Origin: Candidatus Uhrbacteria bacterium
GTDB taxonomy: Bacteria > Patescibacteriota > Patescibacteriia > UBA9934 > GWF2-40-263
NCBI GenBank assembly: GCA_013204385.1
Contig: JABMNY010000031.1
Location: 1,168-65,167 of the forward strand
Length of the DNA stretch: 64,000 bases
Direction: 5' to 3'
Below are positions 1 to 64,000 of the stretch, one piece after another. The stretch's first letter is position 1; every line of letters begins with the position of its first letter. The position numbers were made by a program, and so were the translations under genes. The notes under the pieces are model-generated. The model saw only the letters and a program-made list of their open reading frames with translations. It ran no database searches and was not told the origin of the DNA.

Positions 1-544
1 AACTGAATTGAATGAACAATACAGTCATGGTCAGATCTTAAATGGGAACTACTTCTCATCTAGGATCCAACCATGTACTGGAGTGGTTCGATGTTTGCCT
101 CATGACAAGGAGGAGATGTCATAAGTCTTACATCAAACCGCTTCAGAACACGGATCGGCTGTTCCAAAATTTGCGATCTTGGCTTTCATGGGCACCCAGT
201 CATCTCTTCAACGTCCGTTTTAGGACGTCTTCAGAGTTGCCAGCCCATTCAAGCCAACCTCATCAAATTTTGAAACACCCTAACTGGTATGCACAATGTA
301 GATTTCTCTATCACTGTGACGGAGTAATCTATCACAAATAACGAACTTTGTCAAGAGTCATTGGCAAACCCTTTGTTGTTATCCATTGACTCACATTGCA
401 GGTTTTGATACCCTTCTGCCAGTTAGAATGTAACAAAAAGAGCCCATTTTGAGGGCCCTCTTACAGCGCTCAACACGCCTCCTCCTCGTGTTGAATCGCC
501 AGTGAGAAGGTTCTCACAATGGGTTTTTTGATTGTTTATAAGGA

Positions 545-572
545 AAAACGGGCCATAAGCCCGTTTTTAAAA
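545..572. terminator. GC hairpin (aaacgggc-cataa-gcccgttt) flanked by A and T runs; bidirectional rho-independent terminator at the 3' end of the 567..1211 gene
   Basis: Inverted repeat read directly; a T-run follows on the minus strand. Confidence 0.55.
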
Positions 573-1211
573 GTCTTCATGCACAAGTTGATGTCTTCGA
601 CGAATCCTCTCTGTTTGTAATATTGTAAAGATAATCCCGACAAATGCCCCCAAAACGAACCCTGAAAGGATATTTACTAAAATGTTTGGTTTTACAGGCC
701 AATTCGAGTTCAACGGCTCATCCACAAGACGAACGGAAACATCTCCACCTGACGTATACTCCCCTACTCTATCTGTTAAAACGAAGGCAATCGCGCGAAC
801 AAGTTGTTCTGCTTGCTCAATATCCTGATGATATGTCGTGATACTTAGAAGCCCTGATCCTCTCGAAACAGTTGCTTTCACCGTCTTCCCCCAGACCTTT
901 CTTTGTCTAGACGCATCGTCTGGAAAGATTGATTCATCAATACTGAAACCCGCATCCATCACTTGATCAAAGAAGGTACTGGTATAAATGAGCGTAGAAA
1001 GATTATCTGCAATGCGTTCTTCTGAACGTGACGCGGTATATGCATCCACTCCTGAACCCACATCCTGCAAAATCAACATACGTGTCGTTGAAGAATACTT
1101 GAGTGGTTGAACAAATGAGATAATGAGTGCGAGGACAAGACCCAAAAGTCCAAACATCGCGACCCCATGCCAGTTGTTAAAAATATCGCGCAAGTAATTT
1201 GGTTGAGACAT
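567..1211 (-). CDS. Wzz-like polysaccharide chain-length determinant, N-terminal domain type; bitopic membrane protein with TM segments at both ends
   Basis: 214-aa ORF with an N-terminal TM (GLLGLVLALIISFV), a C-terminal TM (ILVNILSGFVLGAFVGIIF) and a soluble middle; architecture and composition match the Wzz/Cap chain-length regulator family. Confidence 0.4.
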   Translation of the reverse strand: MSQPNYLRDIFNNWHGVAMFGLLGLVLALIISFVQPLKYSSTTRMLILQDVGSGVDAYTASRSEERIADNLSTLIYTSTFFDQVMDAGFSIDESIFPDDASRQRKVWGKTVKATVSRGSGLLSITTYHQDIEQAEQLVRAIAFVLTDRVGEYTSGGDVSVRLVDEPLNSNWPVKPNILVNILSGFVLGAFVGIIFTILQTERIRRRHQLVHEDF

Positions 1212-1228
1212 AGTACGTATAGTATATC

Positions 1229-2314
1229 TTAAAGTGTCAGTTCGCCCAATGTCACCACCACCTCTTGTGTCGATCCACCTCGATCAATCTCGATTCGAAT
1301 CTGATCCCCTGCGCCATAGTACGCAATCAAATCATCAAGCGTCTTTGTTTTATTAACTGGAACTCCTTCCACAGAAAGCAGTATGTCTCCTTCTAACAAT
1401 CCTGCGTTACTTCCCGCTCCCCCACGCTCAACAGCACGTACTCCATACAACACAAATCCTGTGTGATGGCCTCGTGCAAGATCTTCGGAAACACCAATGG
1501 CATGCGCAAGATCAATTCCTCGTACACCAAGTGCGGGATACGTAATGACAGAGACAGCTTCAAGGACTTGTGTGAACGCTCCTGAGAAGTGTTCAAATGG
1601 AATCACCTCAGTCCCTTCAACAGAGACTCTCGTAATCCCGACAAGCTCTCCATACACATTAAACACCGCGGAACCAGAAACAACTGATTCAGTCTGAGCG
1701 AGAATGATCCGACGCGAAGGAAGATCACTTACGCGCACAGCTTCTCCAAATTCAACCGAGCGCACGCGTGTAAACAAAAGGTCAGACTGCGAATTGACCA
1801 CAAAGACCTGATCTCCCGCCTGCACACCGTACCCCCCAGCAATATCAATCACAGGAACATTTGATGTTGCACAGTGAATGAACTCAAATCCAAACATCGG
1901 TTCACTCATCACTTCATCTACTTCGCACGAAAGCCCATTCCAACTGACCACGTCCCCCACTCGACCGGCTGAAGAGAGTGCCCATCCGTCCGACGTAAGA
2001 GCGATCACAGGAGTCGACAGCGCAAAAACAGACACACCCGATTCAACAAGCAACGACTGTTTCACAAGTGATCCGATCGTTGGGAGTGCTCGTTCTTCAA
2101 TACGATCAAGCGCATCTGCATAATCTTTTGGAAGGGCTCGAGGTCGTTCTTGCGTTAAGCGCAACGGCTCCGTGAGATCATTGAGTTCAAGCGCGTACTC
2201 AGAAAGATACGACGTTGTCAGCGCCGTTGTAATCACTCCTGCCGCTCCCCCAATCAAACAGGAGAATAGAATAATGCGAATTGTGTGTGGCCAAGTTGAT
2301 TTCTTCATACCCAT
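1229..2314 (-). CDS. HtrA-like trypsin-fold protease with a C-terminal PDZ domain; the active-site motif looks degenerate
   Basis: N-terminal TM, a chymotrypsin-fold core and a clear PDZ (LLEGDILLSVEGVPV...). The canonical GNSGGP around the Ser is replaced by SGSAVF. Confidence 0.5.
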   Translation of the reverse strand: MGMKKSTWPHTIRIILFSCLIGGAAGVITTALTTSYLSEYALELNDLTEPLRLTQERPRALPKDYADALDRIEERALPTIGSLVKQSLLVESGVSVFALSTPVIALTSDGWALSSAGRVGDVVSWNGLSCEVDEVMSEPMFGFEFIHCATSNVPVIDIAGGYGVQAGDQVFVVNSQSDLLFTRVRSVEFGEAVRVSDLPSRRIILAQTESVVSGSAVFNVYGELVGITRVSVEGTEVIPFEHFSGAFTQVLEAVSVITYPALGVRGIDLAHAIGVSEDLARGHHTGFVLYGVRAVERGGAGSNAGLLEGDILLSVEGVPVNKTKTLDDLIAYYGAGDQIRIEIDRGGSTQEVVVTLGELTL

Positions 2315-3069
2315 TGAGACGTTAAAGTGATCACAAAAGTCAGGACGACGAATACACTGATGTAGCGTCGCAGTACCTCTTTAGAAAGTTTATGGAGCGC
2401 ATGTGCACGTGAAAGCCCGAGGAACACATAGACTCCAAGCGCTAAGAACGCTGCATTCGTATAGAAGCCCGTTGGAAGAAACGAGAGTGCGGCAAACAGT
2501 TCTGTTGTGAGAAGGGCCCCTGCAAATGCATACGGTCGTGCGCGTATTGGATCAACCTTTCCAACCCATAACGTTCCATACACGATGAAAAAGAGAATTA
2601 AGAAAAACAACAACGAAAGAAACCAGAGTGGCGTTTGAAGAAACAAGGAGAGTCCGAAGCCAAGAATCGAAACGAAGAAGACGGAAAGAATATGGAGAAG
2701 TTGTGAAAGATATTCGAGTGTAAATGGCTGATAGTTAATGGGAAGATGTGTGAAGCTAAAAACATGTTCTACAAAAAAGAACAGGAGACCTACAACAATT
2801 AATGAAAGCAAGATTTTTGAAAGATTATTCTCGAGCAAGAAGAATGGACCAAAACTAGAGACAAGAAATAACAACGGGGTTCCCAACAAATGCCAAAATT
2901 GAAATGTCTTTACATGCCACCCAAGCAGTCGACCCAAAATAAGACCGACACAAAGCACGGTCAGAACAATGGTTACATAGGGATGCACCCATCCCAGAAA
3001 AAAAGAGGCAAATCCTAATCCGGACAAGAGCGCAACGGCAAAAGAGGATAATCGATAAAATAGAATCAT
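2305..3069 (-). CDS. polytopic integral membrane protein of unknown function
   Basis: 254 aa and almost entirely hydrophobic helices; overlaps upstream and downstream genes by a few nt, consistent with an operon. Confidence 0.45.
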   Translation of the reverse strand: MILFYRLSSFAVALLSGLGFASFFLGWVHPYVTIVLTVLCVGLILGRLLGWHVKTFQFWHLLGTPLLFLVSSFGPFFLLENNLSKILLSLIVVGLLFFFVEHVFSFTHLPINYQPFTLEYLSQLLHILSVFFVSILGFGLSLFLQTPLWFLSLLFFLILFFIVYGTLWVGKVDPIRARPYAFAGALLTTELFAALSFLPTGFYTNAAFLALGVYVFLGLSRAHALHKLSKEVLRRYISVFVVLTFVITLTSQWV

Positions 3070-3077
3070 AAGAAACC

Positions 3078-3830
3078 TTATTGGCCCTCGATCTCAACCA
3101 CCAGTTCTCCATCCACAACCAGCTCACCTGAAAGAACTTCAATAGATGAAATCTTCGCATAGCCAACCATAACCGCATTCACTCTGGCAAGCTCTTGTTC
3201 AAAAAATGGAAGGAAGGTTCGAAGAAACAGATGAGGTATTTCTAGCGAGCCCACAAACACCTGTTCTGGAGTCAGAACGAGTAATCCGTCCTGACTTGTA
3301 GCAGAGAATTGAATCGTGACTGCGGTCTGCTGTTTGGATCCATCAAGTGGTGTAAAAATCTCTATTCCAACGACTGGATCAATGACCGCTTGCGCACGCG
3401 AGACATCAATCATTCCCGTACTGTGCCCTTCAATCCACGAACGCAGAGAGGTTGTAAGCGATGCTTCTGTGAGCGCAACTTGAATAGATCGATCATTGAG
3501 AACCCCTCCCCCCTCATATAAGCGACGTGTAAGTGTTGTGGTAAACGTTTCTTGCAAAATTGTCTCTGCAGAAACACCTGGTTCAACAACGCGTGTAGGG
3601 TAAGGGACCTCATACGCATACTTGCTGAGTACTGGCACAACGACGATACCCATTTTTGCGATATTCCAAGCACCAAATAAAAGAAGACTTAGGAAAATCG
3701 TTAATAGAAGAAGCCCGATCTTCATTCCTATAGAACTCGGATTCCTTCGACGTCGCACTTCCGCGACAACATCTCCTTTTACATCGCTCACTTGTTTTTC
3801 AAGTGCGGCATTTTTTTCAACACGAGCCAT
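3078..3830 (-). CDS. membrane-anchored hypothetical protein with a single N-terminal TM
   Basis: 250-aa ORF in the same minus-strand operon; TM at GLLLLTIFLSLLLFGAW. Confidence 0.45.
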   Translation of the reverse strand: MARVEKNAALEKQVSDVKGDVVAEVRRRRNPSSIGMKIGLLLLTIFLSLLLFGAWNIAKMGIVVVPVLSKYAYEVPYPTRVVEPGVSAETILQETFTTTLTRRLYEGGGVLNDRSIQVALTEASLTTSLRSWIEGHSTGMIDVSRAQAVIDPVVGIEIFTPLDGSKQQTAVTIQFSATSQDGLLVLTPEQVFVGSLEIPHLFLRTFLPFFEQELARVNAVMVGYAKISSIEVLSGELVVDGELVVEIEGQ

Positions 3831-3833
3831 ACC

Positions 3834-4253
3834 CTACTTTCCCAACCATGAATACTCGGTCTTCAGAGTCTCAATAGACTGAATCGGTCCTTGTGTATCC
3901 CGATCTTCTGCTTTTAATCCTGATTGAAGTTGATTGAACGCAACAGCCAATCCGATATGTAAATCTTTGTATTGAGTAGGAACTCGCAAGGACAATACTC
4001 CTGCCAATGCTGTCTCTGTCGCAATGAGTTTATCTAAATCATCTGTCGCCGCAAAAAATCTCTCCTCAAATGTCGCAAGGATTTTTGATAGGTCAGATTG
4101 ATACGCATCAGCGTCCACTGGCACTACTTCTTCCATCTGGATAGTTGAACTCGATGGTTCATTTTGAAGAGTTTGATACATAAACCCTGCCAACCCTAAT
4201 GACAGAAGAATAACCGCGATCGGAAAGAGTGAGTGACGATGATAGTAACGCAT
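3834..4253 (-). CDS. membrane-anchored hypothetical protein
   Basis: 139-aa ORF with an N-terminal TM (PIAVILLSLGLAGFMY). Confidence 0.4.
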   Translation of the reverse strand: MRYYHRHSLFPIAVILLSLGLAGFMYQTLQNEPSSSTIQMEEVVPVDADAYQSDLSKILATFEERFFAATDDLDKLIATETALAGVLSLRVPTQYKDLHIGLAVAFNQLQSGLKAEDRDTQGPIQSIETLKTEYSWLGK

Positions 4254-4255
4254 AA

Positions 4256-5344
4256 TTATTCGGTTATATCTCTAAAAAGATCTTCTAATAAAACAACACT
4301 CATCATGGCAAGCGGAATGGCGAGAATCGCTCCGGCAAGTCCACCTGCTTTCAATCCAACAAGCAGAGCAAGAATACTGATAATGGGATTGAGTCCCGTT
4401 ACCTTCTGCATAATTTTAGGAACCAGCACATTATTTTCAATCTGCTGAATAACTAAATACAGAGCCACAACGGCAAACCCAATGAATGGCGCTTGCGCAA
4501 AGCCAATGATAAGTGCTGGGATGAGAGAGATGATTGGACCGACATACGGCACGACCTCAAGCAATCCTGCGATCAACGCAAGAAGAAGCGCATACTTCAC
4601 TCCTAAAAATGACAATCCAATAAATACGGCAATTCCTACAACGAACCCAAGAATAATTTGTCCCCGTAACCATTCCCCCATCTTACGAGACATCTTACTC
4701 ATGAGATGTGCCACATAAGGTTGATATTCAACCGGTGCAAGATTACGAAAATACTTCCGCATGCTCTCTTCCTCAACGACCATATAAAACGCGAGCACAA
4801 GCACGATAAACGTTGCTACCACACCTGCAACAACCCCTTTCACTGTTGAAAACGCTGTCCCCACCGTTCCAAAACTTCCTTGAAACGACGTAAGATAAGA
4901 GATGACATCATTGAGAATATCCGCATCTCCTGTAAACGGCGCAATTTGCGAAATCGAATCGACAATTTGTGTGTAATAAGAAGAAGAGTTCTCAATCAAC
5001 TGTGCACTTTGCTCAGTGATGATTGGAACAAATAGAAAGAGAAAAATCGTCGATAACGAAATCAGACACGTGTAGACAATTAACACTGCCAACCCACGTG
5101 GAATCTTTCGCTGTGCGAACCAAGACGCAAATGGTTCGATAAGCGCAGCTAGAAGTAATGAAGCGACAAAGATTGCTACGATATCGCGGACAAACCAGAG
5201 AAACCAAAGTCCAAGTACAATAAGCACCGCTTTCAAGAATGTAGACGTTGAAATACTCACGGACTGTGGAGGTAACATAGTATAAAAATTATACCATAGA
5301 TGCATTGACAAAACCCCATTTTTCGCGTACCATCGCTCAGACAA
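4256..5344 (-). CDS. AI-2E family transporter (PerM/YhhT, UPF0118)
   Basis: 362 aa, about 8 TM segments, with the family-typical C-terminal GxxxGP-containing helices (LLEVVPYVGPIISLIP). Confidence 0.7.
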   Translation of the reverse strand: MSERWYAKNGVLSMHLWYNFYTMLPPQSVSISTSTFLKAVLIVLGLWFLWFVRDIVAIFVASLLLAALIEPFASWFAQRKIPRGLAVLIVYTCLISLSTIFLFLFVPIITEQSAQLIENSSSYYTQIVDSISQIAPFTGDADILNDVISYLTSFQGSFGTVGTAFSTVKGVVAGVVATFIVLVLAFYMVVEEESMRKYFRNLAPVEYQPYVAHLMSKMSRKMGEWLRGQIILGFVVGIAVFIGLSFLGVKYALLLALIAGLLEVVPYVGPIISLIPALIIGFAQAPFIGFAVVALYLVIQQIENNVLVPKIMQKVTGLNPIISILALLVGLKAGGLAGAILAIPLAMMSVVLLEDLFRDITE

Positions 5345-5476
5345 GGATGTTCCTTTCTCATCGAAGAATCTGTTTTACAGATTCCACGTGATTCCGAGTC
5401 CCCATTTGATAAAAATGGATGCCTGGCAAAAGCAGAACGCCAATTTCCTCCCGAGTCCCGCTTTGTTAAAATAGAT

Positions 5477-5506
5477 GCCCGGCGGAGCCGGGTCCGGCTC
5501 CGCCGG
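5477..5506. repeat. near-perfect 13-bp-arm GC hairpin (ccggcggagccgg / ccggctccgccgg); its first 20 nt duplicate an internal tmRNA segment at 5886-5905
   Basis: Exact 20-nt match (cccggcggagccgggtccgg) between 5478-5497 and 5886-5905, read directly. Confidence 0.6.
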
Positions 5507-5561
5507 AAGATACGAATGAGCTGTGAACCGAAGCTCGAACAGATCGCTATTTTTACAAAGT

Positions 5562-5982
5562 GGGGCTGATCGGTATCGACGGGAGATCCTTCCAACCTGA
5601 TCAAGCCGTGTGGGTACGACTGCACGTAAATAAACTCGTACAAGACGACAACTGCAAACAACGTCATGGCAATGATCAAGAACGCTTTCAGTGTTCCTTC
5701 ATTCGCCCCTGTTCTCGCCTAAGGGTAAGAGAACCATTCGCCTTAGCTCGTCTGGGTGTTAAGTGTCGGGTGTTATAAATCCAGACTGGAGTGTGAGGTC
5801 ATCGATCTCTCACATTCGAGATTTGCGATCGATCCCTTGTTACGTATTACGCTACGTCTTAAGCGTAACATTGTAATCAGATGTACCCGGCGGAGCCGGG
5901 TCCGGTTAGCCGGAGATGTGCTTGGAAACGTCATGTTGCAAAGCCTTACCGCACGGGAGTTCGATTCTCCCCAGCTCCACCA
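5562..5982 (+). ncRNA. ssrA: tmRNA (ssrA), about 421 nt; candidate tag reading frame 5654-5719 (ANNVMAMIKNAFSVPSFAPVLA) with TAA stop at 5720-5722
   Basis: The 5' end GGGGCTGATCGGTATCGACGGG matches the canonical tmRNA start (GGGGCUGAUUCUGGAUUCGACGGG). The 3' end GGGAGTTCGATTCTCCCCAGCTCCACCA is a T-arm plus acceptor stem plus CCA. The divergently adjacent gene is smpB. Confidence 0.85.
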
Positions 5983-6020
5983 AGAAACGGCCGTCATTCA
6001 AATGACGGCCGTTTCTTATT
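5983..6020 (+). terminator. rho-independent terminator of ssrA
   Basis: Hairpin aacggccgtcatt-caa-aatgacggccgtt followed by tcttatt. Confidence 0.6.
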
Positions 6021-6059
6021 GGACTTGTGGGGATGAGAACTCCCGTATGGAGTTCGATG

Positions 6060-6300
6060 CGTGAGAGAGTGAGGGAGTAAATAAAAAGTCACCTGTGTTT
6101 GTGACTCTTTATTTACTCCCGAGCGAACGAACGCAATATTGGATTTGAAAAATCCAATATTCTCCCCAGCTCCAACAAAAACACGCCACCAATAGGTGAC
6201 GTGTTTTTGAGTTGCTCAGTACCAGTGTACTGAGCCGTGATGCATCGCTTATCAGCGATACAGGTCAAGGTGATGACCTAATGACCATCACCTCGCGTGA
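6060..6300. repeat. array of at least five consecutive strong hairpins/palindromes; includes a 19/20-bp stem at 6073-6120 and a partial copy of the tmRNA 3' end (ttctccccagctccaaca, 6157-6174)
   Basis: Inverted repeats read directly: gggagtaaataaaaagtcac/gtgactctttatttactccc; aatattggattt/aaatccaatatt; aacacgccac/gtgacgtgtt plus T5; gctcagtac/gtactgagc; atcgct/agcgat; ggtgatg/catcacc. Confidence 0.5.
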
Positions 6301-6308
6301 GACCTTGC

Positions 6309-6575
6309 CTACTCGATACCGTCCGCACGACGCCGAGCAGACTCGACGGATTGAGGATCCCAGCCTTGGTCAGGACCATCAGGATCAGACATGGCTAAGA
6401 TGCGGTCGGACAGATTGGAGCATGCCCGCTTGTACGCATAGCCCCCAAAGACAATGAAGAAGAGGATGAGTGACCCAAGACTGATCAATTCGACCAAGAC
6501 TGGATGAGAGTAGCTCACCAGGCGCAAGACGAGAATCCAACTGAGTACAAAGATCACCAAGAACGCACGATTCAT
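6309..6575 (-). CDS. small high-GC membrane protein (possible); start taken at the internal Met MNRAFLVIFVL
   Basis: ORF with two hydrophobic helices, downstream of the smpB terminator; could equally be a spurious ORF in GC-rich DNA. Confidence 0.2.
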   Translation of the reverse strand: MNRAFLVIFVLSWILVLRLVSYSHPVLVELISLGSLILFFIVFGGYAYKRACSNLSDRILAMSDPDGPDQGWDPQSVESARRRADGIE

Positions 6576-6635
6576 GTGTACCTCCACTCGTTTGAACATG
6601 CAGGGATTGCACGAAACAAAGAGAGCTGATGCTAC

Positions 6636-6663
6636 CCTCCACACATAAAAAAATCAAGGGAAC
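6636..6663 (-). terminator. smpB terminator (hairpin gggaacctagttccc then a T-run on the minus strand)
   Basis: Read directly; immediately 3' of the smpB stop codon. Confidence 0.55.
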
Positions 6664-7110
6664 CTAGTTCCCTTTCATTCTTTCTCTCATCTCTCTTTGA
6701 ACATCACGCTTCTTTACGGACTCGCGCTTCTCGTACTGTTTCTTTCCGCGCGCGACGGAGAACTCCAGTTTGACGATTCCCCCCTTTGTGTACAGGGAGA
6801 GTGGAATGAGTGTCAGTCCGTCTACTTGGCGTTTACCCACAAGTCGATTCAACTCCCGTTTATGCACAAGGATCTTTCTATCTTGATACGGGTCATACCC
6901 GTCTTGTGTCCCAGCTGGTTTATACGGGGCAATGTACGCTCCTTTCAACCAAAGTTCTCCCTTGTGGATATGTAGAAATGCCCCTTTAAGTTGGACTTGC
7001 CCTGCTTTTGCGGACTTCACTTCAGCCCCGGACAACTTCAAACCACCCTCGAGTGTTTCAAGGATTTCGTAATCGAATCGGGCTTTTTTGTTTATCGCTA
7101 AGGATGACAT
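6664..7110 (-). CDS. smpB: SsrA-binding protein SmpB
   Basis: 148 aa; the N-terminal KKARFDYEILE motif and basic C-terminal tail are typical of SmpB; adjacent to the tmRNA. Confidence 0.9.
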   Translation of the reverse strand: MSSLAINKKARFDYEILETLEGGLKLSGAEVKSAKAGQVQLKGAFLHIHKGELWLKGAYIAPYKPAGTQDGYDPYQDRKILVHKRELNRLVGKRQVDGLTLIPLSLYTKGGIVKLEFSVARGKKQYEKRESVKKRDVQREMRERMKGN

Positions 7111-7172
7111 AACTTGTAGTATAGCTGATCACTTGATTTTTTCCAGCTTTTTAGCTAGACTGAGGCACATCT

Positions 7173-7724
7173 ATGCGTATTCATCGTCACAGAAGTCGAA
7201 AACCACGACTTGATATCCCAGTCTACAAAGTGAACGGCCGTATTAAATCTGAAGAAGTTCGGCTTTTTGGAGCTGAAGGAGAATCTTTAGGGGTCGTAAA
7301 AACAGAGGACGCCATTAAAATGGCGGAGTTAAAAGAACTCGATCTTGTAGAGGTCTCTCCAAAGGCTGTTCCTCCAGTCTGCAAGATCCTTGATTACGGT
7401 CAATTTAAGTATCAGAAAGAAAAGGAGGCAAAGAAACGTAAGGCTCAATCTGCAGAAGTTGAAATCAAAGGAATTCGACTCTCTGTCCGTATTGGTCCTG
7501 GAGACTTTGAAGTGCGAGTGAATCAAGCCCTTAAATTTCTTGAAAAAGGAAACAAGGTAAAGCCAGAGCTTCCACTCCGTGGACGTGAAAAAGCCCATAG
7601 GGAGGTCGCTCAAAAAGTCATGGTTCAGTTTCTTGAAAAAATCAAAGAAACCTACCCAATTCGTGTTGAACAAGAGATCAAATACCAAAGTGGGCGTCTC
7701 ACCATGATTCTCGCTCGATCCTAA
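7173..7724 (+). CDS. infC: translation initiation factor IF-3
   Basis: 183 aa with IF-3 N and C domains (EVRLFGAEGESLGVV...; KGIRLSVRIGPGDFEV); followed by rpmI-rplT as in most bacteria. Confidence 0.9.
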   Translation: MRIHRHRSRKPRLDIPVYKVNGRIKSEEVRLFGAEGESLGVVKTEDAIKMAELKELDLVEVSPKAVPPVCKILDYGQFKYQKEKEAKKRKAQSAEVEIKGIRLSVRIGPGDFEVRVNQALKFLEKGNKVKPELPLRGREKAHREVAQKVMVQFLEKIKETYPIRVEQEIKYQSGRLTMILARS

Positions 7725-7747
7725 GTCTTTGGGTGTATATCATTTTC

Positions 7748-7776
7748 TTGACATAAAACCCACTCATCGCTATACT
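7748..7776 (+). promoter_or_regulatory. sigma70-like promoter: TTGACA - 17 nt - TATACT, upstream of rpmI
   Basis: Hexamers read directly (ttgaca 7748-7753; tatact 7771-7776). Confidence 0.5.
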
Positions 7777-7797
7777 CAGCCCGAAATTAGACACTGT

Positions 7798-7995
7798 ATG
7801 CCTAAGCTAAAAACACACAAAGCCTTCTCTTCCCGAGTCACTGTCACTGGTTCCGGCAAGGTTCTCAAGCAGACCGCTGGTAAAGGACATTTCAATGGAC
7901 GAGAATCAGGAAAGACCACTCGCAACAAACGCCAAGACCAAACTATGTCAAAAGCGCACAAGCGAGCTGTTAAGACTCTAATGCCAAACCTCTAA
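7798..7995 (+). CDS. rpmI: 50S ribosomal protein L35
   Basis: MPKLKTHKAFSSRV... about 65 aa and basic; the ORF-track start at 7729 is an over-extension and the ATG is at 7798. Confidence 0.85.
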   Translation: MPKLKTHKAFSSRVTVTGSGKVLKQTAGKGHFNGRESGKTTRNKRQDQTMSKAHKRAVKTLMPNL

Positions 7996-7996
7996 T

Positions 7997-8341
7997 ATGC
8001 CTCGAGTAAAACGCGGGACGCAACACGTCAAACGACGTAAGAGTCTCTTGGAAAAAACAAAGGGGATGATGTGGGGACGCAAGTCAAAAATCCGTCTCGC
8101 ACGCCCTGCCATGCTCAAAGCCGGTGTAAACGCTTATCGCGATCGTCGCAATTACAAGCGTGCTATGCGCCGACTCTGGCAAATCCGATTAAACGCCGCT
8201 GTTCGTCCACTTGGACTCAACTACAGCCGTTTCATGGATGGTCTGAAAAAAGCAGGAATCGGATTGGACCGAAAAGTTCTCTCTGATATCGCAAAAGACC
8301 ACGAAGCCGTATTCAAAAACATTGTCGAAAAAACAAAGTAA
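7997..8341 (+). CDS. rplT: 50S ribosomal protein L20
   Basis: MPRVKRGTQHVKRRK...; 114 aa; conserved L20 N-terminus. Confidence 0.9.
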   Translation: MPRVKRGTQHVKRRKSLLEKTKGMMWGRKSKIRLARPAMLKAGVNAYRDRRNYKRAMRRLWQIRLNAAVRPLGLNYSRFMDGLKKAGIGLDRKVLSDIAKDHEAVFKNIVEKTK

Positions 8342-8342
8342 C

Positions 8343-8372
8343 AAAAAGAGCGCCGATCTGGCGTTCTTTTTG
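8343..8372 (+). terminator. rplT terminator (aaaagagcgcc-gatc-tggcgttcttttt)
   Basis: Hairpin plus T-run, read directly. Confidence 0.65.
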
Positions 8373-8378
8373 TTTGTA

Positions 8379-8406
8379 TTGACATTTCTTTAAAATTGGT
8401 TATAGT
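8379..8406 (+). promoter_or_regulatory. near-consensus promoter: TTGACA - 16 nt - TATAGT, upstream of the high-GC gene at 8462
   Basis: Read directly; the SD-like aggaaga sits 6 nt before the ATG at 8462. Confidence 0.45.
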
Positions 8407-8461
8407 TCTCCGTCGGAACACGTTCCGTCATCCGTAAACGAGAACAAGATTAGGAAGAGTC

Positions 8462-9217
8462 ATGACCTGCATGCATCATCCATATCCATATATTGTAGAG
8501 GATTTGGAAGCGCCAGATCCAGGAATGGCGCGTGGCGTATGGCCAATCATGCAGTCCTCAAAGACTGCAGGCGAACGTCCGGCAAGACCTTGGACCACAA
8601 CAACCACTCCTCTTCATGAGGGGCTTGGGGATATTCCTGAGCCCAAGCAAATTTCAGAAGACAACCCGCAACACGGAACACCGATGCCAACCAATGAACA
8701 AGACCCTCCTACTCCTCCCCAGCCTCCGGCAAACGAGGTGCTCGTGTCTGACGACGACTCCGAGGAGTCCAGCCTTCCAGAGAGATCTGGAAGGAGACTG
8801 CTGGTCATCGCACTCGGTGTGCTCAGCCCGATCCTCTTGATCGTCGGTTCCGTCTTCTTCCTTACACGGGACAGTCAACCTGCTGTGATGCCGTCGACGA
8901 CAGAATCTGCACCCGAGGGGATCGCACAGCCGGTGGAAGAATCACCACCTGTCGTCGAAGCTGATGCGGAGGCAGAAGAAGTCGCTGAAGCCTCAACGCC
9001 ATCGCCCGCACCCGAGACTCCTCCCTCTCCCCCCGTCGCGGAGGCCGCCCCCGCGACTTCGGACCCCACAAACTGCACGTTCGTGAACGGGTCCTGGCCC
9101 ATGGTGGGCGACAAGTACATCGTCAAGTGCGATGGCGATGAGCTCTTCACTGCCACGAAGGGAGAGTACCTGATGAGAGGGCGCTACGCCTTCTCGGACT
9201 TCACCTCCTACCCCTGA
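8462..9217 (+). CDS. high-GC, proline/acidic-rich membrane-anchored hypothetical protein
   Basis: 251 aa with a PTPPQPP-rich N-terminal half, a single TM (LLVIALGVLSPILLIVGSVFFL), an acidic APE-rich stretch and a small Cys-containing C-terminal domain; local GC is clearly above the backbone. Confidence 0.45.
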   Translation: MTCMHHPYPYIVEDLEAPDPGMARGVWPIMQSSKTAGERPARPWTTTTTPLHEGLGDIPEPKQISEDNPQHGTPMPTNEQDPPTPPQPPANEVLVSDDDSEESSLPERSGRRLLVIALGVLSPILLIVGSVFFLTRDSQPAVMPSTTESAPEGIAQPVEESPPVVEADAEAEEVAEASTPSPAPETPPSPPVAEAAPATSDPTNCTFVNGSWPMVGDKYIVKCDGDELFTATKGEYLMRGRYAFSDFTSYP

Positions 9218-9261
9218 CCTCCTCGAGGTCCTTGCTCTCGCTGGCATTGCTAGCGAGATTT

Positions 9262-9612
9262 TTAATTTGTTTTTTTGAAGTTCACTTTAAACACGGGATA
9301 CCAAGTTTGATCGTATTCGTCCTTAATCTCAACGGTCTCATTTTTGACATACATGTTCAATGCCATGTCTGCGAGAAGCTCCTGATCCGTTGCGATCTCA
9401 ATCTTGATTTCATCGAGATCCGACGCATCAGAATTACCTGCCCGCACGTTTTGCTCAATCCCCTTTTTCTCTTCACGCAAAGTCTGCATCTCCTCCACAA
9501 TCTCTTGATACCGGGAACTGTGCGTAAGTTCATCTTTAAGCATTTTGTTAATCTCTTTTCGGCGTTTTTTGTTCGCCTCTAACCTATGATAAATTTCTTC
9601 AAGTTTTGGCAT
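9262..9612 (-). CDS. hypothetical coiled-coil protein
   Basis: 116-aa charged K/E-rich ORF with no recognisable motif. Confidence 0.35.
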   Translation of the reverse strand: MPKLEEIYHRLEANKKRRKEINKMLKDELTHSSRYQEIVEEMQTLREEKKGIEQNVRAGNSDASDLDEIKIEIATDQELLADMALNMYVKNETVEIKDEYDQTWYPVFKVNFKKTN

Positions 9613-9632
9613 ACCCGGTAAGTCTACTTTGA

Positions 9633-9911
9633 TTACGAACGTCTGAAACGCACTAAGCGTTTGGCTAAAAACCGACGTCCAGCTGTTGATTTAAAATACT
9701 TCTCCCGTGCTCGTGCATCTCCTTCATCAAGACACGCTTCATAATACTCCAGATTAAATAGTCTTCGATATTTTGTAGAGATCACTCGACCATCTTGATG
9801 TTCCTGAAACCTTTTTTTTAAATCCCCAGTAAAACCGACATAGCGTAACCCATCCTTCTGACTTTTTAGGACGTACATATACCAAAAGGTCAAAGTAGTC
9901 TTACCGGGCAT
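9633..9911 (-). CDS. GIY-YIG nuclease-domain protein (YhbQ/UPF0213-like)
   Basis: YMYVLKSQKDGLRYVGFTGDLKKRFQEHQ ... REKYFKSTAGRRF is the GIY-YIG / URI-domain signature; start taken at MPGKTT. Confidence 0.65.
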   Translation of the reverse strand: MPGKTTLTFWYMYVLKSQKDGLRYVGFTGDLKKRFQEHQDGRVISTKYRRLFNLEYYEACLDEGDARAREKYFKSTAGRRFLAKRLVRFRRS

Positions 9912-10044
9912 AGAACAATATGATATCACAGCGAGCAGGATGGACCTGTTGACAAAATCGGGTTTTTTGCATACGATGGCGCGTCCGTCTCACAAACCAA
10001 CGGATTCTGGTCCTCTTGATCAGGAACACCCAAAGGAGTGCCTC

Positions 10045-10683
10045 ATGGCCCGTAATCTCAGTCACAGTGGGAACCGAGTAGGTTCCAAAATCGAAGTGAA
10101 GCTCACGCTCAACGGAGCCGACCTCGTCCCTGGCGAGAAGTGGAATGTGACCATCACTGGCCTCGCACTCAACGGTGGAGAGCAAGAAGTCCCTGCCGGA
10201 GCCACTGGTTCGCACGAGATGACTTGGACAAGCAGTGCACCGCTGACTGCCGGAGCCACCTCGATCCAGGTGAAGTTGTGGAAGGTGGGTCCGCCGGACA
10301 CCAACCTGGGAACCACCCAGATCGACATCCTTCCTGTGGCGAGCCCCCCAGCTCTCCCGTCGACCACCCCACCACCGGCGACGACTGCTCCCCCCGCAGG
10401 CTCCTCTGTGCCCCTGCAGGTGCAGGTGGTCGGTTCGCCCTCCAAGTTCCTCTCCTGGGCACCGATCCTCACTCTCATCGCCTCCATCATGGGAGTCTTT
10501 CTCTGTCTGGGATTCGTCTGCTACCTGCTCTGGCTGTTCGCCGGACAGGTCGCTGGGACTTCCGCAGGCGTGAGCGTCGACAAGAAGGACTCAGTCCACA
10601 TCTCGGTCGAGATGGACGTGAACAGCAACGACCCCGCAGTCCATGCTGAGGCTGTAAAAGCCGTAGGATCCATCACTCACTGA
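10045..10683 (+). CDS. high-GC Pro/Thr-rich surface protein with a C-terminal TM anchor; hypothetical
   Basis: Strong SD (aaggag) 6 nt before the ATG at 10045; the ORF track starts it at 9940. PSTTPPPATTAPP linker, TM at ILTLIASIMGVFLCLGFVCYLLWLF; GC well above backbone. Confidence 0.45.
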   Translation: MARNLSHSGNRVGSKIEVKLTLNGADLVPGEKWNVTITGLALNGGEQEVPAGATGSHEMTWTSSAPLTAGATSIQVKLWKVGPPDTNLGTTQIDILPVASPPALPSTTPPPATTAPPAGSSVPLQVQVVGSPSKFLSWAPILTLIASIMGVFLCLGFVCYLLWLFAGQVAGTSAGVSVDKKDSVHISVEMDVNSNDPAVHAEAVKAVGSITH

Positions 10684-10696
10684 ATTCACCCACGAC

Positions 10697-10766
10697 TGAC
10701 GCAAGTGATCCGATCGGATCACTTGCGTCACGCTTCTGCCTCACCTCGCAGAAGCGTTTTCATTTA
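10697..10766 (+). terminator. perfect 34-nt palindrome (10697-10730) followed by a second hairpin plus T-run (gcttctgc...gcagaagc gtttt); tandem terminators after the high-GC gene
   Basis: tgacgcaagtgatccgatcggatcacttgcgtca equals its own reverse complement. Confidence 0.55.
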
Positions 10767-10805
10767 CAGCATCTTCGGACTCCTATAAGCTACAAACTAC
10801 TTTCT

Positions 10806-11558
10806 ATGAATACCCCTGAACGCATCAACAAATACCTTTCTACCCATGGATACTGCTCCAGGCGCGAAGCAGATCGTTTGATTGAGCTTGGAAGAGTGTT
10901 TATTAATGGTGAGGAGGCACGTCTTGGAGATCAGGTTCAGCCTGATGATACCGTTCGCGTTGAGGGACGAGATAGAAAAGAGCGAAAAGAAAAAGTCTAT
11001 ATCCTCGTCAATAAGCCAAACGGCATCATCACCTCCCCTGACATCAATAAACGAAACAACATTACCTCCTTTGTCGATTACCCAGAACGGATTTATCCTG
11101 TAGGACATCTGGACCTCGAAGACTCAGGACTCGTCCTCCTGACAAACGACGAGATCTTGGCAAAGCGTCTCATTCATGAAGAGCATGCCCCCGACGAGGA
11201 ATATGTGGTCGAGCTGGATCAACCCCTTTCAAAACTAGATCTCGTCGCCATGCAAAACGGAATCGAACTTGAGCATGGCAAAACCCCAAAAACAAAAGTT
11301 CGTCTCATGAATCCAGACAGGTTTGCGATCATCATTCCAAACAACCGAGAGAATCACATTCGCGAAATGTGCGACTTCCTTGGATACGATGTTCCTTACC
11401 TTATTCGTACACGCATTGGAACGCTCAAAATCCCAACAAGCTATCCAGAAGGAAATATTCGCCACCTCACAGAAAAAGAAGTGCGAGACCTGAAAAAACT
11501 CGTCGGCCTCAAAGTCCGCCCCGCCCGACCAGAAAAAGCAAAGAAACAAAAAAGATAA
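10806..11558 (+). CDS. rRNA pseudouridine synthase (RsuA/RluB/RluF family) with an N-terminal S4 domain
   Basis: S4 motif RINKYLSTHGYCSRREADRLI; catalytic core ...VGHLDLEDSGLVLLTNDE (the conserved Asp in the HLD/RLD motif). Confidence 0.85.
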   Translation: MNTPERINKYLSTHGYCSRREADRLIELGRVFINGEEARLGDQVQPDDTVRVEGRDRKERKEKVYILVNKPNGIITSPDINKRNNITSFVDYPERIYPVGHLDLEDSGLVLLTNDEILAKRLIHEEHAPDEEYVVELDQPLSKLDLVAMQNGIELEHGKTPKTKVRLMNPDRFAIIIPNNRENHIREMCDFLGYDVPYLIRTRIGTLKIPTSYPEGNIRHLTEKEVRDLKKLVGLKVRPARPEKAKKQKR

Positions 11559-11594
11559 TCCGAATGGATTATCTTTTTTTATGCATCACATTGA

Positions 11595-12086
11595 TTGACA
11601 GGGAGGTCGTTGCGTGATATCTTCCTGCGTTCACCTTCTCGCAACCCAAAAACACCCCAGGAGCACTCAGTGGCGAAAAATTGGATTGATGCCATCTCGC
11701 ATTTCAACGACCAGACACTCGAAAAGGATGAGTGGACCCATGAAGCACATCTCGTCGTTGGGCTCTGGCATTTGCTGACGTATGAAGACGTCTACAAAGC
11801 GTTGTGCTTCCTGAAACCGAAAATCATCCTCCGTAACCACCGAGTCGGCGTAGAAAATACCGCTTCGCGCGGATATCACGAAACCATCACCCTCTTCTGG
11901 CTACAGGAGATCGATACGTTTGTCCGTTCACAGGCGGGCTCGAAGGACATCTTCACACTCATCGATGCACTCCTCCAGGAAAGAATCTTCCGGAGAAAAG
12001 ACTACATCTTTCAGTTCTACTCCAAAGATGAACTAATGAGTCCTCGTGCTCGAGCCATGTTCATCCCCCGCCCTCCCCAACTCTAG
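11595..12086 (+). CDS. hypothetical protein
   Basis: 163-aa ORF with no recognisable motif; real start possibly downstream. Confidence 0.35.
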   Translation: MTGRSLRDIFLRSPSRNPKTPQEHSVAKNWIDAISHFNDQTLEKDEWTHEAHLVVGLWHLLTYEDVYKALCFLKPKIILRNHRVGVENTASRGYHETITLFWLQEIDTFVRSQAGSKDIFTLIDALLQERIFRRKDYIFQFYSKDELMSPRARAMFIPRPPQL

Positions 12087-12141
12087 TCCTCCATCTCGCA
12101 CCCAACGCACGGGTGCTTTTATGTTTCAGGAACATGATTTT

Positions 12142-12606
12142 TTATTCTTCACTCTCAAGAACATCATGCCTTGGAACAAAATGATAGTTCCCGAATAAAA
12201 TCTCTTTGATGTCTTGCTCATGCGTTTTGTAATAGACAAACGAATGAGGTGAGACATTCAGCTTAAGGAGTTCTTCAAGCGTGAACCATCCAATCCTTTG
12301 CCCCTCATTTCCAAGACGAATTTGCGGAAATTCTTCTTCTGTTACGGGGACATAATATCGATGCACCAGACTCCCATCCGTGTACGTCGTTGTTCCAAGA
12401 TTGATCACGGAAGAAGGCGTCATACAAATTTCTTCTTGCAGTTCTCGCACTAACGCCTCTTCAGGCGATTCCCCTTCTTCAATTCCCCCACCAGGCGTAT
12501 TCCACGTATTTGGATACGCAATGGCTGGATTATCATCTCGAAGCACAAGCAGTATTTTATCTTGATACACAACAATCGCTTTTGCTCCTGGTTTTCTTAG
12601 GGTCAT
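12142..12606 (-). CDS. NUDIX hydrolase
   Basis: Nudix box GGGIEEGESPEEALVRELQEEI (Gx5Ex7REUxEExGU). Confidence 0.8.
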   Translation of the reverse strand: MTLRKPGAKAIVVYQDKILLVLRDDNPAIAYPNTWNTPGGGIEEGESPEEALVRELQEEICMTPSSVINLGTTTYTDGSLVHRYYVPVTEEEFPQIRLGNEGQRIGWFTLEELLKLNVSPHSFVYYKTHEQDIKEILFGNYHFVPRHDVLESEE

Positions 12607-12607
12607 A

Positions 12608-13201
12608 TTATTTCTGTAAGTCGCTTAGATTTTTCAATTCCTTATATCGAAAACAATCGACTGTATGGTCATTCACCATTCCGCAGGCTTGCATGTGCGC
12701 GTAGACGGTTGTGGGGCCGAGGAACTTGAACCCACGTTTTTTCAAATCTTTTGCGAACGCTGTTGACTCAGGAGTAATCGCAGGAATCTGACTCATGGAT
12801 TTCCATGCGTTCACTTTTGGTTTTCCGCCAACGAACTCCCATTGATACTGCGCGAATGAACCAAACTCTTTTTGGATTGCGAGAAATTGTTTTGCATTAT
12901 TGATCGCCGAATGAATTTTTGCACGATTTCGAATGATCCCTGCGTTCCCCAACAGCACCTCAACCTGTTTCTCTGTAAACCGTGAAACTTTTACGGCATC
13001 AAACTGTTTAAACGCTTTGCGATAATTTTCACGTTTTTTCAAAATCGTAAGCCAACTAAGCCCCGCCTGTGCACTTTCAAGAGTGAGGAACTCGAACAAC
13101 TTCCTATCATCATATAGCGGAACCCCCCATTCGGCGTCATGATACGCACTATATAATGGATCTGATTCAGACCATGTACAACGATGTTTCTGTTGAATCA
13201 T
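12608..13201 (-). CDS. tag: DNA-3-methyladenine glycosylase I
   Basis: 197 aa; the CTWSESDPLYSAYHDAEWGVP N-terminus plus an HhH and the C-terminal Cys/His zinc ligands are typical of Tag. Confidence 0.85.
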   Translation of the reverse strand: MIQQKHRCTWSESDPLYSAYHDAEWGVPLYDDRKLFEFLTLESAQAGLSWLTILKKRENYRKAFKQFDAVKVSRFTEKQVEVLLGNAGIIRNRAKIHSAINNAKQFLAIQKEFGSFAQYQWEFVGGKPKVNAWKSMSQIPAITPESTAFAKDLKKRGFKFLGPTTVYAHMQACGMVNDHTVDCFRYKELKNLSDLQK

Positions 13202-13302
13202 ATCGTTTATGCTAACACATAATGGTCACGCTCAAATAAGAGAACATTGACAACTCTCAACAAAATGAATAATCTCTTGGATCGACAACGTTCAACTGTC
13301 GA

Positions 13303-13767
13303 TTGGAGGAATCGTTGAAACTTCTTCTCATCATCTGTCTTGTTCTATTGGCAAGCGCTCTCATGAACATCCTGATGGAAAAACGCGCACGTGCGCAACA
13401 GCTCCACAAAGCTCCCACACTCCGACAATTGGCCTATTCGGCGGCACAACACGACTTCAAGAATGTCTCGATAGACGAACGCTGGCAAGATCAACCAGCC
13501 ACCTCGTTCCCAGAAGCTCCAACTGCCATGATGCAGTCCCCCTCCCTTCGGTGCTATATCTGGAAGTCGGACGACATGAAGGCGTTGACTCTGATCGCCT
13601 GGTGGACACAAAAACCACTCCCTTGGACGATCACGTTCACGGATGGACACCTGCTACTCGCTTCAGTAGGCAACGCACAAGGCCCGCGCTTCTCAAGAAG
13701 ACAACTCACAAAGGACGAGACCCGCTTCCTCGACCAACTCAGACAGAACATCTTGCGCAGGATGTAA
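13303..13767 (+). CDS. hypothetical secreted/membrane-anchored protein
   Basis: 154 aa with an N-terminal signal anchor (LLLIICLVLLASALM); moderately GC-rich. Confidence 0.35.
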   Translation: MEESLKLLLIICLVLLASALMNILMEKRARAQQLHKAPTLRQLAYSAAQHDFKNVSIDERWQDQPATSFPEAPTAMMQSPSLRCYIWKSDDMKALTLIAWWTQKPLPWTITFTDGHLLLASVGNAQGPRFSRRQLTKDETRFLDQLRQNILRRM

Positions 13768-13989
13768 GCCCACTTGCCGTATCCAATTGAAGCTACCCTT
13801 GGTCGCTTCAACTCACAGGATACGGTTTTTATTTTTTGATAGTTACTAAGGAAGAGATGTCTGAATGAAATCGAACCTCCGTAAAATGTGAAGGTTTTGT
13901 GGCGAGCGTCATAAAATAGGTAAGGACATACTGTTTAGTAACTATGAGTCAGATGGATTGACTTTTCAACATAAAATGAGTAACCTTTC

Positions 13990-14298
13990 ATGTCGACAGC
14001 CTCAGCCCTTTGTCGATTGGAGGAACTCGTGAAGATTGCCCGCATCACACTCATCCTTTTTGGTCTTATATTGGTTGTATTTGCCTTCTGGTCTGTGAAG
14101 ACTCCTGATGAGGAGACACTCAAGACTGTACCGAACGTTCAGCAGACTCCTTCCTGGACAGAGCTTCACAGGACCCCAACAGAGCCGCTCGCAAGCAGTA
14201 GCATCAACGGCGCCGTCTGGATGCCTAAAAGCTGCACTCACCCAGTCATGGAGATCATGATCAAGGACGGTACCGCTCGCATGGGGTCCAACTGTTAG
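13990..14298 (+). CDS. small high-GC membrane protein (possible)
   Basis: 102 aa with a TM (ITLILFGLILVVFAFW). A longer antisense ORF at 14002..14574 (-) has junk-like composition, so the plus strand is preferred. Confidence 0.3.
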   Translation: MSTASALCRLEELVKIARITLILFGLILVVFAFWSVKTPDEETLKTVPNVQQTPSWTELHRTPTEPLASSSINGAVWMPKSCTHPVMEIMIKDGTARMGSNC

Positions 14299-14340
14299 GA
14301 CGGTCAGGATATCCCTGAACAGTTCCGAAACGTCAAAAAC

Positions 14341-14682
14341 GTGGACACCTCTGTCGCAAGCATGGAGGACCGTGGACCATCGTTCGCCATGGTGATCGGC
14401 GAGCCTGATGTCGACAATGATGCCGTTGGAATGCCTCCGGAAAACAAGCAGAGTGTCATGGTGGAGGTGCCAATTGTGAACACCTGCACCCTCGCCGCGG
14501 TTGACGTCGATCTCAGCAACGTCAGCAAAACTACGGTCCGCTACGGCTGTCTCGACATGGGGAGCGCTCCTCACACGACAATCGATGTCAGTCTAAACAT
14601 CGTCACCGGACCGACTCTGAACAAGGATCGCAGTCCTATTGTGGCGATCACCTTCCGTCATCCTGATAAGATAAAGAACTGA
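14341..14682 (+). CDS. small high-GC hypothetical protein (possible), in tandem with the 13990 ORF
   Basis: 113 aa, co-directional and non-overlapping with the upstream ORF. Confidence 0.3.
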   Translation: MDTSVASMEDRGPSFAMVIGEPDVDNDAVGMPPENKQSVMVEVPIVNTCTLAAVDVDLSNVSKTTVRYGCLDMGSAPHTTIDVSLNIVTGPTLNKDRSPIVAITFRHPDKIKN

Positions 14683-15127
14683 CTTCTCAGCACCACGCCG
14701 CACCCACAGTTGATCGCCCTGTGCGCTTCAACACTCTCTGGTGCGGTTTTCTTTTTATTCAAAAAGTCAAAGTCGCTCATTTCCCCTTTTTTTGTTCGAA
14801 CAAAAAATCCTTACGTTTTGTAGGGATTTTTTGGCGGGATGTCGCGAAACAAGTCGGAACGTATTACATACTTGAAAAACAAAGCGAACCGATAAGTGTC
14901 GGATGATGTTGAGTCGTTCTCTTAGTGGGTCTTTTGAGAGAAATATGGCAAGTCTGTAAAACCCTAGGTGGGGGAGAAAAATGTGGGTGACTTATAATGC
15001 GTTATGAGTCTGACAAAATAAAAACGCCCACCAGAGATGAGCGGCCTGTACGGCGACTCTTGGTGGGCGGCAAGAGAGTTGATTTGGTAGACGAAGGTAA
15101 CTCTATCCGTACCCCAAAGATCTCGAT

Positions 15128-15895
15128 CTACCCACCAGTTCGAACAGAACCACGCGCAATCTCGATCATCGATGGACGAAGTGTCTCGAAAGTTCGACGA
15201 AGGTCACCTGCGTAGACATACCCGCAATAATCACCTCGTTTACCGCCGTTTGTTCCACGGACGTTCATACCGATCAGCCGAAGCTCGTCATCCCAGATTG
15301 GGCTACCTGAGAATCCTGGACGGGTATGCATGTGCATGTAGCCATGCTCGAGATACCCACGATCAAGGAGACCGGGGAGTTCGACCGTGTCAGTCTCTGG
15401 CAACATGTGTGCCATGTGAACATCGCTCAAACTGATCCAGGCACGATGAGTTGGATTCCTCGGTGGACCGATCGTCTGCTTCGCAACGAAGAGTTGTGTG
15501 TCTTCTTGATCTCCAATCGCGTTCCGACAGTTGTAGAGAATACCCCCGCCTTCTGCATGCCACTTGTCGAATGCTCGCGTATCAAAGGCCCGCAGTTTCT
15601 TCGCCTTGGTGACGCGGCGCGCGATGATGAACGCGATGTCGCGATCGTCCGGCGCATACAACGGAAGTGGATGCAGAGGAATGTACTGCTCTTCACGATT
15701 GAAGCCACCAAGAAGGATAAATTCCGAAAGATCGTTAACCTCAAGAAAGTGATGTCGACAGGTACAGATTACGACTTGTCCCAAAGGAAGAACCTCGTAA
15801 ACGAATCCCATAGCTCGAGAGAGAGCTCTGTCCTGACGCTGTCGTGTAATGGTCACCAATATGCTGTTACTGCGCAACCATTCGTTCATGTCCAC
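15128..15895 (-). CDS. stand-alone trypsin-fold (S1 family) serine peptidase
   Basis: Catalytic-triad-like motifs in order: TCRHH (His), DRDIAFI (Asp, like DIALL), GFSGSPIW (Ser, like GDSGGP). No signal peptide seen. GC-rich gene flanked by AT-rich DNA. Confidence 0.55.
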   Translation of the reverse strand: MDMNEWLRSNSILVTITRQRQDRALSRAMGFVYEVLPLGQVVICTCRHHFLEVNDLSEFILLGGFNREEQYIPLHPLPLYAPDDRDIAFIIARRVTKAKKLRAFDTRAFDKWHAEGGGILYNCRNAIGDQEDTQLFVAKQTIGPPRNPTHRAWISLSDVHMAHMLPETDTVELPGLLDRGYLEHGYMHMHTRPGFSGSPIWDDELRLIGMNVRGTNGGKRGDYCGYVYAGDLRRTFETLRPSMIEIARGSVRTGG

Positions 15896-16155
15896 AGTTG
15901 AATCAACCGAAGACCTATTCTTCTTTTTACCTAAGGAACACTCTCCTAGATAGGATTGTTGAGGACTTTTATCGCAATCAAGCGATGCTAAAGATTATAC
16001 TAAATAGTAAAAAAGTCAAGAGTTAGCTCATCTAATCGACTCATTTCTAAATCACCAACTTACAATCTATTACTGGATAGTGGATATCAACTTTCTTATC
16101 TCACAAATACTTATACCCACAACTCTTCAATGTCTCAGACAATTGAACCTTCATC

Positions 16156-16372
16156 TAGGCACGCCCCTTCCCTCCCTTTAGATATTTCTCACGACTCTTT
16201 GCCTCTTGTTCTGAAAGATACGCCTCGAAGTACATAAGTCTGAAAGGCAATCTATTTTTTGTCGCTGGAACGCTTCCAGTTTCATGTTGTGAAAATCTTT
16301 TATTACATCCTGAGAGTATCCAATATAAAGTTTTCTATCAAAAAGACTAAATAAAACGTATACGTAATACAT
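16156..16372 (-). pseudogene. frameshifted GIY-YIG (YhbQ-like) gene fragment
   Basis: Frame A gives MYYVYVLFSLFDRKLYIGYSQDVIKDFHN, the GIY-YIG N-terminus. After about HN the homologous C-terminus (KNRLPFRLMYFEAYLSEQEAKSREKYLKGGKGRA, compare SKRGPWKVIYYEAYLNQKDALGREKFLKSGSG of the 63477 copy) continues in the +2 frame to the stop at 16156. Confidence 0.6.
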
Positions 16373-16591
16373 AGATAATTAGCATAACAAAACAAGTCGC
16401 TTTCGCGACTTGTTTTGGCTACCGATATGAGCTCGGAACGAATGCTGTCGAGCTCAGCTCGACGACCTTCGCTTCTGTACTTGAGCGCGGATGATGTCGA
16501 GCATAGCGCGATCACCTTCGCTTCCATACTTCGGTTGAATCTCGGCAAAGCTGAGCTTTGCCTTCTGCACATTCAACCGAGCTCAGCTCGG

Positions 16592-16669
16592 TGGCGGACC
16601 GGAAGGGATTCGAACCCTCGATCTTCTCCGTGACAGGGAGACGTGTTAACCGGGCTACACCACCGGTCC
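16592..16669 (-). tRNA. tRNA-Asp (anticodon GTC), CCA encoded
   Basis: Manually folded: acceptor GGACCGG/CCGGTCC, D-stem GTGT/ACAC, anticodon stem TCTCC/GGAGA with loop CTGTCAC, T-arm GAGGG-TTCGAAT-CCCTT, discriminator G, CCA. Confidence 0.85.
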
Positions 16670-17164
16670 AGGTGGGAAATCATCCAAAATTGAATGCGTT
16701 CTTGTGCAGCGGGAAAACAATATCATATCGTTTAGATCCTCGCAAGACTTAAGATTATCATGCTAAAACCATTGACTTATTAATCAATCTCCTCTACGCT
16801 CATGAAGCTGTCCGGCTGTAATGGCTTTTGAGTGGTGGTATGTGGACGAGGAGTTACAGAAATTACCAGACTTTCTACCCTCCGGCTCCTTAATCGCCCA
16901 CAATGCTCTAACCAAGGGGTTTCTCATGCGCCCCCCGTTGTTCCCCAAGTATCTGGTACTTCCTCCAAGAAGTCGCTCGGGGAACATTCGCCATGACCAG
17001 GTAAAGCGAGCGCCTGTCGCGAATAGGTAATGAGGAATTGCCCTCATGCTCAGAATGGTGAACAACGTCATGTACTTCACCTCGGACTTCCCTTTCTCCC
17101 CGCATTGTCCTCCACGTGGACAGGCGGTTTTTTTATTAAAAAACTGGCTGAATAGTTCAACCAG

Positions 17165-17746
17165 TTAGAAACGTGCAATGTAGAGCACAGCATCTCCGCG
17201 CTCAAAATTGCAGATTGAGTCCCACCAAGTCTGCACCTGTCCATCTCGATTGATTGGCTGTTCACCGTAAAGGGGTCCGCCATAGAATCCCTTTTGAATC
17301 ACGTTCGTCATGCCAAGCGACACAGCGAGTTGTGCGCGAATCGACTCCGCTTGAGCGCTCTCATGACAACCCTCTGGGTTTGGAAGTACCTCGGACGCAA
17401 TCGCCCGGACCGATGACCACACGATTGGTGACTGCGTGCGCCCCGCAAACCAACTCAGGTCAGAGCGCGCGTTGAAGATCTCCTTTGTTGCCTGCGCTTT
17501 AATCCCATGCCCCTGATACGCAGGAAGCACGAGGGTTCCAGCAATGTAGAGCACGCCAGGAATCGGCAGTTTGCACAGCATGCATGCAACGAGCAGATCG
17601 TCGTCGTACACACTCAGACAGAAGTCTGTATCCTCCAAGTGGTTTTCCACATCAATCCTCAACTCAGGAGTGACCCGCTGACAAAATCCTTCTGAAGCCA
17701 GAAGGACCAATTCATCGAGAGTGGGATTCTTTTTCACATATCGCAT
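17165..17746 (-). CDS. putative GNAT-type acetyltransferase (weak)
   Basis: 193 aa; LPAYQGHGIKAQATKEI resembles GNAT motif A (Q/RxxGxG/A); no other evidence. Confidence 0.3.
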   Translation of the reverse strand: MRYVKKNPTLDELVLLASEGFCQRVTPELRIDVENHLEDTDFCLSVYDDDLLVACMLCKLPIPGVLYIAGTLVLPAYQGHGIKAQATKEIFNARSDLSWFAGRTQSPIVWSSVRAIASEVLPNPEGCHESAQAESIRAQLAVSLGMTNVIQKGFYGGPLYGEQPINRDGQVQTWWDSICNFERGDAVLYIARF

Positions 17747-17990
17747 AGATTCTCCCTGTCTAGACGTTATTGTCTAGGGAAGAGCGTGAAAGCCACCACC
17801 CAAAACAAAAACGACCCTGGAAGGCCATGGATCGTTTTTAAGAAAACAAACGTAGACCTTCCTAAGAGAGGTCGCGCCACCAAGTGGATTGAACGTTTGT
17901 ATCATTCATAGTACGTTCAGCGTATCTGGATCCCTCTCACCTGTCAATCACTTGATTCATCTACCCATATCTATGCTAAGCTTTACTCAT

Positions 17991-18407
17991 ATGAAATACA
18001 TTCTCGCTATTGTCCTTCTCCTGTTTATAGGAGTTCTCGGATACACTCTTTGGCCTCAGACTCCACCAGACGCTGTTTCTGGTACATGGGATGCGCAAAT
18101 GGAAATATTTCCATTTGAACGTGCTCCCACCACACAACTCACTCTTCATTGGAAGGCTCCGGAACAAAGCTATAATCACTTTGTTTTGAGTATCTCAGAC
18201 GAACAAGGTCAGCTCCTGAGAAAAGAGTCTGGTGAGCATGACCGTCTGAGTCTTGACCCAGATGCCCTCGAACCTAATACAACCTACCTATTTTCACTCC
18301 AGGCCTGTTTGGATCCAAACTGCACCACCTGGCTGGTTTCAAGCGAGGAAGTCAGAGGAACGACAGCTTCAACATCAGAAGAAGAAGTAGAAGCACGGCA
18401 AGAATAG
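17991..18407 (+). CDS. secreted hypothetical protein with a signal peptide
   Basis: Start taken at MKYILAIVLLLFIGVLG (track start 17889); a beta-rich domain with NxT sites, then an acidic tail. Confidence 0.4.
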   Translation: MKYILAIVLLLFIGVLGYTLWPQTPPDAVSGTWDAQMEIFPFERAPTTQLTLHWKAPEQSYNHFVLSISDEQGQLLRKESGEHDRLSLDPDALEPNTTYLFSLQACLDPNCTTWLVSSEEVRGTTASTSEEEVEARQE

Positions 18408-18425
18408 TAATTCTTGGAAAATAGT

Positions 18426-18455
18426 AAAAAAAGAGGCTCTGTGCCTCTTTTTTTA
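18426..18455. terminator. bidirectional terminator (A7-gaggctctgtgcctc-T8)
   Basis: Hairpin with flanking A and T runs, read directly. Confidence 0.6.
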
Positions 18456-18485
18456 TTGACAAATACCATCACTTTTAGGTAGTAT
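18456..18485 (+). promoter_or_regulatory. promoter-like TTGACA - 18 nt - TAGTAT, upstream of 18545
   Basis: Hexamers read directly. Confidence 0.35.
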
Positions 18486-18544
18486 CCAGCTATCTTGGCT
18501 AGAAAAAGAGGGCTGGCCAGATACTTCCTCCCACCCATACCCTC

Positions 18545-18985
18545 ATGTTGGAGCTGAACGTGCAGATTCTGTCCCCCCTCGCTGGCTTGGCCTCTGCCAC
18601 TGCCACCACCTCCTCACAGGCCTCCCCGGCCAATCTCGAACATCTCCCCCGTCTGCAGACCGCGGCTGATACGCGGTTCATCCAGGAGGACAGCCCTACC
18701 TGGAACACGACCCTTCTGGGCAGGCTCGTGGTCCTGGAGATCTACCCGATCGAATGGAACGATCCTGAAACCGAAGAACGCCTCGAGACGAACGTCGCAC
18801 AAATGCGCCACTGGCAGAAGTACGAGCTCGATGGCGTCGACATGGTCACCCTCGGTCGTGCCGCTCAGACCCTCGAGCGTAACAGCATCAACTGGCGCCA
18901 GGCCCGCGATCACGCACAGGTCCTCACCTGGGCCAACATGGTTGCTCCCGACAGCTCCACCCAGGTCAAGGAAGAAGTCCACTAG
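18545..18985 (+). CDS. high-GC hypothetical protein
   Basis: 146-aa ORF in a GC-rich islet; an antisense ORF of similar length exists, so coding-strand assignment is uncertain. Confidence 0.3.
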   Translation: MLELNVQILSPLAGLASATATTSSQASPANLEHLPRLQTAADTRFIQEDSPTWNTTLLGRLVVLEIYPIEWNDPETEERLETNVAQMRHWQKYELDGVDMVTLGRAAQTLERNSINWRQARDHAQVLTWANMVAPDSSTQVKEEVH

Positions 18986-19028
18986 TACCAGCTCTCCACA
19001 TCACAAACTTCAAACTGGTCTTGAACCA

Positions 19029-19049
19029 GAAAAACCAGCGTTCGCTGGT
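19029..19049 (-). terminator. pyk terminator (ccagcgttcgctgg hairpin with a T-run on the minus strand)
   Basis: Read directly. Confidence 0.45.
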
Positions 19050-19055
19050 CTCTCC

Positions 19056-19085
19056 CCCGCCTGAGTACGCTCGGCGGGTTTTATA
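19056..19085 (+). terminator. terminator for the 18545 gene (cccgcc-tgagtacgctc-ggcggg tttt)
   Basis: Read directly. Confidence 0.55.
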
Positions 19086-20484
19086 TTACATCTACAAGGT
19101 CAAACCCTTCTCCATGCTGTTCTCCCAAGACCACAGCAAGACGTGTTCCTTTTTTTACAAGACGTTCTTTCTTCAATTTTGCAAGTGCGGTGCGAACAAA
19201 TGTTCGCTCATTCTGCACCTTCATCACAAACGGCTCTGCTCCCCACCGAATAGACAATTGACGTGCCTGTCGATCTGAACCCACAGCAATGAACAATGGA
19301 AGTTCTGGGCGAGATTTTAAAATTGTTTCAGACCAAGGAGCAAGCTGATGTGCCACAAGGACTCCGCCAATGGATCCACGAAGAGCTAAGAGTTTCACCG
19401 CCAAAGAGGATGCGCTGACAAGGTCATGATCATGATCGAGCGTGAGTCGTACATCATCATACTTTGAAGCCTCTGCTTCCATGGCAATCTTTGTCATGAT
19501 CTTCACGGCCTGCAGCGGATACTTTCCACTTGCGGATTCTCCCGAGAGCATGACAGCGTCCGTGTGATCGAATACCGCGTTTGCGACATCCGAGACCTCT
19601 GCGCGTGTTGGTCGAGGATTACGAATCATTGAGTCAAGCATCTGAGTTGCAACCACCACAGGCTTTCCTGCTTGCCGACACAGTTCAATCAACTCCTTTT
19701 GTCGGACAGGAACCTCCTCGGCATTGATCTCAACCCCCAAATCACCACGCGCGATCATTACCGCATCGGTCACCGCAAGAATTTCATCAAACGCTTCTAT
19801 CGCCTCATGCTTTTCAATTTTCACAATAATACGAGCCGGAACCATTCCTTTTGGAGTATGCTTCTTAATCAGACGTTTCATTGTAAGAATTGGAGCGGGT
19901 CCCGTCACAAACGAAAGGGCAATCCACTCGACTCCTTCTTCTATCCCAAAAATGGCGTCCGCTGTATCTTTTGCTGTGATCGCAGAAACTTGAAGGTTTG
20001 AATCTGGAAAGTTCATTCCTTTGTGCGAAGAGACGATTCCTCCGTTTACCACTTTCGCTTGAATCACTCTTCCTGTAATCCCTGTGATCTTTAGTTCTAA
20101 AATACCATCATCAATAAGCATCCGGTCTCCCTTTTGAACATCTTTATGCAAGTTTTTATAGGTCACGGGTAAAATCCCAGGCTTATAGGTATCGGTTGCT
20201 GTTGTGAAGCACATCACCTCTCCTTGAGAAAGACGCACTCCTGCTTCGGGAAGCTCCCCTAATCGGATCTTAGGTCCTTGTAAATCTCCGATGATCGCAA
20301 CATGTTTCCCAGCTTTTTTTGACGCCGTACGAACAGACCGAATAAGTCGTTTGTGGTCAGCATGAGTTGCATGTGAAAAATTAAGACGAGCAACATCCAT
20401 TCCTGCTCGCATCATTTTTTCGAGCAGAACAGAACTTGAACTTGATGGACCTACTGTACAGACTATTTTCGTTCTCTTTTTCAT
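19081..20484 (-). CDS. pyk: pyruvate kinase
   Basis: MKKRTKIVCTVGPSS... through the C-terminal allosteric domain; start moved to the ATG at 20484 (the track's 20508 is a TTG extension). Confidence 0.9.
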   Translation of the reverse strand: MKKRTKIVCTVGPSSSSSVLLEKMMRAGMDVARLNFSHATHADHKRLIRSVRTASKKAGKHVAIIGDLQGPKIRLGELPEAGVRLSQGEVMCFTTATDTYKPGILPVTYKNLHKDVQKGDRMLIDDGILELKITGITGRVIQAKVVNGGIVSSHKGMNFPDSNLQVSAITAKDTADAIFGIEEGVEWIALSFVTGPAPILTMKRLIKKHTPKGMVPARIIVKIEKHEAIEAFDEILAVTDAVMIARGDLGVEINAEEVPVRQKELIELCRQAGKPVVVATQMLDSMIRNPRPTRAEVSDVANAVFDHTDAVMLSGESASGKYPLQAVKIMTKIAMEAEASKYDDVRLTLDHDHDLVSASSLAVKLLALRGSIGGVLVAHQLAPWSETILKSRPELPLFIAVGSDRQARQLSIRWGAEPFVMKVQNERTFVRTALAKLKKERLVKKGTRLAVVLGEQHGEGFDLVDVI

Positions 20485-20488
20485 AGGA

Positions 20489-21712
20489 CTAATCGCCGTA
20501 CTCGGCAAGGGTTACTTCAACATCGATTTTTTGATCCAGACGAAGAACTGTAAGACGAATGACTTCTCCAGGTCGATAGACAGAAATCAGTTCTGCAAGT
20601 GCGTGATCTTCTGAAAGAGGTAGTTCATTCACCGCAATAATAATATCATCCTCCTGAATTCCAGCGAGATCAGCTGGGGATCCTGAGAACACCCCAACTT
20701 CCCCTGGTTGATCTCCTGCCACGACAAGGGCACCAACTTCATACTCCTCTACTGAATTTTCATCCTGTGAAGGAGTAACGAGAACGTATCGCACCCCAAG
20801 CCACGGACGCACAATCCGTCCATAAAGTTGCACATCCTCTACCGCCCGTTTTGCCTCGTTAATCGGAATAGCGAATGCGACAGACTCTCCTTGAAAACTG
20901 ACGGCTGTATTAATTCCAATCACCTCTCCCAACAAATTGATCAATGGTCCTCCAGAGTTTCCAGGATTAATGGCTGCATCTGTCTGAATAGCCTGCTCAA
21001 TGACTTCCGCATCATAGGAGTCTCCTGCTGTGACGCGTCGATTGATTCCAGAAACGACTCCTTTTGTAACGGTATTACGAAACTCAGAAAGAGTGTTTCC
21101 AATCGCAATCACTGTTTGTCCAATGCGAATTGTGTCTGAGTCACTCAGTGTCACGATCGGAAAGTCTTCTCCCTCCACACGCAAAACAGCAATATCGCGG
21201 AGCGGATCAATATCAATCAATTCTGCTGGAAGTTCTTCTCCATCATTTGTCACGACAAAGAATGTCACCCCCTCCTCATCAACCACATGTCGATTTGTCA
21301 GCAGATACCCATCCTTCGTGACAAAAAACCCTGTTCCACTACTCACCTCAACGAGCTCATTCCTATTAGCTTCGGTGGAGGGTTCTGTGAAGTAAAATTG
21401 ATTTCCTAAAAAATAAGAGGACTCACTCTCAAGAACTCCTCGTTCTTTTTTTACAACGATACTTACAACCGCAGGAGTGACACGCTCAACAACAGCAATA
21501 CTCGCACTTTCATCTTCAATTAATTCAACTATTCTTGATTCAACGGCTGCGGGACTCATGGACGTAGAAGCATCTCCAAATAAATGCAAAGACCCAAATT
21601 GAGACGTGAGAAGAAGTGTGGTCGTCGCACCCGCAAGAGATCCAACGATCGAGGAGACCGCTACAATAATCACAATGAACGTTTGTGAGAAAGAAGGAGT
21701 TGTTTCATTCAT
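20489..21712 (-). CDS. htrA: HtrA/DegP-family serine protease with a PDZ domain
   Basis: Motifs TNRHVV (His), DIAVL (Asp), GNSGGPLIN (Ser) and a C-terminal PDZ; start taken at MNETT (ATG). Confidence 0.85.
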   Translation of the reverse strand: MNETTPSFSQTFIVIIVAVSSIVGSLAGATTTLLLTSQFGSLHLFGDASTSMSPAAVESRIVELIEDESASIAVVERVTPAVVSIVVKKERGVLESESSYFLGNQFYFTEPSTEANRNELVEVSSGTGFFVTKDGYLLTNRHVVDEEGVTFFVVTNDGEELPAELIDIDPLRDIAVLRVEGEDFPIVTLSDSDTIRIGQTVIAIGNTLSEFRNTVTKGVVSGINRRVTAGDSYDAEVIEQAIQTDAAINPGNSGGPLINLLGEVIGINTAVSFQGESVAFAIPINEAKRAVEDVQLYGRIVRPWLGVRYVLVTPSQDENSVEEYEVGALVVAGDQPGEVGVFSGSPADLAGIQEDDIIIAVNELPLSEDHALAELISVYRPGEVIRLTVLRLDQKIDVEVTLAEYGD

Positions 21713-21716
21713 AAGA

Positions 21717-22202
21717 TTATTTTTTTGCGCGCACACTCTTGAGAGGCATCTTACGACGTTTAAGTTTTTTTAACTCTGACTCAAATGTTTCTACATCCTC
21801 GAAAGACCGATACACAGAAGCAAAACGAATATACGCCACTTTATCAAACGTCTTGAGATGCTTCATTAAAATCTCTCCAAGCTCTTGCGTTGTCAGTTGA
21901 CCGCGTCGCTTTTTTTGTACATCCCGCTCAATCTTGTGAACAAGTTTCTGAAACGCTTGATCGGTAAACGGCCGTTTCTCAAGAGATCTTGCAAGCCCCT
22001 TCGTCATCTTCTCTCGTGAGTAGGCTTCTCGGCGACCATCTCGCTTTACAACAGTGAGATCTAATAACTCGACCTCCTCCAATGTAGAAAACCGGAACCC
22101 ACATTTCTCACATTCTCGTCGACGTCGAACACTCGCCCCATCTGTTGAAATGCGGGAATCAATCACTTTTGTGTCTTTATGATTACAAACGGCACAATAC
22201 AT
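21717..22202 (-). CDS. nrdR: transcriptional repressor NrdR
   Basis: MYCAVCNHKDTKVIDSR...CEKCGFRFST zinc ribbon plus an ATP-cone. Confidence 0.9.
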   Translation of the reverse strand: MYCAVCNHKDTKVIDSRISTDGASVRRRRECEKCGFRFSTLEEVELLDLTVVKRDGRREAYSREKMTKGLARSLEKRPFTDQAFQKLVHKIERDVQKKRRGQLTTQELGEILMKHLKTFDKVAYIRFASVYRSFEDVETFESELKKLKRRKMPLKSVRAKK

Positions 22203-22286
22203 ATACTCTATCGTCTAATTCGATAAATCGTTGCTTCTAGTATATCAAAAAATGGCCGATCATGGACCATTTTTTGGACAGACTCC

Positions 22287-23504
22287 TTACATCATCTTTT
22301 TGCGGATAAAGGCTGGAATCTCAATTTCATCTTCTTCTTTTTGTTGCTGAGGGACTTGATGCGAAATAACCGGTCTTGGCGCTTCAACCCTTGGAGGGGC
22401 AGGACGCTCTGGAATCGGTGCCTGGAAGTTTACGCGTGGCTTCTGTTGCGCAGGTTCATCTTCCCGCACACGCAAGAAATTATTTGCAGGGGGCGCCCAT
22501 GTTCCTTGTGCCTGGACTTCAACCGTTCCTGGGGCTTTTGTCCGACGCTCACGGGAGTCAAATCCCGTTGCCACAACCGTAATGCGAACCTCATCTCCCA
22601 TACTGTCGTCAATCGTGGCTCCAAAGATGACGCGCGCGTCTTCATCCGCTGAACTGGTAATAACTTTTGCGGCTTCCGCTACCTCATGCATTCCAAGATC
22701 CGATCCACCTGTAATGGTAAAGAGGATGCCTTTTGCCCCATCAATCGACAGTTCAAGAAGTGGGCTGGCAATCGCTTGCTTTGCAGATTCCACCGCACGG
22801 TTTTCACCACTTGCTCGACCGATTCCCATAAGGGCTGAACCCGAGCTTTCCATAATCGCTTTCACGTCGGCATAGTCGACGTTAATAAGCCCTGGAACGG
22901 TAATAAGCTCCGCAATCCCCTGCACACCTTGTCGAAGCACATCATCTACCACATTAAACGCATCCATGAGCGACGTCTTCTTATCAATGATTTGAAGTAC
23001 GCGATCGTTTGGAATCGTGATGATCGCATCAACATGTTGCAATAGTCGTTCGAACCCATCGTCTGCAATCCGACGTCGTTGAGCGCCCTCAAAGGTAAAT
23101 GGCTTTGTGACAACTGCCACTGTGAGTGCTCCAATATCTTTTGCAAGTTTTGCGACTTCTGGAATAGCTCCAGTTCCAGTTCCTCCTCCAAGCCCACAGG
23201 TCAAAAAGACCATATCTGCTCCTGAGAGTGCTTCACGAATCTCATTTTGATTTTCTTCTGCTGCACGAGACCCAATATCAGGATTCATCCCAGCTCCCAG
23301 TCCACGTGTGAGTGTTTTTCCAATTGGAATTTTTCGAGGAGCGAGGTTCTGATTCAATGCTTGTACATCCGTATTTACAACCATGAACTCCACCCCTTTG
23401 ATGTTGTCACTGATCATGCGATTTACGGCTGCACCACCGCCCCCACCAATACCAACAACTTTAATCTTGGCATAGGTTTCAATATCTGGTTTTACTTGGG
23501 CCAT
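22287..23504 (-). CDS. ftsZ: cell division protein FtsZ
   Basis: [17 protein letters not shown] and the GGGTGTG tubulin signature. Confidence 0.95.
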
Positions 23505-23620
23505 AAAGAGTGTTTGAACAAATTAGATCTTCACGAATAAGAGCCTCCTAGAGAGAAAGAACTTGCTTGAACAAATCATGTGCTCAAAAATCGCTACACT
23601 GAGCACTAAAATCACTCAAC

Positions 23621-23648
23621 ACTTTAACATCGACACTTCACCTGTCAA
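23621..23648 (-). promoter_or_regulatory. candidate ftsZ promoter (minus strand: TTGACA - 16 nt - TAAAGT with a TGn extension)
   Basis: Read from the reverse complement; lies between the ftsA terminator and ftsZ. Confidence 0.3.
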
Positions 23649-23650
23649 GA

Positions 23651-23686
23651 AAATAAAAAAAGAAGATGTGTATATCTTCTTTTTTC
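23651..23686 (-). terminator. ftsA terminator (agaagat-gtgtat-atcttct with A and T runs)
   Basis: Read directly. Confidence 0.55.
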
Positions 23687-23694
23687 TCTCTTGA

Positions 23695-24954
23695 CTATGG
23701 TTTGAGTGATTTGAATATTTTTTTGAATCCTGAGGTGATCTTATCCATATCTCCAAAGTGTGACATGAGGTTTCCAAACCCACCTTTTCCTCCTGTGCCA
23801 CGTATATGATGTCCCCATAGGACAAGCCCCATTGCCGTACTCATTGCTGGATCGTTTACTCGGTCAATCACACTCGTCACTCCAATCGGAGTCCCAAGCG
23901 ATACAGGAAGTCTAAACGCTGATTTTGCCGCTTCAAGAATTCCACTTAATTTTGCTCCCCCTCCTGTTAGAATAACTCCGGCAGGAAGCATTCCAGAACG
24001 ATCGATCTTTTTGAGTTCTCGATCGACGTGTTCAAAGATCTCCTGAACACGTGCCTCTGTAATATCTGCAACAAACCGTCTTCCGACAAACTCCTCTTCA
24101 GGCGCTCCTAATTCTCCTAAATTTATTTCGTCTTTCTTATTAACCTCATCAGGTAAACAAGTCGCATAATGCAACTTTACTTGCTCAGCAACATCTATAG
24201 AGGTTCTCAGTCCAATGGCGATATCTGAGGTCACGTGATCTGACCCAATAGGGAGAACAGCAGTATGCAACACATCTCCTTCCTCATACACCACTAAACT
24301 TGTGGTAGATGCTCCGATATTCACGACACAAACCCCCAGCTCCTTTTGTCGATCAGAAACCACTGCTTCTGCCGTTGCAAGAATTGAAAACACCAAATCC
24401 TCAATATCAAGCCCAGTACGATATACGGCCTTCGTGAGGTTTTTAATTTGGGACCCAAGCCCTTGAATAATGATTGCATCGACTTCTAATCGGATTCCAT
24501 TCATTCCAACAGGATCCTTTACTCCACGTTGACCATCAACCGTAAAACTTTTTGGAATGACATGAATAATTTCATAGTTTGTCGGTGTTGCCACAGTACG
24601 CGCAGCTTCAATTGAACGTTCAACATCCTCATCGCGAATCTCCCCATCGCTTCTTCCAACACCAATAACTCCACGAGATTCTTGAGAGATAATGTGGTTT
24701 CCATTAATCCCTACCCATGCTTTGCTCAATGGAACACCTGTAATACGCTCTGCTTGTTCAAGTGCTCTTGAAACTGACGACACGGCGTCTTCAAGGTTTG
24801 TGATGGTTCCTTTGCTTACCCCAGACGAAGGTACCTCAACAGCTCCAATAATATGGATCTGTTCTCCTCCTTCTGGTGAAGGCACAAGCTTTCCGACCGC
24901 AACACGGATCGCATAGGTGCCAACATCAAGCCCTGTAAATATCTCATCAGACAT
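23695..24954 (-). CDS. ftsA: cell division protein FtsA
   Basis: Actin-fold ATPase; N-terminus FTGLDVGTYAIRVAVG; immediately upstream of ftsZ. Confidence 0.9.
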   Translation of the reverse strand: MSDEIFTGLDVGTYAIRVAVGKLVPSPEGGEQIHIIGAVEVPSSGVSKGTITNLEDAVSSVSRALEQAERITGVPLSKAWVGINGNHIISQESRGVIGVGRSDGEIRDEDVERSIEAARTVATPTNYEIIHVIPKSFTVDGQRGVKDPVGMNGIRLEVDAIIIQGLGSQIKNLTKAVYRTGLDIEDLVFSILATAEAVVSDRQKELGVCVVNIGASTTSLVVYEEGDVLHTAVLPIGSDHVTSDIAIGLRTSIDVAEQVKLHYATCLPDEVNKKDEINLGELGAPEEEFVGRRFVADITEARVQEIFEHVDRELKKIDRSGMLPAGVILTGGGAKLSGILEAAKSAFRLPVSLGTPIGVTSVIDRVNDPAMSTAMGLVLWGHHIRGTGGKGGFGNLMSHFGDMDKITSGFKKIFKSLKP

Positions 24955-24973
24955 AACTTCTATCAGTATATCG

Positions 24974-25351
24974 TTAACCCACCGAGCTCACAAGCTCCTG
25001 CAGATAAGGATAGAAGATAACTATCCCCACAATCGCTGCAACAATTGAGGCAATGAGAACGGCCCCTGCCATAATATCTTTAATATCCTTAACGATTGGG
25101 TGAATTCTTGGCTTGAACGCATCGACAATCCGCTCAAAAATGCTGTTGATGAGCTCTAGAACAAGCACAGAGCCAATCAAGAGGATAAGAACGATCCATT
25201 GATATGCCTGAACTTGTACAAAGGCTCCTAGGAGAAGAACAGCAATACTGGCAAGTAGTTGAATACGGAAACTTTGCTCAGAGACAAACACGACACGAAT
25301 CCCCCCTATCGCATGCCTCATACTTTTCAAAAATCGTCCAAAATGAATCAT
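24974..25351 (-). CDS. dgkA: diacylglycerol kinase / undecaprenol kinase (DgkA family)
   Basis: 125 aa, three TM segments, FKSMRHAIGGIRVVF N-terminus. Confidence 0.8.
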   Translation of the reverse strand: MIHFGRFLKSMRHAIGGIRVVFVSEQSFRIQLLASIAVLLLGAFVQVQAYQWIVLILLIGSVLVLELINSIFERIVDAFKPRIHPIVKDIKDIMAGAVLIASIVAAIVGIVIFYPYLQELVSSVG

Positions 25352-25785
25352 AATCGACTATCAATATCTAAGGCGGTTAATATCTGCTCCTGAAGGAAAA
25401 ACATCTTTTGGGCGTCGGTCTTTTTTTCATGATCGTGCCCATACAAATGAAGCACTCCATGCACAATGAGAAAACAAATTTCATCTCGAACACGATGGTT
25501 CATTTCTTGTGCTTGCCGTTTTGCTTGAGCATAATTCAAGAGTACCTCCCCCTTCATCTGTGTCCCATCAAGCTGAAAAGAGAGGACGTCTGTTATGCGA
25601 TCTTTTCCTCTCCACTCACGATTTAGTCTCTTCATCTGCACTGAAGAGATAAATCCAATTGAGATAGACTCGCTCTTTCGAACGTTTAGTACACGAGAAC
25701 ACTCTTTAAGAACCTGTTGAAGCAATCTAAGAGGTACTCTCTGTCCTCCTCGCAAGAGAGACTGATTCAATTCAGCCACAATCAT
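25348..25785 (-). CDS. ybeY: rRNA maturation endoribonuclease YbeY
   Basis: HGVLHLYGHDHE metal-binding motif (HxxxHxxxxxH). Confidence 0.9.
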   Translation of the reverse strand: MIVAELNQSLLRGGQRVPLRLLQQVLKECSRVLNVRKSESISIGFISSVQMKRLNREWRGKDRITDVLSFQLDGTQMKGEVLLNYAQAKRQAQEMNHRVRDEICFLIVHGVLHLYGHDHEKKTDAQKMFFLQEQILTALDIDSRL

Positions 25786-26834
25786 AGTGCTTCTTCGCTT
25801 ACATCTATTTGCTCAGATACCTCTTCCACGCTCACAACTTGAACACTATTAATCATCATTTGAAATGTTTGAAGATAATCAACACGTGTCTTGATACCTG
25901 TATCGTATTCAAACACCATCACTTGGGAACCAAGATCAATATACGCACTTAATTGATCTTCACCTTGAATAAGATCGAGACCATTTTTTGTTGTTCCAAT
26001 AATAGAACGATCTAATGCCAGTTGGACATCTGCCCAGTCTGGTAAGGTTTGCGCTGGACTCTTTTTAATAAATGAAATACGAAATCCCTCTCCTGTCTGA
26101 GCATCTAACACAAGCTCTTCCTCTGTTTCATCTACATCCCAACCTTCTGGATAATAGAATTCATAGGTCACATCTGAAATCGTACTGCTCATTGCTTTGA
26201 CCAATCCTGATTCAAAAAGCGTCCCAAGCGCACCTGGGTTATAACGATGAAACACCTCATTCCCATCTAAAAATCCATCTGAGTCCGTATCTGGTAAACG
26301 TGGATCTGTCCCGTACACTAATTTTTCTTCTGTATCTGTTAACCCATCTGAATCAGAATCTGTTCCTGGAAGAACTTCCACTGGAAATACCTCTACGGCT
26401 TCTGTTGGTTTCTCTACAGGTTTTGTCGTTGACTCTTCTGGGTCCGTCGACGTCTCTGTTGTTGGTGCAGGTCGAGTTGTTGTTGTCACAACAGGAGTTT
26501 CAGAGACTTGTGGGTTCAAACGAATTAAAACGTAACCACCAATTCCTAAAGCCAATAACACCACCACACCGATCACCATGATTTTTTTTGTTGCGGATGA
26601 TTTCCGAAGAGTTGAAGCTGGAGCTTTTGGTGGCGCCTTTGGTGGAAGTGGAACCCCTGGAGTTTTTACTTCAACAGGAGGTTGTGAGCTTCTTTTGTCC
26701 TCAGGCTGGTGCATAACACCTTGCGCTCCATGACGATATCGTTCAGGCATCACAAACACACGAGCGTCCACGCCTGGCGAGGAACTCTGCGCAATAGGTG
26801 GCTGTTCAAGTGATTGTGTTGTTTCCTGAGACAT
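25782..26834 (-). CDS. bitopic membrane protein with thrombospondin-type-3-like (DxDxDG) Ca-binding repeats, paralog 3
   Basis: Pro-rich cytoplasmic N-terminus, TM (IMVIGVVVLLALGIGGYVLI), extracellular TDSDSDGLTDTEEKLVYGTDPRLPDTDSDGFLDGNEVFHRYNPG, then a C-terminal domain; the 4-nt overlap with ybeY implies cotranscription. Confidence 0.6.
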   Translation of the reverse strand: MSQETTQSLEQPPIAQSSSPGVDARVFVMPERYRHGAQGVMHQPEDKRSSQPPVEVKTPGVPLPPKAPPKAPASTLRKSSATKKIMVIGVVVLLALGIGGYVLIRLNPQVSETPVVTTTTRPAPTTETSTDPEESTTKPVEKPTEAVEVFPVEVLPGTDSDSDGLTDTEEKLVYGTDPRLPDTDSDGFLDGNEVFHRYNPGALGTLFESGLVKAMSSTISDVTYEFYYPEGWDVDETEEELVLDAQTGEGFRISFIKKSPAQTLPDWADVQLALDRSIIGTTKNGLDLIQGEDQLSAYIDLGSQVMVFEYDTGIKTRVDYLQTFQMMINSVQVVSVEEVSEQIDVSEEAL

Positions 26835-26845
26835 ACGAAAGCGGA

Positions 26846-27463
26846 TTAACTTGATTCAGAAGGGGCTTCGCGCAACAAACCATCTCCATTTGGATCATAT
26901 CCCCCCTTTACTTCAGCTCCATCTAAGTATCCATCTCCATCCGTATCAGGATTAAGCGGATCTGTTTCCCATGTATAGACTTCTTCACGATCAAAAAGCC
27001 CATCACCATCTGTATCAGCCGCACGGGAACTCGTTCCGAGCTCCTTTTCCTCTTCGTCTGTGAGACCATCCTTATCTGTATCTAACGCAACAGCAGGCTC
27101 TTCAGGAACTTCCTCAACAATATCTTCTTCTACCACCGTTGTTGAAGTATCCTCTTGCGTTTGCACAGCAGATGACGCAGGTGGCTCTGGTGTAAGGGTT
27201 GATTTTGATCCCAAAATCTTCATAGACAAGAAGAAGGAAGCGGTAACCGCTACAAGGATTCCAACAACAAGTACAATTATCTTCCAAGAAAATCCCCCTC
27301 CTCCAGAAGCACTTTGACTCATCATCTGCGCTGCTTTCATCGCAGGACCTGTTGTTGAAACAGGGGCTTGTTCAGGGAGATCTGTCGGAGCTGTAACTTG
27401 GGGAGCAACTTTATCCGTTTGCTCAAACATGTCTTCAGGGTCCTTTTTTACATCATCAAACAT
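26846..27463 (-). CDS. bitopic membrane protein with TSP3-like Ca-binding repeats, paralog 2
   Basis: TM (IIVLVVGILVAVTASFFL), then DTDKDGLTDEEEKELG...DTDGDGLFDREEV...TDPLNPDTDGDGYLDGAEVKGGYDPNGDGLL. Confidence 0.6.
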   Translation of the reverse strand: MFDDVKKDPEDMFEQTDKVAPQVTAPTDLPEQAPVSTTGPAMKAAQMMSQSASGGGGFSWKIIVLVVGILVAVTASFFLSMKILGSKSTLTPEPPASSAVQTQEDTSTTVVEEDIVEEVPEEPAVALDTDKDGLTDEEEKELGTSSRAADTDGDGLFDREEVYTWETDPLNPDTDGDGYLDGAEVKGGYDPNGDGLLREAPSESS

Positions 27464-27489
27464 AGATTCAATATTAGTTCGTCAATAGA

Positions 27490-28305
27490 TTATTCAAGAA
27501 GACCTGGACCGTTTGGATTATACCCCGAAGCAACTTCATCACCGTCAGAATAGCCATCTCCATCTGTATCTGGATTCAATGGATCCGTTCCGTACTGAGC
27601 CTCCTGTGCGGTCGTCAGACCATCCGCATCCTCATCGGCCTCCTCATTAACTGAAGAATCTTCTTCTGGAACAGCTTGATCTTGTTGAGAGAGAGCGCTT
27701 AACACTAATTCGAGACAGTTCCCTTGAGCTTGTTCATCTATCATTTGATCACAATAGGATCGATCAAGTGTTTCTAAAGCAAGTTGCTGTAAAGGATCTG
27801 TAACAGCATCATCGATAAATTGCATCTGACAACTTCTCTTACTTGAGGTGAGAGAAATTAAGTCGCAATAGGAATGATCTTGCTTGTTAACTGCCAAGAG
27901 TCCATACACATCATCTAAACAATCCCTCATCCATTCCTCATCAGCAATGACCTTACAGTACGTATCCTCTACAACTGTACGAGCTAATGCCCAATGACAA
28001 TTATCCTGTTCTGTTTGTGAATCAAGAAGTAGACAAAGTTCGGACGATGCATGTGAAACAGCAAGATCCAAGATCTTTCCATTCTGACACGATTCAACAT
28101 TTTCAACCCCCTCGCATGCGTTCGAGGCATTCGTTGTAAGCTGTGAGACAGTCTCTTCCATCAAGAAGAATGACTGCTGACGCCCGTAAAATACACGAAA
28201 TAAAACGAACACCAAGACGATGAGAACAAGAACAATCCCGACACCAATCGCAATAGGCTTCCAGGGAATACTCCGTTCTTGCTGGGGATAATCATTCAAA
28301 TCCAT
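27490..28305 (-). CDS. bitopic membrane protein with Cys-containing repeats and a C-terminal TSP3-like motif, paralog 1
   Basis: TM (IAIGVGIVLVLIVLVFVLF), about six periodic Cys motifs (SYCDxxxxxxC), C-terminus DEDADGLTTAQEAQYGTDPLNPDTDGDGYSDGDEVASGYNPNGPGLL. Confidence 0.6.
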   Translation of the reverse strand: MDLNDYPQQERSIPWKPIAIGVGIVLVLIVLVFVLFRVFYGRQQSFFLMEETVSQLTTNASNACEGVENVESCQNGKILDLAVSHASSELCLLLDSQTEQDNCHWALARTVVEDTYCKVIADEEWMRDCLDDVYGLLAVNKQDHSYCDLISLTSSKRSCQMQFIDDAVTDPLQQLALETLDRSYCDQMIDEQAQGNCLELVLSALSQQDQAVPEEDSSVNEEADEDADGLTTAQEAQYGTDPLNPDTDGDGYSDGDEVASGYNPNGPGLLE

Positions 28306-28311
28306 AACTCA

Positions 28312-31300
28312 TTATTCGTAAGGACAGTACGTTATATTGAAGTCGCTGAATTCCATTGTTCCAGTTCCATAAAATGCATTTCTGAGTGGAATCACCTGTT
28401 CCGTTGACTGACAGGCAAACGCTGTTGGAAATGGAAGTTCGACATTTGAACCTGATTGAACTTCACTTGTTGTAGTATAGGTTCCATCGTCATCCGTTGT
28501 CGTAAATGTTACCCGTGTCCCAAGAATGGAATCCACAATCGCGGCATACATCTCAGCAATTTCGTCTGAGCTGGATGCTGAAAACGCATAATCTCCCTCA
28601 CAATCTCCAGTGGACGTCACGCTACTCCACGCACATTCATTACTAGACATATGTGCCATATATCCCTTTAGATCACTGTCTGTTGTGACCGCTGCTGAGT
28701 AAATGAGGATGTCACTTCTTGGCACACCTTCCGTAGATCCATCAATAAGTACATCGGAGATCTCAGCTACACACGCAGGAACATCCGCATAATATGATGT
28801 CGATGGATAATTAGACCATGCATATCCAGAACATCCGGTAGACGAACCAACATTGAAAGTGCTATTGAGACCTGGATCTCCATCAGATAAGAGAACTACA
28901 ATTTTTACTTCGGCTGTAGATGCGCTCAGGATAGAAATAGCTTCACTCAATCCGTTATACGTAGGTGTTCCATTTACTACAGAATCGGCATAATCATCAA
29001 GGATACTCATCATGCTTGACTCCGACGAATATAAACTCAATCCAATATCAATTTCCGCTCCATCATCTACAGAACAATCTTCATCTTCACAATCAGCATT
29101 ATACTGACAGACATTGCCATCATCTGACCCCCCACTACAAAGTCCTGTTGATCCAGAGAAGGAGACGAGGGAAATCTGCATGGTCGCATCCAGTGAACCG
29201 TACGCATCAAAAAGATCTGAAACAGCATCTCGCGTTGCTTCAACCACATAGTCAATTCTTCGAATTCCAACAGGAGCTCCAGAAGCTTCACATGTCGACC
29301 CATCACATGATGAAGAACTTGTACACGCATCTCCGTCATTGGTTCCCCCATTACAATACTGATTCGTGTCCACATCCCAATCCATACTTCCTGAAAGATC
29401 CGTGACGAATACAATATCAACATCTGGATGCTCCACATCTTCATCATTAATATCTGCTGTAATCGATGTTGCAACACTGCAGGCTGGAATATAGAGCGCT
29501 GCATTATCAGGAGAATCGCCTTCATCATTCAGATAACTATAAAGCCTAATGGACTCTCCAGGAGTAGCTCCTAACGATTCACTCACAACAAATAATCCTG
29601 TCGTCTCATAAGATGTCGGACATGATGATCCGCAATTATCAGCGCAAATTGGTGCCACACAATCTCCTCCACTACAGGAATTGACGTCATTTCCTGATGT
29701 AAGCTCAGAAACCGTTCCACTACTTGCGTACGTTGTGTAGTTGAGTGTGCAATATTCTCCATTTTCCGTTCCCCCATTACAAACTCCAAGCCATCTACAG
29801 GTATAGCCATCTGAATCTGTTGTGTCATATTCCTCTGAAGCACAGGAGCCCGTTATGCTTCCTGATGTTGAATCATAATTCTTAAACGCGGTTGAATACG
29901 TTCCGTCACACACTTCAGAACCATTCACAACCCCATCTCCACAATAGGCTCCAGAGGTCGTCTTATACTGACAGATTGTGTTGCAATAATTACATGTACT
30001 GCCATAGTCGGCTTCACATAGCACTCCATTTCCTCCATGACTATCAACTTCCCCATCATCACAAGACTCGACGCCAACATAGACATAATCATCTCCACAG
30101 ACGTTTTCTTCACAGGTATTCAAACACGAATCATTGTTTGAGGAGTTTCCATCGTCGCACGCTTCATCTCCTTCCACTGTTCCGTTTCCACAAGTCTGAT
30201 CTCCTCCAACAGGACCCGTCCAAGTTGTTGGCCATTCACAAGATGAAGAGCAGGTTCGATAGCGATAAAGGTCGTATGTATTTGTAGAACATGCTCCACC
30301 ATTATCTTCACAATCTTCATTTGTATCTGTTGAATCACACGTATCTCCCGCATCATCCCCACCAATACAAATCGTTCCTGAACCCGCTGCTTCATATCCT
30401 GTCCCACCACAGGTATCCGTTCCATCACAATCACTGGTGGTCGTACAAGTTGTCACTCCATCAGAACAGAGTTTTCCTTCCCAGGATTCATAATCCCCGT
30501 CACAAGATTCACTTCCATTTACAATTCCATCTCCGCAAGAGAGCCCAGGAAGCGTGCAATTATACGCACAGTTATCTCCACCCGCATCATACTGTCCGTT
30601 TGAAGTTGCGCACCATGGAGAAGCAGTTGTTCCTGTTGCATCTGGACCTATTGTTGCCCAACTACTTGATTCTAAAATCACACTTGCATACGTGCTCGTT
30701 GTTCCACAATCACATTGCTCAGAACCAGCTAAATATCCATCTCCACAGGAGAATGAACCTGTGGCAGTACAAGTGTCTCCACAATGTCCGTAGGTTCCGT
30801 TCAATGAGCCATCATCACAATCCTCACCTGTTTCCACGACACCATTTCCACAATCATAAGGGATGCATTCTGCTCCTGCAAATTCTGCTTCTGTTTGATC
30901 TTGAAAATCTGAACAATCTGATAAACAGGAAACGGCAATCACTCCACCAGAAGCAGTGCAAGCAATGGTCATTGTATCTCCAATCTCACAACCTTCTAAC
31001 GCTCCTTGTGTTCCATCTCCACATAACGCTGAGTCTCCCCAAGTGCTTCCATCACAGAAGACCGGTGTCAATGAAAATCCGCTCATGACAGAACTTGGCG
31101 CGTTTCCTGTTGGATACTCAACTGTAATCGTTCCCTCGTCTGTAGAATCCGCATCTATATCTTCGGTCCATTCATATTCTCCAGAAAGTTCAAGGGTTGC
31201 ATAAAGTTTGTACGCCTCGCCTCCGACACTCTGATAGCCATACACATGTGAATTCTCTGGACACATAAACGTTCCAGATTCTCCGTTCCAACAAGAAGCA

Positions 31301-34300
31301 GAATCGTATCCGTCTTCTGAGCAGTTAAAAAATTCGTTTATTGGATCCGTTGGAAGTGTCGTTCCAAGTTCATTTGCAAGTGAGGCATTCCAAGAGCTCC
31401 AGATAGAGTTTGAGATTGCAGGAATAAACGTCCCAGATTGCACATCAGGAAACCCTACAACACAGACCTCTGTTCCAGGACAATCCTCATCTGCGTCACA
31501 AGATTGACCTTGTGTTACGGCACAATGTCCATTCTCCTCTCCGTAGGAATCGAGTGATGAAGCAAGGGCAGTCACGTCAATAAGTCGTTGCATGTCGCGT
31601 GTCAATTTTGCTTTTTGTCCATCACAGACAATAGTCTCTTCCTCAAACTCTTCATAACAATCCCCATCCCATTCACAGCTCACATACTCCTCATCCTCAT
31701 TCAGCGCATACGTTCCATCAGATTCATCCTGACACAAATTGATATTTGTCACTTCAAGATTATTCGCGTTAAACCGCCAATTCGTAAGCAATTGAGAGAA
31801 GATCTCCTCTGATTCTGCACTCGCATTGTCGTTATAGGAAACAACATACATGTTTGGATAGATATCTCCTGACGATTCAATAAGGTTTGCAGCTGCAGCA
31901 TACAGCGTATTTCCAGACTCAACCGCTGAATAGGAATCAAGTTCCGTCTGTGTAAATGCTCCCGTAAACTGTTGTTCCTCCACCCAATCAGCAGGTGAGA
32001 GATAACTTGCATTTGGAAGGACACGTACTCCAATCGCATCACTTGATCCTTCAACTTTAAAGATAATTTCTTGTCGAATCACCGATGAATCAAATGATGT
32101 GACATCGATTGGATCACCGAGCGCAGGAAGATCATCTTCTGTTCCATCTTCTCCTGCATCGCGACAGTAATAAAATGAGAAATAACTTGGGAGTACATCC
32201 TCCACGTATGGAAAACTTAAGGTTTCTGAAGCAAGGGAAGGCCATGGATTCTCACACAAAAGAGCTCTCACTTCTAGCGTTCCGGAAACAGTTCTTGCAG
32301 GAGATGATTCATCTGCATCCGTAGTTTCATCGTCTTCAATCTCAGCAGTAGATGGGTCAAACAACTCATCATCTGTAATGGTTGCAATCGCAAGCACGAT
32401 TTCACTTCCGTCATTTCCACTTGCGGTAAAACTACGAGTTGTGTCTTCTGGCTCCTCTGTCTCTGGGGTTATAACATTTGTTGAAGCAGAGTCTGTAATC
32501 GAAGATGCCCAAGACCAATCCCAATCATAGAGTCCTTCAATTGGAGAGATTTCTTGATATCCTCCAGCGCGATATGTTTGTGGTGTCGCGACAAACGCAT
32601 GCTCTTCTCCTGTTGTACTGAAATACTGAATACTCAAAGATTCATACTCTTCTGCATCCACATCCCCTGTATCCTCAAGAAGCACGCGATCAAGATCACA
32701 AATCTCTTCACCGATCGCAAATTTTTGACTGAAATATTCATCTTCGCAATCATCATCAATACAGAGAGTTACATCGTTTTGACTCAAGACACCTGTCTTT
32801 TCACTATCTGTTGGAGTCTCGTCGCCCACAACAACCAACTTATAGATTGCATTTTCTTGTAATAATTCACTGAAACGAAGATACACACGGGAGGTTCCAT
32901 CACCATTTTGCACGATCGAATAACTCGTGACCGGCACGTAACAGGAAAAAGTACTTGACGCCTGAACCTCACGACCAAACAACCCAAGAACAACTGATTT
33001 TATAAAATGCCAAATCTTTCCTCCGAAGCTCACAGACTCTGAACCAAGAGAACCAATGTACCCGGACGGACAATCTGCAATGTCGCTCACCGTCTCTTGA
33101 GCTCCGTCTCCATCTGAGTCAACGGAAACAAGATCAATGTAGAGATTTGAATCAAATTCATCCTCTTGAATTGTTCCATCCCCATCTAAATCCTCGGACG
33201 TTCCAAAGGTTGTCTCATCCATCGATTCTGAAAATTCAATCCATACAGCACTATTTCGACAGAACCCCTCATCCGTTCCTGCAAGAAATGCCACAGAGTT
33301 ATCTGCGGGAGAAAGTTCTCCAATTGTTGGACGTTCATAACAACAGTTACTTTCCCCACATCCCAAACCAGCCGCTCCACACGAATTATCTGTGGTACAA
33401 GCACACTGTAATCGAAGCGTTGCCTCTCCTTCCACATCCTCATCCACAACAACAGAAATGGTCGAGATAGCGTATCCTGTGTCTTCGTTTACTTCCGTTG
33501 GAGCACCTGTTGCAACTTGCGCAACACCATAATCTCCTGCTGAGAACGAGGCTGTTGAAAGGGCGTCACAATCCTCTGCGGTTCCAACAATGCCGTCGCC
33601 ACAAAAAGATGGTGTCGCATACTCGTACGACGACCCAAGCCAGAGACAACTGCTTGAACATCCCTCGTCTCCGTCACATGCTTCTCCGGTGTCTACATCT
33701 CCATTTCCACAACAGTTTGCTGAATCACTGGTTGGACACACACTGCTTCCTTCGTACAAACACTCAGAAGAACATCCATCGTCTTCCGCAGAATAATCAC
33801 CTGGGTCACAGTCTTCTCCTTCGTCAATGGTGCCGTCTCCACAAATGGCATAGACATCGTCTTCTGAAGCAGATCCTTCTAAGAGGCAATTCCTTGAACA
33901 ACCATCACCACTTGATGTGTTTCCATCATCGCAATCCTCACCTCCAGTATTTACCACCCAATCCTGTGTTCCATCTCCGCAGACTGAACCGATCGACCGA
34001 GCTCCCTCATTTTTACATGAAGAGGAGCATCCATCACCACTCGTAATGTTTCCATCGTCACAATCTTCTCCTCCCGCAGAGGCTGACCAATCTCGTACTC
34101 CATTTCCACAACAACCTGAACCTGAACGTTCACAGCTATCGCCAGAGTAATAAACACACTCACTACTTGCGCCAGAACAAACACCTCCTGAGAGAGAACA
34201 AGCTCCTACACAAGAACCTGAATCACAGACCCCGTCGTTGGAACACGATGTGTCTGCGTCCTCAAAATCTTCACACAAACCAGCTTCCGAACAGCTTCTG

Positions 34301-37300
34301 CTTTCACATCCTTCGTCTCCTACACAGGCATTACCCACATCTGAAGCAGATGTGCACATAGCGCTTGCACACGTCTCATTACAGGATGCGTCGTTTGTAC
34401 ACTCCGCTCCTGAGGAACTACATGTTGCATCACACTGTACTGATCCTTCATTTAAACACACAGCAGAACATCCATCTCCAGCCTCTGTCCCGCCATCATC
34501 ACATTCTTCGGAATCTTCTACTGATCCATTTCCACAAACTCCGTCAGCGATCGTGACAGGAGCCCCCGCATTCAAGCACGCTGCTGTACAGTAACTTGCA
34601 ATATCAGATGTCAGCTCGATCGCTCCATTTGAAATCATGTAGGAAACGACCTCATCTGAATCCGTGGTACTGGTACTCACTCCATTTTGATTTTGCGCGT
34701 CAGTCGAAACCCATGCATCCCAAAGGTAAGATCCTGACTGAAGCGTTTGACCCTGATCTGAACAATCATCAGGGGCTCCTAATGCAAATGCATCAAACTC
34801 TGCGCGATCTCCCACATAGTAGAGCGTTGCGACAGATGGATCGAGTGTAAGCGAATCAACCGCACAACTCACCGCATCATTTTTTGTTCGAAACACCCAT
34901 GAGAACGCATCTTCAAAATACCGGTTATCATCCGTTCCGTAATTGGAACCTGAGTCAGAAAGAGCAACTCCCGTACAAGAATAAATTTCTGTCGCATCAA
35001 CAACTACGCGATACCAGGTATTGGGCTCTAAGGTCTCTCCATCATTAAAATTAATATAGAACTTCTGGGTTGAATCTTCTTCTGTCTCACAGGTATCGCC
35101 TGAAAAACTCACTGAGGCAACTTCTGCAAACTCCGTCAGTTCTGATGTTTCACACAATGAGTTGTCACATTCATATAATGTGACAGCGCCTGCTCCAATC
35201 GTTCCTCCATCCATCTTTGTATTAAATTCAGCCCAAGGCAACGCGTTCACACACGCGGTTGTACATTGTGGAAAGTAATCTTCAATTTCTGGATCGAGAA
35301 AATTAATCGTCAACTCCCCCTCACCCGATGGATCTCCTTCTGCGTCTGTAACGGTTGCGGTAATAATGGCTGGATCATCTGAAGTCGTTTCAGATTGTGC
35401 ATACACTTCATTCACACACACACCAGACCATTCAGATGTTGGAATTAACACATCGTCTGAAACAGAATCCCAATACAAGGTATATCCAGCACAACTCAAC
35501 GCAACACAACTATCGTTTTGTGCGGTCAGCTGAGCTGTGTAGTCAACGTATGCTTGTTCTGTTTGCGTATATTCCCCTGGACGCACATTCACGTCTCCCA
35601 CCTCACATAATTCCGTAGAGCTACTTGTTGTAAACTCCCAATCAAAATCTTCCGCGAGATATCCTCCATCTGCACTTTGGATTTGATCTCCTCCCTGAAG
35701 AGAGACCTGGTAATGTGTCCCCGCTTCAAACAACCCAGACGTAGGTTGCCAGGAAAATCCTGTTTCGTCTGGAGTAGGCATTGTGCCTTCGACAACCTCC
35801 CAAGTCTTACACTCTCCTTCACTTGCCAAGACACAAGACTCGTCCTCGTCTTCACAATCTCCAACATCGTCACACGCATCTCCTGAAAACGAGCAATAGC
35901 GGTCTTCTGCGGTTTCTTCTTCAAGGGTAAATTCTGAACTACAAGAACGAACAATAACCGTCGATGTCGTAAGTGTATCGCCGTTCATCGCCATATTAAA
36001 CTCAGCTTGCACACTTGCATTCAAACAAATATCGTCTGGGTCGCTCCATCCATCCCACGGAGATGGAGAAGTTCCATCTTCATCACAGGCAAGAATGACA
36101 CGCGGGGTATTTGGTGTAATCCCTGTCGTAATTTTAAATGCATAATGTGCTGACACTTCTTCTGTCTCGTCACAGGTTTCTGAACACGAACCATTAGAGC
36201 AACAACTCTCCCCCTCAGAACACAGGTCTGCATCCTCGCGACAATCTCCTACACTAAATGTCACAGAATTAGATGAATACCCACTTTCAGACTCTTCAAT
36301 ATAAACAGGTCCAGTTGCGGCTTCATCTGGAACGATCACAGATGAAATTTCATCATTTGCCCAAACCCCAAAAGTGGTCTCTTGTGTGGAATAAAAGACA
36401 ACCGTTCCATCATCAGACCCAAGATTCTCTCCGTAGAGCGTAATTTCAGATTCCGCTGGTCCAGCAGAAGGATCGATATTACAGATCGATGGTCCGGGCA
36501 CCTCATCAAGAACAACAAAATCCTCTGCTCCTGATGTATTTCCATCCGCGCGCTCAACAGTCAATGCGTGCGTGATTGCCTCAATCGCATCCTCATCTTC
36601 TGTAAGATACGTCTCAGGGACCTTCATGGTAATAGAGGTGTCATGCCAAAAATCTTCACCACAGACATCAGGAAAATCTGTATCTCCTAATGCAGTATAC
36701 CCAAGCGATTCGTTATCAAAGAAAACAGATCCAGTAGACGTTCCAAATCCCGTTCCATAAATCGTAATGTACTGACCTGCTGGCCCCCAATTGTCGGCAT
36801 CATCACATGTGGCCCCTTCACTACAATCATCATCAGATCCACAATGGGTATTATCATCTGAACATGCCTGCCAACCTGAATCAATAAAAGAAATGATTGG
36901 ACTAGAAGAACTTGAAGAGTCAGCTACGGTAAATGTAACTTTATTTGATCCAACACGGACTGATTCACAAGACCCTCCATCATCTCCACAATCGTCGTCA
37001 TCTCCACAGTACTCAAGTGTTTCAGAGCACCAAGACGCAGCACAACTCTCACCTGCATCTGTGTCACAATCTTCATCGTCTGTACAAGTATCTCCTGTAG
37101 CTACGTTATCTGTATCAACACACAGATAGTCCCCCGTAAACACTTGTCCACTATATCTTCCGGAATTCACATTTGGAACGGAAAGATTCAAGAGTGTGTC
37201 GGACCATGAAACATAGGTACTTGCTTCGTAGTTTGTAAAATAAAACGTAGAAGATCCTTGTGAATCTCCAAAACTGTTTCCGTACACTTCGATGGTAGAT

Positions 37301-38976
37301 CCATAGGTGTCTGAATCTGGATCAAGGAGACAAATTCCAGGTCGCGCAATCGCATTTACATCAAAGTCTGAAATGGATGGACCATAATCATCATCTGTTC
37401 GTTCTGTTTCGTCATCACTTGTCACAACAGAGATCGGTCCATCAATTGCCCCAGAAGGGACTTGGACAATAATCTCAGAATCTGACCATTGAATCTCAGA
37501 ATTACATTCGTAGGCAGATGCAGAGGTCTCGTCACTATTTTCTGTTCCCAAGAAATAGAGAACACCTTCCTCATCTCCAAACCCTTCTCCAGAGATTGTA
37601 ATCAGATTTCCTTCAGCTCCATCTCCTGCAGAAACACTCTCAATTTTTGGAATGGTAACGCATTGTCCGTCGACACATTGTCCGCTTGCACAATCGGAAT
37701 CTTCAGAACATGAATCTCCATCGCAAGACCCACAGTAGTAAGCACTTGAAGAATCTCCTCCGCAATCCACTTCTGTTTCACCCAAATCTTCATCGAGCAC
37801 TTCGTTATTACAATTTGCTGCACGCAACACAATTGAAACACGAGATGCCGTATCAGAATTACCGGCACAATCGTATCCTTTTGCCCAAATGTTATACGTT
37901 TCATTTGTGGTATATCCTTCTGTGTCCCATTCCTCAGCTGTATCACTAAAGAATGCATTTTCAACATTTCCTCCTAGCAGTTCACCTGCATTTGAATAAT
38001 CAACTCCTGAGGAATAGATCGCTTCCTCATCATCAATGACATAAAAATCAACGGTTGAAACACCACTATCATCTGATGTCAGAGCTTGTAAAAGTTCAAT
38101 AGAACCCGCATAAAAACTCTCACCGTTTTCAGGAGCATCGATCTCAACGGTTGGATCTGCGATATCCACCTCTGATCCTGTTGTAAAACTAAAGGAGCAT
38201 GGATACGAACTTGAACAGGTCAGCGATGAACCAGCTGATGAATCGATTACCGTTGAATCGAGATCAATCGTATAACTACTGAGGGGATCAAAACAGGACT
38301 CATCTTCATATGGACTGTCACATGCTTGCGAAGGGGTAAACGTTACTGTACGACTCGAAACAATGAACGTTCCCTCAACAGCATCTCCTCCAGCATCTCG
38401 AATAAGGATACCTTCTTCCACAGTGTCCCCATCAATTTTCTTTGAGAAAACAAACTGGAGCTGAAGATTCTGCAATGCCTCTGCGCACTCTGTGTTCACA
38501 GAACTCAAATAAAATGTGGAGCTTCCACTTCCGTCTGTATAGGAACCTGACGAGGACGAGCTTCCAGAAATATCACCACTCGTCGCCCCCACAAGCGCAT
38601 TTAAAATAAACTGTGCGATCGCAAAACTTGAAAATACCAGTATGAGTCCGATCACCGAATTAATGATGATCTTCTTAGCCTTTGCAATCCTCTCAGGACT
38701 TCCTCCTGCCGTCATGTACACAAACCCTCCGTAGAGTATGAACACGACCGTCACAACTCCCACGAGCGTAATTGCCGTTCGAATGAGACGTGCAATGATC
38801 ACAGTGATGCTTGCTGTGGTGGAGAACCCAGCAGTCTCTGCGAATGACTCAAGATTCACATCTTGAGCAAATACTGGCGCGGCAACGAAAATCCCAACAC
38901 ATAATATTAGTGCAAGGAAAACGCCTAAGTAAGTTGCCCGAGTGAATCTACGCATGTCGTTAAAGTTCAGTTTCAC
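28312..38976 (-). CDS. giant (3554 aa) cysteine-rich secreted surface protein: signal peptide, VirB2/TrbC-like two-helix membrane module, Ig-like domains, four IPT/TIG domains, two clusters of Myxococcus-type Cys-rich repeats and a C-terminal vWA domain; putative adhesin
   Basis: One uninterrupted 10.6-kb ORF. N-terminus: signal peptide ending FAQ, then IIARLIRTAITLVGVVTVVFILYGGFVYM...AKAKKIIINSVIGLILVFSSFAIAQFIL. IPT/TIG-like blocks (e.g. PKIESVSAGDGAEGNLITISGEGFG...). Many CGDG/CGNG-x5-8-E-x-CDDGN units. MIDAS motif DIVFVTDLSGSM. Plus-strand His-rich ORFs across this span are antisense artefacts. Confidence 0.85.
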   Translation of the reverse strand: MKLNFNDMRRFTRATYLGVFLALILCVGIFVAAPVFAQDVNLESFAETAGFSTTASITVIIARLIRTAITLVGVVTVVFILYGGFVYMTAGGSPERIAKAKKIIINSVIGLILVFSSFAIAQFILNALVGATSGDISGSSSSSGSYTDGSGSSTFYLSSVNTECAEALQNLQLQFVFSKKIDGDTVEEGILIRDAGGDAVEGTFIVSSRTVTFTPSQACDSPYEDESCFDPLSSYTIDLDSTVIDSSAGSSLTCSSSYPCSFSFTTGSEVDIADPTVEIDAPENGESFYAGSIELLQALTSDDSGVSTVDFYVIDDEEAIYSSGVDYSNAGELLGGNVENAFFSDTAEEWDTEGYTTNETYNIWAKGYDCAGNSDTASRVSIVLRAANCNNEVLDEDLGETEVDCGGDSSSAYYCGSCDGDSCSEDSDCASGQCVDGQCVTIPKIESVSAGDGAEGNLITISGEGFGDEEGVLYFLGTENSDETSASAYECNSEIQWSDSEIIVQVPSGAIDGPISVVTSDDETERTDDDYGPSISDFDVNAIARPGICLLDPDSDTYGSTIEVYGNSFGDSQGSSTFYFTNYEASTYVSWSDTLLNLSVPNVNSGRYSGQVFTGDYLCVDTDNVATGDTCTDDEDCDTDAGESCAASWCSETLEYCGDDDDCGDDGGSCESVRVGSNKVTFTVADSSSSSSPIISFIDSGWQACSDDNTHCGSDDDCSEGATCDDADNWGPAGQYITIYGTGFGTSTGSVFFDNESLGYTALGDTDFPDVCGEDFWHDTSITMKVPETYLTEDEDAIEAITHALTVERADGNTSGAEDFVVLDEVPGPSICNIDPSAGPAESEITLYGENLGSDDGTVVFYSTQETTFGVWANDEISSVIVPDEAATGPVYIEESESGYSSNSVTFSVGDCREDADLCSEGESCCSNGSCSETCDETEEVSAHYAFKITTGITPNTPRVILACDEDGTSPSPWDGWSDPDDICLNASVQAEFNMAMNGDTLTTSTVIVRSCSSEFTLEEETAEDRYCSFSGDACDDVGDCEDEDESCVLASEGECKTWEVVEGTMPTPDETGFSWQPTSGLFEAGTHYQVSLQGGDQIQSADGGYLAEDFDWEFTTSSSTELCEVGDVNVRPGEYTQTEQAYVDYTAQLTAQNDSCVALSCAGYTLYWDSVSDDVLIPTSEWSGVCVNEVYAQSETTSDDPAIITATVTDAEGDPSGEGELTINFLDPEIEDYFPQCTTACVNALPWAEFNTKMDGGTIGAGAVTLYECDNSLCETSELTEFAEVASVSFSGDTCETEEDSTQKFYINFNDGETLEPNTWYRVVVDATEIYSCTGVALSDSGSNYGTDDNRYFEDAFSWVFRTKNDAVSCAVDSLTLDPSVATLYYVGDRAEFDAFALGAPDDCSDQGQTLQSGSYLWDAWVSTDAQNQNGVSTSTTDSDEVVSYMISNGAIELTSDIASYCTAACLNAGAPVTIADGVCGNGSVEDSEECDDGGTEAGDGCSAVCLNEGSVQCDATCSSSGAECTNDASCNETCASAMCTSASDVGNACVGDEGCESRSCSEAGLCEDFEDADTSCSNDGVCDSGSCVGACSLSGGVCSGASSECVYYSGDSCERSGSGCCGNGVRDWSASAGGEDCDDGNITSGDGCSSSCKNEGARSIGSVCGDGTQDWVVNTGGEDCDDGNTSSGDGCSRNCLLEGSASEDDVYAICGDGTIDEGEDCDPGDYSAEDDGCSSECLYEGSSVCPTSDSANCCGNGDVDTGEACDGDEGCSSSCLWLGSSYEYATPSFCGDGIVGTAEDCDALSTASFSAGDYGVAQVATGAPTEVNEDTGYAISTISVVVDEDVEGEATLRLQCACTTDNSCGAAGLGCGESNCCYERPTIGELSPADNSVAFLAGTDEGFCRNSAVWIEFSESMDETTFGTSEDLDGDGTIQEDEFDSNLYIDLVSVDSDGDGAQETVSDIADCPSGYIGSLGSESVSFGGKIWHFIKSVVLGLFGREVQASSTFSCYVPVTSYSIVQNGDGTSRVYLRFSELLQENAIYKLVVVGDETPTDSEKTGVLSQNDVTLCIDDDCEDEYFSQKFAIGEEICDLDRVLLEDTGDVDAEEYESLSIQYFSTTGEEHAFVATPQTYRAGGYQEISPIEGLYDWDWSWASSITDSASTNVITPETEEPEDTTRSFTASGNDGSEIVLAIATITDDELFDPSTAEIEDDETTDADESSPARTVSGTLEVRALLCENPWPSLASETLSFPYVEDVLPSYFSFYYCRDAGEDGTEDDLPALGDPIDVTSFDSSVIRQEIIFKVEGSSDAIGVRVLPNASYLSPADWVEEQQFTGAFTQTELDSYSAVESGNTLYAAAANLIESSGDIYPNMYVVSYNDNASAESEEIFSQLLTNWRFNANNLEVTNINLCQDESDGTYALNEDEEYVSCEWDGDCYEEFEEETIVCDGQKAKLTRDMQRLIDVTALASSLDSYGEENGHCAVTQGQSCDADEDCPGTEVCVVGFPDVQSGTFIPAISNSIWSSWNASLANELGTTLPTDPINEFFNCSEDGYDSASCWNGESGTFMCPENSHVYGYQSVGGEAYKLYATLELSGEYEWTEDIDADSTDEGTITVEYPTGNAPSSVMSGFSLTPVFCDGSTWGDSALCGDGTQGALEGCEIGDTMTIACTASGGVIAVSCLSDCSDFQDQTEAEFAGAECIPYDCGNGVVETGEDCDDGSLNGTYGHCGDTCTATGSFSCGDGYLAGSEQCDCGTTSTYASVILESSSWATIGPDATGTTASPWCATSNGQYDAGGDNCAYNCTLPGLSCGDGIVNGSESCDGDYESWEGKLCSDGVTTCTTTSDCDGTDTCGGTGYEAAGSGTICIGGDDAGDTCDSTDTNEDCEDNGGACSTNTYDLYRYRTCSSSCEWPTTWTGPVGGDQTCGNGTVEGDEACDDGNSSNNDSCLNTCEENVCGDDYVYVGVESCDDGEVDSHGGNGVLCEADYGSTCNYCNTICQYKTTSGAYCGDGVVNGSEVCDGTYSTAFKNYDSTSGSITGSCASEEYDTTDSDGYTCRWLGVCNGGTENGEYCTLNYTTYASSGTVSELTSGNDVNSCSGGDCVAPICADNCGSSCPTSYETTGLFVVSESLGATPGESIRLYSYLNDEGDSPDNAALYIPACSVATSITADINDEDVEHPDVDIVFVTDLSGSMDWDVDTNQYCNGGTNDGDACTSSSSCDGSTCEASGAPVGIRRIDYVVEATRDAVSDLFDAYGSLDATMQISLVSFSGSTGLCSGGSDDGNVCQYNADCEDEDCSVDDGAEIDIGLSLYSSESSMMSILDDYADSVVNGTPTYNGLSEAISILSASTAEVKIVVLLSDGDPGLNSTFNVGSSTGCSGYAWSNYPSTSYYADVPACVAEISDVLIDGSTEGVPRSDILIYSAAVTTDSDLKGYMAHMSSNECAWSSVTSTGDCEGDYAFSASSSDEIAEMYAAIVDSILGTRVTFTTTDDDGTYTTTSEVQSGSNVELPFPTAFACQSTEQVIPLRNAFYGTGTMEFSDFNITYCPYE
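28777..29439 (-). other. von Willebrand factor type A domain of the giant protein (about aa 3180-3400)
   Basis: DIVFVTDLSGSM MIDAS motif (DxSxS) followed by the alternating beta/alpha pattern (...IVVLLSDGDPG...). Confidence 0.6.
29887..31029 (-). other. Cys-rich repeat cluster 2 of the giant protein (about aa 2650-3030)
   Basis: CGNGVVETGEDCDDGSLNG; CGDGIVNGSESCDGD; CGNGTVEGDEACDDGNSSNNDSCLNTCEEN; CGDGVVNGSEVCDG. Confidence 0.5.
33577..34545 (-). other. Cys-rich repeat cluster 1 of the giant protein (about aa 1478-1800)
   Basis: Units such as CGNGSVEDSEECDDGGTEAGDGCSAVCLNEG and CGNGVRDWSASAGGEDCDDGNITSGDGCSSSCKNEG resemble the Myxococcus cysteine-rich repeat (established family, recalled from memory). 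Confidence 0.5.
36247..37650 (-). other. region encoding four IPT/TIG-like domains of the giant protein (about aa 443-910)
   Basis: Positions derived by counting residues; motif pattern P.I.S..P..G..GT.ITI.G.GFG......V.F...... repeated four times. Confidence 0.5.
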
Positions 38977-40840
38977 TATTATTTGGAAGAACGTAATCGC
39001 TAGGAGCTGGACTCACGCTTTGTTCTGCTTCAACCGTTTCCTGCCACCCTGTCTGACATGCAGATCGAGATGCAATCCCGTTACAACAATAAGGTTTTTC
39101 TTCATCTCTTCCCTCCGTACACGTTGATCCAGGTCCTATGGCTGGATACATACAGATCTGGTAGGCACTCTTAATGTCATTTGTAAGAACAGGCCAGTAG
39201 TCCCATCCTCCCTCATCTGTACTTACAAAGCTTGGATGTTCAATAAGCACGGTCGTTCGTTCGGTTTCATCATTATTTTCCTTCCGAACAGCAAACCACG
39301 ATTCATAATACGGATCGGGCCACAATGACACACTATGCGTTTTGACTGTTGAAGACTTGAGGTACGTATTAAACGTGATTTCCACATCGTTTGTCTGACT
39401 AATCTCATCTTCTTCAACTCCAGGATCTAATCCTTCTTCTATAATCTGTGGAACTGTGTCTTCAATTTCATCGGTTGTTGTAAAATTCCATTCCTTATTA
39501 TCCGTCTCATCCCCGTCAGAGCACTCAATCGTATCAGAGGCGGAACCACAGGCTTCTCCATCATGATCCCCATCTAATGAGTTTGCAGCGGCGTCAACCA
39601 GACCATCAAACGTAAACCCGGTGGACTCTGCTTGAGGCGCTTCATCTTCATTGATGGTAGCAGCCTTAGCAACCACATCAACAAGTTGATTTGAAGGAAG
39701 ACAGTAAATTGTGTCTCCACAAGGATCTTCTCCACACGCATCCGTTGTCGTGAAACTGAGTGTGCGATAAGCATTACTAATCTCGAAGGTTCCCTCTACC
39801 ACCTCACCAGCCTCGTTATAGACTAAAATATTTGTAAACAAATCCTCATCCCCAATATACGATCCTGTACTTGCCACAGGATCCATCGCCTCAGAGAAGT
39901 TAATTTCAATGGTGATATTTCGAGGTTCTTGTGCATCTTGCTGAGGAACAACAGATGTCACATATGGAGGGGTCAAATCAATTTCTGTTGAAACTTCAAA
40001 TGTCCAACTATATCCACTCGCATATGCTCCAGAAAATGCAGATGAGCCTGATTCTTTTTCAATATTCGTCGTCAGCGTAACCGTATAATTCGTATCCTCT
40101 TCTGCTGAACCAAGATACTCAACAGGATCAAAGACGAACACTTCAAGATCTTCATCATACGTCACGACCACAGCCTCTGACTCCAATGCTTCACCTGCTC
40201 CCTGTTCTGTTGGATAGATGATAATACTATCCGCATTCAAATAATCATCTGTTGAATCGTCCCCATCATAATTACTCACAATTGATTCTGGATTGATTGC
40301 TTCTTTGAAACTGACAAAAATCCGTGTATTTCGAGCAATGTCCCGCGCATCACGCTCAGGATAATGGTCATCTAAGACACCTCCTCCTAAGGAACCAGAC
40401 AAAGGTTCAGAATACGCGTCAGCGACCGCTGAGGCTGTCCCTGTGAATGCCGCCTCAAGCAAACGACTTAAAATGAATGAAGCGATGCTATAGGCAGAAA
40501 AAATAATGAAGAGCCCAATGATAGACTGCTGAAGAACCTTCTTAGCTTTTTTAATTGGTTCTACTTCCCCACGAGCAAGGAGATAGAGAAATCCAGCATA
40601 AATAACCAGGCAAACAAAGATGATTCCAACAACCGTCAACGCGACACGAATGACGCGCGCAATAATAATCGCAATGTTGTCTGTCGGAAGCGTTGAAGCT
40701 GTTCCGAATTGTTCAAATGCCGTTTGCTGAGCAAACGTCGGATGAACATTCACAAGAAAAAATAAAACAGAAAACGCTACGACTCCAAGAAGGAGCGCGC
40801 GCAATGTGGGTGCTTCAAATTTCATAAAGGGACGGTCCAT
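38960..40840 (-). CDS. 626-aa secreted protein with the same VirB2/TrbC-like two-helix N-terminal module followed by Ig-like (Big_5/SbsA-type) domains; partner of the giant protein
   Basis: Signal peptide ending FAQ; IIIARVIRVALTVVGIIFVCLVIYAGFLYLL...KKAKKVLQQSIIGLFIIFSAYSIASFIL aligns with the giant's N-terminus; TPPYVTSVVPQQ...INFSEAMD Ig-like block; 17-nt overlap with the giant gene. Confidence 0.7.
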   Translation of the reverse strand: MDRPFMKFEAPTLRALLLGVVAFSVLFFLVNVHPTFAQQTAFEQFGTASTLPTDNIAIIIARVIRVALTVVGIIFVCLVIYAGFLYLLARGEVEPIKKAKKVLQQSIIGLFIIFSAYSIASFILSRLLEAAFTGTASAVADAYSEPLSGSLGGGVLDDHYPERDARDIARNTRIFVSFKEAINPESIVSNYDGDDSTDDYLNADSIIIYPTEQGAGEALESEAVVVTYDEDLEVFVFDPVEYLGSAEEDTNYTVTLTTNIEKESGSSAFSGAYASGYSWTFEVSTEIDLTPPYVTSVVPQQDAQEPRNITIEINFSEAMDPVASTGSYIGDEDLFTNILVYNEAGEVVEGTFEISNAYRTLSFTTTDACGEDPCGDTIYCLPSNQLVDVVAKAATINEDEAPQAESTGFTFDGLVDAAANSLDGDHDGEACGSASDTIECSDGDETDNKEWNFTTTDEIEDTVPQIIEEGLDPGVEEDEISQTNDVEITFNTYLKSSTVKTHSVSLWPDPYYESWFAVRKENNDETERTTVLIEHPSFVSTDEGGWDYWPVLTNDIKSAYQICMYPAIGPGSTCTEGRDEEKPYCCNGIASRSACQTGWQETVEAEQSVSPAPSDYVLPNNSETEL

Positions 40841-40937
40841 GGCGATTACTTCAGGATCAATTGGATACCATTGATCATGTGTAAATCTATTGTATCTTAT
40901 TTAGACCGTTCTGACAGATAAAGATTGTGGATAGAAA

Positions 40938-40967
40938 CAAAAAAACGGGCAAGCCCCGTTTTTTTGT
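40938..40967. terminator. bidirectional terminator (A7-acgggcaagccccgt-T7) between the yqeY fusion and the 626-aa gene
   Basis: Read directly. Confidence 0.55.
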
Positions 40968-40987
40968 TTGATGAACTGTTGTAGATG

Positions 40988-41752
40988 TTAACTTATTTGT
41001 TGTAAGGCAATCGTACAAAATGCAAAAAGCGCCGCAACAATCATGGTAGAAAAAACACCGATGGTAATTTTACTAATGGCTCCATCATGTTCTTTATCTC
41101 GATAAGAAGCCGTCATGTATTGGAAACCCCCATTCAAGATAAGTGTGATTGCCACGATCCCTAACCAGAGAGTGAGCACTCGGAACATCCGTAAAAGGAA
41201 TTCTGTGTACGACACTCCATTTGCAAAGTTTTCAACTAACGGAATTGCCGCCTGCGCCTCATGAGCAACAAGACTCATCGCAAACATGACTGGAATAAAT
41301 GCTCCAAGGAGTGTCCCAACAATCTGCTTCACACGAGTACCGTCTGCGCGTCCTGCCACCGCCTTCATGGCGACACCCATCGCGCGTCCCATCTCCTCCT
41401 TACTTGTCACCCCACTTGCTTCAATCGCCTCTTTTACAATGACCATCAATTCCTCGTCAGGCATCTGTGCAGGAAGATACTGTTCAAGCACAACGACTTC
41501 CACCTGTGAACTCACTGCCATATCTTCACGTCCACCTGTCACAAAAGATTCAATAGAATCTTTTAATTGTTTGACCTGCGACTTAATAACATCTTGAACT
41601 TCTGCATCTGAAAGTTCATGCTGAAGATCTATTTGTTTATTCTTAATCGCAGATAGCAACAAACGCAACGTAGATAACGTTGCGTTGTCTTTGGCTTTCA
41701 TGGCCAATTTCATGTTCTGTGTAATCGTCTCTATCAAAGACATACGACTCAA
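40988..41752 (-). CDS. yqeY: GatB/YqeY-domain protein fused to a C-terminal VirB2/TrbC-like two-helix membrane module
   Basis: N-terminal 150 aa (TQNMKLAMKAKDNATLSTLRLLLSAIKNKQIDLQ...) is a typical YqeY. The C-terminal 100 aa (FLLRMFRVLTLWLGIVAITLILNGGFQYM...AISKITIGVFSTMIVAALFAF) has the same architecture as the N-termini of the two downstream surface proteins. Directly follows rpsU as in Firmicutes. Confidence 0.7.
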   Translation of the reverse strand: MSRMSLIETITQNMKLAMKAKDNATLSTLRLLLSAIKNKQIDLQHELSDAEVQDVIKSQVKQLKDSIESFVTGGREDMAVSSQVEVVVLEQYLPAQMPDEELMVIVKEAIEASGVTSKEEMGRAMGVAMKAVAGRADGTRVKQIVGTLLGAFIPVMFAMSLVAHEAQAAIPLVENFANGVSYTEFLLRMFRVLTLWLGIVAITLILNGGFQYMTASYRDKEHDGAISKITIGVFSTMIVAALFAFCTIALQQIS

Positions 41753-41754
41753 TT

Positions 41755-42003
41755 TTATCGACCTCTTCGGTTTGTTCCTCGAGTTGTTTCATCGAGTTGT
41801 CCAATACGAATGAGATATTGTCGTTTTGCTCCGGTGATAATTCGACGAAGGGCACTTTTCTTCATCTTGGCTTTATTCGGCTTGTCTTCGCGAAAGCGGA
41901 TCTTTCTTGTCTGAAGCATGTTTCCACTTTGCTGAACACGACGACTAAAACGTCGATAGATTCCTTCAAAACTCTCACCTTTACGGCGTTTTACGTTAAC
42001 CAC
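41755..42003 (-). CDS. rpsU: 30S ribosomal protein S21
   Basis: MVNVKRRKGESFEGIYRRFSRRVQQSGNMLQTRKIRFREDKPNKAKMKKSALRR; basic, S21-like. Confidence 0.75.
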   Translation of the reverse strand: MVNVKRRKGESFEGIYRRFSRRVQQSGNMLQTRKIRFREDKPNKAKMKKSALRRIITGAKRQYLIRIGQLDETTRGTNRRGR

Positions 42004-42043
42004 ACGTTTTTCCTTTACTTAGCGAATTATTAAATACCCAGAG

Positions 42044-42072
42044 ATTATGCAAAAAAACCCCTCTTTTGTCAA
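42044..42072 (-). promoter_or_regulatory. promoter upstream of rpsU (minus strand: TTGACA - 17 nt - CATAAT)
   Basis: Hexamers read from the reverse complement. Confidence 0.45.
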
Positions 42073-42080
42073 GCCTTCTA

Positions 42081-43499
42081 TTAAGCAGTTTCAACAGGAG
42101 ACTGCATAATAGGATCGACCCCCTCTTCATGACGAAGTTTCTTTTTCACAAGTCCCACAACTTTCTTTACATCAACAATTTCCTGAGCTCCTGATTCCAT
42201 GTCACGAATAATAATCGTTTCATCAAGAACCTCCTTTTGACCTAGGATCAAAGTAAACTGAACCCCAAGCTTATTAGCAACATCCAACTGTGCCTTTAAT
42301 GAGTTTTTTCCAAACGCTTCAGCAATAGGCACACCCGCATTTCGGAAATCCTCAAACAACTTTAACCCTACACGTCGAGAAGCATCACCGAGTTGTGCAA
42401 AAAAGACATGTGGTTTCGGTCTCTCAAGTGGATTAATTCCTTTTGCTTCAAGAGCTCGAGAAATGCGTTCCATTCCAAGCGCAAATCCACAGGCGGGAGT
42501 TGGGCGTCCTCCAAGGAGTTCAACGAGCCCATCGTAGCGACCTCCCCCTCCAAGAGCAGATTGCGCCTTTGTTCCCTCATCATCTGCAAGAACGAACTCA
42601 AAGACGGTGTGCGTGTAATAATCTAATCCGCGCACAAGATAGGGATTAAGAACGAACGGAACCTCGACTTCCTCCAAAAACTCAAGCACCTTCATGAAAT
42701 GTTCTTTTGACTTATCATCAAGCCAGTCAAGGATCTGAGGAGCTCCATCAAGAAGTTCTCGCGTGACTTCCTCTTTACTATCCAAAATGCGAAGCGGATT
42801 CTTTTGCAGTCGACGCTTATCATCATCTGAAAGTTTACTTCGGTGTTGACGAAAATAGGCAACAAGCTCAGCAAGATACGCCTGTCGACATTCGGTTGTT
42901 CCGATGGAATTGATTTGAACTTTTACATCCAATCCAAGATCTTTGAAAATTTTATATCCAATCACGATCAATTGCGCATCAACGATCGGCTCATCGACAC
43001 CAAAACTTTCAAAGCCCACCTGATAAAACTGACGGTATCGTCCGGCTTGCGGTCGATCGTGTCGAAACATTGGCCCTGTGTACCACATCTTTACAGGTTG
43101 CGGACGGTCAAGCATCCCATGACCAATATAGGCTCGTGCTGCGCTCGCAGTTGCTTCAGGACGCATTGCAACAGAACGGTTAGATGGATCTGTAAACGTA
43201 TACATCTCCTTATCGATAATATCTGTTCCTTTTCCAATCGTTCGATTAAACAATTCTGAACGTTCTAGAATAGGAAGGTCAACACGATCGAAACTGTACG
43301 CCTCTGCAATAGATCGCACCGTATCGCGAATCAAATTCCATCGGCCTTGATCTTCAGAAAGAATATCACGAAATCCTCGCAAAAGATCATAGGACTTAGA
43401 TAATTTTGGTTCGTCGCTCTCATCTTTTTTTACTTCTACAGGCTTTGACGGAGGTTTAGAAACGACCGCCTTTGGAGCCACCTTCTTTTTTCCAGGCAT
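42081..43499 (-). CDS. hisS: histidine--tRNA ligase with a Lys-rich N-terminal extension of about 35 aa
   Basis: Class II aaRS motifs (RPEATASAARAYI; YTGPMFRHDRPQAGRYRQFYQVG) and an anticodon-binding domain; the extension is MPGKKKVAPKAVVSKPPSKPVEVKKDESDEPK. Confidence 0.9.
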   Translation of the reverse strand: MPGKKKVAPKAVVSKPPSKPVEVKKDESDEPKLSKSYDLLRGFRDILSEDQGRWNLIRDTVRSIAEAYSFDRVDLPILERSELFNRTIGKGTDIIDKEMYTFTDPSNRSVAMRPEATASAARAYIGHGMLDRPQPVKMWYTGPMFRHDRPQAGRYRQFYQVGFESFGVDEPIVDAQLIVIGYKIFKDLGLDVKVQINSIGTTECRQAYLAELVAYFRQHRSKLSDDDKRRLQKNPLRILDSKEEVTRELLDGAPQILDWLDDKSKEHFMKVLEFLEEVEVPFVLNPYLVRGLDYYTHTVFEFVLADDEGTKAQSALGGGGRYDGLVELLGGRPTPACGFALGMERISRALEAKGINPLERPKPHVFFAQLGDASRRVGLKLFEDFRNAGVPIAEAFGKNSLKAQLDVANKLGVQFTLILGQKEVLDETIIIRDMESGAQEIVDVKKVVGLVKKKLRHEEGVDPIMQSPVETA

Positions 43500-43520
43500 A
43501 GAGTTATAGATAATCAGGTA

Positions 43521-44129
43521 TTAAAGGTTGTATTCAGGAACATCAAACGTTCCGATGCGTGAGAGTGGAAGCCCCCGTACCCACACCCGGCCAATCACAT
43601 CATCTCGATGAATTGGGCCAAAACTTCTTGAATCGAGTGAGGCGTCTCTATTGTCACCAAACACATAGTATTCATCTTCGCCGAGGGTCACTCTTACTTT
43701 TCCAGTCGTTTGTTCTCCCCCAAGGTACGTTTCCTCTAGGACAAATCCGTTTGGATGCTCTGTATTGTAAACAGTAATGTTTCCTCCTGTTACCTCGATC
43801 GTCTCCCCGGGAAGGCCGATAATGCGCTTGATAAAAAACTGACTCGGATCACGTGGATATCGGAAGACGAGAATTTCTCCACGGAATGGATCACGAAATC
43901 GATAGGAAAGCTCATCAATAATAAGGTATTCGTGATCATAGAAATTTGGTTCCATGGATGCCCCCTTTACATAAAAAGGTTGAATCAAAAAATACCGAAT
44001 CGGAATAATAATGGCACTTGAAATCAAAACGATTTGAACCACTTCAAACAAAAATGAAGCAACAGATCCCCCTACTGGCCCAAAACGTTGATAAAATTTC
44101 TCTTCAATAGATGGAAGTCGAATGTGCAT
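43521..44129 (-). CDS. lepB: signal peptidase I
   Basis: VKGASMEPNF (Ser box), ...FIKRIIGLPGETIEV (Lys box), and a GDNRDAS box. Confidence 0.9.
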   Translation of the reverse strand: MHIRLPSIEEKFYQRFGPVGGSVASFLFEVVQIVLISSAIIIPIRYFLIQPFYVKGASMEPNFYDHEYLIIDELSYRFRDPFRGEILVFRYPRDPSQFFIKRIIGLPGETIEVTGGNITVYNTEHPNGFVLEETYLGGEQTTGKVRVTLGEDEYYVFGDNRDASLDSRSFGPIHRDDVIGRVWVRGLPLSRIGTFDVPEYNL

Positions 44130-44234
44130 AAAGTTACAGGCGGGACAGTAAAATCGTTACAACCCTATCAAAAAAATGGGGTCAAAGCAAGGGAGTACCC
44201 TTCCATGACTCTTTTATGAACTCAGTCGCTTGAA

Positions 44235-45914
44235 GTGTTTAGAAAAAATCGCTACACTAGGACGCGAGGAGTTATGGAAAAACATAAAGTTGACCTACTT
44301 CAAGATCATCCCCGCCAGCGTGTGCCAAAGCGATCGCCGGTTCTTTTTTTTGGACGTACGCTTGTAGTCCTTTTAATCATGCTTGCCACGGCCGGAGCTG
44401 TCTTTTCCTATCAAGTCAATTCAACTTCTGAAAGTACTGGGACGTTTCCTTCAATCTCATTTTTTTCCACATTAAAACATCTCGTCTCATCAGACGACAA
44501 AGCACTGGAAGGAGAAGAACTTGATCGAGTAAATTTCCTTCTCATGGGAATTGGAGGAGAAGGTCATGATGGTCCACAGCTTACAGACACGATCATTTTT
44601 ACAAGTTACAAACCCTCAGACGGATCCGTTGCCATGATGTCGCTTCCGCGTGACATGACCGTACCTATTCCGGGATATGGCTATCGAAAAGTAAACCACG
44701 CGAACGCATACGGAGAAATGGATGAAACAGGCACAGGACCGCTCCTTGCTTCACAAGTCATTGGAGAAGTTCTTGATGAAGACATTCAATACTATTTGCG
44801 AGTTGATTTCGATGGATTTGCAGAATTTATTGATGCGATCGGTGGAGTGGATGTGTATGTAGATAATGCCTTCACAGATGCAAGTTACCCAAGTCATGGA
44901 AAAGAGTACGCAACATGTGGATATGCCACACAAGTAGAAGAACCAGAAGTTGTAGATGAAGAACCAAGTGAACTTGCCTTGATACTCGCAATTGATACAG
45001 AAGAACAAGGAATCCTAGAAGAGGCTGTCCTTGAACAAAATACTCCAGAGGTGGTTCCAAACTATTCTTGTCGCTACGAAACGCTCACCTTCTACGAAGG
45101 ATGGACACACATGGATGGACAGACTGCACTCAAGTTTGCACGATCACGCCACGGAAATAACGGAGAGGGTTCAGACTTCGCTCGATCAGAACGTCAACAG
45201 AAGATCATCCTTGCCGCAAAGGACAAAGTCCTTTCTGCCTCTACCTTCTTGAATCCTTCTCGCATCACCAAAATGCTTGATGCACTCAAAGATAACATCG
45301 CAACAAACTTAGACGTTTGGGAGATTGTCCGATTGGCAAAAGAGTTAAAAGACGTGAACGCAAGCGAGATCACGCATCATGTCATCGATGCATCCAATGA
45401 ATCTCCTCTCTACGCCACAGTACTCAATGGAGCCTATGTCCTTCTTCCAAAAAATGATGATTGGTCTCCCCTTCAAAACATTGCTGAAAATATCTTTACT
45501 CCAGACGAAGAACTCAGCACAATCTTTGCAGAAGCTCCAGAACAAAAACCAAAGTTTGTCCGTGTAGAAATCCAAAATGGGACAAACATCAGCGGACTTG
45601 CCTTTACTGCCTCTCAATTATTGGATGGTCAAGGATTTGATGTGATCAAAATTGGAAACGCAGAAACAAGAGGCTACGAGCATACTGTGATCTACGATCT
45701 TACCAACGGCCAACGATCAGAAGAACTGAAAGCGTTGAGAGATTTTCTACAGGCAGACGTCACCCTCTCAGCCACAGGATGGCTCATTAGTGGGGATATT
45801 GTGCCAAAAGAGATCACATTTACCTCTGAGGACTCAGAAAAACTAACAACACAAGACGACGTTGATTTCCTCATTATTCTTGGAGAGAGTGCCTCAACCC
45901 TTGCCAGAAACTAA
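44235..45914 (+). CDS. LytR-CpsA-Psr (LCP) family protein with a C-terminal LytR_C-like extension
   Basis: TM anchor, then VNFLLMGIGGEGHDGPQLTDTIIFTSY...SLPRDMTVPIPGYGYRKVNHANAYGE (LCP core). Confidence 0.8.
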   Translation: MFRKNRYTRTRGVMEKHKVDLLQDHPRQRVPKRSPVLFFGRTLVVLLIMLATAGAVFSYQVNSTSESTGTFPSISFFSTLKHLVSSDDKALEGEELDRVNFLLMGIGGEGHDGPQLTDTIIFTSYKPSDGSVAMMSLPRDMTVPIPGYGYRKVNHANAYGEMDETGTGPLLASQVIGEVLDEDIQYYLRVDFDGFAEFIDAIGGVDVYVDNAFTDASYPSHGKEYATCGYATQVEEPEVVDEEPSELALILAIDTEEQGILEEAVLEQNTPEVVPNYSCRYETLTFYEGWTHMDGQTALKFARSRHGNNGEGSDFARSERQQKIILAAKDKVLSASTFLNPSRITKMLDALKDNIATNLDVWEIVRLAKELKDVNASEITHHVIDASNESPLYATVLNGAYVLLPKNDDWSPLQNIAENIFTPDEELSTIFAEAPEQKPKFVRVEIQNGTNISGLAFTASQLLDGQGFDVIKIGNAETRGYEHTVIYDLTNGQRSEELKALRDFLQADVTLSATGWLISGDIVPKEITFTSEDSEKLTTQDDVDFLIILGESASTLARN

Positions 45915-45924
45915 AAAATAGCCC

Positions 45925-45950
45925 AGAATCCCGGCACAGAGTCGGGTTTT
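45925..45950 (+). terminator. terminator after the LCP gene (cccggcacagagtcggg tttttt)
   Basis: Read directly. Confidence 0.5.
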
Positions 45951-45961
45951 TTGTCTGAAAG

Positions 45962-47350
45962 ATGAAACCCCTTTACAATACCTCTATGGCTCAACACCCT
46001 CCCGTGGTCGCCTTGATAGGACGAACCAACGTTGGAAAATCTACAATCTTCAACCGACTTCTGGAAACACAGAAGGCGCTTGTTTCTGATGTTGCTGGAA
46101 CAACTCGTGACCGCAACGAAGGAGACTGTCTTTGGAGAGGACGTATCATTCGCCTTGTTGATACAGGTGGGATGGACGTCGACATGAAAAACGAGATGGA
46201 AGTAAGCATCTTGAAGCAGTCCCAATTTGCGATTGATCGTGCAGACATCCTTTTATTTGTTGTCGATGCAAAGTCTGGTGCCATGCCACAAGAACGTGCA
46301 CTTGCGGACCATATTCGAGAATCAGGAAAGCCTGTCATTGTTGTTGCAAACAAAGCGGAAAAAGTAGCAGAGCGATTAAGTGTCTCAAATGCAGAGTGGC
46401 AATTTCCAGGTCTTACGGAACCTCTCCCTATTTCGGCTGCGCGTGGAAACGGTCTTGGTGATTTGTTAGACCAAGTCTATGACAAACTGGAAGAAATCGG
46501 AAAACCCGCTGTTGACCCTTTTGAAACGGATGCGATTAAAGTTGCGGTGATCGGAAAACCAAACGTTGGAAAATCGACGCTCCTCAACGCAATTCTTGGA
46601 GAAGAACGTTTCATCACTTCACCTATCTCGCACACAACCCGCGAACCAAATGACATGCTCATCACCCTTGATGACAAGCGGTACCTATTTATCGACACCG
46701 CAGGAATGCGCAAACAAGGAAAAGTTCGTAAAGCAGGAGGCTTAGAAGAAGCCGCTGTTCGACGTAACGAACATATTGTTAAAATGGCAGACGTCACCAT
46801 TCTCGTCATGGATGCAAGTCAGCCGATCGGAAATCAAGAAAAAACACTTGCTGGATTTTTGAAAAACTCTGGATCAGCTGTGATTATTGTGGCAAATAAA
46901 TGGGATCTTGTAGAAGATAAAAACACCACAACCATGAACCGCTTCCGCGAATACTTTTCTGGAATGCTTCCATTTCTCAACTGGGCCCCTGTGATGTTTC
47001 TTTCTGCGCTTACGAAGCAACGGGTCAATACATTGTTTCAACAAATTGATCTTGTCTACAAGAATCGTGCGATCGAAATTTCAAATAAGGACTTGGCTGA
47101 ATTTCTCAAAGAAGTTCAAACTCGACATAAACCAATGATCGGGAAAGGGAAAACTGTGCCAAAACTTCTTGGATTCAAACAGATGAAAAATGAACCTCCT
47201 CGTTTTGATCTGATTCTCAAAGCAAGACGAACAGACGCGCTTTCTGTCGCGTATGTCCGATTTTTAGAAAATCGACTCCGAGAAAAATTTAATCTAACTG
47301 GAACACCTCTGAGAATCAATATCCGTATTGCACGAGCTGTCTCAAAATAG
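45962..47350 (+). CDS. der: ribosome biogenesis GTPase Der (EngA)
   Basis: Two tandem GTPase domains (GRTNVGKST; GKPNVGKST) plus a KH-like C-terminus. Confidence 0.9.
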   Translation: MKPLYNTSMAQHPPVVALIGRTNVGKSTIFNRLLETQKALVSDVAGTTRDRNEGDCLWRGRIIRLVDTGGMDVDMKNEMEVSILKQSQFAIDRADILLFVVDAKSGAMPQERALADHIRESGKPVIVVANKAEKVAERLSVSNAEWQFPGLTEPLPISAARGNGLGDLLDQVYDKLEEIGKPAVDPFETDAIKVAVIGKPNVGKSTLLNAILGEERFITSPISHTTREPNDMLITLDDKRYLFIDTAGMRKQGKVRKAGGLEEAAVRRNEHIVKMADVTILVMDASQPIGNQEKTLAGFLKNSGSAVIIVANKWDLVEDKNTTTMNRFREYFSGMLPFLNWAPVMFLSALTKQRVNTLFQQIDLVYKNRAIEISNKDLAEFLKEVQTRHKPMIGKGKTVPKLLGFKQMKNEPPRFDLILKARRTDALSVAYVRFLENRLREKFNLTGTPLRINIRIARAVSK

Positions 47351-47356
47351 TTCACT

Positions 47357-47896
47357 ATGATCGTACTTTTAGGACTTGGAAACCCTGGATCAGAATATGA
47401 ACGCACGCGTCATAATGTGGGATTTCTTGTATTAGAACATCTCGCACATGCGCAAGAAAGTTCATTTACGTCAAAACGATCTCTGGAAGCAGAGATTACG
47501 GAAATTGAATGGGAAAAAGAACGTATTCTCCTTGCAAAACCGCAGACGTTTATGAACGCAAGTGGACGAACACTCTCTGCGATTCTTTCAAAGTATCCTG
47601 TCACTCCAGAGCAGGTCTGTGTGATCTACGACGACGCAGATCTTCCATTTGGAGATGTGCGTTTGCGAATCAGTGGAGGAAGTGCAGGACACAGAGGCAT
47701 GGAATCTCTTCTCGCTTCCCTCCCGAAAGGAACCTCTCTCACACGTATCCGTGTAGGAATTGGAAGACCCCCTCATGCAGATATCCCTTTAGATGCCTTT
47801 GTCTTAGGGAGATGGACCCAAGCAGAAGAAGCCCAACTTCCAGATATTTTTGCATCAATCACAAAACTCATTAAAGAACACATTCAGACCGTATGA
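47357..47896 (+). CDS. pth: peptidyl-tRNA hydrolase
   Basis: MIVLLGLGNPGSEYERTRHNVGF. Confidence 0.9.
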   Translation: MIVLLGLGNPGSEYERTRHNVGFLVLEHLAHAQESSFTSKRSLEAEITEIEWEKERILLAKPQTFMNASGRTLSAILSKYPVTPEQVCVIYDDADLPFGDVRLRISGGSAGHRGMESLLASLPKGTSLTRIRVGIGRPPHADIPLDAFVLGRWTQAEEAQLPDIFASITKLIKEHIQTV

Positions 47897-48975
47897 TGGA
47901 GCAAGACCATCTTTTTTGGGTGGCTCTTACCGCCTTTCGCCCTTTTGGACCTGTACGACTTTCACGTCTTGCAAAACGGTTTCCAACAATGGAGCGTGCA
48001 TTCAATGCAAGCGCACTGGAATTGACTGAAGCTGGAATCGAACCACATGTTGCGAGTCGTTTTCTCCAAGAGCGTATCCATATCGACCCAGAAGCACTCA
48101 TGCGAGAATGTTCTGTTCAGGGAGTGCAGGTTGTCACTATCAAAGACGAGATCTATCCGACACTTCTGAAAGAGATTTATGACCCTCCTGCAGTCCTCTT
48201 TATCCGAGGAACCCTTCCAGATCCCAGTCGTAAACATCTGGCCGTTGTAGGAAGTCGCAAGGCCAGCCAATATGGATTGCGGGTGACAGAACGCCTCATC
48301 GAACCTGCAGCGCGAGCAGGTGTGGTCATTGTGAGTGGTCTGGCATACGGAATTGATGCACACGCCCACGATGCTGCGCTACGCGCTCAGGGCTGTACAA
48401 TCGCCGTGCTCGGGTCGGGAGTCGATCAACAAAGTATTTACCCAAGTGCCCATCGCGCCCTCGCCTCGCGCATTTTAGCCGAAGGCGGTGCCCTTATTTC
48501 TGAGTTCCCTCTTGGAACACCTCCTCTCAAACAAAACTTCCCGTTTCGCAATCGCATCATCGCAGGACTGTGCCACGGAACACTGGTCATCGAAGCCACC
48601 GTCAAATCAGGAACACTCATCACTGCACGAAGTGCCACAGACAGTAATCGAGAGGTCTATGCCGTTCCCGGCCCCATTGACTCTCCCCTTTCAGAGGGAC
48701 CAAACGAACTGATCAAAAACGGAGCTACTCCTGTCACAGATGTACGAGATCTTTTCGGAATCGAGTCTGTGCCAGAACCGACTCCAACCTATCAACCAAC
48801 CAATGCGGAAGAGACGCTCATCTATTCCCGTCTCTCACACATCCCCACCCATCTTGATGAACTTGTCCGATCGACCCAGTTGCCGACTCCGGCCGTAATG
48901 AGTACTCTTACCCTCATGGAAATGAAGGGGGCAATCAAAAATGAAGGCGGACAATTTTATACCCGTCACACTTGA
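47893..48975 (+). CDS. dprA: DNA processing protein DprA (Smf)
   Basis: Rossmann-like core VSGLAYGIDAHAHDAAL...GTLVIEA; 4-nt overlap with pth; followed by topA. Confidence 0.85.
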   Translation: MMEQDHLFWVALTAFRPFGPVRLSRLAKRFPTMERAFNASALELTEAGIEPHVASRFLQERIHIDPEALMRECSVQGVQVVTIKDEIYPTLLKEIYDPPAVLFIRGTLPDPSRKHLAVVGSRKASQYGLRVTERLIEPAARAGVVIVSGLAYGIDAHAHDAALRAQGCTIAVLGSGVDQQSIYPSAHRALASRILAEGGALISEFPLGTPPLKQNFPFRNRIIAGLCHGTLVIEATVKSGTLITARSATDSNREVYAVPGPIDSPLSEGPNELIKNGATPVTDVRDLFGIESVPEPTPTYQPTNAEETLIYSRLSHIPTHLDELVRSTQLPTPAVMSTLTLMEMKGAIKNEGGQFYTRHT

Positions 48976-49008
48976 CGAATCAATTCAATTCTTTCGTAAT
49001 ACTCAAAC

Positions 49009-51348
49009 ATGTCTAAACTTCTTATCGTCGAGTCACCGACGAAGGCGAAAACAATTTCAAAATATTTAGGGAAAGACTACATCGTTCTTTCCTCTTTTGG
49101 TCATATTCGAGACTTACCAAAAAGTCAGCTTGGAGTCGATCTCGAACATGATTTTGCGCCGACCTACACCGTTCCCACAAAAAGCAAAAAGGCGGTTGCA
49201 GAACTCAAGCGTGCCGCAAAAATTGCAGACACGATTTACCTGGCGACCGACGAAGATCGTGAAGGAGAAGCCATTGCCTGGCATGTGGCGGAAGCCTTGA
49301 ACCTCGACGCATCAAAACGCAAGCGGATTACCTTTCACGAAATTACAAAAGCCGCGGTCGAAGAAGCCGTAAAGGAACCTCGAGAAATTGATTTGAATCT
49401 TGTGAACGCGCAACAAGCGCGTCGTATTCTTGACCGTCTCGTTGGATACGAACTTTCTCCATTTCTTTGGCAGAAGATTCGCTACGGGCTTTCTGCTGGA
49501 CGTGTCCAGTCTGTCGCGACACGACTCATTGTGGATCGTGAACGTGAACGACGTGCATTTGACGTTGAAGAATTCTGGACCATTGATGCAGAGTTTAAAA
49601 AAGATGAGCTCAACTTTCCTGCAAAACTCACGACAATCCAGGGCAAGAAAGTTGATAAGCTCGACATCAAAACAGAAGAAGACGCACAAAAAATTGTACA
49701 AGATCTTGCGGGAGCAGAGGCTCGTGTTGAAACCGTAGAGAAAAAACTTGTTAAAAAGACCCCTCCTACCCCATACGCCACTTCCACTCTTCAAATTGAT
49801 GCAAATACAAAGCTTGGATTCAGCGCCAAGCAAACGATGCGTCTTGCGCAAGAACTCTATGAGACAGGTCGCATTACCTACATGCGAACAGACTCCATGA
49901 ACATGGCTGAAAAGTTTCTCGATGAAGCTCAAGTGTTTATCAAAGCAACCTACGGAGAACGATACGCAGAAGGGGCAAAGCGTTATAAGACAAAAAAGAA
50001 AGGAGCTCAAGAAGCCCATGAAGCCATTCGTCCAACAGATGCTTCTGTTACCCCAGAGTCGCTCCAAGGAACACTTGAACCTAGAACCGTTAAACTCTAC
50101 AAACTCATTTGGAGTCGCACCATTGCTTCTCAACTTCCTTCTGCGGAACTCAACCGCACAAGCGTCGACATTACCGTTAAGGATTACCGCTTCCGCGCAA
50201 ATGGCTCTTCTGTTGCATTTGATGGATTCATGAAGGTCTATCAATCTGCAAAAGAAAAACTTCTTCCTGATCTCACAGAGGGAACCATCCTTGAGACAAC
50301 ATCCATTCTTCCCACACAACACTTCACAGAACCTCCTGCGCGTTTTTCAGACGCAAGCCTTGTGAAGGTACTTGAAGAGCACGGGATTGGTCGTCCGTCT
50401 ACCTATGCACCTACCATCAGCACCATTATTGATCGAGGCTACGTAGAACGGGATGATCACAAAAAACTTGCACCAACAGACATTGCTCTGATTGTCAGCG
50501 ATATGCTCGTAGAGCATTTTCCCCAGATCGTTGATTACGAGTTTACTGCCACAATGGAAAATACACTCGACGAAGTGGCCGAAGGAAAGGTTGAATGGGT
50601 CCCGATGATGGAGGCGTTCTATGGTCCATTCCATCAAAACCTCATGGCAAAAACGAAGGAACTTGTTCGAGAAGACATCATGCCTGATCGCCTATTAGGC
50701 AACGATCCAGAATCGGGTCTGCCTGTGATTGTGAAGACAGGACGCTTCGGCGGTTTTGTCCAGGTTGGAGAATATACCAAAGAAGACAAAGAAGAAGGAA
50801 AACCAAAACCAAAAAGTGCATCTCTCTTGAAAGGGATGTACATGGAGTCTGTAACGCTTGAACAAGCGCTCGACTGTCTATCTCTTCCACGTGAAGTTGG
50901 GAAAACAGAGGAAGGAGACGTCATCATGGCAGCTGTTGGACGCTTTGGACCGTATCTCAAAGCTGGAGAGGTTACATCAAGCCTGAAAGAGCCACATGAA
51001 CCACTCACGATTGATGAGGCAACTGCACGGATCATCTTAAAAGAATCAGCGGAGCTGAAAAAGAAGATGGCTACACCGATTGCTGAGTACGGAGAAGATC
51101 CAACAACGAAAGGTCAAATCCTTTTGAAGCATGGGCGATTCGGACCGTATCTCACAGACGGAGAGACAAATGCTTCACTTGGAAAAACACGAGACCCCGC
51201 AGACATCACGCGCGAAATTGCCATTGAGATTTTGGTGAAGAAACGTGCCCAAGGCCCAAGCAGGTTTGGAAAAGGAAAAACAGCAACGAAGAAACCTCCT
51301 GCAAAAAAGAAACCAAAACCAAAGACAAAGAAACCAAAGGAATCATAA
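49009..51348 (+). CDS. topA: DNA topoisomerase I with a Lys-rich C-terminal tail
   Basis: Toprim (LIVESPTKAKTI; LATDEDREGEAIAWH), catalytic Tyr region (GRITYMRTDS), C-terminal basic repeats. Confidence 0.95.
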   Translation: MSKLLIVESPTKAKTISKYLGKDYIVLSSFGHIRDLPKSQLGVDLEHDFAPTYTVPTKSKKAVAELKRAAKIADTIYLATDEDREGEAIAWHVAEALNLDASKRKRITFHEITKAAVEEAVKEPREIDLNLVNAQQARRILDRLVGYELSPFLWQKIRYGLSAGRVQSVATRLIVDRERERRAFDVEEFWTIDAEFKKDELNFPAKLTTIQGKKVDKLDIKTEEDAQKIVQDLAGAEARVETVEKKLVKKTPPTPYATSTLQIDANTKLGFSAKQTMRLAQELYETGRITYMRTDSMNMAEKFLDEAQVFIKATYGERYAEGAKRYKTKKKGAQEAHEAIRPTDASVTPESLQGTLEPRTVKLYKLIWSRTIASQLPSAELNRTSVDITVKDYRFRANGSSVAFDGFMKVYQSAKEKLLPDLTEGTILETTSILPTQHFTEPPARFSDASLVKVLEEHGIGRPSTYAPTISTIIDRGYVERDDHKKLAPTDIALIVSDMLVEHFPQIVDYEFTATMENTLDEVAEGKVEWVPMMEAFYGPFHQNLMAKTKELVREDIMPDRLLGNDPESGLPVIVKTGRFGGFVQVGEYTKEDKEEGKPKPKSASLLKGMYMESVTLEQALDCLSLPREVGKTEEGDVIMAAVGRFGPYLKAGEVTSSLKEPHEPLTIDEATARIILKESAELKKKMATPIAEYGEDPTTKGQILLKHGRFGPYLTDGETNASLGKTRDPADITREIAIEILVKKRAQGPSRFGKGKTATKKPPAKKKPKPKTKKPKES

Positions 51349-51370
51349 AACGGGCATCTGCCCGTTTTAT
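51345..51370. terminator. bidirectional terminator (aaaacgggc-atct-gcccgtttt)
   Basis: Read directly; lies between convergent topA and the 51382 gene. Confidence 0.6.
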
Positions 51371-51381
51371 CATTATCTTTT

Positions 51382-52188
51382 TTATGCAGCCGCAGCCGTA
51401 GGTTCTGCAGGTGCAGCAGGTTCATCCTTCTTTGCCGCATCATCAAGCTCTTCTCCAAGGAGCTTTGCGACATCATCTCCAAACTTTTCTTTAAGCACGG
51501 TTTGACGCTTTGTTTTCTTCGCAGCCGCATCAAGGCCCTTATAATACTTTTTCTCATTCGCTAAAAATTCTTTGTGCAATTTATCGACTAATTTTTTCCG
51601 CGCTTCCTTATTTGCTTTGATGTATTGATACAGAGACTTATCAAGCCCTAGAAATTTCGCAGATGAATCTAAGAGCGATACAAGTGGATTCAGGACATAT
51701 TTGAGGAGAGGAATGTTTTTATCAATCAATTTATTCCCAATCTTATCTAATCCTCGACCAAGCCAATCCATTCCGTACAAGATGCTTCTTACTCCAAATC
51801 CAACTGTCTTTGCTCCCACGTACGTAAGCGCCGCCGCTGATCCAACTGCGACACTCACACCAGTCTTTCCTTTTTCCGCTGAATAAGAACCAGCTCTTTT
51901 TGCGTAGTCCTTCAAAAAGATAAGCTTCCCTTCTGGAGCATCAGCCAGATCGACTATTGAAATCTCCGTAAGTTCTCCGGATTCTGTGCCAGAAGCTTCT
52001 GCACTCATACGTGCCTGTTCTCGCGCCGCAGCAATTGCCGCGGCATCCATAGCCGTATCTGGTGTACGCGTGGGACGGACAACATCTGGAATCTTTGGAC
52101 CTGTGTCTCTTGTTCTCGAGCCTGGTGCAGAACCTTCACGCGAAGTATCAGGTTGACGTCTTAAAGACTCACGACGGTTTGTTGCCAT
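51382..52188 (-). CDS. hypothetical protein, Lys/Ala-rich
   Basis: Start set at MATNRRESL (ATG 52188). The track's 52293 start would overlap the divergent relA start. No recognisable domain. Confidence 0.4.
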   Translation of the reverse strand: MATNRRESLRRQPDTSREGSAPGSRTRDTGPKIPDVVRPTRTPDTAMDAAAIAAAREQARMSAEASGTESGELTEISIVDLADAPEGKLIFLKDYAKRAGSYSAEKGKTGVSVAVGSAAALTYVGAKTVGFGVRSILYGMDWLGRGLDKIGNKLIDKNIPLLKYVLNPLVSLLDSSAKFLGLDKSLYQYIKANKEARKKLVDKLHKEFLANEKKYYKGLDAAAKKTKRQTVLKEKFGDDVAKLLGEELDDAAKKDEPAAPAEPTAAAA

Positions 52189-52287
52189 AGGTTGATATTT
52201 AATTGTCCTTAATATAGCACAAAAACGCAGTTTTGTCAACGGAACTCTGTCTTTACGGAAGCTTCTGCTCCATGTATCGTACAAGGT

Positions 52288-53787
52288 ATGCATGAGACGA
52301 TTCGCATCTATGACGACCTGGAACGGCTCGTCAAAAAAACATACGCAGCACCGGACTTAGAAACACTCCGGCGCGCTTTTGCGCTCGCAGATTCTGCCCA
52401 CGCGGGAGAAGTACGTCTCACAGGACATCCTGTCATCTCGCATCCCATCGCTGTTGCCTATCGTTTGGCCGAAATGGGGCTTCATCTTAATGTGATTGTT
52501 GCAGGACTTCTTCACGATGTTGTTGAGGATTCAGATGTAACTATCGAAGACTTAAAAACGCAGTTTGGGGACGATGTCGCATCTTTGGTGGAAAGCGTCA
52601 CAAAACTCAAGCACGGCATTAAATACCGAGGAACAGAACGTTACGCTGAAAACATGCGTAAGATGTTTCTTGCGATGGCAAGTGATGTCCGCGTCGTCTT
52701 CATGAAATTTGCCGACCGTCTTCATAATCTTGAGACGCTTTACGGTCAACCAAAAAACAAACAAGAACGCATTGCACGTGAGTCTCTTGAGATCTATGCA
52801 CCAATCGCGGGACGACTCGGGATGAGTGAGTTTAAGGGAGAACTTGAAGACGGATCGTTTGCCTACCTCCAACCAAAGGAATACGAGCGGATGAAAAATA
52901 TCATGGACATTAAGGTTCGTGAGAAAGGAGCGTACGTGAGTCGTATTATCGATCAAGTAGAAAAACTTCTTGGCTCTACAAGCGTCACAGATTTTCAAGT
53001 TCATGGACGCATCAAGCGTCTCTTTAGCCTCTCTAAGAAGTTAAAGAAGTACCAGGGAGATTTAAGTAAGATTTATGACCTTATCGCTATTCGGATTATT
53101 GTGAGTGATGTCGAAGAGTGCTACATGGCGCTGGGACTCCTCCATCAAAAGTGGCGACCGGTACCGGGACGCATTAAGGACTACATTGCCCAACCAAAGC
53201 CAAATGGCTATCAATCCCTTCACACAACCGTTTTTACAGAAAATGGAGAGATCATCGAGTTTCAAATTCGAACCCTCGAGATGCATGAACTTGCTGAATA
53301 CGGAGTCGCCGCTCACTGGCGCTATAAAGAGGGTTCACGCAAGGCAGTAAAGAATACCCGCTGGATGGAAGAGCTTGCGCAAATTCAGAAAGAACTCCAA
53401 ACAAAAAAAGACTTCATGGAGCAGTTAGAAGTCATGAAGATCGATGTTTTTCGAGATCGTATATTCGTCTTTACTCCTCAAGGAGACGTGATAGATCTTC
53501 CAGAAGGCGCCACTCCGATTGATTTTGCCTACGCCATCCACACAGAAGTAGGAAACAAGTGTACGGCGTCGCGCATTAATGAAGTCATGCGAAACCTTGA
53601 TACCCCTCTAAAGTCAGGAGACATTGTGGAAGTCATTACAGACAAGAACCGTCGTGGTCCAAATCCAGACTGGCTCAAATTCGCTAAAACGCGCCACGCC
53701 CGAACAAAAATTAAAGACTCAACAAAAAGCACGGTCAAAGGCTGGTTCGCAGAAGTACTCAAAGGACGCGAGCGAGCAAAGAAATAG
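52288..53787 (+). CDS. short bifunctional (p)ppGpp synthetase/hydrolase (RelA/SpoT homolog; HD + synthetase + TGS, no ACT/RRM region)
   Basis: HD motif (HPIAVA...LLHDVVED), synthetase motif (DLIAIRIIV...YQSLHTTV), TGS (VFTPQGDVIDLPEGATPIDFAYAIHTEVG); ends about 230 aa earlier than long Rel proteins. Confidence 0.85.
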   Translation: MHETIRIYDDLERLVKKTYAAPDLETLRRAFALADSAHAGEVRLTGHPVISHPIAVAYRLAEMGLHLNVIVAGLLHDVVEDSDVTIEDLKTQFGDDVASLVESVTKLKHGIKYRGTERYAENMRKMFLAMASDVRVVFMKFADRLHNLETLYGQPKNKQERIARESLEIYAPIAGRLGMSEFKGELEDGSFAYLQPKEYERMKNIMDIKVREKGAYVSRIIDQVEKLLGSTSVTDFQVHGRIKRLFSLSKKLKKYQGDLSKIYDLIAIRIIVSDVEECYMALGLLHQKWRPVPGRIKDYIAQPKPNGYQSLHTTVFTENGEIIEFQIRTLEMHELAEYGVAAHWRYKEGSRKAVKNTRWMEELAQIQKELQTKKDFMEQLEVMKIDVFRDRIFVFTPQGDVIDLPEGATPIDFAYAIHTEVGNKCTASRINEVMRNLDTPLKSGDIVEVITDKNRRGPNPDWLKFAKTRHARTKIKDSTKSTVKGWFAEVLKGRERAKK

Positions 53788-53852
53788 TGTATATTTGTCT
53801 ACACCCCCGAAAAAAGATATATTATATTTGTTATTACTAAGTATTACTCATT

Positions 53853-54089
53853 ATGGCGAGACAAACAAAAATACTTTCTATTTCTCTTCCTGTTGGACTC
53901 ACAAAAGCCATGGATATTCTTTCAAAACAGACCGAGCAAACACGGAGTGAACTCGTTCGAAGCGCATTGCACGAATACATCATGGATACAGCAGAGGATC
54001 GGGAAAGATTTTTAGAAGCGTACAAAACCACTCGAGAAGAAAAGACTATCTCTATGGAAGCATTAAGAAAGAAATACGATCTTGTTTAA
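53853..54089 (+). CDS. ribbon-helix-helix antitoxin (type II TA)
   Basis: 78 aa; the N-terminal beta-strand then two helices is RHH-like; 8-nt overlap with the downstream toxin; direct repeat tattact-N4-attact just upstream (53832-53849). Confidence 0.6.
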   Translation: MARQTKILSISLPVGLTKAMDILSKQTEQTRSELVRSALHEYIMDTAEDRERFLEAYKTTREEKTISMEALRKKYDLV

Positions 54090-54363
54090 TATGTACAAGA
54101 TCGTTTTTACTTCTCGCTTTGAACGAACGTTTAAAAAGCTCGACAAAAAAACACAACGCCTACTTCTTGAGGCAATTGAACAGCTCGCTCAAGATCCTTT
54201 TAACCAGCCTCATATCAGAAAAATCATTGGAATTAAACAAAACGGTTTCCGTTTACGAGTTGGACGTTGGAGAATTCTGTATATTCTCTTGACCAAAGAG
54301 GAGGTCTTAGAGGTTATCGATTTATTCATGCGAAAAGAACAAGGAGATTATCGACGAATGTAG
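54082..54363 (+). CDS. RelE/ParE-family toxin (type II TA)
   Basis: 93 aa; KIVFTSRFERTFKKLDKKTQRLL...GFRLRVGRWRILYIL..EVLEVIDLFMRKE matches the RelE/ParE fold pattern. Confidence 0.7.
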   Translation: MFNMYKIVFTSRFERTFKKLDKKTQRLLLEAIEQLAQDPFNQPHIRKIIGIKQNGFRLRVGRWRILYILLTKEEVLEVIDLFMRKEQGDYRRM

Positions 54364-54409
54364 AATTTTGTGAAAGTTTGAGTTTAGGCGAAGTGGACGA
54401 TTCATTTTT

Positions 54410-54462
54410 AAAAAAACACCCCACCGACAGCAAGCCACCGGAAGGGTGAATCTTGCTGAGGG
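54410..54462 (-). terminator. compound hairpin terminator of the high-GC cassette (T-run on the minus strand)
   Basis: cagcaag...cttgctg with inner cacc/ggtg; A7 on the plus strand immediately 5'. Confidence 0.45.
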
Positions 54463-54467
54463 CGGGG

Positions 54468-54704
54468 TCAGTTACGTCTCGTGTCTTCGTATTCGAGAGT
54501 GATGAAGGCCTTGTAGAGCATCAGACCGAAGGGAACTACGATGCTAATCATGCTCAACAGGCCAATGAACCAGTCGGGCGAACCCTTCTCGTACCAGTCA
54601 AGGCCGAAGATCAGCAGACCCAGGACGCCCATCGACCAGATGACGAGACATGCAAGTGCGTCCCCTTGACCGAATACGTGTGGTTCTGGTAGTTGGAGTT
54701 TCAT
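54468..54704 (-). CDS. small two-TM membrane protein (high-GC cassette, gene 3)
   Basis: 78 aa; ATGA overlap with the upstream gene. Confidence 0.5.
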   Translation of the reverse strand: MKLQLPEPHVFGQGDALACLVIWSMGVLGLLIFGLDWYEKGSPDWFIGLLSMISIVVPFGLMLYKAFITLEYEDTRRN

Positions 54705-55030
54705 GGAGTGCTCCTATCAGTTGGGAAAGGTGTAGGTTTCGATCGCATCTTCCTGCCCAGCCAGCTACCGACCATACTGGCGCTCACTATGATCGTTCCT
54801 GGAATGGCGAGGAATAGAGCGAACATCTGTGGCATGGTGTGAACCTCCAGCTTCATCATCAAAAGGCAGGTGCCTCCACCAAGACTGCACACCGAGATAA
54901 TGCTGATGATGTTCATCATCCCTCGCTGTAGGGCAGTAGTGTCAGACCAGCGATTGCCGTAAAGCCAGCAACAATACACCAGGAGCAGTAGGGTACCCAC
55001 AGTTAAGAGGAGAGCGATGTAAAGAGTCAT
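54701..55030 (-). CDS. three-TM membrane protein (high-GC cassette, gene 2)
   Basis: 109 aa, hydrophobic. Confidence 0.5.
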   Translation of the reverse strand: MTLYIALLLTVGTLLLLVYCCWLYGNRWSDTTALQRGMMNIISIISVCSLGGGTCLLMMKLEVHTMPQMFALFLAIPGTIIVSASMVGSWLGRKMRSKPTPFPTDRSTP

Positions 55031-55041
55031 GGTTTTCTCCG

Positions 55042-55647
55042 TTAAACGAAGCGGTCAGTGGGGGGGTTGGTGGGTAGAGTGGTCGAAGATACATCGTCGA
55101 TGGTCTGTGGTGTTTCCTTTTTGAAGGTCTTTGAGGCACTTAAGACCTCGAGGACCACATGGACACCAGTCACTCCGGGGAGGCCCTTCTTGGCCAGCGA
55201 AGCTCCGAGAGCCTCAAGGTAGCGCTGGTAGGCGTAGACCTGCTGACGTCGAAGATTGCGCGTCCCGGGGTAGATCGAGAACCAATAGCGTGGTGCGCTG
55301 TTGGGCATCCCGTTCTGTGGGATCGGATCGCCGTGGATGTAGAAGATGCTGTCCGCGTTGGCATCCGGGTGCAGGTGGTCATCGACCCAGGGTTGCTGTG
55401 CATCGACCTCGAGGATTGCTACCCGAAGGAAGTCGATGTCCTCGATGCCGTATGCGTGGAAGACGACTTGACCACGAATGGTGTAGGGACGATCCTTCGA
55501 CCATTGAAGCATCGACAGGAGCGCCTCGCCCCATCTTTCTATGAGGGTACTCATCGAGATACCTCTTTCTTTGAAGCTTCGCCAACGGGGCGATGACCGG
55601 TCACATACCTTTGCAGTAACGGGAAAGAGTACCTTTTTTTCAATCAT
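55042..55647 (-). CDS. hypothetical soluble protein (high-GC cassette, gene 1)
   Basis: 201 aa with no recognised motif; strong SD (ggaggagg) before the ATG at 55647; an alternative start is the ATG at 55554. Confidence 0.5.
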   Translation of the reverse strand: MIEKKVLFPVTAKVCDRSSPRWRSFKERGISMSTLIERWGEALLSMLQWSKDRPYTIRGQVVFHAYGIEDIDFLRVAILEVDAQQPWVDDHLHPDANADSIFYIHGDPIPQNGMPNSAPRYWFSIYPGTRNLRRQQVYAYQRYLEALGASLAKKGLPGVTGVHVVLEVLSASKTFKKETPQTIDDVSSTTLPTNPPTDRFV

Positions 55648-55687
55648 TTGTCAATCGTTCCTCCTCCAAAATTAAACACACACAATC

Positions 55688-55718
55688 AAAAACACTCCTG
55701 TTTTGCGGGGGTGTTTTG
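55688..55718 (-). terminator. parB terminator
   Basis: Hairpin acactcc...ggggtgt then a T-run on the minus strand. Confidence 0.4.
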
Positions 55719-55728
55719 TATGACTGTT

Positions 55729-56592
55729 TTAAAATCCTGAGAGTCGGTCGAGTAAATCTATAAGTTCTTCTCGGGAGTAAAAGGCGATGGAGATGGCTCC
55801 CTTTCCTGCAGACTCCTTGATATCTACTTTCGTTCCGAGAATCTCTCGAAGACGTTTTTCATGCGCGAGCAGGTTTGGATCTTTGCGCGACGTTCCTTTT
55901 GAGGATGTGCTCCGTGACGTTCCACCCACACGAGCTTCTGCTTCACGGACACTCACTCCCCCACCTAACATCGCTTCAAAAAGGTCTGTACGCTTCACTG
56001 CGTCGGGTTCCGCAAGAAGGGTGCGCGCGTGCGACTTTGAGATCTTTCCTTCGCGTAGAGCCATGAGCATCGCCTCGGGAAGCTCAAGAAGTCTGAGTGT
56101 GTTTGCGACGTTCGAACGACTCTTTCCAACACGTTTTCCAACTTCTTCTTGTGTGAGATTAAACTCATCCACAAGTGCCTTGTACGCAATTGCTTCTTCA
56201 AACGCATTCAAATCCTGACGTTGAATATTTTCAATAAGCGCCAGTTCAAGTTTCAATTGTTCAGATGCTTCGCGCACAATCACAGGAACGGTCTTCAGTC
56301 CCAGTGCCCTGGACGCACGCAAACGTCGCTCTCCTGCGATCAACTCATACCCCTTCTGGGCGCGAGTAGCGACAAGAGGCTGGAGAATGCCGTGTTCTTT
56401 AATGGACGCAATAAGGTCTTCAAGGTCTGAGGGGGAAAAATGATGACGAGGTTGGTGTGGATTCTCGACAATCTCATCAACCGAAACTTCCAAGACAATT
56501 GTTTTTGCCTCTGGGAGAATCTGTTCTGTGATCGTTTGTTTTTGAGGAATCAAGGAACCAAGTCCTCTTCCTAATGCAGATTTTGTACTCAT
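55729..56592 (-). CDS. parB: chromosome partitioning protein ParB
   Basis: LGRGLGSLIP N-terminus, ParB box, HTH. Confidence 0.9.
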   Translation of the reverse strand: MSTKSALGRGLGSLIPQKQTITEQILPEAKTIVLEVSVDEIVENPHQPRHHFSPSDLEDLIASIKEHGILQPLVATRAQKGYELIAGERRLRASRALGLKTVPVIVREASEQLKLELALIENIQRQDLNAFEEAIAYKALVDEFNLTQEEVGKRVGKSRSNVANTLRLLELPEAMLMALREGKISKSHARTLLAEPDAVKRTDLFEAMLGGGVSVREAEARVGGTSRSTSSKGTSRKDPNLLAHEKRLREILGTKVDIKESAGKGAISIAFYSREELIDLLDRLSGF

Positions 56593-56595
56593 AGG

Positions 56596-57369
56596 CTAAA
56601 GTCGACCTTCTTCACGTAACATAAATTCTCGAGCAAGACGTTCGTAGGCTTTCGCTGCTTTTGACGTAGGATCATACCCGAGAATCGTCTTCCCAAATGA
56701 CGGAGCCTCAGCGAGGCGAATCGAACGAGGAATGACACTGCGAAAAATCTTATCTGGAAAATAACGATACAACTCTTCTAATACCTCTTTTGAGAGTCGT
56801 GTACGACCGTCGTACATCGTAATGACAGCCCCCATGACATCAAGGCTGGGCTTAATGTTCTCTCGCACAAGATTTACGGTATTCAGAAGCTGTGTAAGCC
56901 CTTCAAGCGCGTAATACTCTGCTTGCACGGGGATAAGAACGGAATCTGCTGCCACAAGCCCATTGAGCGTCAGCATTCCGAGTGAAGGAGGATTGTCGAT
57001 GAAAATATAGTCGTAATCATTTCGAACTTCTAAAAGTGCCTTACGCAGAAAGTGCTCGCGCTCGTCCGCATTCACAAGTTCTACACTCGCTCCTGCCAAT
57101 GCTTGCGTTGCAGGGAGAATACTGAGCCCTTGATGCGCTGTCGCGTGAATGAGATTGCGCACAGAATGCGATCCGATAAGGCCTTCATACACACCTGCTG
57201 GGAGATTTTTATGATCTATCCCTACTCCTGAGGTGGCATTCGCCTGAGGATCTAAATCAACTAAAAGCACGAACTTTCCTGCATCAGCCAAATACGCAGC
57301 CAAATTTAACGTGGTGGTTGTCTTCCCCACCCCTCCCTTTTGATTCACGACCGAAATTATATGTGCCAT
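56596..57369 (-). CDS. parA: chromosome partitioning ATPase ParA (Soj)
   Basis: MAHIISVVNQKGGVGKTTTT deviant Walker A; the track ORF is over-extended to 57597, and the ATG at 57369 gives a 258-aa ParA. Confidence 0.9.
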   Translation of the reverse strand: MAHIISVVNQKGGVGKTTTTLNLAAYLADAGKFVLLVDLDPQANATSGVGIDHKNLPAGVYEGLIGSHSVRNLIHATAHQGLSILPATQALAGASVELVNADEREHFLRKALLEVRNDYDYIFIDNPPSLGMLTLNGLVAADSVLIPVQAEYYALEGLTQLLNTVNLVRENIKPSLDVMGAVITMYDGRTRLSKEVLEELYRYFPDKIFRSVIPRSIRLAEAPSFGKTILGYDPTSKAAKAYERLAREFMLREEGRL

Positions 57370-57447
57370 AACAGTAGCGCAATTATACCTAAATTTGGGT
57401 TCAAGCGAAAGTTGACGTATGATGAATCTATAAACGTAAACAATCAT

Positions 57448-57678
57448 ATGCCAAAACAGGAAAATGATTTTCTCAATATGCTTCGTGACGCCGTCGGTGG
57501 AGCGGTTGCAGGACTGATCACAGGACTCGTCTTGGGGATCGCGATCCAGTTCATCAGTTATATCGTGCTTCCAATAGAGTTTCGTGATGGACCTCAAGTC
57601 ATTGCTCCATTCCTAGGAATGGGATTCGGAACCCTCGTAGGAGCTATTTTAGGAGGAATGGTGAGTTTAAAGAAATAG
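57448..57678 (+). CDS. small two-TM glycine-zipper membrane protein
   Basis: MPKQENDFLNMLRDAVGGAVAGLITGLVLGIAIQF...GMGFGTLVGAILGG. Confidence 0.4.
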   Translation: MPKQENDFLNMLRDAVGGAVAGLITGLVLGIAIQFISYIVLPIEFRDGPQVIAPFLGMGFGTLVGAILGGMVSLKK

Positions 57679-57688
57679 AATCCCTCAC

Positions 57689-57722
57689 AAAAAAGACTCC
57701 AGTTTCCTGGAGTCTTTTTTGT
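57689..57722. terminator. bidirectional terminator (A5-agactccag-tttc-ctggagtct-T6)
   Basis: Read directly. Confidence 0.6.
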
Positions 57723-57746
57723 TTGAAATACCTGCTTTCAGAAAAC

Positions 57747-58415
57747 CTATACCATTGAAGCAGGTGAAACTGATTGAGGAGGACTGTTCTTCATCGGTGA
57801 AAGGTGTCGGTACAATCCCATAACTGCAATCATTGCAACTGGAATCGACACAACCACTCCAACGAAGAACACAAGATATCCAATTATGACAACCGTTCCG
57901 ATTACCTGTTGGAATCCCAAAAGGTCCCATTTAAGTCCATCTGTCATGAGCGCACTCGCACGCATGGCATCCATCGGCTTCATCCCCCCATCAAGAACAA
58001 GCATCGGAGCAAACAGATACTTCAATGACCAAATCACACCAGGAATAATGAAGAGACATAAACCAACCATCACAACGAACGCGTACAAAATGCAGACAAG
58101 CGCATAAGGAAACGCTCGCTTCCACTCTGAAAAAAGAATACCTACAGAAACTTCTTTTCCATCAATCGCATTTAAAAATAGTCTCATAGACCCTGCCCCC
58201 ATGACGGCACCCATGACCAAATAGGAGATGAACGCTAGAAACAGAAAAAATTCGATTTGCCCTATTCCTCCTCCAATCACCATTAAAATGCTTGCTGGAA
58301 CAAATACAGCTAACCCCGAAACAAACAGTGCGGCAATGTACGTTCCAATATGTTCCTTTGCTTTTACCCACCCCATGCGCACAAGTGCTCCGTCACTAAA
58401 TAGTCTATCCGTCAT
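57747..58415 (-). CDS. polytopic membrane protein (DUF975-like)
   Basis: 222 aa, about 6 TM segments. Confidence 0.45.
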   Translation of the reverse strand: MTDRLFSDGALVRMGWVKAKEHIGTYIAALFVSGLAVFVPASILMVIGGGIGQIEFFLFLAFISYLVMGAVMGAGSMRLFLNAIDGKEVSVGILFSEWKRAFPYALVCILYAFVVMVGLCLFIIPGVIWSLKYLFAPMLVLDGGMKPMDAMRASALMTDGLKWDLLGFQQVIGTVVIIGYLVFFVGVVVSIPVAMIAVMGLYRHLSPMKNSPPQSVSPASMV

Positions 58416-58492
58416 AAAAAAGAATTATCTATATTATCAATCTAGTATGATTTAAGCATGCTCATGTTGTCTATACGAGACGTGGATAACAC

Positions 58493-58545
58493 ACAAAAAA
58501 ACACCCAAGCTTTGCTTGGGTGTTTTTGGTGCCGCGGGCGGGAAT
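58493..58545. repeat. 52-nt direct repeat copy A: a duplicate of the tRNA-Leu 3' end (18 nt) plus its downstream terminator hairpin; copy B is at 58681-58732
   Basis: aaaaaacacccaagctttgcttgggtgtttttggtgccgcgggcgggaat occurs twice (one A-run differs by 1 nt); the copies are about 135 bp apart. Confidence 0.8.
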
Positions 58546-58714
58546 ATGGGATTTTAACAAATCCCATATTGCACTCGTTCGTTCGGTACAAAAAATAAGG
58601 TTATAAATATTACTTATTTTTTGCACACTCACTCTCTCCTGCATCGAACCCGGGTGCGGATTCTCATCCTGCACCGCGGAACAAAAAACACCCAAGCTTT
58701 GCTTGGGTGTTTTT

Positions 58715-58800
58715 GGTGCCGCGGGCGGGAATCGAACCCGCACATGGTTACCCATACAGGATTTTGAGTCCTGCGCGTCTACCGGTTCCGCCACCGCGGC
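58715..58800 (-). tRNA. tRNA-Leu (anticodon CAA), class II with a long variable arm, CCA encoded
   Basis: Manually folded: acceptor GCCGCGG/CCGCGGC, anticodon stem CAGGA/TCCTG with loop CTCAAAA, T-arm GCGGG-TTCGATT-CCCGC, discriminator A. Confidence 0.8.
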
Positions 58801-58811
58801 ATTGTTCGCAC

Positions 58812-58937
58812 AAGCTGTCTTTAAAAAAGATGAGATACGCCGTGCTGGAAGGCGGAAAGCTCGTGAAATGTAGGTAATCCTACATTGAGCGAGTTTCCAA
58901 CTGAAGCACAAATAGATCGCTTTTTTAAAGACAGCTT
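58812..58937 (-). repeat. 125-nt inter-tRNA element bounded by a perfect 18-bp inverted repeat (aagctgtctttaaaaaag / cttttttaaagacagctt)
   Basis: Arms at 58812-58829 and 58920-58937, read directly; the second arm abuts the tRNA-Met 3' end. Confidence 0.6.
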
Positions 58938-59013
58938 GGTAGCTGGAGGGGGATTCGAACCCCCGACCTCGGGCTTATGAGTCCCACGCTCTAACCAACT
59001 GAGCTATCCAGCT
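58937..59013 (-). tRNA. tRNA with anticodon CAT (Met; initiator or elongator, or a tRNA-Ile2 lysidine precursor), CCA encoded
   Basis: Acceptor AGCTGGA/TCCAGCT, D-arm TAGCTCAGTTGGTTAGAGC, anticodon loop CTCATAA, T-arm GGGGG-TTCGAAT-CCCCC. One A-G mismatch closes the anticodon stem. Confidence 0.8.
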
Positions 59014-59074
59014 ATAAGGCACAGAGAATATAACGAATCAAAACTCTTTTGACAAGTGTCGCTCTGAAAATTTA

Positions 59075-62000
59075 TCACAAAAGAACAAGATCTAAACGCC
59101 TTTTTAAGATAGTTTTATCAACCTGATCTGAAGGTAAGAAGGTTTCTCCGCTACTAAATCTACCCATCAATGTTGGAGGAAGATCTATCACATACTCAGC
59201 CCAACTCCCCCCATAAAGAGTTTGAGCCATATCTTCAGATGAAATCCATCTCAATAATTGTCGATTTTCATCCTCCTCATCAGCCTCCACTGCGTATACA
59301 CGTGGATCGCTTTGAATCTTTACAAGCACAACTCCTGGTTTTGGAAGCATGGGTGCTCCTAACGTAAGTGCACTCAAAGTTGCATCCGACACCGTCCTTA
59401 CAGCTGAAAAATCATCTTGCCATGTAAAGAAAATTGTATGATTTTGAAATGGACGACGGGTTCCTGTGGAGGAGATTTGATAGACCACAGGATATGAAAC
59501 ACCTCGAATGTAATCTCCGACAAAAACAGCATCGATAGGTTCGATTTCACCATTGAACGGAGAACGTCCTGATTGTGTTCCATCTAATACAACAGATGAT
59601 GATTCTTCTGTGAGATCTGCGTCCTGCACACCTTCCGTTTCTGTTGTGGTATTCTCTTCAGTTGAGACTGAAGATGTTTTTATTGTGAAAACTTTGTTCG
59701 ATGTGTCTGAAACAGTATACGTGCTCTCTGAACGAGTAATCTTCACAAGACCGTTTGTTGTTTCGACTGCAGGAACCGTCCAACTATATTCTGACGTTCC
59801 TCCATTATAGTAGTCCTTTATCAAGGTATAAGAAGTTCCTCCATCGAAGGAATAGTAGATCTGTGTACGAGCTCCATTAGTTCCACTTGTCCATGTCCAG
59901 TCAATAACAATAGTAGCACCTATCGTTAGCATCTCTCCCCCATTTGGAGAAAGTACTTGAACAGTTCCTAAGACCTCACCAGAATACCCGCCTCCAAATC
60001 CCCAGTTAAGATTATTACCAAGATCTTCAGATCGAGATGAAGAAACATCATGTGTAACGGCACTTCCACTACTAGCATCTGAATCTTGGACAGATACGTA
60101 ATCCACAGAGATTGTTCCAGATAATTGGAGATTCCAAGCCGTGTCCGCGCTTGTGCTTGTAAGACTTATAAGCTGACCTGAAGCACCTGTCATCGTAAAA
60201 ATATTCGTGACGGTTTGCGTCGTCCCAGCGGTAAACTGAATTGCTTTTGACGCTGTTGTAGAAGAAAGATTATAGAACGTTGTGGAACCGGAAACAGTAG
60301 AGGTTGTTCCAGAGGTATCAAATGTCACGGTTCCAGATCGAGGAGTAAATGTCCCCCCCCCTTCCCCAGTCTCCACCAACCGTTATGGCATAATTTGATG
60401 CGCTTACATCTAACGTTCCGCTTGAAATTGTAACATCATCATCTACTTCTAGATTTGCCCCAAGCGTGACTACCCCTGCAGAATTGACGATAAAATCATT
60501 AAACGCTTCGTTCGCATTCACGGTTCCTGTTCCATCGAAGGTGACAGTTCCTGCTTGCTCAGCGAAGATTCCTGCCCCGGTGTCGGTCCAAGATCCGGCA
60601 ACAGTCATACCAAAGTTAGAGCCAGAAACATCGAGTGTTCCAGCAGTGAGGATGATGTTTCCGTTTATATCGAGTGCTCCATCCAACACATAGGTACTTC
60701 CAGATGAATTCACTGTGAGATTGTTGTATGGAGAGAGTGCTGAAAGAACCTCTTGTGAAATTGTCGTAGCTGCTTTGTAGATAATCGTTCCCCCAGAATT
60801 CGTCCATGTTCCGGCATTTTTGATGATGTCAACGGTTGGATCGTCCGATTCAATTTCTAAACTTCCATTTGAAATAGTCACTGTATCCGGAGCTCCATCC
60901 CCAAATGTATTTGTATTCGTCCCCGTTTTCATGATTCCTCCATTAATGGAAGAATTTCCAGCAATCGTCATGGTCTGATCATTCACATCAAACACTCCTG
61001 TTGTAAGCGTAAGATTCCCCACAATACTTTCAGCGACTCCCAAATTGAATGTGCCACCAGGACCATTAAACGTTAGGTGATGGTAGGAATAATCTTTCAC
61101 TGTATAGGGCCCCGATGTTCCATCATAGGTCACAGTTGAACCTGAGTTGAGTGTCGGTGTCGTAATAGTTTCTCCTCCCTGTAATCGAAAGGTTCCTCCG
61201 TCCTCAACCACAAATACTGAACCCGACCCATTCACCGTAAGCGCATAGCTACTTACGTCAAAACTTCCTTCTGTGATTGTGAGATCCTGATTTGTCGCGT
61301 TTAACGTCAACGCAGAACCTAATTCCACAGATCCTGAACTTTTATTAATCACAATATCTCCATCACAAGATGCCTCAACTCCAGTCAAGGTAAACGTCTG
61401 TGTTCCCGTTCCATTAAATGTTATTGGAACTGAACCACAACTCGTTGCGACTGTCATGTTTCCTCCAACCTGTACCACCGCTCCTCCTCCAGCTGTATTA
61501 AAATTACTACCCGACCCCGGGGAAAAATTCAGATCACTTTCAATAATAATGACATCACCTGACGATACTGAGAGTGCCCAGCCACCTGTTTTTGCAAAAG
61601 AAAAATTATAAAAAGTCTCTGACGTATTTACATCAAGAGTCCCCGCGAAACTACTTCCAAATTCAACCAATCCATTATTATGCACGAATGTACCACCTGC
61701 GGTATGGGTCCAATTTTTTGCAATTGCCATTGTTTCAGAAGTTGCATTGAATGTCCCCCCACTTTGAACAAAATAATATAAATTCACTGAACCAGAACCA
61801 CCAATAAAGGTTCCACCAGACTGAGTAAACAGCGCCGTTCCATTATTATTGATAGTCAATCCAAAACCATTCAAGTCAACCGTTCCGTTCGTAAGTGTAA
61901 AATCTTGATTTGAAACGTTCATTATTATTGAAGAAAGAAACTGGAGTGTTCCAGAAGATTTATTAACCGTGAGATCACCATCAAATTCACCTTCAATACC

Positions 62001-62798
62001 TGTTAAATCCCAGGTTTGAGTCCCAGTCCCATTGATCCTCATTGGGACGTTTGAAAAAGCCGTTGTTGCACTGATATTTCCTCCAACTATTATGAGTGCA
62101 GAAATTCCATTTAATACACTTCCTGCTCCAGATGTAGAGATAAGATCGTTGAGAACAACCATTGTGTCTCCGGACGTAATTGTAAGATCCCATCCACCTG
62201 TCTTTGAAAAGAGGACATTATAAAATGTCTCTGTGACATTAATATTCATCACTGCCCCCGCATTCGCATCAAAATTCACTGTGCCGTTATTATGTGCGAA
62301 TGTCCCACCGGAATTCGTAAAGTTTGTAGAAATAGTCATGGTTCCTGACGTGGCTGTAAATGTTCCACCTACAAGAGTCATTGATCCGTTCAAATCTATC
62401 GTCGAACTTCCTCCATTAAAAGAACCAACGTCTTGAACGAAATTTCCATTTCCAATTGTCAGTGTTGATCGAGTAACACTTATCGCTGAGGTATACCCAA
62501 TGTTAATATCAATCCCAGAAACAGCTCCTCCAAAACTTCCACCTGCATCAATATTTGATGCAGTATCCGATGTTCCATCGAATGTCGCCACATCCCCAGA
62601 ACCAGGACAGACGTCTCCACTCCAGTTTGTGCAAGTACTCCATAACCCGTCCCCTCCTTCACCATCCCATGTGCGAACAGCTGCATGAACCTGGTCTACA
62701 GACAAAAAAAGACTGATGCAGACAAAACCAAAGACACACCCGAATGTTACGGCTTTTCTAAACACGTACTCCATCATAAAATCGATCAATAAAAACAC
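59075..62798 (-). CDS. large repetitive beta-helix-like secreted surface protein (about 1255 aa if contiguous), split into 826-aa and 434-aa ORFs by a frameshift at a G9 homopolymer
   Basis: Signal peptide, then tandem repeat units of about 170 aa (SGGTFxHNNGxVxF...ETFYNxxFxKTGGW...NGTGTQTxxLTG...NKSSGxL...). The repeat pattern continues unbroken across the junction, and deleting one G fuses the frames. Confidence 0.7.
60353..60361 (-). repeat. homopolymeric tract (C9 on plus, G9 on the coding strand) at the frameshift point
   Basis: Read directly (gt ccccccccc tt cccc). Confidence 0.9.
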
Positions 62799-63004
62799 AT
62801 CAATTATAGCACATTTTCAATTCTGCGAACGAACAAAAACACTCCGTCTGAAGACGAAGTGTTTTTGGTTGCCCAAGCAGAACGGTTTTGGAACGGTTCT
62901 GGGAAATTGATTGGCAGGAACTGTTTCCTGAACCATCTATCACCTTAGCCAAATTTGGCTTTCTAACAATCTAAATTTCTACTTACTGCAAAAATAGAGC
63001 AGAA

Positions 63005-63376
63005 CTATTTCAAAAACTTGAAACTCGAAACAAGATCGTTAAAATATGGGATGTCAAAATTTTCCCAAGATCGAAAGATAACCTCATTATTTTTTACACC
63101 AATAGTCATGTCTGGTACTGGCTGCGGATTATCGTCTGTTGGAGAAATTAACATACAATCATCACTATTAACTCCACATGACACTCTCACGGTATCTGGG
63201 ACAATAAGTGAAAATGCTCCATCAGAACTTACAAAAGTTTGTGTACCAGGTTCTGCCTGAACAACTGATGAATCAGACACTTCACTTACGTCCGTCATGT
63301 TTAGGAAAAAAATTACACCACAAACACCAATGAGTACCCCAACCAGAAAAACGATTATTAATCTAGTTTGTTTCAT
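63005..63376 (-). CDS. small secreted/membrane-anchored hypothetical protein
   Basis: Start taken at MKQTRLIIVFLVGVLIGVCGVIFF (ATG 63376). Confidence 0.4.
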   Translation of the reverse strand: MKQTRLIIVFLVGVLIGVCGVIFFLNMTDVSEVSDSSVVQAEPGTQTFVSSDGAFSLIVPDTVRVSCGVNSDDCMLISPTDDNPQPVPDMTIGVKNNEVIFRSWENFDIPYFNDLVSSFKFLK

Positions 63377-63476
63377 ATATTTTAACAAGTTACTTACATT
63401 TTCAGATTTAATTAACCTATCAATCAATTAATTCAATTAAAACATTTAGATCAAAGAACACAAAATCCTAGGAAAC

Positions 63477-63743
63477 TCAAGTGTTTAATTGTTTTTGTAA
63501 ATAATGCCTCACCTGTTTTTTTAAGTATCTCCAACCTGATCCACTTTTTAAAAACTTCTCGCGACCAAGAGCGTCTTTTTGATTAAGGTACGCTTCATAA
63601 TAGATTACTTTCCAAGGTCCTCGTTTTGATGTTGAAGTGTTTCCATCTCGATTATGTTTAGCAACACGTTCTTTAAGATCAGCAGAATATCCAATATACC
63701 ATTTTCCACTCGACATACTTTCAATGACATATACATAGTACAT
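63477..63743 (-). CDS. GIY-YIG nuclease-domain protein (YhbQ/UPF0213-like), second intact copy
   Basis: MYYVYVIESMSSGKWYIGYSADLKERVAKHN...REKFLKSGSGWRY; start taken at the ATG at 63743. Confidence 0.65.
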   Translation of the reverse strand: MYYVYVIESMSSGKWYIGYSADLKERVAKHNRDGNTSTSKRGPWKVIYYEAYLNQKDALGREKFLKSGSGWRYLKKQVRHYLQKQLNT

Positions 63744-63766
63744 ATATTTTACATAGTAACGAATTT

Positions 63767-63874
63767 GGCTTGCCACGTGAATAGATAGTATCTACGGGGC
63801 TTGCCACGTGAACACCTACGTTGAATATGATACAGCCACGTAAAATCGACATACAAACGTTGTCGATCACGTGG
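63767..63874. repeat. 15-nt direct repeat ggcttgccacgtgaa (63767-63781 and 63798-63812) and four CACGTG palindromic hexamers upstream of the GIY-YIG gene
   Basis: Read directly. Confidence 0.6.
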
Positions 63875-63876
63875 CA

Positions 63877-63910
63877 CGTAAAAACACCAACCGAAGTTGG
63901 TGTTTTTACG
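63877..63910 (-). terminator. perfect 34-nt palindrome (cgtaaaaacaccaaccgaagttggtgtttttacg) abutting the tRNA 3' end; tRNA terminator
   Basis: The sequence equals its own reverse complement; T5 run on the minus strand. Confidence 0.6.
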
Positions 63911-63987
63911 TGGTTGCGGGGATCGGATTTGAACCGATGACCTCTTGGTTATGAGCCAAGCGAGCTGCCAGGCTGCTCTACCCCGCA
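63911..63987 (-). tRNA. second tRNA with anticodon CAT (Met/fMet/Ile2), CCA encoded
   Basis: Acceptor TGCGGGG/CCCCGCA, D-arm GAGC-AGCCTGGCA-GCTC, anticodon stem CTTGG/CCAAG with loop CTCATAA, T-arm ATCGG-TTCAAAT-CCGAT. Confidence 0.8.
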
Positions 63988-64000
63988 GGCCAGTTATATA

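Follow-up and report, generated by a model that had tools for sequence, protein, structure and literature searches.

A nine-guanine tract interrupts a predicted beta-helix surface-protein gene of Candidatus Uhrbacteria

Introduction

The Patescibacteria (CPR) are an ultra-small, episymbiotic lineage, and their surface proteins are believed to be what attaches them to host cells. The window analyzed here, a stretch of DNA of 64 kb, comes from a metagenome-assembled genome (MAG) of Candidatus Uhrbacteria (Patescibacteria), an uncultured, environmental organism. Near its end lie two overlapping open reading frames (ORFs) that GenBank lists as two hypothetical proteins, HQ487_03950 (NQV90529.1) and HQ487_03945 (NQV90528.1). 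Their arrangement raises the question of whether they are two genes or one, and, if one, whether the frame is broken by an evolved switch, by an incidental mutation, by an error of sequencing or assembly, or only in appearance, with the full protein still being made by recoding.

Organization of the locus

The locus comprises the following elements.

59075..62798, minus strand: whole interrupted gene, which would give 1240 aa if the tract were G8
60318..62798, minus strand: upstream ORF1, 826 aa from GTG or 819 aa from ATG
59075..60379, minus strand: downstream ORF2, 434 aa from TTG
60353..60361, minus strand: G9 homopolymer, site of the +1 frame break (C9 on the plus strand)
60299..60452, minus strand: repeat unit of about 74 aa containing the tract, paralogous to the preceding unit at 60516-60674
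62803..62811, minus strand: putative extended -10-like promoter element, TGCTATAAT, inferred from sequence

The overlap of the two ORFs at a run of nine G, pointed out in the original prediction, was borne out. As had also been foreseen, removal of one G in silico fuses them into a single ORF, although its length was put at about 1255 aa and is in fact 1240 aa from the GTG at 62798, or 1233 aa if the ATG at 62777 is used. This ATG is the likelier start, because the TGCTATAAT element leaves just 5 nt before the GTG; this element was not reported by a consensus promoter scan that also required a -35 sequence. In its G8 state the tract reads AGG GGG GGG and encodes R-G-G within the motif GGDW-GRG-GTFT. 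Only certain tract lengths keep the frame open in silico: G8 and G11 give full-length products of 1240 and 1241 aa, respectively, whereas G6, G7, G9, G10 and G12 give products of 823-827 aa. With G9 the stop codon comes 11 codons past the tract, and the ORF1 product accordingly ends in an 11-residue out-of-frame tail, DIYSSIWNRDI. The tract is situated at 65% of the gene length. The locus shares with contingency loci a G/C tract of at least about 7 nt inside a coding sequence, in which a single-unit change switches in silico between the full-length and the truncated frame.

Continuity of the gene across the tract

Comparison with relatives argues that the reading frame originally ran through the junction. 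A single BLASTP HSP covers it in 63 of the 120 relatives listed, and the G8 version aligns without gaps over the junction to 21 relatives. The repeats of the protein lead to the same picture. In self-BLAST run without composition correction (the default correction showed no internal repeats), a unit of about 74 aa crosses the junction, with residues 783-833 matching residues 709-761 at 43% identity (E 3e-13), and the strongest internal repeat, of about 203 aa, pairs residues 144-331 with residues 347-537 at 47% identity (E 5e-61). The motif chain GGTF...GTVTFD...TFYN likewise continues through the tract. The expectation that the repeats continue over the junction is thus upheld by the 74-aa unit, and the period of about 170 aa that had been assigned to them is replaced by the two just given.

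The downstream part shows no sign of decay. ORF2 is open over all of its 434 codons and is as conserved as the upstream part; over 30 relatives, the mean identity of its first 120 aa is 0.49 vs 0.41 for the 120 aa before the tract. The possibility that ORF2 is an independent gene was considered and rejected. Neither a Shine-Dalgarno-like sequence nor a signal peptide of its own was found for it, which makes such a gene implausible, and its start would fall in the middle of a beta-helix coil. On the evidence of the sequence, ORF1 and ORF2 are one gene split at the homopolymer, and the annotated downstream 'gene' is simply the out-of-frame remainder of it.

Architecture of the predicted protein

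The fused protein can be divided into the following parts.

62682..62777, minus strand: predicted Sec signal peptide, MMEYVFRKAVTFGCVFGFVCISLFLSVDQVHA, from sequence, with cleavage after VHA
60008..62678, minus strand: right-handed parallel beta-helix of about 890 residues in the structure model, unbroken through the tract
59678..59965, minus strand: stretch of about 95 aa, with related stretches in proteins carrying PF10342 (Kre9_KNH)
59531..59677, minus strand: linker rich in Ser, Thr and Glu, from sequence, with pLDDT below 50
59078..59530, minus strand: C-terminal alpha/beta module of about 150 aa, a candidate cell-wall anchor

Both a signal peptide and a parallel beta-helix fold had been anticipated, and the analysis agrees on the two points. 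The N-terminus is Sec-like, its predicted cleavage context being MMEYVFRKAVTFGCVFGFVCISLFLSVDQVHA|AV, and the relatives keep A-x-A|AV-x-TWDGGG at their N-termini. Structure prediction gives a right-handed parallel beta-helix that is modeled across the junction with a pLDDT of 89-91. The repeat family of this helix is very large and comprises about 8,400 cluster representatives. The adhesin role suggested in the original prediction is a candidate one; the fold by itself does not reveal the function, because polysaccharide lyases, hydrolases and phage tailspikes have a beta-helix too. Scans of the fused protein against Pfam and NCBIfam gave nothing at E < 0.1, its closest full-length relative (P0002) is likewise without a Pfam match, and no sequence in the PDB matched the ORF2 product. 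The segment at 59678..59965, which has no direct Pfam match, is probably a small beta-sandwich, according to a low-confidence model (pLDDT below 50). The C-terminal module also terminates subtilisin-family proteases and FN3 proteins of Patescibacteria. Its probable role is to keep the protein attached to the cell envelope, and it is a candidate for a new cell-envelope anchoring domain of Patescibacteria.

The tract in assemblies and relatives

The tract is G9 in the GenBank MAG contig, in the Logan contig SRR28106091 and in the JGI contig Ga0335110_1669974, so that its length is constant at the level of three consensus sequences, which may overlap in reads or samples and are no substitute for read counts. 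Relative to the window, the JGI contig shows a single difference, an additional copy of a 31-nt tandem repeat. No other gene of the window is split: an ORF of 10.6 kb is intact, and the three T8 tracts of the window, at 9812, 26582 and 44344, sit in intact ORFs. A generally error-prone assembly was considered as well and set aside, the other overlapping ORF pairs being complete, distinct genes.

This tract is the only G/C run of at least 8 nt in the 64-kb window, which also has a G7 at 55060, and at least two C8 matches were obtained in 20 of 100 dinucleotide-preserving shuffles. The protein contains 13% Gly, and 3 of the 29 Gly-Gly dipeptides of the gene are encoded by GGG-GGG. The presence of such a tract is expected by chance in a Gly-rich gene. 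What chance does not account for, judging from the alignments, is that the frame breaks exactly at the tract and that removal of one G restores a gap-free alignment.

None of the relatives has a tract at the orthologous codons. In-frame G8-G9 tracts are scattered at non-homologous positions in the intact genes of four relatives (L054, L047, L041 and L062). The tract codons encode G-R-G where the family consensus is S/A-N-S/T, which implies several substitutions toward G; G and R/K are found at these positions elsewhere in the family without any tract, as in the DWGKASG of L013. In another member of the family, from Yanofskybacteria (L010), a G10 lies in the 5' UTR, and 12 nt separate it from the start ATG at 2837. 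Over the window and the relatives, neither over-representation nor conservation of the tract nor multiple loci of this kind was seen.

Alleles of other lengths were searched for in several collections. The locus with a tract of variable length, N{6,12}, had 0 matches in a pattern scan of metagenome contigs; a scan of metagenome contigs with the protein brought up 12 loci of at most 49% identity, with no sister strain among them. The contigs of species-representative genomes, a set that does not include the window's own genome, yielded 53 loci, the closest about 60% identical, and an in-frame G8 allele was absent among the protein clusters examined. As no collection examined holds a G8 allele, we infer the ON state (G8) rather than observe it.

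Origin of the frame break

The explanation that we prefer, with a probability of roughly 0.5, is that a single secreted surface-protein gene has undergone a genuine and recent one-base insertion in an incidental tract. The product of the gene, of about 1233 aa, would begin with a Sec signal peptide, continue with a beta-helix of about 890 aa and a small beta domain, and end, after a linker rich in Ser, Thr and Glu, in the C-terminal module. Slipped-strand mispairing would have converted G8 to G9 in a lineage-specific poly-G tract of the GGDW-xxx-GTFT repeat motif. In the G9 product the helix would be cut, and the conserved C-terminal end of the helix, the linker and the anchor module would all be missing; for these reasons this product is most likely non-functional. 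The lesion would be recent, since the downstream part is undecayed, and the same part, devoid of a ribosome-binding site and of a signal peptide, points to G8 as the ON state. Its position in a G9 tract makes reversion at high frequency possible. According to PMC3401435, G8 and G9 tracts of Campylobacter jejuni switch at high rates, and G8 mutates mainly by insertion. By analogy, the break may be reversible. We judge the tract to be probably a by-product of GGG-GGG codons and not a sequence kept by selection as a switch. It is important to remark that the departure of three codons from the consensus toward G could also reflect selection for the tract. Evolved phase variation, besides, is typically met in surface proteins, which counts against an incidental origin.

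Selection would be the very reason for the tract if the gene were an evolved phase-variable contingency locus, as the original prediction had proposed. Slippage would then toggle it between G8 (full-length, anchored, ON) and G9 or G10 (truncated, OFF), and this may serve surface diversification, for example against phage or in host-cell attachment. A G9 in a surface-protein gene, where a single slip separates the ON from the OFF frame, is what such a locus would look like; the tract consists of three consecutive codons that are off the family consensus, the downstream part is wholly intact, as a transient OFF state would predict, and the G10 in the 5' UTR of L010 belongs to the same family. 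The C. jejuni data quoted from PMC3401435 fit as well, with G9 as the modal length of the phase-variable tracts and fast switching of G8 and G9. Nevertheless, no positive support for the proposal emerged. The length is G9 in all three assemblies at the consensus level, no relative examined conserves the tract, composition alone predicts it, and G and R/K arise at its codons in other members without a tract. Nor do the 64 kb contain a second long G/C tract, so that none lies in the neighboring surface-protein genes (3554-aa and 626-aa pilin-like). Finally, the tract stands at 65% of the gene length and not near the 5' end, and the tracts for which PMC2831843 suggests a role in gene inactivation, which are poly(A)/poly(T), prefer the 5' end of genes. 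Overall, the case for such an evolved locus is a weak one, and we consider this explanation doubtful.

The break could also be a frameshift introduced by sequencing or assembly into a gene that is intact, with a true tract of G8, which was the alternative offered by the original prediction. The G9 is the longest G/C homopolymer of the window and the frame breaks exactly there, the ORF2 part is undecayed, a G8 allele for comparison is lacking, and the three assemblies may stem from overlapping read sets of one study site. Against this, the same G9 came out of three different pipelines, in one case in an assembly with a different 31-nt repeat and different contig ends, and zero other genes are broken in 64 kb, including the 10.6-kb ORF and the three ORFs with T8. 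Short-read consensus errors are, in addition, uncommon at 9-nt homopolymers. With G9 shared by three assemblies, one of them different at another place, and with no other gene split, an artefact is the less likely branch, and we rate it as rather improbable. Far less probable still is that G9 is the functional state and that full-length protein is made from it by a programmed +1 shift of the ribosome on GGG GGG G, or through slippage during transcription to G8 or G11 mRNAs. To judge from the sequence, a tRNA-Gly in the P site could pair perfectly again once it had slipped by +1 along the tract, and polymerase slippage on long homopolymers is known, yet documented transcriptional slippage is mostly on A/T runs. 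Every relative examined reads straight through with no need for a frameshift, no downstream stimulatory RNA structure was found (z = +0.89; 166 of 200 shuffles folded equally well or better), and the 0-frame codon past the tract is an ordinary GAC, neither a stop nor rare. Assignment to the programmed frameshift/slippage class was rejected on two grounds, the site not being conserved in relatives and stimulatory signals being absent.

Significance and comparison with known systems

Regardless of the mechanism, what GenBank lists as two hypothetical proteins is a single interrupted gene. Should the lesion prove incidental or artefactual, the finding would be an ordinary one. A true SSR-driven phase-variable surface protein in a CPR bacterium, with G8/G9 toggling a wall-anchored beta-helix, is an unlikely but consequential outcome. 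In the literature searched, no report linking Patescibacteria/CPR to SSR phase variation was found, so that such a locus would be the lineage's first as far as that literature shows; the same protein family would then offer a second example in L010, with the G10 of its 5' UTR. Tract length can be counted in existing metagenomes and so provides a cheap marker; if the reads turned out to be mixed in length, homopolymer phase variation would extend from host-associated pathogens to uncultured environmental Patescibacteria.

At the level of the fold, the modeled right-handed parallel beta-helix resembles that of pertactin, of autotransporter passengers (Pet, UpaB, TibA, Hap and Ag43) and of tapirins, and neither sequence nor Foldseek searches gave a significant match. 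Unlike type V autotransporters, the protein has no C-terminal beta-barrel translocator and no autotransporter Pfam match; it ends in an alpha/beta module. Its SLH-anchored relatives (for example P0003-P0006 and P0009; PF00395) share the same beta-helix repeat region, being 50-60% identical around the junction. These relatives end in S-layer-homology domains, whereas this protein, in which Pfam finds no PF00395, has another C-terminal module in that place.

With regard to the tract, the locus is like the poly-G/C phase-variable genes of Campylobacter jejuni, Neisseria and Haemophilus in having a G8/G9 tract in a surface-related gene whose frame is moved by single-base slippage. Among the C. jejuni examples, cj1139 has G8 and cj0031 has G9, and insertion from G8 to G9 is, according to PMC3401435, the dominant mutational step for G8. 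Unlike the loci of these three genera, the one described here is not accompanied by tract enrichment in its 64 kb, is unconserved, lies two-thirds into the gene and shows no heterogeneity in three consensus assemblies. Another parallel is inlA of Listeria monocytogenes, a surface-protein gene that natural strains can carry in an inactive form owing to a frameshift in a homopolymer; according to PMC2831843, this frameshift reverts at high frequency. The two cases differ in their tract and its position, since in the same source the inlA tract is poly(A), lies at the extreme 5' end and leaves a product of 8 aa, whereas here it is poly(G), lies at 65% of the gene length and leaves a product of 826 aa.

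A single interrupted surface-protein gene

The two reading frames and the features around them are located as follows.

60318-62798, minus strand: ORF1, the upstream half of the split gene, 826 aa from GTG
59075-60379, minus strand: ORF2, the downstream half, 434 aa from TTG
60353-60361: G9, nine consecutive G in the coding strand (C9 on plus), where ORF1 and ORF2 overlap
60008-62678: beta-helix repeat region, motif ...GG[ND]WxNxGTFTxxxGTVTFDGxG...TFYN...
5 nt upstream of the GTG start: extended -10-like element TGCTATAAT
58714-58800 and 58937-59013, minus strand: tRNA-Leu(CAA) and tRNA-Met(CAT), directly downstream of the split gene
59055-59027: promoter-like TTGTCA-17-TATATT
28312-38976 and 38960-40840, minus strand: adjacent genes for a 3554-aa giant and a 626-aa protein, T4SS_pilin (PF18895) then Ig-like (Big_5, TIG)
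63477-63776 and 9633-9929, minus strand: two small stand-alone GIY-YIG ORFs (PF01541)
63767-63812, minus strand: 31-nt tandem repeat TTCACGTGGCAAGCCCCGTAGATACTATCTA, immediately upstream of the GIY-YIG gene (694-770 in L003, a locus from the contig searches)

A mechanically called ORF at 58471-58911 overlaps the tRNA-Leu and was rejected as spurious.

ORF1 and ORF2 are a single interrupted beta-helix surface-protein gene. Their overlap at the nine-G run, from which the original prediction started, was observed, and deletion of one G indeed fuses them, into an ORF of 1240 aa and not the proposed ~1255 aa. In silico, the full-length protein is obtained with G8 or G11, and the other run lengths from G6 to G12 yield 823-827 aa. 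The ATG at 62777, giving 1233 aa, is a more plausible start than the GTG because of the extended -10-like element lying just upstream of the latter. Comparison of the fused sequence with 5.8 billion protein clusters returned 315 matches, mostly from Patescibacteria; 63 of the 120 listed matches span the junction ±40 residues in one BLASTP HSP, some at 50-60% identity. With G8, the region flanking the junction gives a gap-free alignment to 21 relatives, in which ITVGGDW-GRG-GTFTPRSGTVTFD stands against the consensus ITVGGNW-SNS-GTFTxRSGTVTFD. The repeats do continue across the tract, which is spanned by a ~74-aa unit (783-833 vs 709-761, 43% identity, E 3e-13), but the suggested ~170-aa period gave way to a strongest internal repeat of ~203 aa (47% identity). 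ORF2 lacks a signal peptide, and neither its GTG nor its TTG start is preceded by a Shine-Dalgarno-like sequence.

Pfam, NCBIfam and PDB sequence searches with the split gene's protein returned nothing, and no Pfam model matched its closest full-length relative (P0002). The beta-helix repeat family is very large: a profile of the junction region matched 8,414 cluster representatives (50% identity) at E <= 1e-3, many of them giant, reaching ~7,700 aa in length and as many as 37 matched stretches. In GenBank the products, from a 65,170-bp contig, are NQV90529.1 (HQ487_03950) and NQV90528.1 (HQ487_03945), both labelled 'hypothetical protein [Candidatus Uhrbacteria bacterium]'; public annotation treats the halves as two distinct proteins, with no frameshift or pseudogene flag.

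Consequence and age of the frameshift

With G9, translation would end 11 codons past the tract, and the product would be missing roughly 115 residues from the end of the helix, a conserved C-terminal motif among them. Small beta domain, linker and putative anchor would be lost too; such a protein is probably non-functional. Recoding at the tract is highly improbable, given that the relatives are in frame, that no RNA structure was detected downstream of the tract (z = +0.89) and that the tract is followed in the 0 frame by GAC, an ordinary codon.

ORF2 is open over 434 codons. Mean identity against 30 relatives is 0.49 in its first 120 residues and 0.41 in the 120 residues before the tract, the corresponding values for the seven closest relatives being ~0.58 and ~0.61. 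Since ORF2 is open and as conserved as the upstream part, the frameshift is, as judged from the sequence, recent, transient or artefactual, and an old pseudogene is ruled out.

Origin of the nine-G run

The same G9 is present in the Logan assembly of SRR28106091 (L001), where 4814/4814 bases are identical to the window, and in a separate JGI metagenome contig, Ga0335110_1669974 (32,954 bp). The latter equals the window except for one additional copy of the 31-nt repeat (2.5 copies vs 1.5) and is therefore distinct from the GenBank assembly, not a mere duplicate; the Logan contig terminates within the repeat, which represents a copy-number polymorphism. No comparable break was seen elsewhere in the window: its 10.6-kb ORF is unbroken, further same-strand ORFs that overlap in pairs proved to be complete separate genes (pyruvate kinase, HtrA-like protease, AI-2E transporter) and all three T8 tracts lie within intact ORFs; the GIY-YIG ORF at 9633-9929 carries an in-frame A8 (T8 on plus, 9812-9819). 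This recurrence and the lack of other breaks favour a genuine majority G9 and make a sequencing or assembly artefact unlikely, even though the evidence consists of consensus sequences from possibly overlapping read sets and the collections searched (protein clusters, metagenome contigs) yielded no G8 allele of the split gene.

G9 is the only G/C run of at least 8 in the 64 kb, and the presence of a run this long is statistically not unusual: at least two C8 matches arose in 20 of 100 dinucleotide-preserving shuffles. Glycine makes up 13% of the split gene, GGG-GGG encoding 3 of its 29 Gly-Gly dipeptides. Among 53 relatives' loci from species-representative genomes and 12 from metagenomes, none has a G tract at the orthologous codons, which in the closest relatives read TGG GCG AAG ACG GGA ACG and TGG TCG AAC TCA GGA ACG. 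Elsewhere in the family long G tracts appear sporadically, always on the coding strand, as in-frame Gly-Gly(-Gly) in intact genes.

L054, 1109-1117: in-frame G9
L047, 6913-6920; L041, 633-640; L062, 2785-2792: in-frame G8
L010 (Ca. Yanofskybacteria, MGJU01000008.1), 2815-2824: G10 in the 5' UTR, ending 12 nt before the ATG (2837)

The in-frame tracts occupy non-homologous positions; the genes that carry them encode 1837-2777 aa and belong to Planctomycetota, Cloacimonadaceae, Syntrophaceae and, for L062, a metagenome contig. The L010 gene encodes a 1145-aa member of the same family with a signal peptide, and length changes of its G10, in the 5' UTR/RBS region, could modulate expression. Long G tracts thus read, at the sequence level, as a by-product of the family's Gly-rich motifs, being sporadic elsewhere and absent at the orthologous codons.

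The main reading, to which we give a probability of about 50%, is that the lesion is genuine, arose recently by slippage and sits in a tract that is hypermutable yet incidental. In C. jejuni, according to one report (PMC3401435), G8/G9 tracts switch at high rates and G8 mutates mostly via insertion; by this analogy reversion would be physically likely, whatever the tract's origin. An evolved contingency locus, as the original prediction had proposed besides a sequencing frameshift, is possible but doubtful. The product is a surface protein and the tract codons (G-R-G) differ from the family consensus, two points in favour of a switch; against it stand the tractless relatives, the tendency of the Gly-rich motifs to generate such runs, and the two surface-protein genes nearby (3554 aa and 626 aa), which are unbroken and contain no long G/C tract. 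Our literature search found no paper that connects SSR phase variation with Patescibacteria or CPR. The placement of the tract also argues against a switch: Orsi et al. (PMC2831843) found homopolymeric poly(A)/poly(T) tracts concentrated towards the 5' ends of genes and read this as favouring efficient gene inactivation, whereas the G9 described here lies 65% along its gene.
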